Source: Deltaproteobacteria bacterium
GTDB taxonomy: Bacteria; Desulfobacterota; Syntrophia; Syntrophales; UBA2210
Assembly (NCBI GenBank): GCA_019313385.1
Contig: JAFDBG010000011.1
Span: 1 to 51,072, forward strand
Direction of reading: 5' to 3'
DNA: 51,072 nt
Shown here: positions 1 to 51,072 of the stretch, one piece after another
Numbering within the stretch: the first letter of the stretch is position 1
Layout of the letters: each line of letters starts with the position of its first letter
Position numbers and translations under genes: made by a program
Notes under the pieces: model-generated
What the model was told of the DNA's origin: nothing
Databases searched by the model: none
Seen by the model: only the letters and a program-made list of their open reading frames with translations

Positions 1-243
1 ACGCAGGAGAAATTGTCCAGGTTTTACCAAATTTTCAAAGAGCAGCTCTCTAACCAAATTGATATAAAAAATGTCAATTTTTACTGTTGACTTTAAAAGG
101 AATAACTAATTAACCTCTAATTAACCCCCTAATTAGCCTTTTGTGATTTCTCCCCGTTTCAACCATCTGATTTGGTTTGATTTTGAAAGACTCCTTGTGC
201 TATAAGTCCAACGATAATTCAGGTATGAAGGGAGAAGAACAGC

Positions 244-624
244 ATGACAGATGAAAAGACTTTGGAAGAATACACAGTGGCAGAGCTGAAGGAGATTGCA
301 CAAGGCACCGGGAAGATTGAGAGCCTCAGCGCCATGAAAAAGGCTGATCTAATAAGCGCTATCGAGGCTGCGCGGGATGAGATTGTGGAGACAGTGGAAA
401 AAGATGTTTCTTCTGAACCTGCCAAAGAAAAGCCTAAAAAGAAAGCTGGAAAGGCGCCCGAAAAATCCGAGGTGACAGTATTGTCCCTGAAAGAAAAGAT
501 GGGAATGCTCAAACAGAAAAAGGATGAACTGGAGAAGGGAGACAGGATGGGAACTGACCGTCTCAGGAGAAGGATAAACAGGCTCAAGAAAAGGACAAGG
601 ATAGTGGCAAGAGCTGCCTCTTAA
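244..624 (+). CDS. Rho termination factor N-terminal-like domain protein
   Basis: N-terminal TVAELKEIA...MKKADLISAI resembles the Rho_N helical motif; Lys-rich linker; purine-rich RBS upstream. Confidence 0.6.
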   Translation: MTDEKTLEEYTVAELKEIAQGTGKIESLSAMKKADLISAIEAARDEIVETVEKDVSSEPAKEKPKKKAGKAPEKSEVTVLSLKEKMGMLKQKKDELEKGDRMGTDRLRRRINRLKKRTRIVARAAS

Positions 625-648
625 AAATATAATACCGGAGGTTGAGTT

Positions 649-1302
649 ATGTTTGTAGGAAAAAGGATGACGAGAGATCTTATAACCGTAACCAGAGATA
701 CAAGCATCCTCAAGGTAAAAAATATCTTAAAGGAGCATAGTATCGATCAGATTCCCGTGGTGGAGGGGAAGAAGCTGGTGGGTATTATTACAGACAGAGA
801 TATCAGAGTTAATTTGCCATCTCCGGCGAGCACACTTTCTGTTCACGAGCTTAATTATCTTCTCTCGGAGATTAAGACAGAGAGTGCCATGACCAAAAAG
901 GTATTCACAACTACGCCCGGAACTACCATTGAAGAAGCAGCCAGGTTGATAAATGAAAAACATGTCAACAGTCTGCCGGTTGTGGTCGATGATGAACTGG
1001 TTGGTCTGATTACTACCTGTGACCTTCTGAATATTCTCCTTGAATTCATAGGGGTGCACAGCGCGCCGAGCGGTCGAGTGGAACTCAAGCTTTCAAGCAA
1101 TATAGGCGAAATAGCGAAGATAGCGAGTATCATAAACGGTATGGGGTTGAAGATAGTGTCTATGGTCTCTACTATAGACAAAGACAACAACGGTTTTCGC
1201 CCCACGCTTGTTAGGGTTGATACGGATGATACGAGTGATCTTTGCAGGGTTCTTAAAGCCGCCGGGTACACCGTTATTGATGAGTACAGGGTGGAAAAAT
1301 AG
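649..1302 (+). CDS. CBS-pair plus ACT-like domain protein (AcuB-like)
   Basis: Two CBS motifs (IPVV..LVGIITDRD; LPVV..LVGLITTCD) followed by an ACT-like C-terminus; GGAGG RBS. Confidence 0.8.
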   Translation: MFVGKRMTRDLITVTRDTSILKVKNILKEHSIDQIPVVEGKKLVGIITDRDIRVNLPSPASTLSVHELNYLLSEIKTESAMTKKVFTTTPGTTIEEAARLINEKHVNSLPVVVDDELVGLITTCDLLNILLEFIGVHSAPSGRVELKLSSNIGEIAKIASIINGMGLKIVSMVSTIDKDNNGFRPTLVRVDTDDTSDLCRVLKAAGYTVIDEYRVEK

Positions 1303-1316
1303 ATAAAGTCAGAGAT

Positions 1317-2882
1317 TTGACCCCAAAGAAAGAAACAGAAAACACCCGTGTGGTGAAAGCGGCGTGGGTTGTCGGACTTGCAACTCTGCTAAGCAGGGTG
1401 TTCGGCTTTATCCGGGACGTGGTAATAGCTGGATTCTTCGGGGCGGGACCGGCTACAGATGCCTTTTTCGTCGCCTTCAGGATTCCCAATCTTCTCCGCC
1501 GTTTGTTTGCGGAAGGCTCTCTCACCATAGCCTTTATTCCAGTTTTTACCGGATACCTCAAACGATCAAAAAAACAGGCCGTTGAGCTTGCAGGTATCGC
1601 CTTTACGCTTCTCTCCATTATTCTTGTGCTGGTCTCGGTTGTAGGGGTATTGCTTTCTCCCTGGATTGTCAGAATTATGGCGCCCGGGTTTGCTGACGTT
1701 CCGGATAAATACGCGCTCACAGTATTTCTAACCCGCCTGATGTTCCCCTATATTTTTTTTATATCCCTGGTAGCACTGTGCATGGGCATTCTCAATTCCT
1801 TCAGGCACTTTGCGGCGCCTGCCCTCGCTCCGGTAATGCTTAATATATGCATGATAGCCGCCGCGTTTCTCCTGAAAGACTGTTTCAGAGAGCCGATAAT
1901 ATCCCTCGCTGTGGGTGTTATGGCGGGAGGAGTTCTTCAGCTTGCCATGCAATTCCCGTTTCTGATCAGGGTGGGCGCGAGGTTGAGACCGAATTTCCAC
2001 TTTGATCATCCGGGAATAAAGAGGATAGGGGTACTGATGCTTCCGGCGGTATTCGGCGCCGCTGTCTATCAGGCAAGCATATTCATAAACACCATCCTGG
2101 CATCGCTTCTTCCTGAAGGCAGCGTGTCATACCTGTACTATGCCGACAGGGTGGTGCAGCTTCCGCTCGGTGTGTTCGCGATTGCGGTGGGGACGGCATC
2201 GCTCCCCAGTTTTTCAGAACAGATGGCCGGAGGAAATTATGAAGGATTGAAGGATACAATCTCATTTTCACTGAGGTTGATCCTGTTTGTTACTATACCG
2301 GCAATGATTGCCCTGATTGTCCTGCGTGTACCTATCATATCTGTGCTCTTCCAGCGTGGGAAGTTCGATGTTTCGTCAACGCTTTTTACCGCCCAGGCAC
2401 TGTTTTATTATGCCGTAGGCCTGTGGGCATTTTCGTGCATAAGGGTTATAGTGTCCGCGTTTTACGCCCTGCAGGATACCAGGACTCCTGTAAAGATTGC
2501 GGTTGCTGCGCTCCTTGTAAATGTTATAATGAGCGTTGTGCTGATGTTCCCTATGAAACACGCCGGACTCGCGCTTGCCACATCAATTGCCTCCGCGGTC
2601 AATGTTGTTATCCTTGCCGTGATATTGAAAAGGAAAGTGGGAAGGTTTCTTAAAAAGAGTTTCTGGATATCTGTGTTCAAGACCACGCTGGCATCCGGGG
2701 TCATGGGGTTGTCAATAATTGCAGTAAACTATACTCTCGGATGGAACGGCGAAGGGGCTTTCGGCGAAAGGTTGTTGTTCCTGACAGTCGCGGTGACTGT
2801 CGGGCTTGCTGTATTTGCTATGAGTTCGCTTATCCTGGGAAGCTCCGAGATGAAATCTTTGCTCAGAATGAAAAATGGATAA
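1317..2882 (+). CDS. murJ: Lipid II flippase MurJ (MviN)
   Basis: SRVFGFIRD, DAFFVAFRIPNLLRRLFAEG and YYADRVVQLPLG motifs; polytopic membrane protein. Confidence 0.95.
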   Translation: MTPKKETENTRVVKAAWVVGLATLLSRVFGFIRDVVIAGFFGAGPATDAFFVAFRIPNLLRRLFAEGSLTIAFIPVFTGYLKRSKKQAVELAGIAFTLLSIILVLVSVVGVLLSPWIVRIMAPGFADVPDKYALTVFLTRLMFPYIFFISLVALCMGILNSFRHFAAPALAPVMLNICMIAAAFLLKDCFREPIISLAVGVMAGGVLQLAMQFPFLIRVGARLRPNFHFDHPGIKRIGVLMLPAVFGAAVYQASIFINTILASLLPEGSVSYLYYADRVVQLPLGVFAIAVGTASLPSFSEQMAGGNYEGLKDTISFSLRLILFVTIPAMIALIVLRVPIISVLFQRGKFDVSSTLFTAQALFYYAVGLWAFSCIRVIVSAFYALQDTRTPVKIAVAALLVNVIMSVVLMFPMKHAGLALATSIASAVNVVILAVILKRKVGRFLKKSFWISVFKTTLASGVMGLSIIAVNYTLGWNGEGAFGERLLFLTVAVTVGLAVFAMSSLILGSSEMKSLLRMKNG

Positions 2883-2887
2883 AGACT

Positions 2888-3493
2888 ATGCTGCTGAAGA
2901 TAAATAGCAAAAATCCCCAGACTCGGCTTATAAAAAGGGCCGCTCAGGTGCTGAATGACGGAGGTATCGTGGTTTATCCCACAGATACATCTTATGGAAT
3001 GGGGTGTGATCTGTTCAATAAACGGGGTATCGAGAAGATATATGAGATAAAAAAGAGGAGCAAAAAGCAGCCCTTCAGCTTTATCTGTGCCGATCTTGGT
3101 GATATAAGCAACTATGCGGTGGTGACCAATTACGCGTATAAAATCATGAGGCGGCTGCTGCCCGGTCCCTATACCTTCATACTGGGGGCATCCAGGCTGG
3201 TTCCGAAGATTCTGCTGCCGAGGAGGAAGGAAGTAGGAATAAGGATCCCGGACAACGAGATATGTCTTTCTCTTGTCAGAGAATTCGGGGGTCCGATAAT
3301 CAGCACCACAGTAAAATCGAGTGAGGATGAGATAATAACAGATCCAGACATAATAGAAGAGAAACTTGGACATTGCATAGATCTGATTATAGATGGAGAT
3401 ATCCTGCCCCCTGAGCTATCAACGGTTGTGAATCTTGCTAATGATACACCTGAGATAGTCAGAGAAGGGAAGGGCGATCCAGATGTATTTTGA
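2888..3493 (+). CDS. Sua5/YciO/YrdC family protein (threonylcarbamoyl-AMP synthase-like)
   Basis: VVYPTDTSYGMGC, LLPGPYTFIL and VGIRIPD motifs; start taken at ATG 2888 just after the murJ stop. Confidence 0.88.
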   Translation: MLLKINSKNPQTRLIKRAAQVLNDGGIVVYPTDTSYGMGCDLFNKRGIEKIYEIKKRSKKQPFSFICADLGDISNYAVVTNYAYKIMRRLLPGPYTFILGASRLVPKILLPRRKEVGIRIPDNEICLSLVREFGGPIISTTVKSSEDEIITDPDIIEEKLGHCIDLIIDGDILPPELSTVVNLANDTPEIVREGKGDPDVF

Positions 3494-3570
3494 CATGTAT
3501 ACAAAAACGGTTCACTGTTCGCAGGTAACCTTGAAAATTGATGTACTTTGAGTGATTACGAAAGAGGATT

Positions 3571-5358
3571 ATGATGACTAAAAAAATGCTTATAAATACA
3601 ATAGATGAAGAAGAAAGCCGGATGGCCATTATTGAAGACGGCAATCTGGTGGAATATAATATAAGAATGTCGGTCAAGGAACCGACAACCGGTAATATAT
3701 ACAATGGAAGTGTGCAAAATGTGCAGCAGGGACTGCGGGCGGCCTTTGTGGATTATGGCACCGGCAAGAGCGGTTTTCTGCCGCTGCGTGATGTAGCGCC
3801 GGAATACTTCAGCGAGGACAGGAAGTTACAAATAGGAAAAAAACTACTGGTGCAGGTTGTAAGAGAAGAAAAAGGATCCAAAGGCGCCATGCTGACAACA
3901 CATATCTCGCTTCCCGGTCGATACCTTGTCCTCATGCCTAACAGGCGGGGTAGTGGTGGAATTTCCCGCAAGATAGAGAATGAAGCGGACAGAAGGAAGC
4001 TCAAGGAGGTAATGGGGCAGATAACCGAACAGGAGAATATGGGATTTATCGTTCGCACCGCCGGCATGAGCAGGACAAAACAGGAGCTTATCCGGGACTA
4101 CCAGATGCTGCTGAGGCTGTGGAAAGACATGAAAGGAAAATCTGAAAAGACTACAGCGCCCGAATTGATATACCAGGAGACCGATTTTGCTGTCAGGGCA
4201 TTCCGGGATTATTATACATCAGATATCAATGAGATACTGGTTGATGACTCAGAAACTGCCCGGAAGATGAGGGCCTACTGCAAGGCTGTCTCGCCAAGAA
4301 ATGTAAGGATGATAAAGTTTTATAAGGAAGAGACGCCGCTGTTCGACCGATATGATATCGAAGACCAGATAAATGAGATATATCAGCCGCGCGTGATGCT
4401 TAAATCGGGTGTTTCCATCGTAATAGACTCCACCGAAGCGGGGATAACCATCGACGTAAACTCAGGCCGTTTGAAAAAGCGTGACGTGGAAGAGACCGCG
4501 TACACAACAAACATGGAAGCGGCTGTAGAGATAGCGAGGCAACTACGCCTGAGAGACCTTGGAGGACTCATCGTGGTCGATTTTATCGACATGATGGACA
4601 AGAAGCACATTAGTCAGGTGGAGAAGGCATTCCGGGACGCACTGAAGGTGGACAGATCCAGGATACAGATGGCAAAGATATCCAGATTCGGCATGCTGGA
4701 ATTATCACGACAGAAGAAACAGTCCACAATACAGGAAATCAGCTATTCGGTCTGTCCCTATTGCAGAGGAAATGGTGTCAGACCGTCCGTGGAATATCTG
4801 GCGATCAGCGCGCTCCGGAGGATTAAAGCCGAGGCGGCAAAAGAGCAGTCTTCGGAGATTGATGTTACACTTCCACCGGAGGTAACCGCGTATCTCCTCA
4901 ACCAGAAGAGAGGCCAGTTAAGCAAACTGGAGGCCCTTCATGGTGTTTCCGTGACCATCTCAGGAGACTCCGATCTGCTGTGGGGCGAATTTCATGTCAA
5001 GACGGTGAAAAGGGACGAAGAGGAAACGAAACCGGTCGTCAGCAAGCCGGCCCGGAGGAGAAGAAGACCTCGACATACAACACCCGGAAATTCTAAACAT
5101 TCCGGAGCTTCCGATAAAGATGCCGTATCATCTGAGGCCGGCGGAGCGGATAAACCGGGTGTAACGGAATCGCATACAGTACCTCCTGAAAAAGTACCTC
5201 CTAAGAAAGTACCCCCTGAGAAAGTACCTACTGAGAAAGTACCTACTGAGGAAGTGCCTCCTGCGAAAGTACCCCCTGAGAAAGTGCGGGCTGAGGAAGA
5301 GCGGGACTCCGCTAAAAAAGGTGGCATAGTAGGCAAGCTGTATGATTTCTTTAAATAA
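3571..5358 (+). CDS. rne: Rne/Rng family ribonuclease (RNase E/G)
   Basis: S1 region AAFVDYG, IDVNSG, LRLRDLGGLIVVDFID, Zn-link CPYC; low-complexity C-terminal tail. Confidence 0.9.
   Translation: MMTKKMLINTIDEEESRMAIIEDGNLVEYNIRMSVKEPTTGNIYNGSVQNVQQGLRAAFVDYGTGKSGFLPLRDVAPEYFSEDRKLQIGKKLLVQVVREEKGSKGAMLTTHISLPGRYLVLMPNRRGSGGISRKIENEADRRKLKEVMGQITEQENMGFIVRTAGMSRTKQELIRDYQMLLRLWKDMKGKSEKTTAPELIYQETDFAVRAFRDYYTSDINEILVDDSETARKMRAYCKAVSPRNVRMIKFYKEETPLFDRYDIEDQINEIYQPRVMLKSGVSIVIDSTEAGITIDVNSGRLKKRDVEETAYTTNMEAAVEIARQLRLRDLGGLIVVDFIDMMDKKHISQVEKAFRDALKVDRSRIQMAKISRFGMLELSRQKKQSTIQEISYSVCPYCRGNGVRPSVEYLAISALRRIKAEAAKEQSSEIDVTLPPEVTAYLLNQKRGQLSKLEALHGVSVTISGDSDLLWGEFHVKTVKRDEEETKPVVSKPARRRRRPRHTTPGNSKHSGASDKDAVSSEAGGADKPGVTESHTVPPEKVPPKKVPPEKVPTEKVPTEEVPPAKVPPEKVRAEEERDSAKKGGIVGKLYDFFK
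5179..5298 (+). repeat. In-frame 15-bp tandem repeat (7-8 units, VPPEK-like) in the RNase E/G tail
   Basis: gtacctcctgaaaaa / gtacctcctaagaaa / gtaccccctgagaaa / gtacctactgagaaa ... read directly. Confidence 0.95.
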
Positions 5359-5393
5359 ACAGACGTTGAACTGAACAGCTATCGCATTCCCCT

Positions 5394-5422
5394 CTGCCTG
5401 TCTGCGTGCGACGCACAGGCAG
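5394..5422. repeat. Short palindromic REP-like element
   Basis: ctgcctgtctgcgtgcgacgcacaggcag forms a hairpin; a second copy lies at ~41749-41772. Confidence 0.75.
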
Positions 5423-5555
5423 CTTGCGGTGGGTTGGCAAGCGAATAAAACTTTTCCTTAATTCCGCTTATGCGGGGTTGAGGAAAGCGTCATTATCCTT
5501 TCCCATATGCCGACATATCGAAGATTCGGGTTTAAATTCCCAGGTGAAAAGGAAT

Positions 5556-7181
5556 ATGAAAAGAATTTCAGGAAACATTGTTGATGTGGTGCATTCCGAA
5601 ATCTACCCGGGGACGCTGGTGATTTCGGAGGGCAGGATAGCCGACATTATCCGGGAAGAAACAGGTAATGATACGTACATCATGCCCGGTTTTGTAGATG
5701 CCCATATCCATATTGAAAGCTCGATGCTGACACCCACTGAATTCTCCAGGATAGCGACCGTGCATGGCACGGTCGCCACGGTATCAGATCCGCATGAGAT
5801 CGCGAATGTGCTGGGTATTGAAGGCGTGAAGTATATGATAGAAGACGCGAAGATGTCCTCGGTGAAGATTTGTTTTGGAGCGCCTTCCTGCGTTCCGGCA
5901 ACGCCCTTTGAGACAGCGGGCGCCATGCTGGGAGTGGAAGAAGTGGAAGAACTGCTCAAACTGGATGAGATTGGATATCTGAGTGAAGTCATGAATTTCC
6001 CTGGAGTTCTAAACGGCGACAAGGAGATCATGGACAAAATATACATTGCCGCAGAATACTTTAAACCGGTGGACGGCCATGCTCCAGGCCTGCGCGGATG
6101 TGAGCTGGAGAGATACATAAACGCCGGGATATCGACAAATCATGAATGCCTTTCGTGTGAAGAGGCGCTGGAGAACATCGAAAAGGGCGTTAAGGTTCAA
6201 ATCAGAAAAGGGTCCGCGGCTGATATCTTTGAAGAGTGTCTCCCTATCCTTGACGAGTACTACAAAAGCTGTATGTTTTGCAGTGATGACAAACACCCCA
6301 ACGACCTGCTGAAGGGCCACATCAATGATATGGTGAAAGGGGCGATCGATTATGGCGTTGATGTCATGAAGGTTCTGAGGATCGCGTCGGTGAATCCTGT
6401 ATTGCACTATCGTCTGAATGTGGGTCTGCTTCGCAAGGGTGACCCGGCTGACTTTATCAGGGTTGATAACCTTGCCGACCTCAATATACTGGAAACGTAT
6501 ATAAATGGCAGGGCAGTGGCACGTGATGGTGTTTCGCTGATACCCGGAAGGGCTTCAAAGATTGTCAACAACTTTCGCTCGGCCCCCAAAGAGCCCGCTT
6601 CATTTGCGATCCCCTGTGGAGGGAGCAGGATAAACATTATAAGGGCCACTGACGGAACTTTGTTTACGGACAAATTAATTGAAATTCCAAAGGTGAAAAA
6701 CGGCTGCGCGGTGTCGGACACAGACAGGGATATTCTCAAGCTGGCAGTCGTGAACCGGTATAAAGACACAAAACCGGCAGTGGGTTTTGCTGGCAGCTTT
6801 GGTATACAAACCGGGGCTATCGCGTCCAGCGTGGCGCATGATTCCCACAACATTGTGGCCGTCGGGGTCTCTGATGAGGATATATGCAGGGCTGTCAATC
6901 TGATTATCAGCAACAGTGGTGGTATTGTGGCTGTCTCGGGGAACAGGGAGGAGATACTCCCGCTGCCGACAGCCGGAATCATGAGTGATAAGGATTACGC
7001 CACCGTGGCCGACGGATATATACGGCTCGATAAAATGGCCAAGGCTATGGGATCAAAACTCCGGGCACCCTTTATGACCCTCTCATTTATGGCACTCCTT
7101 GTAATCCCGAGGATAAAGATGAGTGATAAAGGGCTGTTCGACGTCGAGACATTCGGTGCCATAGATCTCTTCTGCCGGTAG
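5556..7181 (+). CDS. ade: Adenine deaminase
   Basis: DAHIHIESS, SDPHEIANV, DGHAPGL, SDDKH and SSVAHDSHN motifs; ATG 5556 after AAGGA. Confidence 0.93.
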   Translation: MKRISGNIVDVVHSEIYPGTLVISEGRIADIIREETGNDTYIMPGFVDAHIHIESSMLTPTEFSRIATVHGTVATVSDPHEIANVLGIEGVKYMIEDAKMSSVKICFGAPSCVPATPFETAGAMLGVEEVEELLKLDEIGYLSEVMNFPGVLNGDKEIMDKIYIAAEYFKPVDGHAPGLRGCELERYINAGISTNHECLSCEEALENIEKGVKVQIRKGSAADIFEECLPILDEYYKSCMFCSDDKHPNDLLKGHINDMVKGAIDYGVDVMKVLRIASVNPVLHYRLNVGLLRKGDPADFIRVDNLADLNILETYINGRAVARDGVSLIPGRASKIVNNFRSAPKEPASFAIPCGGSRINIIRATDGTLFTDKLIEIPKVKNGCAVSDTDRDILKLAVVNRYKDTKPAVGFAGSFGIQTGAIASSVAHDSHNIVAVGVSDEDICRAVNLIISNSGGIVAVSGNREEILPLPTAGIMSDKDYATVADGYIRLDKMAKAMGSKLRAPFMTLSFMALLVIPRIKMSDKGLFDVETFGAIDLFCR

Positions 7182-7200
7182 TACTGCGAAGCTTTTTTAC

Positions 7201-7229
7201 TTGATTATAGTCGGCATCTGGAATAGAGT
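7201..7229 (+). promoter_or_regulatory. Candidate sigma70 promoter for the thi operon
   Basis: TTGATT-17 bp-TAGAGT immediately upstream of the TPP aptamer. Confidence 0.5.
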
Positions 7230-7237
7230 AGCGGCCA

Positions 7238-7330
7238 TAGAATTCAGGGGTGCTCGGGACATATTGATCCCGGGCTGAGATGATACCCTTTGAACCGGAT
7301 CTGGGTAATGCCAGCGCAGGGAGATAGAAT
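7238..7330 (+). ncRNA. TPP riboswitch
   Basis: GGGGTGC...GCTGAGA...ACCCTTTGAACCGGATCTGGGTAATGCCAGCGCAGGGAG consensus upstream of thiamine genes. Confidence 0.95.
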
Positions 7331-7349
7331 TAAGCATCTTTATCTTTTT

Positions 7350-7387
7350 AAGGCATACCCCCAAACGGGTATGCCTTTTTTGTTTTT
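7350..7387 (+). terminator. Intrinsic terminator (riboswitch expression platform)
   Basis: aaggcataccc-ccaaac-gggtatgcctt followed by a T-tract. Confidence 0.9.
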
Positions 7388-7404
7388 GACCGGGAGTGGA
7401 CGTC

Positions 7405-8055
7405 ATGAATAAGACAATCTTTGTCATATCGGGTGGTGTCATGGATGATATCCGGTTTTTATATGATGAGATCAGAATCGCCGGAGATCCGGTGATTATC
7501 TGCGCCGACGGAGCGGCACAGAGATTGAAAGAGCTTGATGTCGTGCCCGATTGTATCGTGGGGGACATGGATTCCGTCGACGAGAAAACCCTGCAATACT
7601 TCGAGGCAAAGGGAAGCCGGATCATCAGGCACAGTATCGACAAGGACGAGACCGACACGCAGCTCGCGCTTGAGTGCGCCTTTGAAATGGACCCGGAGGA
7701 GATACGCATATTCGGAGCCCTCGGGGGGAGGATCGACCACGCGCTGGCGAACATCTCATTACTTGTCATGTGCGCGAAGCATGGGGTCGAAACAAAGATA
7801 GTAGACAGTGACTGCGAACTTTTTATCGTAACCGGGTCATGCGTGATAGACGGCAGGGAAGGGGACACTGTTTCACTGCTGCCCCTTTCTTCGGATGTAA
7901 AAGGAATCACGCTGGAGGGTTTCCGCTACCCGCTGACCGATGGGACAATGGAGATCGGAACGCCCTACGGTATCAGCAACAGGCTGGCCGGGACAAGAGG
8001 AACAATTTCAGTGAAGTCAGGATATCTGCTGGTTATACGGCAGTTTGGAATTTAG
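7405..8055 (+). CDS. thiN: Thiamine pyrophosphokinase
   Basis: CADGAA, VGDMDS, DKDETDT, GALGGRIDH and GISN motifs. Confidence 0.9.
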   Translation: MNKTIFVISGGVMDDIRFLYDEIRIAGDPVIICADGAAQRLKELDVVPDCIVGDMDSVDEKTLQYFEAKGSRIIRHSIDKDETDTQLALECAFEMDPEEIRIFGALGGRIDHALANISLLVMCAKHGVETKIVDSDCELFIVTGSCVIDGREGDTVSLLPLSSDVKGITLEGFRYPLTDGTMEIGTPYGISNRLAGTRGTISVKSGYLLVIRQFGI

Positions 8056-8066
8056 AGGGGTACAAT

Positions 8067-8891
8067 ATGACGATAAAGAGAGTGTTGACTATAGCAGGAT
8101 CGGATTCCGGCGGCGGAGCCGGGATACAGGCGGATCTCAAAACCATTACGGCGCTTGGCGGGTTCGGTATGAGCGTGATCACGGCCTTGACGGCTCAGAA
8201 CACGCTGGGGGTGCATGGGATTTACGAGGTCCCGACCGATTTTATTGAAAAGCAGTTCGACGCGGTGGCGACCGATATCGGTGCTGATGCAGCGAAGACC
8301 GGGATGCTTTCCAGCTCGGAGATAATGGTAACCGTCGCGGAAAAGGTCGAACAGTACGGTATAGAAAAACTCGTTGTCGACCCCGTGATGGTAGCAAAAG
8401 GCGGCGCGATGTTGATACGGCAGGATGCGAAACAGACACTGATCGACAAACTTTTGCCGCTGGCATTTGTGATCACCCCGAATATCCCCGAGGCCGAAGA
8501 GCTGACCGGGATGAAGATTGTAACCGTTGAAGACATGAAAGAAGCGGCCGGAGTCATAAACCGGATGGGTGCAAAAAATGTCTTTGTAAAAGGGGGGCAC
8601 ATGTCGGGGGACGCCCTCGATATCCTGTATGATGGCGGAAATTTCCATGAATTTACCTCAGAGAGAGTGGACACGAAGAATACGCACGGTACCGGATGCA
8701 CCACCTCCGCCGCTATCGCAACGGGACTCGCGCAGGGGATGGATGTGTATGAGGCGGTAAAAAGGGCGAAAGAGTACATAACCGAGGCCATCAAACATTC
8801 TCTCCGTATAGGCAAAGGACACGGCCCGACCAATCACATGGCCTATCTGTTTAGGAACGGTGGTATGCCCGAAAGTGGCTTTAAGGAATAG
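8067..8891 (+). CDS. thiD: Hydroxymethylpyrimidine/phosphomethylpyrimidine kinase
   Basis: LTIAGSDSGGGAGIQADLKT and THGTGCT motifs. Confidence 0.95.
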   Translation: MTIKRVLTIAGSDSGGGAGIQADLKTITALGGFGMSVITALTAQNTLGVHGIYEVPTDFIEKQFDAVATDIGADAAKTGMLSSSEIMVTVAEKVEQYGIEKLVVDPVMVAKGGAMLIRQDAKQTLIDKLLPLAFVITPNIPEAEELTGMKIVTVEDMKEAAGVINRMGAKNVFVKGGHMSGDALDILYDGGNFHEFTSERVDTKNTHGTGCTTSAAIATGLAQGMDVYEAVKRAKEYITEAIKHSLRIGKGHGPTNHMAYLFRNGGMPESGFKE

Positions 8892-8899
8892 AGACCATT

Positions 8900-9643
8900 A
8901 TGCTTTCAGTCTCGGGCCTGACAAAGAAATTTGAAGATCTCACTGTTATGGAAGGGTTTGACCTGACCGTGCGCAGGGGAGGGTTTACCACTCTTATAGG
9001 TCCGTCCGGTTGCGGCAAGAGCACCCTTTTCGATGTGCTGACCGGTGTTTTTCCAAGGGATGGCGGCAGGATATCCTGGCTTGGAGAAGATGTTCCCGAT
9101 CTGATGGGCAGGGCGGCTTACATGCAGCAGAAAGACCTGCTTCTCCCGTGGTTTTCCCTGATCGATAATGCCCTGCTTCCGGCAAAGATTGCCGGAGATA
9201 GTGAGAACTGGTCACGGGAAAAGGCATCGGCCCTGTTCAACCGTCTGGGGCTGCACGATTTTGAGGATTATATGCCGCAGAAAGTGTCTGGAGGCATGCG
9301 CCAGCGCTGCGCGCTTGTGAGAACCCTGATGTTCGAGCATGAACTGGTTCTCCTGGACGAACCCATCTCTTCCCTTGACGCCATAACCCGAAGAAGTCTT
9401 CAAGGCTTGCTCCTGTTGCTCCAAAGTGAGTTTAACAAGACTATACTGATGATCACGCACGACATAGAGGAGGCCCTTCTGATGTCTGATGAACTGCTGG
9501 TACTGACGCCTATGCCGATGCGGATAAGAGAACGCTTTGTCCTGGAAATGCCGAAACCCGGAAGGAGCAGTAATCCTGAACTGCTGAAGATAAAAGAGCA
9601 CGTGCTTGAAGAACTGGAGGGGGATCTGGATGGAACGATCTAA
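8900..9643 (+). CDS. ABC transporter ATP-binding protein (NitT/TauT type; putative thiamine-precursor uptake)
   Basis: Walker A GPSGCGKST, SGGMRQR, LLDEP and ITHD motifs; operon context. Confidence 0.88.
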   Translation: MLSVSGLTKKFEDLTVMEGFDLTVRRGGFTTLIGPSGCGKSTLFDVLTGVFPRDGGRISWLGEDVPDLMGRAAYMQQKDLLLPWFSLIDNALLPAKIAGDSENWSREKASALFNRLGLHDFEDYMPQKVSGGMRQRCALVRTLMFEHELVLLDEPISSLDAITRRSLQGLLLLLQSEFNKTILMITHDIEEALLMSDELLVLTPMPMRIRERFVLEMPKPGRSSNPELLKIKEHVLEELEGDLDGTI

Positions 9644-10367
9644 CTGGATTTCTCTGCTGATTGCTTTGACTTTTATTGCAATCTGGGAATTTGCCTGCGG
9701 GTGGTTTTCTGTCCCTGATTTCATCCTTCCTGCCCCCAGCGAGATATTAAAGACGACGGTACTTAAGACATCTCTCCTCCTGCCGCACGCGGGTGTGACC
9801 GCGCTGGAGATAATAATGGGAATATTCCTGTCCCTGCTGGTCGCGGTGCCACTTGCGACGGTCATGTTTGCCTGTCCTTCAATCGAACGTGCCCTGTCTC
9901 CTTTTCTCGTGGCATCTCAGGCGGTGCCCGTGTTCGCCCTGGCTCCCCTCCTGGTGATATGGCTTGGATATGGTCTTGCCAGCAAAGTCCTGATGGCGGC
10001 AATTATCATCTTCTTTCCCATAACAGTCAGCCTGCTTGAGGGATATAAGAACTGTGATCGTGAATACGCGGTTTTCTTCGATCTGATGGGCGCCGGATCC
10101 TGGAAGAAGCTACGGCTTCTCTACTGGCCATGGGCCCTCCCATATTTCTTTTCCGGGCTGAGGGTTGGGGTCACCGTCGCCACGATCGGGGCGGTCATCG
10201 GAGAGTGGGTGGGCGCGCAAAGGGGCCTTGGCTATCTGATGATACAGGCCAACGCGAGGTTGCAGGTGTCGCTGGTATTCGCGGCGATCGTGTGGCTGTC
10301 CGCTATGGGACTTGCCCTGTGGGTATTTGTCGGCTTTCTGGAAAGGAAAGTCATTTACTGGAAATAG
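9630..10367 (+). CDS. ABC transporter permease (NitT/TauT type, ThiX-like)
   Basis: Hydrophobic; LPAPSEI and GAVIGEWVGAQRGLGYLM motifs. Confidence 0.85.
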   Translation: MERSNWISLLIALTFIAIWEFACGWFSVPDFILPAPSEILKTTVLKTSLLLPHAGVTALEIIMGIFLSLLVAVPLATVMFACPSIERALSPFLVASQAVPVFALAPLLVIWLGYGLASKVLMAAIIIFFPITVSLLEGYKNCDREYAVFFDLMGAGSWKKLRLLYWPWALPYFFSGLRVGVTVATIGAVIGEWVGAQRGLGYLMIQANARLQVSLVFAAIVWLSAMGLALWVFVGFLERKVIYWK

Positions 10368-10382
10368 TAATTACCCAGGTTG

Positions 10383-10473
10383 TTTAGGCTGAAGGCTGAA
10401 GGCATTTAGGTTAAAAACTAATAGCCTTCAGTCTAAATAGCTTCAGCCTAATCCCGACTCGTCGGAACAGCCT
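10383..10473. repeat. Heptamer-based inverted repeat (aggctga / ttcagcc) intergenic element
   Basis: tttaggctgaaggctgaagg can pair with ccttcagtctaaa and cttcagcctaa. Confidence 0.6.
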
Positions 10474-10516
10474 GACTACATGAGTAGTTACTTACTGAAG
10501 ATAAGGAAAGGAAAAT

Positions 10517-11467
10517 ATGTTTATGAAAAGCAAATTCAAGGTATTCGTTTCAATCGTTCTGGTGTCGTTTTTTCTGCTGACGGCGGTTTCTGTCTGTGCC
10601 GCACAAAAGCTTACTATCATGCTGGACTGGTTTCCCAACGTGGATCACCTTCCCATCTATGTGGCGCAGCAGGAAGGATTTTTTGGTGATGAGGGTCTTG
10701 ATGTCACGATACTTACACCTTCCTCGACTACAGACGCCATGAAACTTGCCGCTTCCGGTAATGTCGACATCGCCGTTTCATACGAACCACAGGTGATTAT
10801 CGGCGCCTCGGCCGGTCTTAATATACAGGTTGTTGGGAGACTGGTGGAACATCCGCTCAGTGTCCTCCTCTTTCTTGATGGAAAGGGAATCAAAACCCCG
10901 GCGGACCTGGAAGGCAAAACAATCGGTTACACCGTTCCGGGCATGATGGATGTGATTATGGAGGCATTCGCGAAGATCAACGGAATCAAGAACTACGAGC
11001 CGATCAATGTCGGGTTTTCTATCGTACAGTCTCTGGTATCGGGCAAGGTGGACGCGATTATGGGTCCATATAAGAATTATGAGGCGGTGGAGCTTAAAGA
11101 GAAGGGGTACGCACCCGGCTATTTTGAGCTAAGCGAGTGGGGCATCCCGGACTACGACGAACTGGTCTTTATAAGCGGAGAGCGGACGGCGAAGGAGAGG
11201 GCGGAGGTCCTCAGAGGTTTTGCCCGAGCTATAGATCGTGCCATTTCCCGGACGAGGAAAACCCCCGGGAAGGCACTTGAGACCTATTTCAGCGCTGTGC
11301 CTGAAGCACCGCGTGACATGGAATCCAAGGCGTTTGAGATTACCCGTCCCCTTTACGCCCACAGTCAGATGTGTGACACGGGGGAATGGCAGAAGTTCGC
11401 GGATTTTGCCCTTCGTCACGGTCTCATTGAAAAGAAGGTGGATGTGACGACGATACTGGGAAGATAG
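10517..11467 (+). CDS. NMT1/THI5-family substrate-binding protein (ThiY-like)
   Basis: Signal peptide; LDWFPNVDH and GIPDYDELV motifs; thi operon context. Confidence 0.85.
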   Translation: MFMKSKFKVFVSIVLVSFFLLTAVSVCAAQKLTIMLDWFPNVDHLPIYVAQQEGFFGDEGLDVTILTPSSTTDAMKLAASGNVDIAVSYEPQVIIGASAGLNIQVVGRLVEHPLSVLLFLDGKGIKTPADLEGKTIGYTVPGMMDVIMEAFAKINGIKNYEPINVGFSIVQSLVSGKVDAIMGPYKNYEAVELKEKGYAPGYFELSEWGIPDYDELVFISGERTAKERAEVLRGFARAIDRAISRTRKTPGKALETYFSAVPEAPRDMESKAFEITRPLYAHSQMCDTGEWQKFADFALRHGLIEKKVDVTTILGR

Positions 11468-11477
11468 GAGAAGCTTC

Positions 11478-12287
11478 ATGGAGATTACAGCAAAAAGTAT
11501 CTATACGGATGTTGAAAAGATCAGGGAGACATCTCCCCTGATCCACAACATCACCAATTACGTGGTGATGAACATCACTGCCAACGCGCTTCTTGCGATA
11601 GGGGCGTCTCCGGTTATGGCGCACGCAGAGGAAGAGGTGGAGGAGATGACAGGCATTGCCCGTGCCCTGGTTATCAATATAGGTACCCTGAGCGAATCAT
11701 GGGTGAGGGCGATGTTTCTTGCCGTCAAACGGGCCGGTGATCTCGGGATACCGGCTATTCTGGATCCGGTAGGGGCCGGGGCCACATCCTATCGAACAAA
11801 GACTTGTCATGACCTCATAGATGCCGTCGCTCCTGCTGTTATTCGTGGAAATGCCTCCGAGATCATGGCGCTCGCAATGGGAGAGACAAAGACAAAGGGA
11901 GTGGATAGCTCCGATTCTTCAGTCGCCGCGCTGGAGGCGGCAAAGCTCCTGAACAAAAATGCGGGCAGTACCGTTTGCGTGAGCGGAGAGATCGATTATG
12001 TCGTGGGAGGAGAGAGTGTGATAACAATTGAAAATGGGCACCCGATGATGGGAAAAGTTACCGGCTTGGGCTGCACGGCCACCGCTCTCTGCGGAGCCTT
12101 TGCCGCCGTCAATCCCTCTTTTCCGGCCGCGGCCGCGGGGGCCATGGCAGTGATGGGTATTGCCGGAGAGATTGCAGCTGAAAGTTCCAAGGGGCCAGCC
12201 AGCATGCAGGTCGATTTTCTTGACGCCCTTTTTGGCTTGTCCGAAGATGACCTGACCAATCGTATCAGGATAGGAGGACAAAAATGA
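11478..12287 (+). CDS. thiM: Hydroxyethylthiazole kinase
   Basis: PLIHNITNYVV, LDPVGAGAT, IRGNASEI and VTGLGC motifs. Confidence 0.95.
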   Translation: MEITAKSIYTDVEKIRETSPLIHNITNYVVMNITANALLAIGASPVMAHAEEEVEEMTGIARALVINIGTLSESWVRAMFLAVKRAGDLGIPAILDPVGAGATSYRTKTCHDLIDAVAPAVIRGNASEIMALAMGETKTKGVDSSDSSVAALEAAKLLNKNAGSTVCVSGEIDYVVGGESVITIENGHPMMGKVTGLGCTATALCGAFAAVNPSFPAAAAGAMAVMGIAGEIAAESSKGPASMQVDFLDALFGLSEDDLTNRIRIGGQK

Positions 12288-12922
12288 AGGGTTTGTACCT
12301 TGTTACCGACCGTGATCTGTGTGGCGACAGATCACTTGAAGATGTGATATCGCGATCTGTAAAAGGGGGCGCGCGTTATGTGCAGATACGGGAAAAGGAT
12401 CAGTCCACACGGGATTTCATCGAAGAGGCCGTGAGGATCAAGGAGATTCTCAAGCCCTTTAGCGTGCCCCTGATCATAAATGACCGTGTTGATGTGGCGC
12501 TTGCGGTGAAAGCGGATGGCGTGCATGTGGGACAGGACGATATGCCGTATACGATGGCGCGCTCGCTAATGGGCCCCGGTGCTATTATCGGCCTGTCAGT
12601 GGAGACATGGAAAGATGTCGAGGAGGCCGAGGCCCTTGACTGTGATTACATCGGTATTAGTCCCGTCTTTGACACACCTACGAAAACCGACACAAAGGGA
12701 GCGTGGGGGCTGGATGGACTAACCAGAATCAGAGCCTTTTCACGCCACCAGCTCGTTGCCATCGGGGGACTGAACTCCTCCAACGCTGCGGATGTGATAA
12801 AGGCGGGCGCCGATTGCCTTGCCGTGGTCTCGGGTATATGCGCCGCGCCTGATCCCGAAGCCGCGTCAGAGGAACTGGTTGGTATGATAGCGGATGCGAG
12901 GGAAAGAATGGATCGTGCGTGA
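12284..12922 (+). CDS. thiE: Thiamine-phosphate synthase
   Basis: LYLVTD, QIREK, INDRVDVA, GVHVGQDD, TPTK and AIGG motifs. Confidence 0.95.
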   Translation: MKGLYLVTDRDLCGDRSLEDVISRSVKGGARYVQIREKDQSTRDFIEEAVRIKEILKPFSVPLIINDRVDVALAVKADGVHVGQDDMPYTMARSLMGPGAIIGLSVETWKDVEEAEALDCDYIGISPVFDTPTKTDTKGAWGLDGLTRIRAFSRHQLVAIGGLNSSNAADVIKAGADCLAVVSGICAAPDPEAASEELVGMIADARERMDRA

Positions 12923-13759
12923 TGTTTGAGAAACTCGTCATATTTGATTATTCAGGCACCCTGAGTCTGGATGCTGTCCGGTTCGCGGAAGGTGACAATC
13001 TGACAGGCGAACTGGAACAGAGCGGTCTTGTGGGTCTGGGAATAGCGGACCCGGAGACATTCTGGGAAGAGATAGTCAACCCCACCTGGGAAGAGGGGAG
13101 TTCCACAGCCATCGGCTACAGGGAGGTCATCTTTCGGAGGATTAAAGAGGTGTTCTTCCCGGCGGTCTCCGACGAAGAAATACGCCTGAGCGCCGCGCGC
13201 TTTGTCGACAGCTACCTCGCGCACTCCCCCATCGACGACCGGTGGCACTCCATCCTGCAAAAATTGAGTGGAGATCCTTCTGTTGTTACCGTTATTGCCA
13301 CCGATCATTACGCCGAGGCCACAGATTATATCGTTGGATTTCTCAAGGAAATGGGCATCGGGACGATATCGCTGAAAGAGGTGTCCGGCGCGACTGTATC
13401 TCCGGGATTTGTCGTCGCCAATTCCGCTGATATGGGTGCGTACAAGGTCGATCCGGCATTCTGGGAGATGGTAAGAACTGGTTTGAAACTGGGTGCAATC
13501 AAGAGTGTCCTGATTGTTGATGACTTCGGAATTAATGAAGAAGCGGGTGACAGCTATCGGAATTAATGAAGAAGCGGGTGACAGCTATGCGGATCATCAA
13601 AAGGTGAAGAATAGAAAGCGCAAGACCATCGACCTGCTGAAAAGTGTCTTCAATGTCCCGGTTTACGCGATGCCCTTTATTCTTGCCGGCAAATACGAAA
13701 AGACCCGAGCTGATCTCATCTCACAGGCATCCCTGGAAATAGAACAGTGGCTGAAGTAG
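12919..13759 (+). pseudogene. HAD-like hypothetical protein split by a 31-bp tandem duplication
   Basis: IFDYSGTL motif I and VDD motif; exact duplication at 13527-13588 shifts the frame, and the C-terminus continues in ORF 13514-13759. Confidence 0.7.
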
Positions 13760-13775
13760 TCCTTTCATGTAACTT

Positions 13776-13940
13776 GTCATTCCCGACACGGAGGCTGTGT
13801 CGCAATTCCTTTTTTGTCATTTCGAGCAGAGCGAGAAATCTTAATACTTTTCCTCGTTTCCACGCGCTTGGGTGAGAATGCAGACCTGCTACCATATTGC
13901 TGTAGGTTTTTGTTGGGTTTCGTTCCTCAGCCCAACCTAC
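13776..13940. repeat. Cluster of several different REP-like palindromes
   Basis: gtcattcccgac.., gtcatttcgagcagagcgagaaatct, ctcgtttccacgcg..gagaatgca and gtagg..gttgggtttcgttcctcagcccaacctac. Confidence 0.65.
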
Positions 13941-13975
13941 GACTATTAGTTGATTTTTATTATATTTCTTGATAA

Positions 13976-13990
13976 TGGGTTATTAACCCA
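13976..13990. promoter_or_regulatory. Perfect inverted repeat, candidate AbiEi operator
   Basis: tgggtta-t-taaccca directly before the AAGGA RBS of the antitoxin gene. Confidence 0.5.
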
Positions 13991-14005
13991 CTTAAGGAAA
14001 ACATC

Positions 14006-14809
14006 GTGAAACAACAAGGGCCGGAAATAGGGAATCTTTCGTCAAGATTCTTCGCTTACACCCAGCTTAAGAAGAGGGATAGCATTCGCACCGGAGAACT
14101 ATCACCAGTATTAGGTATCACTGACTCACAGGAACGTGACCTGCTCCGTCGTCTGTCACGCTCCGGCTGGATTGTCAGGCTGAAACGCGGAGTATATCTT
14201 GTGCCTTCCCGCATACCGGCCGGTGGCAAGTATAGTCCCGGCACCGCCTTGATTCTTAAGAAGCTAATGGAGGAAACTGGTGGTAAATATCAGATTTGCG
14301 GACCAACGGCGTTCAATTTCTATGGCTTTGATGAACAGATTACAAACGTTACTTATGTTTACAATAACCGTATTTCAGGAAGTCGTTCAATCGGGAACTT
14401 AGCGTTTCAATTCATAAAAATCTCTGATGAACGCCTTGGATCAATCAATATTCTGCGTACCCCCGAAGGCGTTGAAGTTAATTATTCTTCAAAAGCGAGG
14501 ACCCTTATGGATGCCGTCTACGACTGGTCCCGCTTCAATAGTTTGCCCCGAGGGTATGACTGGATCAGCCAGGAAGTTAAAGGAGATCTTAAATTTGCAG
14601 CTGAATTGGTCGAGACTACCGTTCAGTACGGTAATCAGGCCACAGTCCGGCGAATAGGGTATTTGTTAGATACTCTTGTCCAAAATTCGAGAACCATAAA
14701 TAAGCTCCAATGTCGGCTAAGTGATTCTAAAGCCTTGATTCCCTGGATTCCTGTCAATCCCCCAAAGGGAACAGCAAACCGCAAATGGGGGGTGATTGTT
14801 AATGGATGA
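14006..14809 (+). CDS. Type IV TA AbiEi-family antitoxin
   Basis: N-terminal wHTH (LLRRLSRSGWIVRLKRGVY), TAFNFYG, RTLMD and RRIGYLL motifs; coupled to an AbiEii-like gene. Confidence 0.8.
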   Translation: MKQQGPEIGNLSSRFFAYTQLKKRDSIRTGELSPVLGITDSQERDLLRRLSRSGWIVRLKRGVYLVPSRIPAGGKYSPGTALILKKLMEETGGKYQICGPTAFNFYGFDEQITNVTYVYNNRISGSRSIGNLAFQFIKISDERLGSINILRTPEGVEVNYSSKARTLMDAVYDWSRFNSLPRGYDWISQEVKGDLKFAAELVETTVQYGNQATVRRIGYLLDTLVQNSRTINKLQCRLSDSKALIPWIPVNPPKGTANRKWGVIVNG

Positions 14810-15683
14810 GGTGAATTTTCCATATCCCCACAACACAGATGGCGACATTTTTCGAGAGTCCCTGGCACATTCTGAAGCTACTACAGGATTTACAGCAACC
14901 CTGATTGAAAAGGATTACTATTGCTCTTTGGTTCTTCAATACCTTTTTGATGGTGACACATCGCTGGTGTTTAAAGGAGGAACCTGTCTCAGCAAGGTTT
15001 ACGCAGGATTCTACAGGCTCAGTGAGGATTTGGACTTAATTATCCCGGTTACTCCAGATACATCCCGCGAGCAGAGACGTGCCGAGACAAAACCGATTAA
15101 GCGACTGTTTGATGAACTGCCGGCAGTAATTCCCGGGCTTGCGATTTCAGAAGCATTCAGAGGTCATAACGAATCTCGCCAATATATCGGGCAGCTTGAA
15201 TATTGGTCATCGGTGATTGATAAGCAGGAAAGGATTAAGATTGAAGTCGGAGTACGTGAACCTCTGCTTAAAACGCCGGTCTCCAGTCCTGCACGCACAA
15301 TTGCTGTAAATCCATTTAGTGGTCAACCTCTCCTCCCAGTTTTTACTATTCGTGCAATGGCAGTTAGAGAGGCTTACGCAGAAAAGGTTCGGGCGGCTCT
15401 GACGAGAAAAGAGCCTGCGATCCGGGACTTCTTCGATCTTTCATATGCTGTTCGTGAAATGGGGCTGGACTTCTCTGATCCTGACTTTCTGGGCATGGTG
15501 AGGGCTAAACTCAGAGTACCGGGCAATTTCCCCGTTAACGTTTCTGCGGATCGCAAACATGAGCTTGATCGGCAATTAAAAGGTCAGTTAAAGCCGGTGC
15601 TTCGTTCAGCAGATTTTATCAGGTTCAGCCTGGATGAAGCTTTCGATCTTGCATGCAGTATCGCGGAGGCCATATCGGTTTAG
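14802..15683 (+). CDS. AbiEii/AbiGii nucleotidyltransferase toxin
   Basis: IEKDY, FKGGTCL, RLSEDLD, AEKVRA and RDFFD motifs. Confidence 0.88.
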   Translation: MDEVNFPYPHNTDGDIFRESLAHSEATTGFTATLIEKDYYCSLVLQYLFDGDTSLVFKGGTCLSKVYAGFYRLSEDLDLIIPVTPDTSREQRRAETKPIKRLFDELPAVIPGLAISEAFRGHNESRQYIGQLEYWSSVIDKQERIKIEVGVREPLLKTPVSSPARTIAVNPFSGQPLLPVFTIRAMAVREAYAEKVRAALTRKEPAIRDFFDLSYAVREMGLDFSDPDFLGMVRAKLRVPGNFPVNVSADRKHELDRQLKGQLKPVLRSADFIRFSLDEAFDLACSIAEAISV

Positions 15684-15981
15684 CTATTCTGCCGAGTGTC
15701 TGTCTGCAAACGGAGTCAACAAGCGCATTAGCAATTATTGGACGTGTAAGGGTGGCATCGGTATCATTGAAGGACATACCATCGAAGCCTTACCCATCGG
15801 CACCAGCGGCAATACTTCTTGACATATAACGGTAATAGGTTTAACCGGTTAGCAGATTCTGTCAGGTTTTTAATGTATAAAGCGTGCTTGTGACCGGATC
15901 AAACTATTATTGCGGTTGCCGGGACGAAAAATGTGGTGTGCTTTCAATCCGGTTTCGCGCTCCGGACGGTAATACTGACAT

Positions 15982-16956
15982 ATGAATAAACAAATAAATA
16001 CAGGTGAGATAGTCATATATCAAACGGAAGATGGTCAGACATCTTTCGATGTTAATCTGGCGGAGGATACTGTATGGCTTGATGCTCATCAGATGGCGGG
16101 ACTTTTTCAAAGGGACAGAACCGTTATTCTCAGGCACGTAAGAAATATCTATAAAACCGGTGAATTGTTGCACGATCCAACCTGTGCAAAAATTGCACAG
16201 GTTGCCCAGGACGGCAAAAAAAGGGTAATGAATTTCTGTAGGTTATCGTGTCAATTCATTGCGAGGCACCCAGTTTCGTGTCTGGGCCAACAGAATACTC
16301 AAAGAGTACCTTGTCACTGGTTATGCCCTGAATGAAAAAAGGTTGCAGTCACAGATCGAAAAATACGAAGCGCTTAAACAATCGATCAGTCTTATTGATG
16401 ATATCGTTGATCGCAAACTGCTCTCCACGTCTGAATATCCGAAGGCCTCCTGAGGGTTATTGGTGATTTCAGCTATGCCCTGGATACACTCGATCGATAC
16501 GATTACGGCAAGCTGGAACTGGCTCGCGTATCTGAACGTACAGCGAAACGAATTTCATATGAAGAAGCTAAAGGCGCGATTAAGAAAATGCTGGGAAAGT
16601 TTGGTGATTCCGCCCTGTTTGGACGTGAAAAGGATAATTCGTTCAGAAGCTCTCTGGACACGCTTTACCAGACTTTCGACGGCAAGGATCTCTATCCCAG
16701 TATCGAAGAAAAGGCAGCACATCTTCTGTATTTCATTGTGAAAAATCACTCATTCGTAGACGGGAACAAACGTATCGCCGCCGCTATTTTTACCTGGTTT
16801 CTTGAACGGAATGGCTTGCTCTACAGAACTGACGGAACAAAACGCATAGCGGACAACGCTTTGATCGCGTTGACGTTGATGATTGCCATGAGCGATCCGA
16901 AGGAAAAGGACGTCATAGCGAAGATAATTATCAATCTCATAAATAAGGACAATTGA
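15982..16956 (+). pseudogene. RhuM-like N-terminus plus Fic/Doc fusion, frameshifted
   Basis: TVWL..QMA.LFQRDRTVI.RH, then VGYRVNS.RGTQFR.WA in a second frame, then the Fic motif HSFVDGNKR in a third; breaks near 16237 and 16440. Confidence 0.8.
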
Positions 16957-17005
16957 TCCGAAGGTATTTTCCCATTGATATTCTTGGCGTTAATTGATTT
17001 GTGAT

Positions 17006-17024
17006 GTCATTCCGGCGAAAGCCG
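17006..17024. repeat. Partial GTCAT-type REP palindrome
   Basis: gtcattccggcgaaagccg; related inverted copy at 41731-41783. Confidence 0.55.
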
Positions 17025-17403
17025 AGAGTAAAGGGGGACAGTATGAACCTCCCCCAGTTTAACGGACACTTCAAAAAATATACGGGTGCGTATACATGCG
17101 TATACAATGGAGAAGAAAGGATATTAATATACCAGCATTCTGTAAAAGAAATTGAGTTTCCATTCAATTTAGCACATATACGCAGAATTGAATATGAAAA
17201 CAGCGCAACTGGAGGACGGAAACTTGAAGAAGAATTGAAGGAAACTCTGGAGCATGTACTATCCCCGAAACTTCACGCTTAAGCGGCTGGACTATGACTG
17301 GCAATTTGCGGGCACTCATTACCAGCCTGTTGGCCCGGTTATGTTTTCAATCAAGCTCGGCACTCCAGACGTACAAGCAGAATGATGGAAAAAGGATAAT
17401 TCA

Positions 17404-19614
17404 ATGGCAAGACTGACCGAACAGGAACAACAGGAGATTATCCGCTTTATCGAGGCGGGTAAACCGCTGCCGGACAAATACCGTTTCCTCTTATTCGAGG
17501 ATAAGCGCGAGGTGGAACTGGTCTGGAATGGGAAGACAAGCGAGGTGTGCAACATCGTTCTACCGTTTCAGGTGATTGAGCAGGTGGATGAACCGCGGGC
17601 CGAGAAGCCGGAGGACACAAAACCAGCCGAGCCCCTCTTCGAATGGGCTGGTATCTCCCTGGACAATCGTGGACGTCAGCTCAAGGGCTGGACAAATAAA
17701 CTTATCTGGGGCGACAACAAGCTGATTCTCGCGTCACTGAAAAACGGGCCGCTGCGCGAGGAGATCGAAGCCCAGGGCGGGCTGAAACTGATCTACATCG
17801 ATCCGCCCTTCGACGTGGGCGCGGATTTTTCTATGGACATCGAAATCGGCGGCGACACCTTTACCAAGAAACCCAATATCCTCGAAGAGATCGCTTACCG
17901 CGACACCTGGGGCAAGGGAGCTGATTCCTTTATTGCCATGATCTACGAACGGCTTGTACTGATGCGCGATCTGCTGGCGGTAGACGGGAGTATTTATGTG
18001 CATTGCGATTGGAGAGTGAATAGCTATATTCGTTTGGCGTTGGATGAGGTGTTTGGCAGCACAGGTTACGTGAGTGAGATAGTTTGGAAAAGTGGTGTCA
18101 TTAAAGGCGCCAGGGGGAAATCAAAAAAATTTGGTAAGTTAGTGGACTATCTATATCTGTATGCAAAATCTGAAAGCTACTTATTTAACAATGTGTACAA
18201 ACAGCATGACCTGGGGAGCAAGAATAATAAATTTGTTCATAAAGACAAAGACGGAAGAATATATAGTAGGGATACACCTTTAGGTGATTATAGCGAGGAA
18301 AGCATTAAGGAGTTTGAACGACAGGGAAGAATATATGTAACTAGGAATGGGGGACGGCAACTTATCCGATTTTTGGATGAAGTGTCTGGCTTAACAGTTG
18401 GGGAGTTGTGGGACGACATTAACCCGATAAATCAAATAGCCAATGAACGATTGAACTACCCAACCCAAAAACCAGAAGCCCTTCTCGAACGTATCATCAA
18501 AGCTTCATCCAACGAAGGCGATCTTGTTGCCGACTTCTTCTGCGGCTCCGGCACCACGGCCGCCGTCGCCGAAAAACTTGGCCGCAAGTGGATCGTATCC
18601 GACCTGGGGAAGTTCGCCATACACACCACCCGCAAGCGCATGATCGGTGTTCAACGATCGCTCAAGGATGATGGCACAGACTACCGCGCCTTTGAGATTC
18701 TCAACCTGGGCAAGTACGAGCGGCAGCATTATATCGGCGCCAACCCGAACCTGCGTGAGGAAGAACAGCAGAAACAAATAGAAGAAAAGGAGGCTGCGTT
18801 TCTCGACCTGATCCTGCGCGCCTACCGGGCGGAAAAGGTGGAGAATTTCGCCTGTTTCAACGGCAAGAAGGCCGGACGGCTCGTCGCCGTCGGCCCGGTG
18901 AATCTGCCCGTGACGCGCCTCTTCGTCGAAGAGATCATCCTGGAATGCCGCAAGAAGCACATTACGAAGGTCGATATCTTGGGCTTTGAATTTGAGATGG
19001 GGTTGTTCCCGAACGTCCTGGACGAAGCACGCGCCAAGGGGATCGACATCGCGCCGAAATATATCCCGGCCGATGTGTTCGACAAACGGGCGGTTGATAA
19101 GAACCAGGTGGTATTTCATGATGTGGCGTTTATCGAGGTCAAGCCGCATGTGAAGAAGAAAAGCGCGGCAGTGGAATTGACCGATTTTTCGGTTTTCTAT
19201 TCGCAGGACTCTATCGCCAACGCCGAGGCGACCATCAAGAATAAGGGCAATCGCATAGTTGTGGAGAAGGGACAGATCGTGAAGGTGAGCAAGGATAAGG
19301 ACGGTATCGTCAACCGTGAAGTGCTCACAAAGAACTGGACCGACTGGATTGATTACTGGTCGGTGGACTTCGACTTCGAGAGCAAGCGCGAGATCATCCG
19401 TGTGAAGGACGAAGACAGCGGCGAGTGGGAAGAACGGTGGACGGGAGATTTTATCTTTGAGAACGAGTGGCAGTCCTTCCGCACGAAGAAAGACCGGTCG
19501 CTGGAACTGAAGAGCGTTTTCCACGAATGCCCGCCGGGGAGGCGCAAGATCGCGGTCAAGGTGGTGGATATCTTCGGCAACGACACAATGACCATTGTTG
19601 AGGTGAACGTGTGA
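17404..19614 (+). CDS. Site-specific N6/N4 DNA methyltransferase (type III Mod-like)
   Basis: LIYIDPPF catalytic motif, YPTQKPE, and [12 protein letters not shown]-binding motif; upstream of a Res-like gene. Confidence 0.92.
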
Positions 19615-20455
19615 ACTTTTCTTTACCTTTACCGGAGATTCGTCACGATAAGGCAGGTTTTGAAGCCCTTATTTCCCTGTATGGGCAAACCAGAGATTGT
19701 CTTTTTGATGACATTGACGTTGACATGAGCGCAACAAGTTGGTTCGATGCTGATATGTGTGCGTCATTTGGCGCGATCCTTTACCGTTTAAGCAAAAACT
19801 TGAACACGGTAAAATTGACAAATGTCGAGAAAAATGTTGTAAGTATTCTGTCAAAAAATGGATTTATGAGCAGTTATGAATTCCCTATCAGCGTTTTGAT
19901 GTTAAAGACGATCGTTATTTTGCTGGTTATATAGAGAACGAATTCATGCAGCGCTCGGAAATCCCAGCCATGTCGCCAGGGTTGCAGAAGAAGTTCCGAG
20001 AGAGCATTTTTGAAATTTTCAGCAATGCAGTGTTGCACTCGAAGACAGAGATGGGAATTTTCAGTTGCGGGCAGTTTTTCCCAAAACGAGACAGGCTTGA
20101 TTTCTCTGTCACGGACCTGGGAATTGGCATCCGTCAGAATGTAAACGATAGCACCAAACTTGATCTCTCACCAGAAAAAGCCATCAGATGGGCTACGGAA
20201 GGGCAAAATACTACGAAACGCGGGCAAATTCCTGGCGGGCTAGGTTTGAAGTTGCTTGGTGAGTTTATTGATTTGAATGGCGGGTGTATTCAAATTGTTT
20301 CGGATGCCGGTTATTGGAGGCGGGAAAGAGGTGAAATTTCTACCGCCAGATTAAGTCTGCCCTTCCCTGGAACAGTGGTAAGCGTTGAAATTAATACTGC
20401 TGACAAGCAATCCTATGCACTCACTTACGAATTATCGGAAACCGACATATTTTGA
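19611..20455 (+). pseudogene. GHKL/HATPase_c ATP-binding protein, frameshifted near 19878
   Basis: EIFSNAVLHS, DLGIGI and GGLGL boxes in ORF 19946-20455; that frame extends upstream (IPYQRFDVKDDRYFAGYIENEF) to the break with ORF 19611. Confidence 0.72.
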
Positions 20456-20465
20456 GGTAATCATT

Positions 20466-20837
20466 ATGAGTAAGAACTTGGAACTTTCCATATTTGAAGT
20501 CGTAGGCAACCCGCTTTGCGTTGCCTCCAGCGATGGACAGAAGGTTTATGATCGCGTTATGGCTGCTCTGAAAGAAGGGCGAAATGTCACGCTTTCATTT
20601 CGCAATGTCACCACGCTGACATCAGCCTTTCTTAATGCGGCGATTGGTCAATTATATGGCGTATTCAGCGAAGATCAAATACGCGCCTTGCTCACGGTAG
20701 AAGATATGCAGCAAGATGATATTGCGCTTTTGAAACGCGTGGTTGAAACGGCCAAGCAGTACTTTAAAGACCCACAGAAATTTGATCAGGCTCTTCGGGA
20801 AACGATGGAGGACGATAACGATGACTCACAGGACTGA
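20466..20837 (+). CDS. STAS-like domain protein (DUF4325-like)
   Basis: DGQKVY, VTLSFRNVTTLTSAFLNAAIGQLY pattern; GAGG RBS. Confidence 0.75.
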   Translation: MSKNLELSIFEVVGNPLCVASSDGQKVYDRVMAALKEGRNVTLSFRNVTTLTSAFLNAAIGQLYGVFSEDQIRALLTVEDMQQDDIALLKRVVETAKQYFKDPQKFDQALRETMEDDNDDSQD

Positions 20838-21363
20838 GGAAATCTCCACTTATGATTTCAAGTCTTCGGAGGCATTATTGCTGGATGCCAATATCTGGTT
20901 GTTTGTCTATGGCCCACAGAAACCGACTGACACGAGGGTAACTACCTACTCTGAAGCCTTAGCAAAGATTCTCGCAGCTAAGAGTTGCATTTACATTGAT
21001 GTGCTGATTGTTTCCGAATTTGTGAACACTTACGCCAGATTGAAGTGGAGGCTTCTACCGGAGTCGTCCCGGCCCATATATTTCAAACAATTTCGCAAGA
21101 GCACGGAGTTTAACCCTGTTGCTCGAGACATTGCCGCTGATGTCAAACGTATGTTGCAACATTGTACACGAGTAGAAAGCGGTTTTGAGTCACTTGCGAT
21201 CGATACCCTGGTTGACGAATATGCGGCGGGTGATTCAGATTTTAACGACCAGATTCTAACCGCTCTGTGTAAAAATAAGGGGTTAACGATGGTAACAGAC
21301 GATGCAGATTTCAAGGGACAGGGCATTCCCATCATCACCGCAAACAAACGATTGCTTTCCTGA
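20821..21363 (+). CDS. PIN domain protein
   Basis: LLDANIW, VSE, DFND and VTDDADF acidic tetrad; GGAGG RBS. Confidence 0.82.
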   Translation: MTHRTEEISTYDFKSSEALLLDANIWLFVYGPQKPTDTRVTTYSEALAKILAAKSCIYIDVLIVSEFVNTYARLKWRLLPESSRPIYFKQFRKSTEFNPVARDIAADVKRMLQHCTRVESGFESLAIDTLVDEYAAGDSDFNDQILTALCKNKGLTMVTDDADFKGQGIPIITANKRLLS

Positions 21364-21369
21364 CATATT

Positions 21370-21400
21370 ATGGCTTTACACAAGGACTTCCCTGATTCGC
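21370..21400 (+). repeat. Diverged copy of the first 31 bp of the res gene
   Basis: 28/31 identical to 21762-21792; all three differences are synonymous (MALHKDFPDS). Confidence 0.9.
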
Positions 21401-21403
21401 AGT

Positions 21404-21472
21404 AAGCTCGCGGTGAAGATGGTGGATATCTTCGGCAACAACACGATGACCATTGTTGAGGTGATGGTATGA
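21404..21472 (+). repeat. Diverged copy of the last 69 bp of the mod gene
   Basis: 61/69 identical to 19546-19614; KLAVKMVDIFGNNTMTIVEVMV* versus [22 protein letters not shown]. Confidence 0.9.
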
Positions 21473-21762
21473 GTAAAACGAAAAAGATCGAAGCCTTGAG
21501 TCGGGAAGTGTCGTTGTATCAGCATCGCGAGGAAGATTTTATTTCTCTGACGGATATTGCCCGATATCGTGATGCGGAGCGTGGTGACTACATCATCCAG
21601 AACTGGATGCGAAACCGGAATACCATCGAATTTCTCGGTATATGGGAGCAGCTGAACAACCCCGGTTTTAATTCCATCGAATTCGATGGAATTAAAAAAC
21701 AGGCGGGATTGAACAGTTTTTCCCTCGATCATGGTATTAATAATCTGGAAGGAGGGGAATAA
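21469..21762 (+). pseudogene. KilA-N domain protein, probably internally deleted
   Basis: DFISLTDIA..NWMRNRNTIEFLGIWE..NP.FN..EFDG motif ending abruptly after GLNSFSL. Confidence 0.7.
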
Positions 21763-24446
21763 TGGCGCTACACAAGGACTTCCCCGATTCGCCGCACGCT
21801 ATTCTCGATCCAGACATCCGCTGGTTCCCTGCCGATGAGGCCTTGCGGGAAACGAGTATGGAAAAACTCATGCCGCCTCTGGTGTCGCAACTACGAAAGA
21901 AAGTTAAGGAGTTCCGTGACGGCGGTTACGTCGGCGCGACCGATACCAGCAAGAGTCTTCTCAACTGGTGGTTCAATACTCCGCACATGCTGGAGCAGGC
22001 AGGCGGGATCATGACCCAGTTTGAGTACTATTTTGCCCAGCGCGAGGCATTGGAAACAATCATTTATATGTATGACGTTGCAGGTGTTCAGGATAAGCAC
22101 GACATGATGCGCTTCGACGCGACCGGCCTTGTATCTGGAAGCATGTTCGACGAGACATGGCGGCGCTTTGTAATCAAGATGGCCACCGGAAGCGGCAAGA
22201 CAAAGGTGCTAAGTCTTGCGCTTGCGTGGAGTTTCTTCCACAAACTCTACGAGCCGGACTCTCAACTGGCACGCAACTTCCTGGTAATCACGCCCAACAT
22301 CATCGTGCTGGATCGTATCTATAAGGATTTTCAAGGACAGCGTATTTTCTTTGAAGACCCGGTGCTTCCAGACAACGGTGTGGATGGTCACAACTGGCGC
22401 GATGATTTTCAACTCACCCTTCACAAGCAAGACGAGGTCACCATCACCAGACCCACCGGTAATATCTTCCTCACCAATATTCACAGGGTTTATTCGGGCG
22501 AGGATATCCCGCCGTCGCCGGACGATGAAAATACCATGGACTATTTTCTGGGCAAACGGCCCACCGGGGCGACCACGGATTCCAAGGTGGATCTGGGTAT
22601 GATTGTCCGGGATATCGACGAGCTTATGATCTTGAATGACGAGGCACACCACATCCACGATCCGCGCATGGCCTGGTTTAAATCCATCGAAGACATTCAC
22701 AACCGGCTACTTCAAAAAGGTGGATCGCTTGCCCTGCAGGTGGATACGACGGCCACACCCAAACACAACAACGGCGCTATCTTCGTGCAGACCATCGCCG
22801 ATTATCCACTGGTGGAAGCGATTTCTCAGAACGTAGTCAAACACCCGGTACTGCCCGACGCGCCCAGTCGTGCCAAGCTCTCCGAGCGGCAAAGTGCGAA
22901 ATACACCGAAAAGTACGCAGATTATATTGATCTGGGCGTGATCGAATGGCGCAAGGCGTATGCCGAGCACGAAAAGGTGGGCAAAAAGGCAATACTTTTT
23001 GTAATGACCGATGACACACGGAACTGTGATGACGTCGCTGAGTATCTGGAGGGTCACTATCCCGACTTAAAGGACGCTGTCCTGGTTATCCATACAAAGA
23101 ACAACGGCGAGGTTTCCGAGGTGCAGTCAGGTAAAGCCAAAGAAGTATTGGAAGGCTTACGCAAGCAGGCCAATGAGATTGACAACGCCGATAATCAGTT
23201 CAAGGCCATAATCTCCGTGATGATGCTCAAAGAGGGGTGGGATGTTAAGAATGTCACCACCATCGTGGGCTTGCGCGCCTATTCTGCCAAGAGCAACATT
23301 CTCCCGGAACAGACGCTGGGTCGTGGACTTCGGAAGATGTATCCGGGGGATGTGCCCGAGCAAGTCAGTGTAGTCGGCACGAATGCCTTTATGGAGTTCG
23401 TAGAATCCATCCAGGCCGAAGGAGTTGTCCTGGAACGTAAGGCGATGGGGGAAGGAACTGCACCCAAAACGCCTCTGGTAGTTGAGATTGACAAAGAAAA
23501 TGACAAAAAAGACATTGATGCGCTGGATATTGAAATCCCTGTTCTTACACCACGTGTCTACCGCGAATATAAAAACCTGGGCGACCTGAACGTGGCCGCG
23601 CTGGACCATCAAAGCGTGGCATATCTGCAATTCAGTGAGGAAGAACAGCGGGAAATCGTATTCAAGGACATCACCAACGGTGAGGTCACCCATACGACGA
23701 TCCTCGACACGGTCGGTGTCGCCGATTATCGCAGCGTGATCGGCTATTTTGCGCAAACCATCATGAAGGATCTGCGGTTGGTCGGCGGCTACGACGTTCT
23801 CTATGGCAAAGTCAAAGCATTTGTACGGGATGAGTTGTTTGACCGCCCGGTAGAGCTTGAAAGTCCTAACACCCTGCGCAACCTTTCCGAATTGCCGGCT
23901 ACCAGGATGGTTATAGAAACTTTTAAGAAGGCAATAAACGCTCTTACCGTGCAAGACAAAGGCAACGCCGAAATCCGCGATACTATCAAGCTCCGCCAGA
24001 CCCGCCCGTTTGTAGCCAAAGATCAGGGTTACCTGATCCCGAAGAAAAGCGTCTTCAACCGAATCATTGGTGACAGCCAACTGGAGCTGCAATTCGCCAA
24101 CTTCCTGGAAGGTTGCGGCGACGTGGTTTCTTTCGCTAAAAATTACATGGCCGTGCATTTCAAGCTGGACTATGTGAACTCCGATGGTGACATCTCCAAC
24201 TATTACCCGGATTTTATGGTCAAGCTGTCGGACAAGCGGATTGTCATTGTCGAAACCAAAGGACGGGAAGATTTGGATGTGCCGCAGAAGATGACTCGGC
24301 TCCGTCAGTGGTGCGAGGACATCAATCGAGCTCAAACGGAAGTGAGGTACGATTTTGTTTACGTGGACGAAGAGAGTTTTAAAAAATATGAACCGAAATC
24401 GTTTGCGGATTTACTGACCGGCTTTCGAGAATATAAAGAACAATAA
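21762..24446 (+). CDS. Type III restriction Res-like subunit (SF2 helicase plus PD-(D/E)xK nuclease)
   Basis: MATGSGKT, DEAHH, TATP, EGWDV, QTLGRGLR and YYPDF..VETKG motifs. Confidence 0.92.
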   Translation: MALHKDFPDSPHAILDPDIRWFPADEALRETSMEKLMPPLVSQLRKKVKEFRDGGYVGATDTSKSLLNWWFNTPHMLEQAGGIMTQFEYYFAQREALETIIYMYDVAGVQDKHDMMRFDATGLVSGSMFDETWRRFVIKMATGSGKTKVLSLALAWSFFHKLYEPDSQLARNFLVITPNIIVLDRIYKDFQGQRIFFEDPVLPDNGVDGHNWRDDFQLTLHKQDEVTITRPTGNIFLTNIHRVYSGEDIPPSPDDENTMDYFLGKRPTGATTDSKVDLGMIVRDIDELMILNDEAHHIHDPRMAWFKSIEDIHNRLLQKGGSLALQVDTTATPKHNNGAIFVQTIADYPLVEAISQNVVKHPVLPDAPSRAKLSERQSAKYTEKYADYIDLGVIEWRKAYAEHEKVGKKAILFVMTDDTRNCDDVAEYLEGHYPDLKDAVLVIHTKNNGEVSEVQSGKAKEVLEGLRKQANEIDNADNQFKAIISVMMLKEGWDVKNVTTIVGLRAYSAKSNILPEQTLGRGLRKMYPGDVPEQVSVVGTNAFMEFVESIQAEGVVLERKAMGEGTAPKTPLVVEIDKENDKKDIDALDIEIPVLTPRVYREYKNLGDLNVAALDHQSVAYLQFSEEEQREIVFKDITNGEVTHTTILDTVGVADYRSVIGYFAQTIMKDLRLVGGYDVLYGKVKAFVRDELFDRPVELESPNTLRNLSELPATRMVIETFKKAINALTVQDKGNAEIRDTIKLRQTRPFVAKDQGYLIPKKSVFNRIIGDSQLELQFANFLEGCGDVVSFAKNYMAVHFKLDYVNSDGDISNYYPDFMVKLSDKRIVIVETKGREDLDVPQKMTRLRQWCEDINRAQTEVRYDFVYVDEESFKKYEPKSFADLLTGFREYKEQ

Positions 24447-24602
24447 GGTGAGCACACCACGTTTCAATCCAATCCCGCACGATCGTAGCGTCCCCGCTCT
24501 GTGGGGGCACAGAGGCTCCGCGCTATGCTTCTTAAAACAAGTTACTTTTCATTATAATGCTGACGTGTTGCCATAGCGGAGCTTTTTACGAAGTTGTCAT
24601 TT

Positions 24603-24646
24603 CCTTACTCCGGCATGGGCCTTACCAAATCGCGGATTTTTCCGGT
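24603..24646 (-). repeat. Displaced copy of the patatin-like gene 3' end (left boundary of the RiPP island)
   Basis: 41/44 identical to 41939-41982; encodes TGKIRDLVRPMPE* versus TGKIRELVRPMPE*. Confidence 0.88.
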
Positions 24647-24807
24647 AAGATATCAACTAATCTTTCCAAATCGGGGGGACTGGTTCATTGAGGGGCGTAG
24701 TGAAGACGATGTTCGAAGGTTCTTGCAATCCGAGGAATTGAAAAAGGCCAGCAAAAAGAGCGTCGTTGTTGAAAAGATTGACACTTACGATACCGCAAAA
24801 TTCTCTA

Positions 24808-25827
24808 TCAGGAAGTAAGGCGCTCCGCACTGTGCAACAATTCGGCGAAGCCCTGTTCTGAAGGAATCCGGGCATAGAGAAAATCGGCGCATCTTCTTTT
24901 ATTTTCAATGCGCTGTTGCAAGGGAAGAACAAGCTCTAGGTACCTCTGGAAAGACTGACCGCAATGGGCCTCGAGAACAGCCTGGGCCGCATACTGCCCT
25001 GAGATTAAGGCTTCATGAATGCCACCTCCCGTCAATGGATCGGTAAAGCCTGCTGCATCTCCTGCCAAAAGAACGCCGTCAGCAGCCGGGGATGTCGCAT
25101 TGTTTCCAATATTTATGGGGGCACCCGAAATTTCAGGCGGTTCTTCCAGATCATATTTCCGAATAAAACAAATCAGGTCCGCCTTTTTGATGTATCGATG
25201 ATCACGACAATAGATCCCGACGTTGATATGGTCCTTTTTGGAACATATCCAGCCGTAGCCGTTTTTTATTGCCGTAAAATCAAAACAGATCTCTTCTTGC
25301 GGAATATGCGGACAATGGGGCACGTCGGCTTCCAGGGCAAAGGCATAGGCAGGTTGTACTTCAGGCCAGAAAATTTTCCTGACGGTACTTATGGCGCCAT
25401 CGCATCCAATAACCACATCTGCCCGTAGTTCTTCGCCCTCTTCTGTGCGTATCAGGACGCCACCGGAAAGGTCAATTCTCGCAATCCCTCCGATTCGCTT
25501 GAAGAGAACACCCTGTTGCAACGTTTGCATTAAGCAGTAGTGGTCAAATTCCTCCCGTGATGCCAGGGAAATATTCTCTGAAATATACTCGCTTCTCTCA
25601 TCATTTAGAATTATACGGCTTCGGCTCACTTTTCGCTGAAGAACCGGTGCGACGGAGTAGCGAAGATTTTTGACAACCGAGGCCGGAATCATTCCCGCAC
25701 AGGACTTTTTCCGCGGGAAGTCTTTCTTGTCGAGCAGAAGGACCTTTTTCCCGGCTGCACCCAGGTCGTAAGCGGCGGCACATCCCGCAGGTCCTGCGCC
25801 GACTATAATTACATCAAAGGCTGCCAT
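24808..25827 (-). CDS. Geranylgeranyl reductase-family FAD-dependent oxidoreductase
   Basis: DVIIVGAGPAG, FPRKKSCAG, GCDGA.S.VR, GYGWI and GDAAGFTDPLTGGGI motifs. Confidence 0.85.
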   Translation of the reverse strand: MAAFDVIIVGAGPAGCAAAYDLGAAGKKVLLLDKKDFPRKKSCAGMIPASVVKNLRYSVAPVLQRKVSRSRIILNDERSEYISENISLASREEFDHYCLMQTLQQGVLFKRIGGIARIDLSGGVLIRTEEGEELRADVVIGCDGAISTVRKIFWPEVQPAYAFALEADVPHCPHIPQEEICFDFTAIKNGYGWICSKKDHINVGIYCRDHRYIKKADLICFIRKYDLEEPPEISGAPINIGNNATSPAADGVLLAGDAAGFTDPLTGGGIHEALISGQYAAQAVLEAHCGQSFQRYLELVLPLQQRIENKRRCADFLYARIPSEQGFAELLHSAERLTS

Positions 25828-26905
25828 TTATATTCTTCCAGTGATGGGTGATTTTCAGATAGGCCTTTGCAGACATTCCTTCGGCGGGATCGAAACTTAT
25901 CTTAAGGTGATTTACGGACCGGATCAAAAAGCTACAGCACTGTTTCCTGTTTTCTTCCCAATAAACCGCAAGGGACCGGGGCCAGCGTTCCTGATTTTCG
26001 ATAATGGAATCGTAGCCGTAAAAATTAAGCAGTTCATCCATCTTGCCATGAGAGCAGAGCCCTTCCATCTCTAATTCTTTAAGAACGTGATGCCAGGCTT
26101 TTTCCCGCCGTGGATTTCTCTGCCTGATCAACAATTCCAGCCCGATCCTCGGCTCGATGCGCTCTGTTACGTCAAGAGAGAGATCGCAAATATCGACAAA
26201 AGGTTCCAATCTCTTGTAAAGGCTGAAGAAATTCTTACAAGATGGGTTGTATCCGATATGACCAAGAAAGCTTCCCATCTTTTGCCAGCCCAAATTATCC
26301 AGACCGGCCAGGCACAATCTCAGGGGTGCCAGGCCTCGCGAGGCCATGATCCCTATCTGTCGCACCGAAGACTTGTCCGGCAATCTCCGGATAATATCGC
26401 CGGCCTTTTTACTATATCGCGCATCTATATATCGTTCCCCCAGATCTCTCTGAATCTGTGTCAAAATCCGAGTAGACTGCGCGGGGGTGCCGGTTTCCGG
26501 TGTGAGAAAGAGGCTGGGAATGGAGGCGGGCTTCTCACCGACATCGTATTCCAGCCATATCATGGCAAGCTGGCTTTTGAGCCGGTTATCACTGCGTCCT
26601 GTCAGTGAAGATATCGATTTCAGGAGCGCACTATGCTCTTCTTCGAAACCTGAGAACTGAAAATCGGAATAATCACGATCGGCTAACAGGCCGAATGAAA
26701 GATCCGCCATTCTTGAGGAATCATCGAGAGAGCACTCGAGTAGAAAGGGAGATAAGGCGATGTTGAACGGAACAGATGAAGCCGTTTTTATGAGGTTGTC
26801 ATAGGATTTATCGTCAACTAATACCTGAGGAATACGATTTTGTACCGCGATCAAAAACTCCGATGCCCTGTCGCTTGATTTTTCGTGGATAACCGACCGA
26901 TACAT
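25814..26905 (-). CDS. Hypothetical protein, putative RiPP tailoring enzyme (possibly aromatic-prenyltransferase-like barrel)
   Basis: Intact 363-aa ORF overlapping the GGR start; WLEYD, QIGIMASR, RIGLE and HLK..AKAYL patterns; fold assignment is inference. Confidence 0.45.
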   Translation of the reverse strand: MYRSVIHEKSSDRASEFLIAVQNRIPQVLVDDKSYDNLIKTASSVPFNIALSPFLLECSLDDSSRMADLSFGLLADRDYSDFQFSGFEEEHSALLKSISSLTGRSDNRLKSQLAMIWLEYDVGEKPASIPSLFLTPETGTPAQSTRILTQIQRDLGERYIDARYSKKAGDIIRRLPDKSSVRQIGIMASRGLAPLRLCLAGLDNLGWQKMGSFLGHIGYNPSCKNFFSLYKRLEPFVDICDLSLDVTERIEPRIGLELLIRQRNPRREKAWHHVLKELEMEGLCSHGKMDELLNFYGYDSIIENQERWPRSLAVYWEENRKQCCSFLIRSVNHLKISFDPAEGMSAKAYLKITHHWKNINGSL

Positions 26906-26962
26906 CTTCGCAAGTCCTTCCTTATGACCAATATCCTGTTTTCCGTGAAATAACGTTTCTGC

Positions 26963-28291
26963 TTATCGGAATTGAACCGGTCCTTCACTGTCCTCGAACA
27001 GTCCCTTGTCCCACCAGAGGTTCAAGAGTCCGTAAATTTTTGTCGCTGAATATTCGCCGGACAGGCTGCTGACAATCCCTTCCGGTGACTGTGAGCCATC
27101 GATCAATCGGAGCAGGGCGATGCCCATCTCCGATTCAATTGTCATTTGTCGATAACGGGTTTTCAATATTGCCCTGTTGTCGAGTTGAAGCTGAATATCC
27201 AAATCTCTCCTGAACTTTAACGCCCGGTCACTCGCAAGGACACTGTTCATGATGGTGTTTTGACAGAATGTCAAAAATGCTTTGAAATCAGGAACGTCTG
27301 CAAAGGTCGATTCGGCCAGTATGCGATATCCCTTTGTCCAGACATCCGGTTCAATGCAGGGTGATACCAGCTTGACGGTACGTGTTGCCAGATTAACCAG
27401 AAAACCGCATACGCAGGCCGTTGTTCCGTCGATGGCATCGTGGAGCGACAGTGCCCTGCCGCTTTTATAGAGATGGCTGAAGGCCTCCGGGTAGTTCAGT
27501 ACCAGATGGACTTTTTTCAGGTCATCCGCGGTAAAGGTTTTCATGCAGAATCTGAAATGTTTGAGCGAATTGATTGAAAACCGTTCGACACCGCCTTCAA
27601 GTGACTCCGATTGCACAAGCAGACGGCGGGTTCTGGGGATATCCCGAAACCAGGCCGCTGTTGTCGTTTGTGGAATTCCCCCCACTTCATCATAATATGC
27701 CTGAAGATATTTTGCATAATCAGGGTTATCCAGGGGTTCGGTAAAGAAATACAGCAGGCCGTAGATAGAGTCTACACCTGAAAATTCAGTCAGCGCACCA
27801 AGGATTCCGCGAAACAGCATTTCGTTCTCTTGCGTGAAAAGGGCAACGCTTCGCAGTTTTTCCGCGGCACCGGCGCAATAGCTGCACCCGACGGAACAGC
27901 CTTCAGACAGTTCGATGGAAAAAGCAAGAAAGGGATTCTTTTCACTCCAGTCCGAAGGCGCCTGTGTTGAAAACCGGGCTTTTTGGCGAGCGCTCCACGT
28001 CTCAAAGATGGGGTTCGATATTTCTATTTGTTTTTGCAGGATCTCAAGTGAAAATTTATTTATGGCTTCGACATATTTGCCATAGGCTTTCAAGGCGGGG
28101 TGCCCTTTTACTAGATCGGCAATCTTGATGCGGTCGTTTTTATCGCGTCGGCAGAGCGCCGCCACTTCTTTCGGGTCCACCTTAAGGGCATAGTTTCTTA
28201 AAGCTTTAGCGGGATTGTCGGCGAAGACTTTGCGAAACGCGTTGTCTCCGTCCCAGCATTCGATGAATCGTTTAACCTGAGCATAGTGCAT
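26963..28291 (-). CDS. Radical SAM RiPP amino-acid epimerase (PoyD/OspD-like)
   Basis: N-terminal VKRFIECW.GD..FR, ELSEGCSVGCSYC, TEPLDNPDY, PQTTTA, GTTACVCGFLVN..VKLVSPC; C-terminal RRE-like winged helix. Confidence 0.82.
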   Translation of the reverse strand: MHYAQVKRFIECWDGDNAFRKVFADNPAKALRNYALKVDPKEVAALCRRDKNDRIKIADLVKGHPALKAYGKYVEAINKFSLEILQKQIEISNPIFETWSARQKARFSTQAPSDWSEKNPFLAFSIELSEGCSVGCSYCAGAAEKLRSVALFTQENEMLFRGILGALTEFSGVDSIYGLLYFFTEPLDNPDYAKYLQAYYDEVGGIPQTTTAAWFRDIPRTRRLLVQSESLEGGVERFSINSLKHFRFCMKTFTADDLKKVHLVLNYPEAFSHLYKSGRALSLHDAIDGTTACVCGFLVNLATRTVKLVSPCIEPDVWTKGYRILAESTFADVPDFKAFLTFCQNTIMNSVLASDRALKFRRDLDIQLQLDNRAILKTRYRQMTIESEMGIALLRLIDGSQSPEGIVSSLSGEYSATKIYGLLNLWWDKGLFEDSEGPVQFR

Positions 28292-28329
28292 AATGAACCC
28301 TTACGCGACAATAGCCTCCGCTGAAATTT

Positions 28330-29823
28330 TTAATCTCCAGCGAAGGAAAAATTCAATCGTTCTTCCGTGAAAAGGCCCCTGTCGTCGTTCTCAAAAAGCC
28401 AGGCAATCACCTTTTTATTAACCCATCGCTTTTGGCTGCACCACTCCTGGTTTGCGTCAAACATGCTCCCGTACTCGACATAGGAAGATAGGGGACAATC
28501 TCCGGCACAGTTATAGCGTATAAAGCAGTCGTCGCAGGCCCGCATGTTTTCTACCGATCTTTGGGCGAGGAATTCGGTTTTATCTTTGTCTATGTTCACT
28601 CGACCCGTCACAGGGTCCACTTTGCCGTAAAGAAACAGCTCTGATCCAGGTTCCGATTCATTCTGTATCTCGGTGCATGCGGTAATATTACCATCTGAGG
28701 TCAGTACAAAATTGATGCCGCAGGCGCCGCAATAAAATCGTTTTGCCGGTCCCAAGGCATACGCGCCTTTTCCCTTAATACGGACACCATGCATAGTTCC
28801 ATGTATGAACGCCTTATAAAACTGTTCACTGTATGCTGACGGATCGGGCGCCTTTGTGGATGAAGAAATCGCCCTTTCCGACATTTTAAGAGGTTCAAAA
28901 TGTATCGTTTGTATTCCTTCCCGTGCTGCCAGCTCAACCGTTTGCAACATTTTCGGCAATGAATAGGCTGTGACGGTCGAACGAATCTCGACTCTTCTCC
29001 CCCCTTTTGCAAGGGCGCGGATATTCTCAATGACGGTTTTGTAGCTTTCGCGGTTGCCGCGAAAGGGCCGCTGCAGGTTTTGCACTTCTTCTGACCCATC
29101 GAGACTGAATCTGCACTCAATGTCATGATCACAGATGAAACGCCTCACCGAATGGTGAAACGTGCCGTTTGTGGTGACTTTAACAAGCGGTTTTATCCAG
29201 TTGAGACGACACTTTTCTTCGAAAATTTCCACGATTTCACAAAACAGATTCTTGTCAAGGGTGGGTTCGCCGCCTCCGTGAAGAAAGAGACAGGCCGTAG
29301 CGCTGGTCGCAAAGATGTCGCTGAAAAATTTTTCAAGTGTCTTCTCGTAGATCGAAAGGTCTAAAGCCTTTTCCTTCAGATGCGCGGGTGCGTTTGAGTG
29401 GCAGTATTGACATTGAAGGTTGCAGGCGCTTTGAGGATAAACGGTAAGTACAGGAATCACAGGGGACTTCATGGCCGTCTCAAAGGGATCTGCCGGCGTT
29501 TCCATATCGGAAATAATCCCCGCATCGCAGAGATGGTGGAGGGCGGGTAAGAATTCTTCCTCTTGAAGATTAAACTGTCTCATGATGTCATGGACAGTTG
29601 CACCGCCATCAAATTTTTCCAAGACCCTTTGCAAAAAAGGACTAATCCTGCAACAGGTTCGAGCAAAAGGAGCGTGAAGGTAATAATTCCCCTCCTCCTC
29701 AAAGAGGAAAACCTCTTTCCCTATTGTGGACGATAACACCGAATTCGAATCAAACCGTTCGGATTCTAGTCTTGTCGGGCGATTACCTTTTAGTTTAATG
29801 ATACTAAGATGCGCTTCTTTCAC
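28330..29823 (-). CDS. Radical SAM/SPASM peptide maturase with N-terminal RRE-like domain
   Basis: CNLQCQYC, HGGGEP, TTNG and FSLDG; SPASM YCGAC..AC..CDDCFIRYNCAGDC..C; directly downstream of the precursors. Confidence 0.88.
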   Translation of the reverse strand: MKEAHLSIIKLKGNRPTRLESERFDSNSVLSSTIGKEVFLFEEEGNYYLHAPFARTCCRISPFLQRVLEKFDGGATVHDIMRQFNLQEEEFLPALHHLCDAGIISDMETPADPFETAMKSPVIPVLTVYPQSACNLQCQYCHSNAPAHLKEKALDLSIYEKTLEKFFSDIFATSATACLFLHGGGEPTLDKNLFCEIVEIFEEKCRLNWIKPLVKVTTNGTFHHSVRRFICDHDIECRFSLDGSEEVQNLQRPFRGNRESYKTVIENIRALAKGGRRVEIRSTVTAYSLPKMLQTVELAAREGIQTIHFEPLKMSERAISSSTKAPDPSAYSEQFYKAFIHGTMHGVRIKGKGAYALGPAKRFYCGACGINFVLTSDGNITACTEIQNESEPGSELFLYGKVDPVTGRVNIDKDKTEFLAQRSVENMRACDDCFIRYNCAGDCPLSSYVEYGSMFDANQEWCSQKRWVNKKVIAWLFENDDRGLFTEERLNFSFAGD

Positions 29824-29937
29824 AGGATATCCTTTGTGGGAAAGCAGTGAGTGAAAAACCTCGTGAGGTAATTCTGAATGTGAATAAAATGATTGAAACG
29901 CAGAAAACCGTTTTTTTTCCTTTCAATGCACCCGAAA

Positions 29938-30027
29938 TAAAAAGAACCGCAACAGAGATCAGCGGTCAAAAAATCCTTAATATTACTGCACCCCGACAAT
30001 CCTTTATCTGAAAATTGCCGGGGTGCA
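29938..30027 (-). terminator. Tandem hairpins / probable terminator after the precursor genes
   Basis: tgcaccccg...cggggtgca (29987-30027), then accgc-11 nt-gcggt flanked by A runs (T-tract on the minus strand). Confidence 0.6.
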
Positions 30028-30066
30028 TGGAAATAGGAAAAAGCTACAAGAAAACGGCAGGTCTTC

Positions 30067-30309
30067 TTAATTTTTTCCGCAGGTGTCAGCGACACACATG
30101 TAGCTGCCGCCGCCGGCTACAGCATCCAGATCCGCGTCTGACAATTCGCCACCACGGCATTCGTTGAGCTCTGCCTGGGTAAAGTCAAATCCAGCTCCCA
30201 GAATAACTTTCTTCTTTTCTTCCACGGACTTTGCTTCATTGATCGATTTTGCAAACGCTTCATCCGCCTTATACTTGGCCAAAAACTTCTGTGCGCTTTC
30301 TACTGGCAT
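30067..30309 (-). CDS. Nif11-like leader RiPP precursor 1 (core GSYMCVADTCGKN)
   Basis: GFDFT..EL and ELSDADLDAVAGG double-glycine leader; AGGAGGAG RBS. Confidence 0.92.
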   Translation of the reverse strand: MPVESAQKFLAKYKADEAFAKSINEAKSVEEKKKVILGAGFDFTQAELNECRGGELSDADLDAVAGGGSYMCVADTCGKN

Positions 30310-30379
30310 TTCTCATCTCCTCCTGTTTTTAAAGGTAAGTTGCACTATCTTCCAGGCAGCGTAAAGGTCATTGGATAAC

Positions 30380-30619
30380 TTAATCCATCGCACATGTATC
30401 CGCTACGCACATGTAACTGCCGCCGGCTACAGCATCCAGATCCGCGTCCGACAATTCGCCGCCACGGCATTTGTTGAGCTCTGCCTGGGTAAAGTCAAAT
30501 CCCGCTCCCAGAATAACTTTCTTCTTTTCTTCCACGGATTTTGCTTCATTGATCGATTTTGCAAACGCTTCATCCGCCTTATACTTGGCCAAAAACTCTT
30601 TTGCGCTTTCAACTGACAT
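30380..30619 (-). CDS. Nif11-like leader RiPP precursor 2 (core SYMCVADTCAMD)
   Basis: Near-identical leader to precursor 1; ELSDADLDAVAGG; AGGAGG RBS. Confidence 0.92.
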   Translation of the reverse strand: MSVESAKEFLAKYKADEAFAKSINEAKSVEEKKKVILGAGFDFTQAELNKCRGGELSDADLDAVAGGSYMCVADTCAMD

Positions 30620-30679
30620 TTTGTTTCCTCCTTTTGAAGCAGGTTAAATAGTATTACCCGTAACGTACGTCACAGGCAA

Positions 30680-30761
30680 TTAACCGAACTGGTTAAAGCA
30701 AAATATTAAATTGCCACCGGCCACGGCGTCCAGATCCTCGTCGGACAATTCGCCACCGCAT
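30680..30761 (-). pseudogene. Third precursor remnant (CGGELSDEDLDAVAGG-NLIFCFNQFG*)
   Basis: Manual minus-strand translation; GAGGAG RBS plus an out-of-frame ATG abut the leader C-terminus. Confidence 0.8.
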
Positions 30762-30947
30762 CTTAAAACTCCTCTTTAAGGTGAACGATATTTTCTACAA
30801 GAGAAATAATACGTTTCCATGAATAGATTATAATCTTGCTTTTTGCAATACAAAAAAGAAAATCGAGGTAAAAATATCATGTTGAGATGGGATTTATAGC
30901 ACTATTCTGCGCGTGGGGATATATTTTTCACCAATTAGCCGCAATTT

Positions 30948-32111
30948 TTAAACACATATCCTTTCAGCGTACCTCAACGCTTTTTGAAGGATCGAGAGGG
31001 CTTTCTCAGAGGACAATTCTTCGATGGTAAAACAGGTTAGGATCATGATCGCAATGGCCTTCCACCGTTCTGTTTCGAAATTGTCTCTATGCTGGCGGTC
31101 AAATTCCTCAAGATTTTCCGAAGCCTTCTTTGCCAGGGTCTGAAGAATTTTAAAGGAGCCGTCCGAAAGAGGAGGCTTCCCCCGATAGTTCTCGAGCCGC
31201 CCTCCTTCCCGGTATTCGGGAAAATGTTCCAGTCCCAGAAAGCGCAAAAACCAGTCCGCCCGGTAACGGCCTGTGGCCGCCACAATCCCTATGTAATCGG
31301 CTATAAGTTCATCAATAAGTCGATTTTGCATGGATGAAAAAAGCTGCAGTGTTGCATAGTGAGTGCATTCATGTTCTCGTCGAATGATAAGGGAAAGCCG
31401 CTGCCACTCATCTTCAGAAAGCCCCATTTCAGGAGCCGATACCGCACTATAAGGCCCGTCGCTCAAAATAATGAAGCGATCCTGGTAAAGGTTCTTTTGC
31501 GGGATAATTCGCCTGAACTCCTCCTTCCACTGGTCTTCAGAACAGTTACGGCGATTTTCTGTCTCCCACCGCGCGCGGTATCTGACGATCCTGTCCCAGT
31601 TGTTGTACCCTGTGACGATGGCTGACCCCATGGATTTTGGGATGGGAGCGGGCTCATTCCTTTTGGTGAGAGCCCTGACAAGGGCGACAAACTCTTCCCT
31701 CACCGGGGTGGAAATGATCGGTATGCGCCCGGCAAGGGTCGGATGAATGGTCAGATGGAGAAGGTCAGACCTCTTCAGTTCGAGACCGGTTGCCTGGGGA
31801 ATGTCTTGCGGCGGAACGCCTCTTAGCGTAACGGACCGGTAAAACGACTCTTCGCTGATACCCTTCCTGACCAGAAACCGGAGTTGTACCAGGTGACCCT
31901 TTAAGGAATCAAAGGCACCTTTAATGATGGCCTCCGATTCGTACTTCTCCCAGACGGAAATAAAGGGTTCGTCAGGCAGGGGCAAGGGAGTGATTCGGGA
32001 CAGGCCGGTGTGATCATATGTATTCTCATTATAACGTAAGAGCTCATCCGTTTCAGAATCTGATGCTCCCAGTGATGCGAGCACATGTGCCCTGTAATCC
32101 TGATCTTTCAA
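30948..32111 (-). CDS. Conserved hypothetical protein with HExxH motif
   Basis: Intact 387-aa ORF; REHECTHY followed by DELIAD; embedded in the RiPP operon. Confidence 0.7.
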   Translation of the reverse strand: MKDQDYRAHVLASLGASDSETDELLRYNENTYDHTGLSRITPLPLPDEPFISVWEKYESEAIIKGAFDSLKGHLVQLRFLVRKGISEESFYRSVTLRGVPPQDIPQATGLELKRSDLLHLTIHPTLAGRIPIISTPVREEFVALVRALTKRNEPAPIPKSMGSAIVTGYNNWDRIVRYRARWETENRRNCSEDQWKEEFRRIIPQKNLYQDRFIILSDGPYSAVSAPEMGLSEDEWQRLSLIIRREHECTHYATLQLFSSMQNRLIDELIADYIGIVAATGRYRADWFLRFLGLEHFPEYREGGRLENYRGKPPLSDGSFKILQTLAKKASENLEEFDRQHRDNFETERWKAIAIMILTCFTIEELSSEKALSILQKALRYAERICV

Positions 32112-32128
32112 AGCTTACGCCCCAACCT

Positions 32129-33286
32129 TTACTGACTTTTGTAATATTCAAAGCGGCCATTTCTGGCCTCTTTGATAAAGATCTCATCCTCTACAATATC
32201 ACCGTTTTCGGCATACGTATGAAAACCCGTAGCCCCTTCCCAACCCTTCGTGGCGCGCAAGGCATCTGCAATGCGTGAGGGCACAGTGGATTGGGCCTTT
32301 TCCATAGCCCAGGCAAGGAGCTTCATTGCGTCGTAACCTTGGGCGGCCTTGGAATCAGGGATGGTATTGTATTTATCTGAAAAGGCCTTTACAAAATGCT
32401 GGACCTTTTTTTCTTTTCGTTCCGGATAAAACGGGGAACCTACAAATACATTGATGGCACTTTCGCCCGCACTCTTAAACAGTTCAGGCGAATCCAGTCC
32501 TTCCCCTCCTATGATGGGGACCTTGATTCCCAGACTCCTGGCTTCTTTAATAATATAACCCGCCTGAGGAGTAATACCGCCAAGGAAAACGGCATCGAAG
32601 GAAAAGTTATCGCTCCAGTAGGCAAAATCCTTTTGGAAATTTTTTATGTCACTCAAGGAGGTATAGTCGATCCGATCGACTATGGCGATTCCTTTTTTTT
32701 CAGCCTCCATCTCAAAGGCATCGGCCAATCTCTGTCCATACTCATCACTGGAATGGTATATTACCATGTTTTGATACCCTTGCCCGTCACAAAAATCGGC
32801 CAGTTCCCGGCCGAAGACGGAATCGCTTGGGATATTACGGAACACACATTTAAAACCCCGTTCGGTCAATCTGGGGGTTGTCGATGTTGGGGAAAGCATG
32901 AGCAGATCATAGTATTCGTAAATAATGGATGTGGCGTAGGATATATATGAATTATAATGTCCTATCATCGCGACCATATCTATATTTTCCGCGAATTGCT
33001 GCGCTACAATCTGTCCCTTGGTTACCGAAGCCTCGTCATCCCTCTTCACCACATGAATCCTTCGGCCAAGAACCCCTCCTTCATTATTGATCTCTGACAG
33101 GGCAAGCTCTATCCCCTGCCACAAGCCATTTTTTATCTCCGACCATGGCGCGGCAGCGCCTATGACAATCGGGCCAGTCGATTTCTCCGCCCGTAGGGCC
33201 CTTTTTTCACCGGGGTTGTCCCCACCCGTACAGGCCATTATGCCTAAAAGGAACACTGCAAGCCCTATTAAATATCTTTTTACCAT
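32129..33286 (-). CDS. LivJ/K-like periplasmic binding lipoprotein
   Basis: Lipobox IMAC; EINNEGGVLGR, GHYNS, DEYGQ and QGYDA motifs. Confidence 0.85.
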   Translation of the reverse strand: MVKRYLIGLAVFLLGIMACTGGDNPGEKRALRAEKSTGPIVIGAAAPWSEIKNGLWQGIELALSEINNEGGVLGRRIHVVKRDDEASVTKGQIVAQQFAENIDMVAMIGHYNSYISYATSIIYEYYDLLMLSPTSTTPRLTERGFKCVFRNIPSDSVFGRELADFCDGQGYQNMVIYHSSDEYGQRLADAFEMEAEKKGIAIVDRIDYTSLSDIKNFQKDFAYWSDNFSFDAVFLGGITPQAGYIIKEARSLGIKVPIIGGEGLDSPELFKSAGESAINVFVGSPFYPERKEKKVQHFVKAFSDKYNTIPDSKAAQGYDAMKLLAWAMEKAQSTVPSRIADALRATKGWEGATGFHTYAENGDIVEDEIFIKEARNGRFEYYKSQ

Positions 33287-33393
33287 AGCGTCTCCTTTTG
33301 CCGTGCTCTAATCCATAAATCAACAATCACCGCCCGCAAGGTCGTAGAGGTAATCATTAAGATTGATAGTAGCATGTAGGTATATTTCATAAC

Positions 33394-36303
33394 CTACGCC
33401 AGTTGTCGTGCTGCCAGTTCGGCAAAAAAGCCCTTCTGCCTCATAAGTTCATGGTATGCACCTGATTCGATGATTTTTCCATCTTGAAGCACATAAATAA
33501 GATCTGCGTTCATTATTGTACTCAGTCTGTGAGCAATTACTACACGAGTCACCTCAAGCTTTTCCAGGCTGTGGCTCACAATTGCCTGAGTATGATTATC
33601 CAGAGCGCTGGTTGCCTCATCAAAGAAAAGGATTCGGGGTTTTTTAACGATAGCTCGGGCAATGATCAACCGCTGTCTTTGCCCCCCTGACAGGGTTCCT
33701 CCCCCGGCGCTTACCACCGTATGCATACCCATGGGCATTTCCTCAATATCCTTGTCGATACCCACCATGCGTGCCGCTTCCCAGGCATCATCAATGGTCA
33801 GATTGGAGGCCCCAATAATATTTCTAAAGATATCTCCCTGCATTAACTGAGCATTTTGCAATACGACACCGACTTGCTGTCGCACCTCACGAAAATCGAG
33901 GGATGCTAAATCGTGTCCGTCATAGTAAATGGCACCCGATTCCTGTTTCTCAAATCCGAGTAAAAGTCTCAAAAGTGTTGACTTCCCTGATCCAGATCCG
34001 CCAACCAGGGCGATGAACTGTCCTGGCGCAACCTGCAAAGAGACATCTTTTAATATGATCGGTCCATCGTGGCTGTAATGGAAATTGATATGGCTGACCT
34101 CAATCGCCCCGCTCAATGCTCCCGGGTGAGTCTCCCCCTGGTTCGTTTCGGGGGTCGCCTCGATAATTGGTTTGAGCCTCTCATAGAGTGGAATAATGCT
34201 CAGGGAGGTCGCCAAAGCCGCAGCCATTTGGAGCATGGCCATCTGAAAATTACAATAGGCGGCATTAAAGGCCAGAAAGTTGCCAGTGCTCAATCTTCCT
34301 CCGGTAGTTTTCCAGATTAACCAGGCAAATATCGACATAGAAGCGATAACGGGGAAGGCGGAATTGAATGAGGTTAGCATATTTTGAATAGTACCCGCTT
34401 TAAAGGCGAGTTCTTTCTTCTCGGCGAAGTTTCCTGCCCATGCCGCGAATGCACGGTCCTCAGTGCCGGAGACACGGAGCTTTGTAATGCCTGAAATAAA
34501 CTGTAGAACCATGCCTGAAATCTTACCTTCGATTTCGTTTATTTTCCTCTGATAGCGGACAACCAGATAACTGGCAATGCCGGTGATAAGGATGCCTATC
34601 ATGGATAATCCCACTCCGACGAGGGCGAGTCTCACATCGTAGTAAAAAAGCAGGGCCAGACTAAATATGGAAAACAGGCAGGCCAGTATTGCGTTTACGG
34701 TAACACCGGAAAGAAGATCTCTGATCTCGTTGACCCCCATAGCTCTTTTTGCCAGATCTCCGGCCGAATAGTCGCGAAAGAAAGGAACGGGAAGAGAGAG
34801 AAGCCGATCCCATATTGCCGCCTGAATGGATGAATCCGTCTTACCAACAATACGCAGCAGCGCAATGCTCTTGGTTACATCGAACATGAGCATTGCGACG
34901 GCGGCTGTAGCCAGAACCAGGGAAATCTGCATGAGCTGGCCCCGAGAGGCCTCGGGAATAACTCTATCGAAAATGATTCCCGTCATAATAGGTATAAGAA
35001 GGCCCAGAAGGGCTCCGAGGACCCCCATAAGAATAACAGACGTAAGAGCGCCACCGCACCCACGAAAGCCAAACTTTATCAGATCGAGCCCGGTCAGCGC
35101 CCGGTTCGGGAAGGGCCGATAAAAAGAATATGCCTCCGGTGCCAGAGATTCGACGGTGCGGGATGTCGCCATTTGTCGTGTCCCCATTGCCGGATCATAG
35201 ATCGCGTACTTTCTCGGCGAAACTGAAATCAGGGCCACAGGTCTTTTTTCTTTATCGGCAAAGGCCAGAAGCGGGCCCTGGTCACGCCGCCACCAGGTTT
35301 CCTTGAGGATAACTTGTCGACTCCGAAAACCGGAACTTCGTGCGATATCTTCCAAAGAAAACCCATTGCCGCTGTCTTTCTCGGCTATGGCAGGCGAGCG
35401 GACTGCCATGCCGAGCGAATCTCCAATCATTCGACACGCCGCAAAAAGGGGATCTTCTTTGTCCTTTTGGGGGGCAACTACTTTCTTTTCTTCTTCCAGT
35501 ATAGAACCCAGACGATAGAAGGCCTGGGCCAGTTGTGAACGTCTGGCTTCGTCTTTTGTATGGATACGCTCGCGCTCGTCCCTTTCGGTCAATTTTTGAT
35601 TCAGGGCAAGGCACCTCAGGGCATATCGATGGAAATTACATAGCGCTTTCCACTCCCGATGTTTGCCAAAGAGCGTCTCTCCATCGATAACGGAAAAGGT
35701 TGTTTTTCCTTCTGTAACGATCCATGCGTTTGTGGAAAGGGGAAAGTATTCACCCTTGAGGATCTCGGGCCATTCACCTTTGCCCATCCACTGTAACGTT
35801 CCCTCGCTGGGCTTGATCCAGAGAGTCTTTTCAGGCGTTCGGAAATAGGTTTCCTCTTGGGTGAAAATATCGGAAGCGACATTAAGGTCGCTGAAGTCTC
35901 TGGGAAAGCGTATTTCTTTTCGAATTCCCGCGGATAACCTGCCGACCCACCGGTCGATCATGTCTCCCATCTTTTTTCGATAGGTTGATCCTTCCACGTC
36001 CTCAATAAGAGCGGACCTGGCATATTCCATGAGGGATGTATCGGGACCCCCCACGGCCAACAGGACTGCATCGTACTCTTTTCGGTCAGCTCTCATGCCG
36101 AAAAGTGCCTCTCCTTCATGGGCACGAAAGACATGGACGCGAGGCCCCTTCAGTTCTCCCTTATCCATCTGAACCGAGAAAACATCGACATTCCCGGAAT
36201 GGACCACAAAGATCCGTTCTTCGTCATCAAGGAGAAGTGGTTTGTTTCCGCTCACCTTCCGGATTGAGCCTTCTGTCTCAAATATGTCGCTCATTGTCTC
36301 CAT
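33394..36303 (-). CDS. NHLP bacteriocin-system ABC transporter permease/ATPase (peptidase-less partner)
   Basis: Long N-terminal extension, WWRRDQGPLL, GGSGSGKST, LSGGQRQR and DEATSALD motifs. Confidence 0.88.
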   Translation of the reverse strand: METMSDIFETEGSIRKVSGNKPLLLDDEERIFVVHSGNVDVFSVQMDKGELKGPRVHVFRAHEGEALFGMRADRKEYDAVLLAVGGPDTSLMEYARSALIEDVEGSTYRKKMGDMIDRWVGRLSAGIRKEIRFPRDFSDLNVASDIFTQEETYFRTPEKTLWIKPSEGTLQWMGKGEWPEILKGEYFPLSTNAWIVTEGKTTFSVIDGETLFGKHREWKALCNFHRYALRCLALNQKLTERDERERIHTKDEARRSQLAQAFYRLGSILEEEKKVVAPQKDKEDPLFAACRMIGDSLGMAVRSPAIAEKDSGNGFSLEDIARSSGFRSRQVILKETWWRRDQGPLLAFADKEKRPVALISVSPRKYAIYDPAMGTRQMATSRTVESLAPEAYSFYRPFPNRALTGLDLIKFGFRGCGGALTSVILMGVLGALLGLLIPIMTGIIFDRVIPEASRGQLMQISLVLATAAVAMLMFDVTKSIALLRIVGKTDSSIQAAIWDRLLSLPVPFFRDYSAGDLAKRAMGVNEIRDLLSGVTVNAILACLFSIFSLALLFYYDVRLALVGVGLSMIGILITGIASYLVVRYQRKINEIEGKISGMVLQFISGITKLRVSGTEDRAFAAWAGNFAEKKELAFKAGTIQNMLTSFNSAFPVIASMSIFAWLIWKTTGGRLSTGNFLAFNAAYCNFQMAMLQMAAALATSLSIIPLYERLKPIIEATPETNQGETHPGALSGAIEVSHINFHYSHDGPIILKDVSLQVAPGQFIALVGGSGSGKSTLLRLLLGFEKQESGAIYYDGHDLASLDFREVRQQVGVVLQNAQLMQGDIFRNIIGASNLTIDDAWEAARMVGIDKDIEEMPMGMHTVVSAGGGTLSGGQRQRLIIARAIVKKPRILFFDEATSALDNHTQAIVSHSLEKLEVTRVVIAHRLSTIMNADLIYVLQDGKIIESGAYHELMRQKGFFAELAARQLA

Positions 36304-36390
36304 AAAAGAAAAGTTTCCTGTGTAGAGTCTTTATCCTCAACAACTGCGGTTTTTATGCCTCAGGATAATACTCCCAACCGCGTGGGAACA

Positions 36391-38562
36391 TCACTGTTCA
36401 TTTATCAGATCGGCGTAGAGCCCTGCCGCATCAAGCAGTTCTTCATGGGTTCCCCGTTGTACAACCTTTCCACGGTCAAGAACGATGATCTCATCACAAT
36501 CCCGAATCGTGCTCAAGCGATGGGCAATAATGACGCAGGTGCATCCCCTTCGTCTGAGGTTATCATCGACAATTTTCTCCGTATACGGGTCCAGGGAACT
36601 GGTAGCTTCATCGAGGATAAGAATAGTCGGATTGTTCACCAGGGCTCGGGCTATTTCAAGGCGTTGCCGCTGGCCGCCGCTGAAATTTTTTCCCCCTTCC
36701 GCTACTATGCTTGAATATCCCCCCCGCACCGCGATATCGGAATGGATGGAGGCATCCTGTGCGGCCCTCGTGATCGTGGATTCACGAACGGTATCATCCC
36801 ACATGGTGAGATTTGACTTGATTGTTCCACCGAACATAAAAATGTCCTGATCCACCATAGCCAGGGAGTTATATAATACATCGCGTGGAATCTCGGGTAT
36901 GGTCATGCCGTCAAGGGTGATGCGGCCATCCCAGGGATCGTAAAAACCCGCAATAAGTTTCGCGATCGTCGATTTTCCCGATCCGGACCCTCCTACCAGC
37001 GCCACACGCATACCCGGATTCAAGGCCAGACTGAAATCTTCTATAAGGGGGGGGGCAAGACGACTGTACCCAAAGGTTAGTTTGTGGAGTTCCAGCTTCC
37101 CCGATAGTTTTGCGGGCATGGATTCAGCCGGCTCAGTTTCCTTGACTGCAAAACGCTTATCGACGGGATTTCGCTCTACGTCATCCAGCCGATCCATGTC
37201 TGCATGGGTTTCCTGCAGGAGGCTTCCCAGATTGACCATCTGGTTGACCGGCTGCATAAAACTCATCATGAGGCTTTGAAAAGCCACCAGCATTCCCATG
37301 CTCAAGTGGCCTTCCATGACACGAAGTCCACCAACCCCCAGTATGGCCACGATATTCAGACTCGTTAGAAAGGGTGGTATGAGAGTAAGTGTCTGGGTGA
37401 AAAGGGCGAGCTGTTGCTGCGCATTCAGGACCTTTGCCTGATAGCCTGACCATTGTGAGAAAAAATCAGATTCCGATCCGGTGGCTTTTAGCGTCTCAAT
37501 CATTTGCAGGCCCATCATGGCCGTTCCCATCATCTTGCCTGCATCCTGCTGCAGGCGCATATTAAGATTCTTTCGCTTACGCGACACGTATTTTAAAACG
37601 GCAAGATTCAGAAGGGCGATAACAATGCCCAGCAGGGTGAGGACCACGTCGTACTGAATCATAAGAGCCGCATAAAACAAAACCAGCACCAGATTAATGA
37701 CATTGGTAGTCAGTTCCCCTGAAAGTATATGGGCAACCTTGTCATTAAGTAATACGCGATTGCCCACTTCTCCCCCGAATCGCTGGGCAAAGAATTCAAT
37801 AGGCAGCCGGAAGACATGCTGGAAAAACTTACTTGAAGATGACAGGGCAAGCTTGGTTTCAAACCGCAGGAGATAGTGTCCCTGCAGCCAGGTGAGGGCT
37901 GCGCGCAGAAGGGCCGCGAGTCCCATCGCCAGGAGAAGAGGTTGCAACCATCCCTCCATCCTTTCAACCAGAATATAATCCACAAAGATCTTGGTAAAAA
38001 TCGGGATTACAAGTCCCGGAATAACCAGAAAAAGACCGGCCAGGACCACGTAGATGAGGGCCATCTTGCCCCCCACAAAGCGTTTTCGAAGGGAACGGAC
38101 AAGGCTCTTTTTCTCTCCGCCTTTTCGAAAGTCGTCAGTAGGTTTGAAAACCATAATGACGCCGGTAAAAGATTCATCAAATTCCTCTTTAGAAACCACT
38201 CTGGGGCCCGTGGCGGGATCATTCAGGTAAGCGCGCCCTTTTTTAATCCCTTCGAGAACAACGAAATGATTGAAATTCCAGAATACAATCATTGGAAAAG
38301 GGAATTCACTCAATTCTCCCAGCTCTTTGCTGTACCCCTTAGCCTCCAGTCCGTACCTGCGCGCGGCTTTCAGAATATTACTTGCCTTACTGCCATCCCT
38401 CGAAACCCCGCATTCAACTCTAAGCTCTTCCAGAGAAACAAACCGCCCGTAATAGCCGAGAATCATCGCCAGAGCCGCCGCGCCACACTCCACCGCTTCC
38501 ATCTGGATAACCGTCGGTGTCTTCACACGTCTGTTACGCCATGCTTTTTTCGGTGTGTTCAT
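36391..38562 (-). CDS. NHLP bacteriocin export ABC transporter with C39 peptidase
   Basis: TPTVIQMEAVECGAA, FWNFNHFVV and NDPA catalytic elements; ABC motifs. Confidence 0.92.
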   Translation of the reverse strand: MNTPKKAWRNRRVKTPTVIQMEAVECGAAALAMILGYYGRFVSLEELRVECGVSRDGSKASNILKAARRYGLEAKGYSKELGELSEFPFPMIVFWNFNHFVVLEGIKKGRAYLNDPATGPRVVSKEEFDESFTGVIMVFKPTDDFRKGGEKKSLVRSLRKRFVGGKMALIYVVLAGLFLVIPGLVIPIFTKIFVDYILVERMEGWLQPLLLAMGLAALLRAALTWLQGHYLLRFETKLALSSSSKFFQHVFRLPIEFFAQRFGGEVGNRVLLNDKVAHILSGELTTNVINLVLVLFYAALMIQYDVVLTLLGIVIALLNLAVLKYVSRKRKNLNMRLQQDAGKMMGTAMMGLQMIETLKATGSESDFFSQWSGYQAKVLNAQQQLALFTQTLTLIPPFLTSLNIVAILGVGGLRVMEGHLSMGMLVAFQSLMMSFMQPVNQMVNLGSLLQETHADMDRLDDVERNPVDKRFAVKETEPAESMPAKLSGKLELHKLTFGYSRLAPPLIEDFSLALNPGMRVALVGGSGSGKSTIAKLIAGFYDPWDGRITLDGMTIPEIPRDVLYNSLAMVDQDIFMFGGTIKSNLTMWDDTVRESTITRAAQDASIHSDIAVRGGYSSIVAEGGKNFSGGQRQRLEIARALVNNPTILILDEATSSLDPYTEKIVDDNLRRRGCTCVIIAHRLSTIRDCDEIIVLDRGKVVQRGTHEELLDAAGLYADLINEQ

Positions 38563-38564
38563 CT

Positions 38565-39851
38565 TTAAGATCCTTCAGTTGTATCGTCACCGACCCCAAG
38601 GACGTGTTTTTTGAAAAAGGGAATGACGAGATCTATGGGACGCTGTTCGGAAACCGTTACTGTTGCGTTGCAGAGCGTTCCCCCATTGACCTTTATCGGA
38701 GGGCCTTTTGAAGAAGACCACTTAAACCCGCTGGCCGTTCGGGGATCTGGAATCAGTTCGGCCCGCACTTCGACGGGCACCATACCTAAAGAAAATTTGT
38801 CCACCAGCGCTTCGTTTTGAAGCTGATTCATCATTCCCCGGTGGGTGGAAGGGAACGCCGAAACGCTTGTGACCAAACCATGAATAAATCCATACTGTTC
38901 TTGTTTAACAGTGGAGGGAGAAATCTGGGCATTCATTCCAAGTCGAATTTTTTTACCGTCGCGGGGTGAAAAATAGAGCACGGCTTCGAGGTTCTTTATC
39001 TCCTTGCCCATAAGTTCGACAGTCATGATCTGCTGGCCTTCGGAAACAAGAGAACCTTCATCGACAGATACTTCCAGTATGCGTCCCGTGTAGGGACTGA
39101 TGACTTTCGATTCCTCATTAAAACTATACTGTAACCGTTCGAGGGTCCTTTTGGCCTCGTTTATTTTCTGATCTATTGCCGAAAGGTCGTTTCCCTGTTG
39201 ATTTTTGAGCTGTATCTCCTTGATGGAAAGAAGTTTCAACTGGTTAAACTGTTCTCTGATTTTTTGCTCCGTGTCGCTTAATTGCTCTTGCGTATCTATC
39301 AGTTGCTGTTTCGTTATCAAGCCCATGTTCATAATGGCCGTTTGGTCTTCTATCTTTTTGTTGAGCCAGCCGACCTGCTCTTTAAGGGCCTCGATTGCGC
39401 TATTGATATTTTCCTTCTGCTCCTTTCTGGACTCCTTGTCCAGTACCATTTCCCGGGTTCCGAATTGGGCGATACGGACACGTTCCTTCTCAAACTCTGC
39501 GAGAGCAGCCCTGGAGCCTCTTATCTGATCGAGGAGTTGAGGCTGTTCGAGCCGTGCGACTACCTGTCCACAGCGAACGGTATCGTGCACACTGAAGTAG
39601 CGGTATTGGACACGTCCCGAAGTATCAGGAACAATTGCGTAGACCCCCCCCGATTTCATCAGTATTCCTTGACCCGTGACCCTGTCGGGTATGATTCCCA
39701 AGAATCCCCAGAAGACGGCACATATTAAGAGACCTATAAGCGCAATCAGGGCAACCCAGCCTTTCGGTGTGGTGATTTTCATGAGCTGATCCAGTTGCTC
39801 TGGAGACGACAGCCGCTCTAAGGCTACCTTTCTAAAGATCTGTCCACTCAT
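38565..39851 (-). CDS. NHLP bacteriocin-system secretion protein (HlyD family)
   Basis: IFRKVALERLSSPEQLDQLM N-terminus, coiled coil, and SGFKWSSSKGPP. Confidence 0.9.
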   Translation of the reverse strand: MSGQIFRKVALERLSSPEQLDQLMKITTPKGWVALIALIGLLICAVFWGFLGIIPDRVTGQGILMKSGGVYAIVPDTSGRVQYRYFSVHDTVRCGQVVARLEQPQLLDQIRGSRAALAEFEKERVRIAQFGTREMVLDKESRKEQKENINSAIEALKEQVGWLNKKIEDQTAIMNMGLITKQQLIDTQEQLSDTEQKIREQFNQLKLLSIKEIQLKNQQGNDLSAIDQKINEAKRTLERLQYSFNEESKVISPYTGRILEVSVDEGSLVSEGQQIMTVELMGKEIKNLEAVLYFSPRDGKKIRLGMNAQISPSTVKQEQYGFIHGLVTSVSAFPSTHRGMMNQLQNEALVDKFSLGMVPVEVRAELIPDPRTASGFKWSSSKGPPIKVNGGTLCNATVTVSEQRPIDLVIPFFKKHVLGVGDDTTEGS

Positions 39852-39888
39852 GGTCGATAAACCTCCTTGTTAATAAGTGTGACGATGC

Positions 39889-41460
39889 CTATGGAATGGG
39901 GATCGTTGTCAGTTGTTCCGTGGTGACGGTATAGCACCCCTTGTTCTCTCCTAGCAGGGTGCCTGTTGCGAAACGAAGTTGAAGCACGGCAAGGGCATAT
40001 TCTGTTTGTGCGGAGACCTCTCCCTGCAGGGCAGTTCTGAACCGATCTTTAATATCCAGGACATCAATCACGGTGGACATTCCCATATGAAGCTTCATAT
40101 TTTCATTATCCAGTGCCTTACGAGAATATAACACTGCCTTTTGCGCTTCTCCAAGTTCCGCCGTCTTTTGTATGAGCGCGTGCATGGCGACGACGACACA
40201 AGAATGGATATTTCTCTCCAAATCAGCCGTCTGAATGCGCGTTTTTAGGTGGGAAGATTTTCTCTGATGTAAAAGGCCACTCGACGTGTTGTTGCCGAAG
40301 GGATATTGCAAACTGAGGGTTGCACCGCCGTTTAAGCCCTCTACATTTTCGCGAAAGGCATTATAATAGCCGGATTTTCTGTCTGTTTCATCGAGGCTTT
40401 GATATCCCATGCTTAACGAAAGATCCAGTTGAGGTTTCATATTGATCCGGGCGGCGGTCAGGAGAATCATAGCCTCTTTTTCAAGCTTTTCCAGTGCCAG
40501 GAGGTCAGTCCGGTTTTTATTAGACAGTTGAATGAATTTCATTTTATTGTTTTCGATGGAAAGACTTTTACCTGAAAGCGACCCTGGGAATGTATCGGAG
40601 GGGAGCGGAAGCTTAGTGACATCATGAAACTGTAGCCCCATCGCGATACCCAAATGCTGGCGGGCCTCGTAAAGGGTCTGCTCACCCATGATGCGAGCCA
40701 TTGTTTTTGATGCCAGATCAGCCCGAAGCTGGTCAAGATCGGACCGTGGTCGCTCATCCGCATTTACCAGCTTCTCAACATCTTGCAGTAGTTTGATCGA
40801 TCTGGATTCGGCTTCTTCCAGGATTTCAAGATTTTCTTTGGCCGCCGCTACCTCCCAGTAGGCATTGGCTGTTTCCAGGACGGCGGTCGAATAGGTATGG
40901 CGAAGGCTCAATTCGGAGGCCTCAACCTGGCTTTTTGCGGCTGCTTCACCAGCGGCTGCCGATTCCCTCCCTCTTCCGCTCAGGAGGGGCAAGGTTATGA
41001 CAAAATTAACGCTTCCTTCATTGATCGTGGGGGCCCCTGAGCTTTGATCGTCGGTACGCGTCATCTGAGCGTTGGGACCCACTGTGATGCCGTTGCGAAG
41101 CTTTTTATTCAGACTGACGGTATAGGTAGTCACATCCGAAGCATCTTTTGAAGTGCCGTAGGTTAATTGATCGGCTGCGGTAAACGGCTTATTTTCATGT
41201 GTGCGGCTGATATTCGTGGTAAGGGTAGGGTCGAAGGCGCCGCGGGCTTGTTGTAGCGCCCCCTTGCTTATCTCTACAACCTCTTCCTGTATCTTGATGG
41301 ATGGCTGGTTCGAAAGAGTTGTTCCTATTGCTTCGATAAGTTTCAGTCCTTGCTCAGATTGCTCTGAGAGACTCGGCGAAACGAATATGAGCAAAGAGAA
41401 TATACCGTAACAGACCGCAATCAGCAAAATAACCCTGTTTTTTAGCATAAGATTCCCCAA
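39889..41460 (-). CDS. TolC family outer-membrane efflux protein
   Basis: Signal peptide, AYWE.., PQLDL and GMSTVIDVL patterns; alternative ATG start at 41448. Confidence 0.85.
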   Translation of the reverse strand: MGNLMLKNRVILLIAVCYGIFSLLIFVSPSLSEQSEQGLKLIEAIGTTLSNQPSIKIQEEVVEISKGALQQARGAFDPTLTTNISRTHENKPFTAADQLTYGTSKDASDVTTYTVSLNKKLRNGITVGPNAQMTRTDDQSSGAPTINEGSVNFVITLPLLSGRGRESAAAGEAAAKSQVEASELSLRHTYSTAVLETANAYWEVAAAKENLEILEEAESRSIKLLQDVEKLVNADERPRSDLDQLRADLASKTMARIMGEQTLYEARQHLGIAMGLQFHDVTKLPLPSDTFPGSLSGKSLSIENNKMKFIQLSNKNRTDLLALEKLEKEAMILLTAARINMKPQLDLSLSMGYQSLDETDRKSGYYNAFRENVEGLNGGATLSLQYPFGNNTSSGLLHQRKSSHLKTRIQTADLERNIHSCVVVAMHALIQKTAELGEAQKAVLYSRKALDNENMKLHMGMSTVIDVLDIKDRFRTALQGEVSAQTEYALAVLQLRFATGTLLGENKGCYTVTTEQLTTIPIP

Positions 41461-41635
41461 TGTAACGCCGGCTTACGCCGCGCAGTGACGTTATCACCTT
41501 TATTTTTATTAATTTCAAGTATTATTGTGCCTGCTCAAGTAGAGATGCCAAGCTCCTCAGCTCTTTCACGTATACGCCTTATAACCCTCGGGACACTTTG
41601 GATTCGGCACAGATACTTGTATTCGCGTAATGTCA

Positions 41636-41821
41636 TTGATGGTGTTGTAAAAAGTCCCAAAACCGTCATACGGGCTTGATATGCCTGCCCCATACCTGAT
41701 ACAGGTGTATCCATAAACTGCTGAATTTACTGGATTCCGGCTTCCGCTTGTCTGCGTGCGACGCACAGGCAGGCCGGAATGACGAAAAATGGCGTTTTCT
41801 GACTTTTTACGAATGCGTCAA
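41636..41821. mobile_element. MITE-like element with nested REP-like palindromes
   Basis: Terminal inverted repeats ttgatggtgttgtaaaaagtc / gactttttacgaatgcgtcaa (16/21); internal inverted GTCAT-type palindromes. Confidence 0.65.
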
Positions 41822-41940
41822 ATTTAAATCTTACGGTTGTTTTTACGCTGCTTTCAAGGGAAAACAAGAGAAAAGTTCACATTTGGGAAAAGGAATGCGC
41901 CGCATGCGGTTACAGCTCAGTTCGACCTTCGGGGGTTCCC

Positions 41941-43017
41941 TTACTCCGGCATGGGCCTTACCAGCTCGCGGATTTTGCCGGTCTCAACGGCGTCGAGGAA
42001 TTCTTCTCCCAGTCGTTCGCTCTCTTTTATGGCCCTGTTCCAGTAATCCATGCGTTCATTGTCTCTTCCGCTGAAACGCTGAAAATCTTTCCGGTCGGGT
42101 ATCTTTCCATAGGGGAGCCGTTTTATAAACTCTTCGGAAGGGTGCAGGAGGAGCACGTTTTCCATATTTGAAGGGTCCGGCTTCCTCCATGAGAGCTTCT
42201 TATCAAACCATCCCGGTATGACGCGATTCGTATAATGAGGGAAGAGCACGATGCCGCCATCATCTTTCGTGAAGGGTATGTCCATGTGGTAATCTATTAT
42301 GCCCCCATCCCTGTAAGCGCCCCTCCGGGCGCCCGGTATGTCGGTGACGCGGGACATGGCTACGGGGATCGATCCGGATGCCAGGAGGGCCTGCCGGAGG
42401 TTTTTCTCAGTGAGAGGGACCTGGCGGATGGGGAAACCGTTCATGTTGAAAAATGGAGGAATTTCTCTTTGATCGTACAGCAGTGTCCTTTCGAAAAAGA
42501 AGCTGAGGGACTTTCGGCTGATGGTGTTGGAAAGGGTGGCGAGAAGCAGTCCGGGCAGAAGCGCCCCCATCCGGTCGCTTGCCGTAAGACCCCTGCATCT
42601 GGTCGACATCATATTCAGTCTTAGATATGAATGATTCAGTATCTCATCTACCCCTGTATCACCGAGAAAGGTCTCCAGAAAGGCGATACTTTCGCTGGTG
42701 ATCTCTTCCCGCGAGGGGTTCCGGGAGTAGTGCTGGTGTACATATGTGGTCCGAAATCTATCGATGGCTTCCAGGGGCCTTTTCTGTGAAACAGATGCGA
42801 ACCTCCAGGCAGCCGCGGATGAACCCAGCAAAAACAGGGGCTCTTTCCTTCCTGTGAGCCAGGTCGAAAAGATGGCTCCATCGAGATGACCCAGAATCAG
42901 GCATTTCGGGCCGCCGGCCGCCCCGGTGACAACCTTTACCTGATCAGGGCTTATACCACCCTCCCTGATTATCTTCAGTGCTTTTCTTCCCGCTAAAAAT
43001 GAAAGATTCACTGACAT
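41941..43017 (-). CDS. Patatin-like phospholipase family protein
   Basis: Gly-rich GAAGGPK, GSSAAAW nucleophile-like motif, ASGSIP and DGG. Confidence 0.75.
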   Translation of the reverse strand: MSVNLSFLAGRKALKIIREGGISPDQVKVVTGAAGGPKCLILGHLDGAIFSTWLTGRKEPLFLLGSSAAAWRFASVSQKRPLEAIDRFRTTYVHQHYSRNPSREEITSESIAFLETFLGDTGVDEILNHSYLRLNMMSTRCRGLTASDRMGALLPGLLLATLSNTISRKSLSFFFERTLLYDQREIPPFFNMNGFPIRQVPLTEKNLRQALLASGSIPVAMSRVTDIPGARRGAYRDGGIIDYHMDIPFTKDDGGIVLFPHYTNRVIPGWFDKKLSWRKPDPSNMENVLLLHPSEEFIKRLPYGKIPDRKDFQRFSGRDNERMDYWNRAIKESERLGEEFLDAVETGKIRELVRPMPE

Positions 43018-43189
43018 AAATTATCGCCCCCTTTGAATGGTTGCTCTGCGCATGATTAAGAGTATGCCGCAAAGAAGTAATACGATTCTCCCAAGATATC
43101 AACCAATTTTTTCAGATTGTTTCAATTTTCTATTGACAACGGTTTCATTCCGTATTACTACTGGCTCTCATTTTTTTGAGAGGATACAG

Positions 43190-43276
43190 ATGTCGGCGAG
43201 AAACCTTATTAGCATCATCATAATTAGCGAGCTCCTTATAGGGAGAACGCATATTTGTGACCTGATGATGGAATAA
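43190..43276 (+). CDS. Putative Ile/Leu-rich attenuator leader peptide (28 aa)
   Basis: MSARNLISIIIISELLIGRTHICDLMME with GAGAGGA RBS, upstream of cimA-leu and followed by a terminator. Confidence 0.75.
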   Translation: MSARNLISIIIISELLIGRTHICDLMME

Positions 43277-43298
43277 GTTTCCGAAAAGAGAAAAAATC

Positions 43299-43340
43299 AA
43301 AATCCGTTATCAGGCCTGCTGATAGCGGATTTTTTGTTTT
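43299..43340 (+). terminator. Attenuator terminator hairpin
   Basis: aaaatccgttatcag-gcctg-ctgatagcggatttt followed by ttgtttt. Confidence 0.85.
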
Positions 43341-43357
43341 AAGGAGAGTAGAAGACA

Positions 43358-44959
43358 ATGAAGAGCATGGATGTGTTGATTTACGATACCACTTTGAGGG
43401 ATGGCACGCAGGGATACCAGATAAGCTTTTCTGCGGAGGACAAACTGCGCATAGCCAGAAGGCTGGATGACGCCGGGTTCCACTATATAGAGGGAGGCTG
43501 GCCGGGTTCAAACCCCAGGGATATGCGGTTTTTCAAGATGGCCAGAGAGATCGAGTTCAAAAACGCGAGGCTTGCAGCGTTTGGCAGCACGAGAAAGCCT
43601 GGTTTGTCACCTGATGATTGCCCCAATATACGGGCGTTACTGGAGGCGGATACACCGGTTGTGACCATTTTTGGAAAGAGCTGGGATCTTCACGCGACGG
43701 AAATCCTGGGAGTTTCGCTGGACGAAAACCTGTCACTGATCAGTGATTCTATCCGGTATCTTAAGTCAAAGGGCAAAGAGGTAATCTATGACGCGGAGCA
43801 TTTTTTTGATGGCTACAAAAATAACACCAAATACGCTTTCAAGACGATACAGGCAGCCTTGGACGCAGGCGCCGACAATATAGTCCTCTGTGATACCAAT
43901 GGAGGGACCCTCACGTGGGAGCTGAGCGAGATTTTTAAAGATGTGGCGTCCCTGATTCCTCCGAAACTTCTCGGCCTTCACGCCCATGATGATTGCGGTC
44001 TGGCGGTAGCCAATTCGCTTTACGCCGCCATGCTCGGGGCCAAAATGGTTCAGGGGACGGTAAACGGGTATGGTGAGCGATGCGGGAATGCCGATCTGAT
44101 CTCTGTCATAGGTAATCTTGACCTGAAAATGGGAAAAAAATGTCTCCCGGAATCATCAATCCGGTGTCTCACCAGTCTGTCGCATTATGTAAGCGATGTT
44201 GCCAATACTCCCCCTGTCAAGTCGAAACCCTTTGTCGGCAGCAACGCGTTTGCCCACAAAGGGGGCGTGCATGTAAGCGCTGTCTTAAAAAATTCTGTGG
44301 CCTACGAACACACAGATCCAGAGCTCGTGGGAAACAAACGCGGGGTGATCGTGTCGGATCTTTCGGGGAAAGGTAATATTGAGCATAAGGCGAAAGAACT
44401 GGGCATTGATCTTGGCAAAGACAGCAGTGTGACCAAAAAAATTGTCCGGGATATAAAAAGGATGGAAGATGAAGGATATCAGTTTGACACTGCTGACGGC
44501 TCTCTTTCACTCTTGATGAAAAGGGCGATCGGCAGCTTCAGGGAACCCTTCCTCCTTGAGTCCTTTCGTGTGATAGATGAGAAGACAAAGGACAATTCCT
44601 CCCACTCTCAGTCTATGATAAAGATATCCGTGGGTGGAGAATATGAGATTACCGCCGCCGAGGGGAATGGGCCTGTTAATGCCCTGGATAATGCCCTCAG
44701 AAAGGCATTGAGCAAATTTTATCCCCGGATCAGCGAAATGAATCTTGTAGACTTTAAGGTCAGGATACTGGAAGGAACCGATGGAACTGCGGCAAAGGTG
44801 CGTGTCCTGCTGGCATCGCGTGATAACAGTGAAGAGTGGACCACTGTCGGGGTGTCTGAAAATATTATAGAGGCAAGCTGGCACGCGCTGGTCGACAGTA
44901 TACAGTACAAATTGAGTAAGGATGACGAAACTGATCATGTCCCTGAGGAGGAGAAATAG
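43358..44959 (+). CDS. cimA: Citramalate synthase
   Basis: YDTTLRDGTQ, IEGGWPGSNP, YDAEHFFDG, AFAHKGGVH and GPVNALD motifs. Confidence 0.9.
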   Translation: MKSMDVLIYDTTLRDGTQGYQISFSAEDKLRIARRLDDAGFHYIEGGWPGSNPRDMRFFKMAREIEFKNARLAAFGSTRKPGLSPDDCPNIRALLEADTPVVTIFGKSWDLHATEILGVSLDENLSLISDSIRYLKSKGKEVIYDAEHFFDGYKNNTKYAFKTIQAALDAGADNIVLCDTNGGTLTWELSEIFKDVASLIPPKLLGLHAHDDCGLAVANSLYAAMLGAKMVQGTVNGYGERCGNADLISVIGNLDLKMGKKCLPESSIRCLTSLSHYVSDVANTPPVKSKPFVGSNAFAHKGGVHVSAVLKNSVAYEHTDPELVGNKRGVIVSDLSGKGNIEHKAKELGIDLGKDSSVTKKIVRDIKRMEDEGYQFDTADGSLSLLMKRAIGSFREPFLLESFRVIDEKTKDNSSHSQSMIKISVGGEYEITAAEGNGPVNALDNALRKALSKFYPRISEMNLVDFKVRILEGTDGTAAKVRVLLASRDNSEEWTTVGVSENIIEASWHALVDSIQYKLSKDDETDHVPEEEK

Positions 44960-46495
44960 ATGAAATCAGAAAGAGACAGGGTGTATATATTCGACACAAC
45001 CCTGCGTGACGGGGAGCAGGCCCCCGGGTTCAGCATGAACCCCACCGAAAAGCTCCGATTTGCGAAGCAGCTCGAACGGCTGGGCGTCGATATTATCGAG
45101 GCGGGGTTCCCCATCGCATCCGAGGGGGATTTTGAGTCGGTTAGGCAGATAGCCGGTGAGATAACGAAGTCGCAGGTTGCCGGACTCTGCAGGACCAGTC
45201 TGGGAGATATCGACCGGGCGTGGGACGCGATCAAGGGTGCGGCCATTCCCCGGATACACACCTTTATCTCGACATCCGACATACACCTCAACCACATGTT
45301 GAAGATGACGAGGGCGCAGGTCCTGAAGGAGGCGCGCGCGGGGGTGAAACATGCTCGCAGTCTCACGGAGAATGTGGAATTTTCGGCCCAAGACGCCACG
45401 CGGACCGACAGGAAGTATCTGGCTGAGATCGTGGAGGCCGTCATAGACGAGGGGGCCGTGACCGTCAATATCCCCGATACCGTGGGGTATGCCATGCCGG
45501 AAGAATTCGGCGAACTGATAGCGTACCTGTTCGATACCGTGGGCAACATCCACAAGGCCGTTATATCGGTCCACACCCATGACGACCTCGGCGTCGCGGT
45601 CGCCACCTCTCTTGCCGGCCTGAAGGCGGGGGCGCGGCAGGTGGAGTGCGCGGTAAACGGCATCGGCGAGAGGGCGGGGAACGCCTCGCTGGAAGAGGTT
45701 GTCATGGCCCTCGAGACGAGAAGGGACATCCTGGGGCTCCACACAAATATCAAAACGAAACATATCTATCCCACCTCACGGCTCCTGGCCGAGATAACGG
45801 GGGTCGAGGTTCAGCCCAATAAGGCGATCGTCGGAGCGAACGCCTTCGCTCATGAGTCCGGAATCCACCAGGACGGCCTCATCAAGGAGAAGACAACCTA
45901 CGAGATCATGACCCCGGAGAGGGTGGGGGTCTCGGAGACGAATATCGTCCTGGGGAAACACTCCGGAAGGGCCGCCATCAGGGATCGCCTCAAAAAGATG
46001 GGATTCGATCTTGCCAAGGAGGAGGTCGATACGGTATTTAAGCGGTTCAAGGAGCTCGCGGACATCAAGAAGGAGATGTTCGATGAGGACATTGAGGCGA
46101 TCATTGCCGAGGATGTATTCCGAAGGGCGGAAAAGTACAAGCTCCTGTACCTCAGCGTGGTGAGCGGCAACGCGGCCATCCCGACCGCGACCGTTAAGAT
46201 GGAGATAGACGGTGAGGTTGCGCAGGAGGCGTATTTCGGCGTGGGGCCGGTCGACGCCACCTTTGCCACCATCAGGAAGATGACGGATACGAATCATCGC
46301 CTGGTTAAATATCAGGTGCATGCCGTGACGGAAGGGACCGACGCCCAGGGTGTGGTGACCGTTCAGCTCCGGCACAAAGAAAGGATCGTCTCGGGGCGGG
46401 GTTCGGACCCCGACGTCCTCGTCGCGACGGCAAAGGCGTACATCAACGCGCTCAACAGGATCGAGTCGTTCCAGATGCGTGATGATAAAAAATAG
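44960..46495 (+). CDS. leuA: 2-isopropylmalate synthase
   Basis: FDTTLRDGEQ, HTHDDLG, GIGERAGN and HESGIHQDG motifs. Confidence 0.95.
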   Translation: MKSERDRVYIFDTTLRDGEQAPGFSMNPTEKLRFAKQLERLGVDIIEAGFPIASEGDFESVRQIAGEITKSQVAGLCRTSLGDIDRAWDAIKGAAIPRIHTFISTSDIHLNHMLKMTRAQVLKEARAGVKHARSLTENVEFSAQDATRTDRKYLAEIVEAVIDEGAVTVNIPDTVGYAMPEEFGELIAYLFDTVGNIHKAVISVHTHDDLGVAVATSLAGLKAGARQVECAVNGIGERAGNASLEEVVMALETRRDILGLHTNIKTKHIYPTSRLLAEITGVEVQPNKAIVGANAFAHESGIHQDGLIKEKTTYEIMTPERVGVSETNIVLGKHSGRAAIRDRLKKMGFDLAKEEVDTVFKRFKELADIKKEMFDEDIEAIIAEDVFRRAEKYKLLYLSVVSGNAAIPTATVKMEIDGEVAQEAYFGVGPVDATFATIRKMTDTNHRLVKYQVHAVTEGTDAQGVVTVQLRHKERIVSGRGSDPDVLVATAKAYINALNRIESFQMRDDKK

Positions 46496-46531
46496 CAAAT
46501 CCCCAAGCAAGAAACACAGGAGATAACGAAT

Positions 46532-47791
46532 ATGTCAATGACCATTACAGAGAAAATCCTGGCCGCTCATGCCGGGCGGGACCGGGTTTCCCCCGGAGAC
46601 CTGATAGAGGCAAAGGTTGATGTGGCCCTCGCGAATGATGTGACGGCGCCCCTTGCAATCAAGGTATTTGGTGAGATAGGGGTTAAGAAGGTATTTGACG
46701 CCGGCAGGGTGGTCCTGGTGGCGGATCACTTTGTTCCCAACAAGGATATCGCCTCGGCGGAGCAGGTCAAGCTTGTGCGTGAGTTTGCCCGGCGGCAGGA
46801 CCTGAGAAACTACTTTGAGGGGGGCGAGTCTGGAATAGAGCATGTAATACTTCCCGAGAAGGGACTTGTTCTTCCTGGGCAGCTCATTATAGGAGCCGAC
46901 AGCCATACCTGCACCTATGGCGCTTTGGGTGCATTTTCCACCGGCGTTGGGAGCACTGATCTCGGGGCGGTGATGGCCACCGGTGAAATATGGCTAAAGG
47001 TCCCGCCGACCATCCTGTTGAGATATGAAGGTTCTCTTGGGCCCCATGTGGGAGGAAAAGATCTGATATTGCACACTATTGGTCTTCTGGGGGTGGAAGG
47101 AGCTCTCTATTGTGCCATGGAATTCACCGGCAGTGTGATCAGCAACCTTCCCATGTATCAGAGATTCACAATGTCCAATATGGCCATAGAGGCCGGTGGG
47201 AAAAACGGTATCATAGCGCCTGATGAAACAACGCTTGCCTATGTTGCCGAGAGAACATCTTTAAAACCCGATATATTCAGGAGTGACCCTGACGCGCAAT
47301 ATGAAAAGGTTATAGATATTAACGTGGATGGGATAGAACCGCAGGTCGCGTTTCCTCACCTTCCTTCGAACGTGCGTCCGGTTTCAGAAGTGGGGAATAT
47401 CTCGATCGATCAGGTGGTCATAGGTTCCTGCACGAATGGATCGCTGGAAGATCTCCGTGACGCGGCAAGTATCCTGAAGGGAAGAAAAGTCTCCCCGGGC
47501 CTGAGACTCATAATCATGCCCGGTTCACCGTTGATATACAAGCTGGCAATGCAGGAAGGTATTCTGGAGGCATTTTTGGAAGCGGGGGCTGTTATCGGTC
47601 CGCCCTGCTGCGGTCCCTGCCTGGGTGGACACATGGGTATACTAGCGTCTGGTGAAAGGGCCGTGGCCACGACAAATCGTAATTTTGTAGGGAGAATGGG
47701 ACATCCGAAGAGCGAAGTCTATCTTGCCAATCCCTTTGTGGCGGCGGCATCCGCAGTGCTGGGAAGGGTTGGCGGACCCGATGATCTGTAA
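46532..47791 (+). CDS. leuC: 3-isopropylmalate dehydratase large subunit
   Basis: GADSHTCTYGA, IGSCTNG, CGPCLG and TNRNFVGRMG motifs. Confidence 0.93.
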   Translation: MSMTITEKILAAHAGRDRVSPGDLIEAKVDVALANDVTAPLAIKVFGEIGVKKVFDAGRVVLVADHFVPNKDIASAEQVKLVREFARRQDLRNYFEGGESGIEHVILPEKGLVLPGQLIIGADSHTCTYGALGAFSTGVGSTDLGAVMATGEIWLKVPPTILLRYEGSLGPHVGGKDLILHTIGLLGVEGALYCAMEFTGSVISNLPMYQRFTMSNMAIEAGGKNGIIAPDETTLAYVAERTSLKPDIFRSDPDAQYEKVIDINVDGIEPQVAFPHLPSNVRPVSEVGNISIDQVVIGSCTNGSLEDLRDAASILKGRKVSPGLRLIIMPGSPLIYKLAMQEGILEAFLEAGAVIGPPCCGPCLGGHMGILASGERAVATTNRNFVGRMGHPKSEVYLANPFVAAASAVLGRVGGPDDL

Positions 47792-47822
47792 CGAGGTTAA
47801 TTTTTCTAAAATGGAGAAGATG

Positions 47823-48311
47823 ATGATAAATGGGAAAATATGGAAATTTGGCGATGATATTGACACGGACGTTATCATTCCCGCGAGATACCTGAATGTG
47901 TCTGCCGAGGATGAACTGGCAAAAAACTGTTTTGCCGATATCAGGCCGGATTTCGCTGGTGGAGTTTCGGTGGGCGATATCCTGGTCGCTGGAAATAACT
48001 TCGGATGCGGATCTTCGCGTGAACACGCGCCCCTCGCGATAAAGGCGGCGGGTATCAGGGTGGTTATCGCTAAAAGCTTTGCCAGGATTTTCTACCGAAA
48101 TGCCTTCAATATAGGCCTGCCTCTGTTGGAGTCCGCTGAGGCTTCAATAGGCTTGCCCGACGGTCAAGATGCCATCGTCGATCTTGCCGCCGGAAGAATC
48201 GAAGGAAATGGCCGGGTGTTTCAGGCCAGTCCCATCCCTGATTTTATGGCGAAGCTGATCGACGCGGGCGGACTGGTGGATTATATAAGGAAGGTAAAGA
48301 TTGTAAGATAA
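47823..48311 (+). CDS. leuD: 3-isopropylmalate dehydratase small subunit
   Basis: DIDTDVIIP, NFGCGSSREHA and SFARIFYRN motifs; start chosen after GGAG. Confidence 0.92.
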   Translation: MINGKIWKFGDDIDTDVIIPARYLNVSAEDELAKNCFADIRPDFAGGVSVGDILVAGNNFGCGSSREHAPLAIKAAGIRVVIAKSFARIFYRNAFNIGLPLLESAEASIGLPDGQDAIVDLAAGRIEGNGRVFQASPIPDFMAKLIDAGGLVDYIRKVKIVR

Positions 48312-49397
<1,086 letters not shown>

Positions 49398-49408
49398 TCA
49401 GTGCTCCT

Positions 49409-49549
49409 TTCACAGTTTACAGTTTACGGTTCACAGTTCACATTTTACAGCTTACAGCTCACAGCTTTCCCGATAACCTATGCGGCAATTGGCTTTTTCA
49501 ATTCTCTGTTTTTTAAACCGTGAACCGGTAACTGTGAACCGCAAACCGT
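49409..49549. repeat. Heptamer tandem repeats in inverted arrangement
   Basis: About 8 ttcacag-like units (49409-49464) and 4-5 complementary ctgtgaa-like units (49515-49549). Confidence 0.8.
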
Positions 49550-49682
49550 TCGTAGTACAATGCGCGGATTATTGCAACAGCTTTTGCGCTGAAGCGGGAT
49601 TTTATATTGACTTAAAATGGTTAGAATGTTAGTGGAATGCCCACTTTATAATAGATAAAATGCAGGCAGGAAAAGTTAAGAT

Positions 49683-50963
49683 ATGCTTGATATAAAGTTT
49701 ATAAGAGAAAACACTGATCTCGTCAGGGTAAAACTGAAGGAGAGAGGGGATGCCATTGATCTGGATCAGTTCTCCGCGATGGATCGAAAGAGGAGAGACA
49801 TCCTCCAGGAAGTGGAGACTCTGAGGAGTGACAGGAACAGCGTTTCAAAGGAGATAGGAAGAAGGAAAAAGAGTGGGGAAGACGCGTCCGGGATTATTGC
49901 AGAGATGGGCAGTGTATCCTCCAGGATAAAGAAACTGGACGAATCGCTTAAAGAGACCGAAGCATTGCTGAACGCTTTGATAATGACCATACCCAACATG
50001 CCCCATGAGTCGGTTGTCTGTGGGACAGGGGACGAAGACAATCCTGTGGTAAGAAAGTGGGGAGAGAAACCGCAGTTTGATTTTGAGCCCAAACCCCACT
50101 GGGATATAGGCGAAGAACTGAATATACTGGACTTTGCCTGTGGTGCCAAGATAGCCGGCGCGCGTTTTACCGTTTACAGGGGCGCGGGTGCCCGGCTGGA
50201 AAGGGCGCTGATAAACTTCATGCTTGATCTCCACACGATGGAGCATGGCTACACAGAAATATTGACTCCATTCATGGTGAACAGCGAAAGCATGACGGGG
50301 ACGGGACAGCTTCCCAAATTCGAAGAAGATCTTTTCAAGATAGCAGGCACAGACTATTATCTCATTCCCACGGCGGAGGTGCCTGTCACCAATATACACA
50401 GGGATGAGATACTGGATGAAAAGAACCTTCCAGTTGGTTATGTGGCCTATTCAGCCTGTTTCCGGGCAGAGGCCGGTTCTTATGGAAAGGACACGAGGGG
50501 GCTGATAAGACAGCACCAGTTCAACAAAGTGGAGATGGTGAAATTCACCAGACCGGAAGAATCGTATGATGAACTGGAGAAATTGACAGCGAATGCCGAG
50601 GAGGTCTTGAAGAGGCTTGGTATCCATTTCCGGACTGTTAATCTGTGCACGGGTGATCTGGGGTTTTCCTCCGCGAAGACTTATGACCTGGAGGCATGGC
50701 TGCCCGGACAGGATACCTACAGAGAGATATCCTCCTGTAGCAACTTTGAAGCCTTTCAGGGGCGCAGGGCGAATATCAGGTTCCGCCGCGAGGAAAATTC
50801 AAAGGTTGAGTATGTTCACACACTCAACGGTTCAGGTCTTGCCATAGGACGGACAGTGGTGGCGATACTGGAAAACTACCAGCAGAAGGACGGAACGGTG
50901 ATTGTTCCTGAAGCGCTGAGACCTTATATGAATGGGGTTGACAGGATAGTCCAGAATAAATAA
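49683..50963 (+). CDS. serS: Serine-tRNA ligase
   Basis: [30 protein letters not shown] and HTLNGSGLA motifs. Confidence 0.97.
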
Positions 50964-50981
50964 AGTGAACAATGCAAAATC

Positions 50982-51067
50982 GGAGGGATGGCCGAGAGGT
51001 CGAAGGCGGCGGTCTTGAAAACCGTTAACCGAAAGGTTCGCGGGTTCGAATCCTGCTCCCTCCGCCA
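50982..51067 (+). tRNA. tRNA-Ser (anticodon TGA)
   Basis: GGAGGGA/TCCCTCC acceptor stem, anticodon loop CT-TGA-AA, long variable arm, GGTTCGAATCC, encoded CCA. Confidence 0.96.
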
Positions 51068-51072
51068 TATAA

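Follow-up and report, generated by a model that had tools for sequence, protein, structure and literature searches.

Stacked cargo and recurrent res-start/mod-end spacers at the mod-res junction in a family of Type III restriction-modification operons

A Type III operon with two cassettes between mod and res

We analyzed a 51,072-nucleotide stretch of DNA (the window; contig JAFDBG010000011.1 of assembly GCA_019313385.1) from an uncultured deltaproteobacterium of the order Syntrophales. The mod gene (17404–19614, + strand) is intact and encodes a Type III DNA methyltransferase of 736 amino acids (Pfam N6_N4_Mtase, E 6e-39; PADLOC MTase_III, E 3e-106, the latter match spanning the whole length of mod). 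The res gene (21762–24446, + strand), also intact, encodes the helicase-nuclease subunit of 894 amino acids (Pfam ResIII, E 2e-14; PADLOC REase_III, E 1e-19), with a Pfam endonuclease domain in the C-terminal part (761–853). Among 70 relatives, amino acids 208–345 of Mod are hypervariable, with an amino-acid pair identity of 0.23–0.49. The locus therefore has what is expected of a Type III system, an N6/N4 methyltransferase with a variable target-recognition region and, downstream on the same strand, a ResIII motor joined to an endonuclease domain. Relatives of mod that are 57–81% identical were found at 80 loci in many phyla. As far as sequence can tell, this is a single Type III restriction-modification operon whose family has been passed widely between phyla, and the domain matches predict restriction and methylation activity for Res and Mod.

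Upstream of the operon lies a pair of defence or toxin-antitoxin neighbours (14006–15683) consisting of an AbiEi-like gene (14006–14809, + strand; Pfam AbiEi_4, E 8e-9) and an AbiEii-like gene (14796–15683, + strand; Pfam AbiEii, E 7.7e-28). A short ORF of 122 amino acids with a Fic/DOC domain (16588–16956, + strand; Pfam Fic, E 8.4e-13, profile positions 22–93 only) is found just upstream of mod.

The cargo between mod and res lies entirely on the + strand. Pfam and PADLOC searches bear out the order given in a preliminary description of this DNA, which is mod, HATPase, STAS, PIN, a spacer, KilA-N and res. The families named there for the first and last of the cargo genes are also correct, but neither gene is complete. 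The first gene of cassette A (19611–20455, + strand) is a HATPase_c-type pseudogene that is read as two ORFs (19611–19934 and 19946–20455) due to a 34-nt deletion between 19878 and 19879. The 34 missing letters are present in contigs from three other runs (X1, X2 and X6) and in the related locus L005, which carries an intact form of 292 amino acids. The HATPase_c match (E 1.2e-5, on the second ORF) is under the Pfam cut-off, with 26.1 bits versus the 26.4 bits of the cut-off, and that of L005 scores 21.3 bits. The second gene encodes a STAS-like DUF4325 protein of 123 amino acids (20466–20837, + strand; Pfam DUF4325, E 3.7e-16), and the third a PIN-domain protein of 180 amino acids (20821–21363, + strand; Pfam PIN, E 2.6e-6) that is 91% identical to its counterpart in L005 and 63% identical to that in L026. 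No PADLOC model matched the HATPase-STAS-PIN genes except for a weak DrmA match of the HATPase piece (E 6.6e-5). The match to STAS-like DUF4325, in contrast, is clear, and the HATPase_c and STAS pair may resemble an RsbW/RsbV-like partner-switching module, with putative kinase and partner roles. The STAS/PIN pair accompanied by HATPase_c occupies the same position in Type III operons in 40 or more of the 52 metagenome loci that allowed a judgement.

Cassette B (21469–21762, + strand) encodes 97 amino acids matching Pfam KilA-N and the PADLOC model PDC-S22 (E 1e-34). The ORF covers only positions 1–86 of the 281-position model. It is an in-frame internal deletion derivative in which the first ~86 and last ~14 codons are kept, and the loose ends of relatives fall within it at 21716–21719 and 21758. 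PDC-S22 is a candidate defence model, and an anti-phage role of the cargo in the window is putative. The array in the window is decaying, as the HATPase gene is frameshifted and the KilA-N gene has collapsed in frame.

The spacer between the cassettes

The last 69 nt of mod (19546–19614, + strand), which contain a Shine-Dalgarno-like GAGGTG, recur downstream between the two cassettes. There, a spacer begins with ~33 nt from the start of a res gene (21370–21402, + strand; 29/33 identical to the real res start), which open an 11-codon ORF (21370–21405), and continues with the 3'-terminal 69 nt of another mod allele (21404–21472, + strand; 61/69 identical to the resident mod end). Seen as direct repeats, 19546–19614 and 21404–21472 are 88% identical over 69 nt, and 21367–21408 and 21759–21800 are 83% identical over 42 nt. 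The best matches in 200 mononucleotide shuffles of 17000–25000 were 37/69 and 21/33. Thus the internal copies that had been reported are real and the mod part has the reported length, but the res part extends ~33 nt to the joint and not 31.

The start and stop geometry is also as previously described. Each cassette begins on a mod-type stop (GTGA at 19611–19614, where the mod stop overlaps the cargo start, and ATGA at 21469–21472, where the copied stop overlaps the ATG of cassette B) and ends at a res-type start. There are 6 nt between the PIN stop and the res-type ATG at 21370, and the TAA of the KilA-N ORF overlaps the res ATG (TAATG). The two mod ends differ at 8 nt. Some half of these differences are synonymous, and the remainder cause the changes I>L, V>M, D>N and N>M. 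In run X2, one contig leads from the mod body straight into the internal mod-end allele and KilA-N, with 14 differences in 248 nt, so the mod end in the spacer is a piece of a different allele, as had been suspected.

An assembly artefact confined to this contig would produce the same arrangement if an assembler had crossed over inside the 69-nt mod end between two strains, one with mod-HATPase/STAS/PIN, the spacer and other cargo (as in L005) and one with mod', the KilA-N remnant and res. The contig comes from a metagenome-assembled genome (MAG) of 138 contigs, and the best-matching read run contains 0.14 of its words. Single-cassette forms occur in other samples, with 21376 joined to 21769 (X1 and X2) and 19543 joined to 21402 (X2), and congeneric genomes carry both L005-like and mod-S22-res loci. 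In addition, identity to L005 is 94% in the PIN gene and res fragment but falls to 85% over the copied mod end, as expected of a switch. However, natural recombination would give the same drop. No stretch of more than ~19 nt is identical between the resident mod end and the internal copy, so that the switch would require a second strain with a mod end equal to the internal copy. Furthermore, housekeeping genes flank the operon on both sides of the contig, and no further copy of mod, res or KilA-N is present in the bin (contamination 0.58%). The res-mod joint of the window was found independently in L005 and in a 2857-nt contig of X6 that covers 20475–21474 and then continues unlike the window. 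Finally, arrays occur in many other assemblies, including chromosome-level MAG records (L045 and L046). A chimera at this contig is therefore improbable.

The mod-res junction as a cargo slot

We compared 63 related loci in which mod is followed by res. In 19 of these there is no cargo and the gap is 6–23 nt, whereas the remaining 44 carry 218–4546 nt of varied genes. The content of the junction is thus far from invariant, in agreement with the earlier proposal that it is a cargo slot. PADLOC models match the cargo in 29 of the 42 loci for which gap ORFs were scanned. The kinds of cargo include PDC-S22, PDC-M19AB, PDC-S13, PDC-S02, PDC-S09/HepT, PDC-M47AB, IetAS, E2 with ThsB, and RmrA-like, Schlafen/AlbA_2-type, GIY-YIG and PD-(D/E)xK genes. 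The cargo is therefore very varied and mostly made up of catalogued defence candidates, and the different types are spread in a scattered way across the tree of res (29 changes on 55 rows). Genes that vary between relatives are nested inside a defence operon in 44 of the 63 loci, and those in the window are all on the strand of the operon. Genome G017, which belongs to the genus of the window and from which L005 comes, has two family loci that differ in cargo, so a substrate for fusing operon versions exists. Judged by these comparisons, the mod-res junction is a general slot for apparently promoter-less same-strand modules that are stacked, swapped and lost.

It had also been proposed that cargo is exchanged through conserved gene ends. 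This is not borne out. Nucleotide pair identity is 0.74 in the last 23 codons of mod and 0.68 in the first 23 codons of res, compared with 0.72–0.79 and 0.62–0.76 elsewhere in the two genes, and the gene ends show no excess of shared codons, synonymous sites included.

Spacers composed of a res start and a mod end were predicted to recur, and we found them in at least eight different forms, including those of a three-cassette array (L086). Given as the nucleotides of res retained and the position relative to the mod stop, the joint of the window and L005 is res 33/mod −72. Others are res 155/mod −139 (L086a and L089), res ~75/mod −139 (L086b and L154), res 53/mod ~−66 (L103 and L105), res 134/mod −75 (L104) and res 8/mod −66 (L023). 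In L026, 153 nt of res are followed by mod amino acids 454–501 and 714–736, making two joints in one spacer, and in L123 res 32 is joined to a mid-mod piece. Copies of the mod end only are present in L035, L051, L046, L045 and L033. The joints lie at microhomologies of 2–7 nt (for example CGCA, TTCCG and CGC/AAG).

The recurrence of such an element between same-strand, promoter-less cassettes would be expected if the mod 3' end, alone or together with the res 5' end, were a site for a recombinase encoded elsewhere, in the manner of attC. Several mod-end copies begin within −62 to −75 of the stop, and the HATPase-STAS-PIN cassette retains a mod end of 56–61 nt even where there is no upstream mod (L111, L112, L128 and L139). 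However, the breakpoints range from −38 to −139 and beyond in mod and from 8 to 155 nt in res, and the spacer of the window folds no better than shuffled sequences (z −0.17 as DNA and −0.42 as RNA). The integrase family PF00589 has eight matches in the genome and none on the contig (C6), and none of the window ORFs scanned with Pfam matched a recombinase or transposase family, consistent with the earlier statement that the array lacks a recombinase. Given also the ordinary conservation of the gene ends, a dedicated cassette system is very improbable, and we read the spacers as something other than dedicated recombination sites.

Origin of the spacers

We propose, with confidence evenly divided for and against, that the 103-nt spacer is the scar of two differently loaded operon versions that were fused and then trimmed by deletion. 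Two versions, mod-HATPase/STAS/PIN-res and mod'-cargo-res', would have been joined head to tail, and the redundant interior from res to mod' removed by deletions between short microhomologies, until all that remained was ~33 nt from the start of res, fused to the final ~72 nt of mod'. Such scars would shrink stepwise but retain the start codon of res as well as the stop of mod and its ribosome-binding region, and translation could thereby still be passed from cassette to cassette. Once present, a scar would provide internal homology that, together with res, might allow the downstream cassette to be replaced. The preliminary description had set the collapse of two tandem restriction-modification loci against the slot as an alternative. 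The slot stands, but the opposition does not, as a collapsed res-mod pair would be the origin of the spacer and the two readings are not exclusive.

Several observations are consistent with this origin. In the close relatives L005 and L086, HATPase-STAS-PIN is followed by PDC-M19, with cassettes 87–90% and spacer ends 85–91% identical, and the two loci form a nested size series in which the short spacer equals the long spacer minus an internal piece. Single genes have also collapsed with both ends kept, namely mod in L114, L009 and G004:C217, res in L100 and KilA-N in the window, and in L092 the deletion extends into the next cassette. The same joint can precede different cassettes. Behind the res 33/mod −72 joint, the window has PDC-S22, L005 has PDC-M19AB and the X6 contig has sequence unlike that of the window. 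Likewise, the res ~75/mod −139 joint precedes PDC-S04 and S13 in L086 versus GIY-YIG in L154, with spacers identical at 195/216 positions. These cases could also stem from recurrent deletion at the same best microhomology.

An intact tandem of the form mod-A-res-mod'-B-res' was not found in the 80 genome loci, 59 metagenome loci and 5 loci of relatives. The tandem intermediate is thus hypothetical, and a route in one step needs none. In naturally transformable bacteria, foreign DNA can be inserted by homology-facilitated illegitimate recombination, using one homologous anchor and one microhomology joint, and comes to lie beside the anchor. Applied by analogy to the uncultured hosts here, the same logic would have a linear mod' 3' part-cargo B-res' fragment anchored in the resident res and joined at its other end by microhomology to the first nucleotides of that res, with later deletions only trimming the product. 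This would yield exactly the observed order and account for the lack of an intact tandem among the 144 loci. Microhomology joints such as those of the scars are a known outcome of the process, and were reportedly obtained by de Vries and Wackernagel in 2002. Duplicated mod starts 5' of complete mod genes, with small ORFs between (L023 and L033), look like the same process anchored in mod, and the large mod remnants of L026 (from amino acid 454) and L123 (from about amino acid 315) would be the left end of the donor. However, the size series and the two joints in the L026 spacer indicate that deletion acts in any case, the route presupposes DNA uptake by the hosts, and its final structures are indistinguishable from those of tandem fusion. 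We regard insertion in one step as possible, though somewhat unlikely.

Reading frame of the joints

Five of seven distinct res-mod joints create a mini-ORF that starts at the res ATG and ends at the mod stop (binomial p 0.045), and 9 of 13 are in frame when single-gene collapses are included (p 0.009). These tallies are small and ad hoc, and microhomologies between coding sequences that tend to the same codon phase, as opposed to selection, could explain them. The joint of the window is itself out of frame, with the res-type ORF ending after 11 codons. As most scars are in frame, they may hand translation to the next cassette, but the mod-end copy has its own Shine-Dalgarno-like GAGGTG and coupling through a mini-ORF is not strictly needed.

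A doubtful extension is that the res-start::mod-end mini-ORFs are retained as adaptors, making the slot an integrase-free cassette platform that works by restart of translation and a homology handle. If so, each adaptor would restart translation behind the preceding cassette and terminate on the initiation codon of the following one, and its internal homology would let downstream cassettes swap by ordinary homologous recombination within the operon family. This would explain the in-frame scars, the res ATG and mod stop that are never lost, and the presence of one scar before different cassettes (in the window, L005 and the X6 contig, and in L086 and L154).

Comparison with known systems

Integrons carry tandem same-strand promoter-less cassettes that are expressed from upstream and have a recurring element at their junctions. 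The cassettes of the window are likewise tandem, same-strand and apparently promoter-less, with a recurring junction. Unlike an integron, however, the array has no integrase on its contig and no attC-like fold or foldable inverted repeat at the junction, and instead of a fixed crossover there are at least eight breakpoint pairs at varying microhomologies.

Two published descriptions touch on parts of the locus. For tandem paralogues in one species, the evolving unit has been described as running from the 3' portion of one ORF across the spacer into the 5' portion of the ORF that follows (Mol Biol Evol 2008, PMC2568036). As presented there, the recombining unit extends from inside one gene to inside the next, as here, and does not proceed gene by gene, but in our loci the flanking ends belong to two different genes and enclose unrelated cargo. 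The STAS-like and PIN gene pair of cassette A is that given for the PIN.4 group of the PIN-like superfamily (Matelska et al. 2017, PMC5499597); unlike in that group description, it is accompanied by a HATPase_c gene.

The PrrC gene of the EcoprrI Type Ic locus is an abortive-infection-type gene that is co-expressed from within a restriction-modification operon (Payne et al. 2024; EcoSal review PMC12707154). In these accounts PrrC is one fixed and functionally coupled guest, whereas the content of the slot described here is variable and stacked, and any functional link to the host enzyme would be hypothetical.

The closest precedent is the embedding of defence systems in multi-gene defence systems, termed 'guilt by embedding' (Payne, Hughes, Fineran and Jackson 2024, bioRxiv 10.1101/2024.01.29.577857). 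The hosts named in that account are Hma, BREX, DISARM and Type I restriction-modification, and the origin of embedding is left open ('genomic sink'). In its main text 'Type III' appears once, as 'DRT type III' only, and 'recombination' does not appear, although the supplements may list Type III cases. As there, extra same-strand defence genes are nested in a restriction or other defence operon, and the slot cargo matches its PDC models S22, M19, S13, S02, S09, M47 and S04. The present loci differ from those of the main text in having a Type III mod-res operon as host, in stacks of two or three cassettes, and in res-start/mod-end scars that record how the stacking came about. We regard the locus family as a variation on known defence-gene embedding.

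The mod-res operon and its spacer

The window is the entire contig C6 of a metagenome-assembled genome (MAG) of 2.15 Mb in 138 contigs (93.6% complete, 0.58% contamination). Every gene between positions 17404 and 24446 lies on the plus strand. In order, these are mod, encoding a Type III methyltransferase; a HATPase_c gene split in two; genes for a DUF4325/STAS and a PIN protein; and, after a 103-nt spacer, a short KilA-N ORF and res. The left half of the spacer (21370-21402) is a copy of the res start with 29/33 nt identical, and the right half (21404-21472) a copy of the final 69 nt of mod with 61/69 identical. The best chance matches in 200 shuffles of the 8-kb region were 21/33 and 37/69. 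The preliminary description of the spacer as a copy of the res start joined to a copy of the mod end, here termed a scar, is thus borne out, as are the overlaps it described between stop and start codons, at 19611-19614, 21469-21472 and 21760-21764.

No Shine-Dalgarno motif was seen on inspection of the sequence between the PIN gene and the res-type ATG, so translation from this ATG probably depends on the upstream gene. Consensus scans for promoters and terminators inside the operon were uninformative, with sites no commoner than in shuffles (11 versus 10.1 and 8 versus 9.4). G+C content is 0.42-0.47 in the cargo, about 0.50-0.55 in most of mod and res, and 0.43-0.49 in the flanks, a weak contrast that carries no argument.

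The feature is real and, in the window, is in a decayed state, two signs of which the preliminary description missed. A 34-nt deletion between 19878 and 19879 shifts the frame of the HATPase gene and splits it in two; the lost nucleotides are retained in a related locus (L005) and in contigs of three other sequencing runs. The KilA-N ORF matches positions 1-86 only of the 281-position PADLOC model PDC-S22 and, with its approximately 14 C-terminal codons, is an in-frame internal deletion derivative.

The neighbourhood is chromosomal, with thiamine genes on one side and oxidoreductase and transport genes on the other. No recombinase was seen around the operon in the window. The stretch directly upstream of mod (14006-16956) encodes an AbiEi/AbiEii pair and has a short ORF with a Fic/DOC domain; with the operon, these make up a small defence islet between the thiamine genes and the oxidoreductase gene. 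On the minus strand, the genes of 28330-41460 resemble a cluster for peptide maturation and export. They encode a radical-SAM protein, DUF7005, a periplasmic binding protein, an outer-membrane efflux protein and two ABC transporters, of which one has a C39 peptidase domain.

Sampled words of the window were found at a fraction of at most 0.14 in any available sequencing run. The four runs compared supply Logan contigs from relatives that are 85-95% identical, and uncovered stretches in them carry no meaning. Both forms with a single cassette occur among these contigs, as does the scar with other sequence after it. The bin holds no second copy of mod, res or the KilA-N gene, and the nearest relatives of the window are only 75-90% identical over the parts. 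A chimeric contig, which would bear on the window only, seems improbable. The pairing of cassettes in the window contig is assembly-based and needs read support; the phenomenon itself is independent of this contig.

The mod-res junction as a cargo slot

One genome per species was scanned for relatives of Mod, and the best 80 of 647 stretches were kept. Their identity is 57-81%, and the source MAGs carry the labels of many different phyla and, in one case, of an archaeon. In 63 loci, counting the window, mod is followed by res on the same strand. The content of the junction varies among these homologous pairs, as expected of the cargo slot proposed from the window alone: it is empty in 19/63 (gap of 6-23 nt) and loaded with varied genes in 44/63 (218-4546 nt). 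Where the slot is empty, the stop of mod and the start of res overlap as TAATG, with a GGAGG-like motif ahead.

Of 42 loci scanned, 29 have gap ORFs that match PADLOC models. The cargo includes PDC-S22 (ten full-length copies), PDC-M19A/B, PDC-S13, PDC-S02, PDC-S09, PDC-M04, IetA/S, E2 with ThsB, and RmrA-like genes; other gaps hold HepT/nucleotidyltransferase pairs and GIY-YIG, PD-(D/E)xK or zeta-toxin-like genes. A further cargo protein of about 537 aa (L037, L048, L051, L053, L057) is Schlafen/AlbA_2 by Pfam. The label 'SIR2' for it came from weak PADLOC matches to pAgo-associated models and was dropped, as Pfam gives Schlafen/AlbA_2 and HATPase_c_4 on L037. Cargo type is scattered on the res tree, with 29 changes across 55 rows, and the sisters L038 (empty) and L061 (PDC-S22) have end branches of 0.024 and 0.028. 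The slot is a rich and easily mined source of candidate anti-phage genes, for example the HATPase-STAS-PIN trio.

Several loci depart from the simple layout. The last ~30 nt ahead of res in L003, L021, L031 and L092 resemble the 3' end of PDC-S13 cassettes (L008, L009); an intact S13 gene is absent from these loci, and from their sequence the ends look like further decayed cassettes. L030, L033, L045, L046, L080 and L082 have res on the same strand as mod and 3-4 kb upstream of it, separated by other genes, including a ThsB-like TIR gene in L046; the three of these that were annotated (L033, L045, L046) carry further cassettes after mod. L009 (3608-8000) has a collapsed mod upstream of a complete mod-PDC-S13-res operon. 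The collapse has fused aa 1-26 to aa 696-736 out of frame, and PDC-S22, PDC-S19 and two other ORFs come after it, so an array can also extend leftward of mod.

The HATPase-STAS-PIN trio

A metagenome scan with the PIN protein found 59 loci, 52 of which have at least 150 nt after PIN. PIN leads directly into a res of 100 aa or more in 26 of the 52, into a res-start fragment and then a mod-end copy (an array) in five, and into a res-start fragment alone in five. In four the res start runs to the contig end and is undecided, and in 12 there is no res start. On these layouts the trio is mostly a guest of the Type III mod-res operon. In L111 (6700-8537), L112, L128 and L139 the trio is preceded by just the last 56-61 nt of mod. 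No mod was found upstream in these loci, with 6.7 kb visible in L111, and the trio seems to have left the operon together with a mod-end leader. A PAS histidine kinase and an M48 peptidase lie nearby in L111.

The make-up of the trio recalls an RsbW/RsbV-type partner switch that would control a PIN nuclease. The trio is not contained in PADLOC 2.0. The STAS-PIN pairing appears as group PIN.4, of unknown function, in the part of the PIN classification that treats it (PMC5499597).

Recurrent scars and their joints

The preliminary description predicted that spacers made of a res start and a mod end would recur. Using mod-end and res-start profiles and inspection of sequences, we identified such spacers in related loci, with differing breakpoints. 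The joint links 33 nt of res to the last 72 nt of mod in the window and L005, 155 nt to the last 139 nt in the first spacer of L086 and in L089, ~75 nt to the last 139 nt in the second spacer of L086 and in L154, 53 nt to the last ~66 nt in L103 and L105, 134 nt to the last 75 nt in L104, and 8 nt to the last 66 nt in L023. In L026, 153 nt of res are followed by mod aa 454-501 and then aa 714-736, and in L123, 32 nt of res by a mid-mod piece. L086 consists of three units: the trio, PDC-M19, and PDC-S04 with S13. Ahead of cassettes in L035, L051, L046, L045 and L033 stands a copy of the mod end with no res piece recognisable beside it; two of these loci, L045 and L046, come from chromosome-level records. 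For L046, a remnant of the res start in the spacer was considered, and the similarity by eye does not suffice for such a claim. In the L089 contig (3640-3650), the PDC-M19A gene that follows the scar starts with CTG, not ATG.

By inspection, the joints sit at strings common to both genes, such as CGCA, TTCCG and CGC/AAG. An attC-like structure was looked for in the window spacer, which folds no better than shuffles as DNA or RNA. Conserved 'handles' at the gene ends were also rejected: in codon alignments of mod (70 sequences) and res (55), the ends are no more conserved than the rest, synonymous sites included. With an ordinary fold and no extra conservation, nothing points to a dedicated recombination site, which we regard as very unlikely indeed.

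Origin of the scars

Two differently loaded versions of the operon may have been joined, after which the redundant interior, from the first res to the mod of the second version, would have been removed stepwise by microhomology deletions. Four observations suggest this joining and trimming. L086 and L005 carry the same two cassettes in the same order (87-90% nucleotide identity), and the short spacer of L005 is the long one of L086 minus an internal piece. L026 has two joints within one spacer. Collapse of this kind also affects single genes (mod in L114, L009 and contig C217 of genome G004; res in L100; the KilA-N gene in the window), and in L092 a deletion spans from the res start into the next cassette. 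Finally, G017, the source genome of L005 and of the same genus as the window, has two loci of the operon family with different cargo: the trio with PDC-M19AB (L152, the same as L005) and PDC-S22 (L150).

An intact tandem is absent from all 144 loci examined, and one-step illegitimate insertion anchored by homology therefore stays a strong, if less likely, rival. The end products alone cannot separate the two routes; we put the tandem-then-collapse origin at about an even chance. Tandem intermediates were also sought in five genomes with res upstream of mod, and none has a tandem of the operon family: each holds mod and res as single full-length copies, with other matches that are more distant or fragmentary. 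In L023 (3216-4060) and L033 (8001-9068), the first 31-44 codons of mod are also present as a copy 0.7-1 kb upstream of the complete gene, mirroring the res-start fragments; small ORFs lie between in L033. Read by the tandem route, the scars are a legible record, one that indicates locus growth by fusion of versions of a widely transferred operon that carry different cargo, with redundant parts then trimmed.

Possible role of the scars

Five of the seven distinct res-mod joints are in frame (p 0.045), a small set chosen after the fact, as is the tally that includes single-gene collapses (9/13, p 0.009). An in-frame joint creates a mini-ORF that opens at the res ATG and closes at the mod stop; this stop overlaps the start of the next cassette. 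The joint of the window itself is out of frame. The excess of in-frame joints, with the mod stop overlapping the next start, suggests that handing translation on is the reason why scars are retained. Phase-matched microhomology, instead of selection, could also produce the bias. If the scars do act as such adaptors, they would provide a simple, recombinase-free way to build multi-cassette operons.

The same scar can precede different cassettes. One is shared by the window (PDC-S22 remnant), L005 (PDC-M19AB) and a contig of run X6 that is unlike the window after 21474; another is shared by L086 (PDC-S04 and S13) and L154 (GIY-YIG), whose spacers are identical at 195/216 positions. This fits later exchange of cassettes using the mod end of the scar and res as flanks, and also fits recurrent deletion at a favoured microhomology.

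Relation to known systems

Defence genes that sit inside Hma, BREX, DISARM and Type I restriction-modification (RM) operons are described in the main portions of Payne et al. 2024 (bioRxiv 10.1101/2024.01.29.577857), where the origin of embedding is left open. Those portions mention neither Type III RM nor recombination scars, both of which are features here. Searches of openly accessible article text gave no description of Type III operons with arrays of cargo or with res/mod scars, and the relevant passages of a 2025 review (PMC12707154) describe no such arrays. The embedding of defence genes is already known; the arrays and scars in a Type III operon are the addition. How guests enter host operons, and how several accumulate, is the point left open in the text of Payne et al. 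on which the scars bear.

Follow-up and report, generated by a model that had tools for sequence, protein, structure and literature searches.

Results

A prenyltransferase-like protein and a geranylgeranyl-reductase homolog close a Nif11-leader operon

In the window, by which we mean the whole analysed stretch of 51,072 nucleotides, a minus-strand Nif11-leader RiPP operon is closed by two genes. The upstream one (25814..26905, minus strand) encodes a 363-aa putative leader-dependent peptide prenyltransferase (PT) of the ABBA (PT-barrel) fold, assigned by AlphaFold2, Foldseek/VIA and conservation; the downstream one (24808..25827, minus strand) encodes a 339-aa FAD protein of the geranylgeranyl-reductase (GGR) family, a putative prenyl-chain reductase, assigned by TIGR02032, motifs and fold. 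Given the PT fold and the pairing with a GGR at the end of a RiPP operon, the product is probably a peptide bearing a saturated isoprenoid lipid; that this pair both prenylates the peptide and saturates the isoprenoid chain is the reading towards which, by a modest measure, we lean.

From the ORF coordinates, the two genes overlap by 14 nt (ATGGCAGCCTTTGA; 25814..25827, minus strand): the TGA stop of the PT (25816-25814) falls 3' of the ATG of the GGR (25827), within this same sequence. Such an overlap is consistent with translational coupling. The original prediction had described both the 14-bp overlap and a position at the end of the operon; the gene coordinates agree with the former, and as to the latter, a plus-strand ResIII helicase gene comes next downstream, convergent with the pair and ending at 24446. 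On its other side, the PT gene is separated by 57 nt from that of an epimerase (see below), which precedes it and is transcribed the same way.

Co-occurrence of the two genes in other loci, which had been put forward as a check, holds: in 5/5 informative metagenome loci (L005, L006, L007, L008 and L010; L009 was left out of this count because the locus ends inside the PT), the PT gene is immediately followed on its 3' side by a GGR homolog, although the set is small and includes near-duplicates (L006 and L009). The 14-nt overlap recurs identically in L006 and L007, as judged from tblastn coordinates, and short gaps are found in L008 and L010. In the order in which these five loci are named above, PT identity to the window protein is 93, 80, 70, 66 and 30%, and GGR identity is 100 (first 45 aa), 84, 77, 77 and 38%, that is, the two proteins diverge in parallel. 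The most distant of the five, L010, also contains a Nif11 precursor and a radical SAM (rSAM)/SPASM gene, in a rearranged gene order. A still more divergent genome locus (G143; 23% PT identity) encodes a GGR-family protein, a 171-aa ORF and then the PT; this ORF, which was considered as a possible precursor, has no family match at E<=1 except for two noise-level NCBIfam rows.

The upstream protein has the fold of aromatic prenyltransferases

At E<=0.01 the 363-aa protein has no match in either Pfam or NCBIfam; it did not match the curated models PF11468 (PTase_Orf2), PF11991 (Trp_DMAT), PF19156 or TIGR04445, and so lies outside all of these sequence families, nor did either of two relatives that were searched against the same set. 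Profile searches of the PDB returned chance matches only, none of them a PT: the best hit was an unrelated N-acetyltransferase, both with a 13-sequence profile (E 0.27) and with a 71-sequence profile (E 1.5).

The AlphaFold2 model (pLDDT 84.1, pTM 0.87) is partitioned by DSSP into five alpha-beta-beta-alpha repeats, and DSSP, Foldseek and VIA together describe the ten-stranded antiparallel barrel of the ABBA superfamily. All of the matches that Foldseek listed for this model are aromatic PTs (best E 1.2e-6, probability 1.00; 103 matches at E<=0.001), with TM-scores that are moderate (0.39-0.54). When 1000 chains were re-aligned to the model with VIA, 133 had Z>=8, and the best 50 PDB entries were aromatic prenyltransferases without exception (50/50; Z 14.5-16.7, 260-306 residues aligned); these alignments span residues 5-357 of the model, with 302 residues aligned at the best Z of 16.7. 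The resemblance to ABBA aromatic prenyltransferases that had been proposed from the letters alone, including the alternation of strands and helices, is therefore seen in the model as well; of the two outcomes that would have counted against the original prediction, an unrelated fold and a lack of co-occurrence, neither was obtained.

Across 71 aligned family members, Glu57, Asp68, Glu119, Asp121, His333, Lys335, Lys347 and Tyr349 are invariant, and Arg190 and Arg196 are nearly so. The conserved acidic, basic and Tyr residues sit on predicted strands, some of them as i/i+2 pairs (Glu119/Asp121, His333/Lys335 and Lys347/Tyr349). They are candidates for the basic and Tyr side chains that, in ABBA enzymes, face the barrel interior and bind the diphosphate, in some cases with acidic side chains for Mg2+. 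The original prediction had drawn attention to two strings, WLEYD and a terminal AKAYL. Both are too strongly conserved to be chance: WLEYD (residues 117-121) contains the invariant Glu119 and Asp121 behind a nearly invariant Trp117/Leu118, and AKAYL contains the invariant Lys347 and Tyr349; the latter string, at residues 346-350 of 363, is near the C-terminus and not at the end. Since there is no sequence match to a solved PT or to a curated PT family, the active-site assignment is taken from fold and conservation only. We infer that this protein is a soluble ABBA-barrel prenyltransferase, predicted to transfer a prenyl group, and that it belongs to a RiPP-associated family that lacks annotation.

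That family has 1391 representatives at E<=1e-3. Among 20 relatives that were scanned, 9 exceed 600 aa, and 7 of these 9 carry a second domain: a methyltransferase (3), a P450 (2), the C-terminal part of a squalene-hopene cyclase (1) or a 2OG oxygenase (1). Structural neighbours in the Atlas include fusions to cyclase, rSAM/SPASM and ThcOx domains. In two genomes (G594 and G659), a PT homolog stands directly after an HlyD-ABC1-ABC2 block for NHLP export, with LanM, DUF7005 or an NHLP precursor nearby; an association with a Nif11/NHLP precursor and exporter is thus found in the window operon, in L005-L010 and in both of these genomes. No GGR homolog lies within ~10 kb of the PT in the LanM-type loci of G594 and G659 (3/3 loci), so that GGR pairing is not a family-wide trait. 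In a tree of the PT family, the subclade nearest to the window protein is P0014-P0020; the label ‘GGR-adjacent’ requires 4 changes on this tree (33/500 shuffles were as low), a count that is uninformative because unlabelled rows are those for which the context is not known. A 38-residue match to the PT in an Actinomadura contig, which arose in a single-protein scan of genome contigs, was not confirmed by the family profile and was discarded as chance.

The downstream protein belongs to the geranylgeranyl-reductase family

That the downstream gene encodes a GGR homolog, as had been predicted, is evident from its score against TIGR02032, 188.8 bits versus a cut-off of 158.8; in a search of the genome (189.1 bits) it is the sole protein over the family cut-off (1/12 matches). 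The archaeal GGRs 3oz2 and 3atq are its best PDB matches by both sequence and fold. One of five AlphaFold2 models was confident (the other four had pLDDT 50-65), and the top 5 Foldseek matches are GGRs (E 1e-21 to 1e-23), closely followed by Tet(51) (2e-20) and by QhpG (7ctq; 1.3e-19, rank 15).

A review names GxGxxG as a motif of GGRs, RxxFD and LxGD as their FAD motifs, Cys47 of SaGGR as essential, and PxxYxWxFP as the catalytic-cavity motif of the family (PMC10821996). The window protein has G10AGPAG15, R91EEFD95 and L254AGD257, together with Cys43, which in the alignment takes the place of the Cys in TaGGR and SaGGR; all of these, Cys43, R91xxF94D95 and LAGD included, are invariant in 6/6 PT-linked homologs. 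In the cavity motif of these PT-linked proteins, Tyr191 and Trp193 are invariant; the window clade reads GYGWICS, with C-S replacing F-P, and F-P is kept in L010 (GYGWTFP) and in G143 (YAWDFP). A halogenase assignment was considered and rejected: phmmer gave only local matches to the FAD motifs of halogenases, and there is no WxWxIP string, which is the halogenase motif.

Precursors, candidate acceptor and the rest of the operon

Two Nif11-leader precursors are encoded on the minus strand upstream of the maturases: precursor A (30380..30619; TIGR03798, 59.9 bits), with the core SYMCVADTCAMD, and precursor B (30067..30309; TIGR03798, 56.2 bits), which reads (G)SYMCVADTCGKN after its GG site. 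Ahead of the GG site the leader contains Leu56-x4-Leu61. In the core, a Y-x-C-x-x-D motif (Tyr69, Cys71 and Asp74) is invariant in 7/7 aligned precursors. The Tyr that the original prediction had seen in both intact cores is thus at core position 2 in each and conserved throughout; it is the sole aromatic residue type in the seven aligned cores, which contain no Trp (7/7), so that an acceptor of the kind used by MppC and NctPC (see Discussion) is missing from them. This Tyr is the leading candidate acceptor. It could instead be a cross-link partner for the radical SAM enzyme, because models of cyclophane formers match that enzyme at 42-50 bits. Also of relevance is a PT-less rSAM homolog (G124; 32% identity), whose neighbour is a Cys/Asp-rich ORF lacking Tyr (n=1).

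A predicted complex of the PT with precursor A passed weakly, at 0.35 (runs 0.41, 0.22 and 0.35), against 0.01 for the best control; at least 68% of the contacts agree between runs, and partner pLDDT is at least 70. The mark used for such predictions is reached by 116/157 solved complexes and 2/215 mismatched pairs, and scores <=0.60 are the range of only 18/157 solved complexes plus both of the passing mismatches.

Between the precursors and the PT, on the same strand, are two radical SAM genes. The first encodes a radical SAM/SPASM peptide maturase (28330..29823) that comes closest to the models for PapB (ranthipeptide) and for QhpD-type thioether formers. Its scores are below every equivalog cut-off (PapB 115.6 versus 340, TIGR03906 93.1 versus 453, rSAM_nif11 88 versus 518.7), and the C-x-x-D that is kept in the cores is suggestive, although only suggestive, of PapB/QhpD-like thioether chemistry; the gene is retained in L005, L006, L009 and L010. 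The second encodes a PoyD-like radical SAM peptide epimerase (26963..28291), which, in common with PoyD-type epimerases, is over the cut-off for that family (TIGR04517, 330.7 bits versus 325, residues 3-432); L005-L009 all have it, and in L010 it is missing between precursor and PT.

Further upstream, again on the minus strand, are a DUF7005 protein that contains a HECTH (HExxH-like) string (30948..32111; PF22541, 504 bits), with homologs in L009, L017 and L018 and an association with exporter and PT family in other loci, and, inside the operon, a periplasmic binding protein (32129..33286; Pfam match to Peripla_BP_6), which is 87% identical in L009 and has a weaker homolog near the PT in L016. 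These are followed by the export genes: an NHLP/Nif11 bacteriocin export ABC transporter, permease/ATPase subunit 2 (33394..36303; TIGR03797, 976.6 bits), an NHLP/Nif11 export ABC transporter with a C39 peptidase domain (36391..38562; TIGR03796, 1124.6 bits; Peptidase_C39, 136 bits), an NHLM-system HlyD-type secretion adaptor (38565..39851; TIGR03794, 381.2 bits versus a cut-off of 156.2) and a TolC-like outer-membrane efflux protein (39889..41460; PF02321, 119 bits; TIGR01844, 87 bits, below cut-off). A scan of the operon found neither a polyprenyl synthase dedicated to it nor a gene for an electron donor. Elsewhere in the genome, the gene for an IspA-like synthase (FPPsyn, 375 bits) neighbours dxs, and a long-chain synthase is encoded as well; because of the IspA-type enzyme, FPP is the likeliest donor.

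Discussion

We hypothesize a pathway in which the PT would recognise the Nif11 leader of both precursors and move the polyprenyl moiety of an allylic diphosphate from housekeeping metabolism, most likely FPP, onto the short core, with Tyr2 as the candidate site. The radical SAM/SPASM enzyme would probably form its thioether at the C-x-x-D, and D-residues would be introduced by the PoyD-like epimerase. The GGR-family flavoenzyme, if translationally coupled as its gene overlap would allow, may then saturate at least one C=C of the attached chain; equally possible is that it would reduce the diphosphate donor ahead of transfer, at its distal double bonds, since a reduction confined to distal bonds would leave in place the allylic bond that the PT needs. 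Finally, the C39 ABC exporter would cut the leader at the GG site and secrete a lipidated, cross-linked peptide. Our most specific proposal, which we offer tentatively and would place somewhat short of an even chance, is that these are the first peptide natural products with a saturated or partly saturated isoprenoid and that they are made without O2, by an ABBA PT acting on the Tyr of a thioether-bridged mini-peptide that contains D-residues, the GGR being the first peptide-prenyl reductase. In the literature that we searched, there was no report of a saturated-isoprenoid lipid on a peptide, of the combination of rSAM/epimerase, PT and GGR, or of a GGR or other prenyl reductase either in a RiPP pathway or on a peptide-bound prenyl group.

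The PT might prenylate the peptide while the flavoprotein serves as an oxygenase or epoxidase (one that hydroxylates a residue as QhpG does, or that epoxidises the prenyl chain to prime its cyclisation) or as a peptide dehydrogenase. We regard this as unlikely. The fold is common to group A flavin monooxygenases and halogenases, which score close behind the GGRs in Foldseek, QhpG (see above) among them; the NCBIfam QhpG model also matches, at 60.2 bits, and the near models of the SPASM enzyme include QhpD, from the same quinohemoprotein system. Yet 60.2 bits is far under the QhpG cut-off of 240, while TIGR02032 passes, and the flavoprotein does not have the halogenase motif. The replacement of F-P in the cavity motif of the window clade could be read in favour of an oxygenase, but the homologs in L010 and G143 retain W-x-F-P, and the GGR-essential Cys is invariant, along with RxxFD and LxGD, in all six of the PT-linked proteins. 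Moreover, the host appears to be a poor setting for an O2-dependent enzyme: a search of the genome (93.6% complete) for the heme-copper oxidase subunit COX1 found none, and the operon contains two radical SAM enzymes, which are O2-sensitive; for these reasons an O2-independent reductase is favoured over an oxygenase. To return to the PT, it is highly improbable, in our estimation, that the barrel protein uses no prenyl donor and is instead a leader-binding scaffold or chaperone for NHLP/Nif11 peptides, or that it transfers another group. In G594 and G659 the homolog is the last gene of the exporter block and not beside a maturase, there is no sequence link to a characterised PT, and a fold alone does not prove function; against this, the invariance of charged and Tyr residues on the barrel strands of 71 diverse members argues for catalysis, and a GGR partner would be pointless without an isoprenoid. 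The fusions to a terpene cyclase and to tailoring enzymes likewise parallel the PT-cyclase fusion NctPC, as a review describes it (PMC13290415).

It might also be supposed that the RiPP operon simply carries the PT-GGR pair as its last two genes, and that the pair produces or modifies an isoprenoid other than a peptide, for example a quinone-like lipid or a prenylated aromatic compound. Most of the solved ABBA PTs have small aromatics as substrates, GGRs are to our knowledge active only on lipids and cofactors, and in G143 the pair, with its 171-aa ORF, is placed between kinase and sulfatase genes with no recognisable precursor, rSAM or exporter. Nevertheless, we judge the idea quite improbable in the face of the 14-nt overlap and the 57-nt gap to the epimerase gene in the same direction, the link to a Nif11 precursor and an rSAM that persists at 30% identity and in rearranged order (L010), the ties of the wider PT family to NHLP/Nif11 exporters and LanM, and the score for the PT-precursor complex, which, weak as it is, exceeds that of the best control.

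The proposed peptide prenylation has precedents. MppC, from the mpp cluster of Moorena producens, is a lanthipeptide PT that geranylates C5 of Trp (Wakeel, McShan & Agarwal, JACS 2025; PMC12715784). It is a soluble alpha-beta-beta-alpha barrel that needs a Nif11-type leader, including an L(X)4L motif, and that acts after macrocyclisation (PMC12715784). The window system is alike in combining a barrel PT with a Nif11-type precursor, and its Leu56-x4-Leu61 matches L(X)4L; it differs in that the substrate of MppC is made by a LanM, whereas the window scaffold would be built by radical SAM enzymes (thioether-type plus epimerase), has no Trp and is served by a GGR-coupled PT. As described in a review, NctPC (Hubrich et al., Chem 2024) is an ABBA PT of low similarity to cyanobactin PTs that places a C20 chain on a Trp of a ribosomal peptide, with a fused MstE-like cyclase that remodels the attached chain (PMC13290415). 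Relatives of the window PT are also fused to a squalene-hopene-cyclase-type domain; by comparison with that account of NctPC, however, the second activity in the window is a separate GGR-family flavoenzyme, which predicts saturation and not cyclisation. The window PT is probably of the same kind as MppC and NctPC, to which it is likened by description and not by sequence. ABBA-type prenylation of peptides with Nif11 leaders is therefore already known from these two enzymes, and what is unusual here is the reductase partner, the radical SAM scaffold and the Trp-less core.

How a peptide acts and how it behaves at membranes depend strongly on lipidation. In the ribosomal-peptide prenylations known to us, the chain stays unsaturated or, since 2024, is cyclised; a peptide-prenyl reductase, if true, would represent a third outcome, a saturated and chemically stable tail resembling that of archaeal lipids, and would extend the substrate range of GGRs beyond lipids, pigments and quinones. 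In that case, a single compact cluster of an anaerobe would link lipidation to epimerisation and radical SAM cross-linking and so offer a genetically encoded way to make stable lipopeptides. The fold assignment should in addition help to annotate a family of >1000 representative proteins that is now without a database model.

Cyanobactin PTs (PagF, LynF/TruF/PatF; TIGR04445) are ABBA barrels as well and prenylate peptide side chains, including Tyr-O in the case of PagF; they are leader-independent and use short donors. The barrel is common to these enzymes and the window PT, which differs from them in having no TIGR04445 or Pfam match at E<=0.01 and a genomic context that predicts leader dependence. 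The relatives of the GGR have GGPP, chlorophyll-GG, archaeal lipids or menaquinone as substrates. Compared with the archaeal GGRs (3oz2, 3atq), ChlP/BchP and MenJ, the window protein passes TIGR02032 and retains both the FAD motifs and the Cys; with 339 aa it falls short of the 397-453 aa of the solved archaeal enzymes, its cavity motif is GYGWICS, and its genomic partner is a putative peptide PT, not a lipid or pigment pathway.

Two overlapping genes close the operon

A long co-directional operon on the minus strand ends with the genes for a 363-residue protein (PT; ORF 25814-26905) and a 339-residue geranylgeranyl-reductase (GGR) homolog (ORF 24808-25827), which overlap by 14 nt (ATGGCAGCCTTTGA) as the original prediction had described. 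From its 5' end, and all on the same strand, the operon encodes a TolC-like protein, then an HlyD adaptor of the NHLM type (TIGR03794, 381 bits), then a C39-peptidase ABC exporter (TIGR03796, 1125 bits) with its partner (TIGR03797, 977 bits), and after these a periplasmic binding protein and a DUF7005 protein. Two precursors with Nif11 leaders (TIGR03798; A, 30380-30619; B, 30067-30309) come next, followed by a radical SAM/SPASM maturase (28330-29823) and, 5' of PT, a radical SAM epimerase of the PoyD type (26963-28291), which scores 330.7 bits with TIGR04517 (cut-off 325). Downstream, in convergent orientation, lies a ResIII helicase that belongs to a defence island.

PT has the fold of an ABBA prenyltransferase

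PT matches no Pfam or NCBIfam model at E ≤ 0.01, and profiles of 13 or 71 relatives found no solved structure by sequence. Its fold was originally proposed, on weak grounds, to be the α-β-β-α (ABBA) barrel of aromatic prenyltransferases. An AlphaFold2 model from a 13-row alignment (pLDDT 84.1, pTM 0.87) has five α-β-β-α repeats, and every PDB match listed by Foldseek is an ABBA aromatic prenyltransferase, EpzP, DMATS1, CloQ, NphB, AmbP1, PriB, IptA, AtaPT and AnaPT among them (best E 1.2e-6, probability 1.00, TMq 0.39-0.54; 103 matches at E ≤ 0.001). Upon re-alignment of Foldseek's 1000 best chains to the model, 133 reached Z ≥ 8, led by CymD (Z 16.7, 302 residues aligned) and MpnD (Z 16.5). 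The fold call is now solid because the best 50 re-aligned entries (Z 16.7 to 14.5) are prenyltransferases without exception, over model residues 5-357. The WLEYD and AKAYL strings on which the proposal had leaned are real (residues 117-121 and 346-350) and contain the most strongly conserved positions of the family; E57, D68, E119, D121, P130, H333, K335, K347 and Y349 are invariant in 71 diverse relatives, and W117, R190, R196, D245, G255 and E257 nearly so. In the model, most of these residues occupy predicted strands as i/i+2 pairs, an arrangement that would fit the lining of a lumen in which Mg2+ and diphosphate are bound.

A word-indexed search returned only 13 family members, query included; an exhaustive one returned 1391 representatives at E ≤ 1e-3, of which 487 reach E ≤ 1e-10 and 7 reach E ≤ 1e-30. 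Twenty relatives were scanned with Pfam: no model covered the barrel part of any, and nine are longer than 600 residues, seven of these with a second domain (three methyltransferase, two P450, one squalene-hopene-cyclase C-terminal, one 2OG oxygenase). The nearest ESM Atlas entries are unnamed clusters of Myxococcota, Actinomycetota and Pseudomonadota; structural neighbours there include DMATS clusters and fusions to squalene-cyclase, radical SAM/SPASM and nitroreductase/ThcOx domains. Few of the sampled genomes carry the family: one of 400 others in a sample of the window's own phylum (G143) and two (G594 and G659) of a 401-genome sample of the phylum around G401. In G594 and G659 the PT-family gene directly follows the HlyD-ABC1-ABC2 genes of an NHLP/Nif11 export system, with DUF7005 nearby; one of these loci has a LanM fragment at its edge and another has an NHLP precursor.

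The context of these exporter loci matches that of two published enzymes: MppC, a leader-dependent ABBA prenyltransferase that attaches geranyl to C5 of Trp in a Nif11-led lanthipeptide (PMC12715784), and NctPC, which a review describes as an ABBA domain fused to an MstE-like cyclase, such that geranylgeranyl is placed on Trp and then cyclised (PMC13290415). Likened to them by context and published descriptions, PT is therefore probably of that kind. ABBA enzymes have been known since 2024-2025 to prenylate peptides on Nif11/NHLP precursors, and the PT family still lacks a database model. In the literature searched, supplements of the relevant papers aside, we found no report of conserved coupling of such an enzyme to a GGR-family enzyme, of its association with a radical SAM scaffold (thioether-type plus epimerase), or of its use with a Trp-free, Tyr-bearing core.

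A second PT copy in G594 (L018, ~9069-10185) is interrupted by a TAG stop and adjoins an NHLP precursor (TIGR03793, 92 bits), DUF7005, a P450 and an IS110 transposase; this locus looks like a decaying duplicate cluster.

The flavoprotein partner

The GGR homolog scores 188.8 bits with TIGR02032 (cut-off 158.8) and is the only one of 12 matches in the window's genome to exceed that cut-off; all other models fall far below their own (QhpG, for example, 60 bits against 240). Its best solved sequence relatives are the GGRs of Thermoplasma (3oz2, E 3.4e-13) and Sulfolobus (3atq and variants); alignment with these places C43 opposite the GGR Cys, and GYGWICSK opposite GYxWxFPK. A review of archaeal GGRs gives the family motifs as GxGxxG, PxxYxWxFP, LxGD and RxxFD, together with a Cys essential to the enzyme from Sulfolobus (PMC10821996). 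GAGPAG, C43, R91EEFD95 and LAGD are present in the window protein and invariant in all six aligned PT-linked homologs; of the cavity motif PxxYxWxFP, the window clade keeps only Y and W, and the L010 and G143 homologs keep W-x-F-P.

PT and GGR genes travel together in a subclade

A pattern scan of metagenome contigs yielded six loci, onto which the window's proteins were mapped by tblastn. L005 (PT 93% identical) carries precursor, maturase, epimerase, PT and the first 45 GGR residues up to the contig end; L006 (80%) has precursors, maturase, epimerase, PT and GGR; L007 (70%) and L008 (66%) each have epimerase, PT and GGR. L009 (79%), nearly the same DNA as L006, runs from exporter, binding protein and DUF7005 through precursors, maturase and epimerase to a PT cut by the contig end, and is uninformative for GGR. 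L010, of high G+C and without an epimerase, has a maturase and a Nif11 precursor on one strand, and PT (30% identical) then GGR (38%) on the other. Co-occurrence of the two genes in other RiPP loci, on which the original prediction hinged, is thus borne out: GGR lies directly 3' of PT in all five informative loci, and the two genes diverge in parallel.

G143 provides a second, divergent instance of the link: at L011 (10478-13237, minus strand) a GGR-family gene whose product falls just short of the TIGR02032 cut-off (148.5 bits), a 171-residue ORF without a family and a PT homolog (23% identical) stand in a row, flanked by Ser/Thr kinase and sulfatase genes. In G594 (two loci, one with the TAG-broken copy) and G659, the DNA up to about 10 kb from PT contains no GGR homolog. 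A quick maximum-likelihood PT tree joins the window and L010 clades in a 13-row subclade (SH-aLRT 99) that includes six representatives without known gene context; the G143 protein falls outside it on a long branch, and LanM-type proteins in the main clade. From these positions and the absence of GGR in G594 and G659, the pairing is a trait of the subclade rather than of the whole family, and possibly arose more than once.

Precursor cores and the candidate acceptor

The precursor alignment comprised seven full-length sequences, the window's two and five more from the loci; a contig-edge-cut L006 copy, a 44-residue truncated L009 copy and short remnant hits in both loci were left out. All seven share the leader, and in each an L-x4-L motif precedes the GG site. 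Their cores, 10-13 residues long, contain an invariant Y-x-C-x-x-D and no Trp; most have a second C-x-x-[D/N]. Since the nearest models of the window maturase, all under cut-off, are of the PapB and QhpD types, which form Cys-to-Asp/Glu thioethers, C-x-x-D is the likely cross-link site as judged from sequence. With that motif probably so occupied, Tyr is left as the obvious nucleophile and is most likely the PT acceptor; Cys S-prenylation or Ser/Thr O-prenylation is possible. A single locus of genome G124, which has no PT homolog (L031, 9015-10651), offers a weak control for the Tyr assignment and hints that this maturase family targets Cys/Asp: a 32%-identical homolog is followed by a 72-residue Lys-rich candidate ORF with a Cys/Asp-rich centre and repeated C-x-C-D, and with neither Nif11 leader nor Tyr.

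The predicted complex of PT with precursor A scores 0.35 (runs 0.41, 0.22 and 0.35) against 0.01 for the best control. Of 157 solved complexes, 116 reach the mark, as do 2 of 215 mismatched pairs; those that do so at ≤0.60 are only 18 of the 157 and both of the passing mismatches. Contact agreement between runs is at least 68% and partner pLDDT at least 70. This prediction lends weak support to a complex of PT with the precursor.

A proposed pathway and its alternatives

We hypothesize, with slightly better than even confidence in the joint reading, that PT would prenylate the cross-linked core under guidance of the leader, most likely on Tyr; that the GGR homolog would saturate the isoprenoid chain, either on the peptide or, ahead of transfer, at the distal double bonds of the donor; and that the C39 ABC system would remove the leader and export the product. 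No prenyl synthase gene lies in the operon itself, and elsewhere the genome (2.15 Mb assembly, 93.6% complete) encodes a synthase of the IspA type next to dxs (FPPsyn, 375 bits) as well as a long-chain polyprenyl synthase; a housekeeping diphosphate, of whatever chain length, is therefore the probable donor.

That the flavoprotein is instead an oxygenase or some other redox enzyme we consider unlikely. The best of its AlphaFold2 models (pLDDT 82.8; the other four, 50-65) matches GGRs first (E 1.8e-23 to 5e-21, TMq 0.74-0.82), and monooxygenases, halogenases and QhpG follow so closely (about 1e-20 to 1e-19) that fold alone does not settle the chemistry. The absence of a detectable heme-copper oxidase from the 93.6%-complete genome, together with the two radical SAM enzymes, favours an oxygen-independent reductase. 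Service of the pair to a non-peptide isoprenoid appears more improbable again: at the G143 locus, where no precursor, maturase or exporter was seen, the pair possibly acts on a protein or non-peptide substrate; L010, for all the divergence of its PT, has both precursor and maturase. Least probable of all is that the barrel protein transfers no prenyl group in this operon; the conserved residues of PT are those that would suit diphosphate binding in the lumen of a barrel whose closest structural matches are prenyltransferases.

Other features of the operon and its surroundings

The defence island abutting the operon's 3' end (14006-24446, plus strand) comprises an AbiEi/AbiEii pair, an N6/N4 DNA methylase, a PIN-domain protein and the ResIII helicase/restriction subunit. 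Two ORFs on the minus strand have no Pfam or NCBIfam family: one of 358 residues upstream of the TolC gene (41941-43017), and one of 91 residues between precursor B and the maturase (29820-30095) that may not be a gene. The binding protein between the exporter and DUF7005 genes (32129-33286, minus strand) is of the branched-chain-amino-acid type and recurs at the same place in L009 with 87% identity. The DUF7005 protein (30948-32111, minus strand; PF22541, 504 bits) carries an HExxH-like string, HECTH, and may be a metalloprotease. Its homologs (L009, 4414-5565; L017, a further locus with a PT-family gene, 1729-2841; L018, 10405-11541) recur in distant genomes, with 52-82% identity, beside NHLP/Nif11 exporters and PT-family genes, and DUF7005 may be an unrecognised standard part of such systems.
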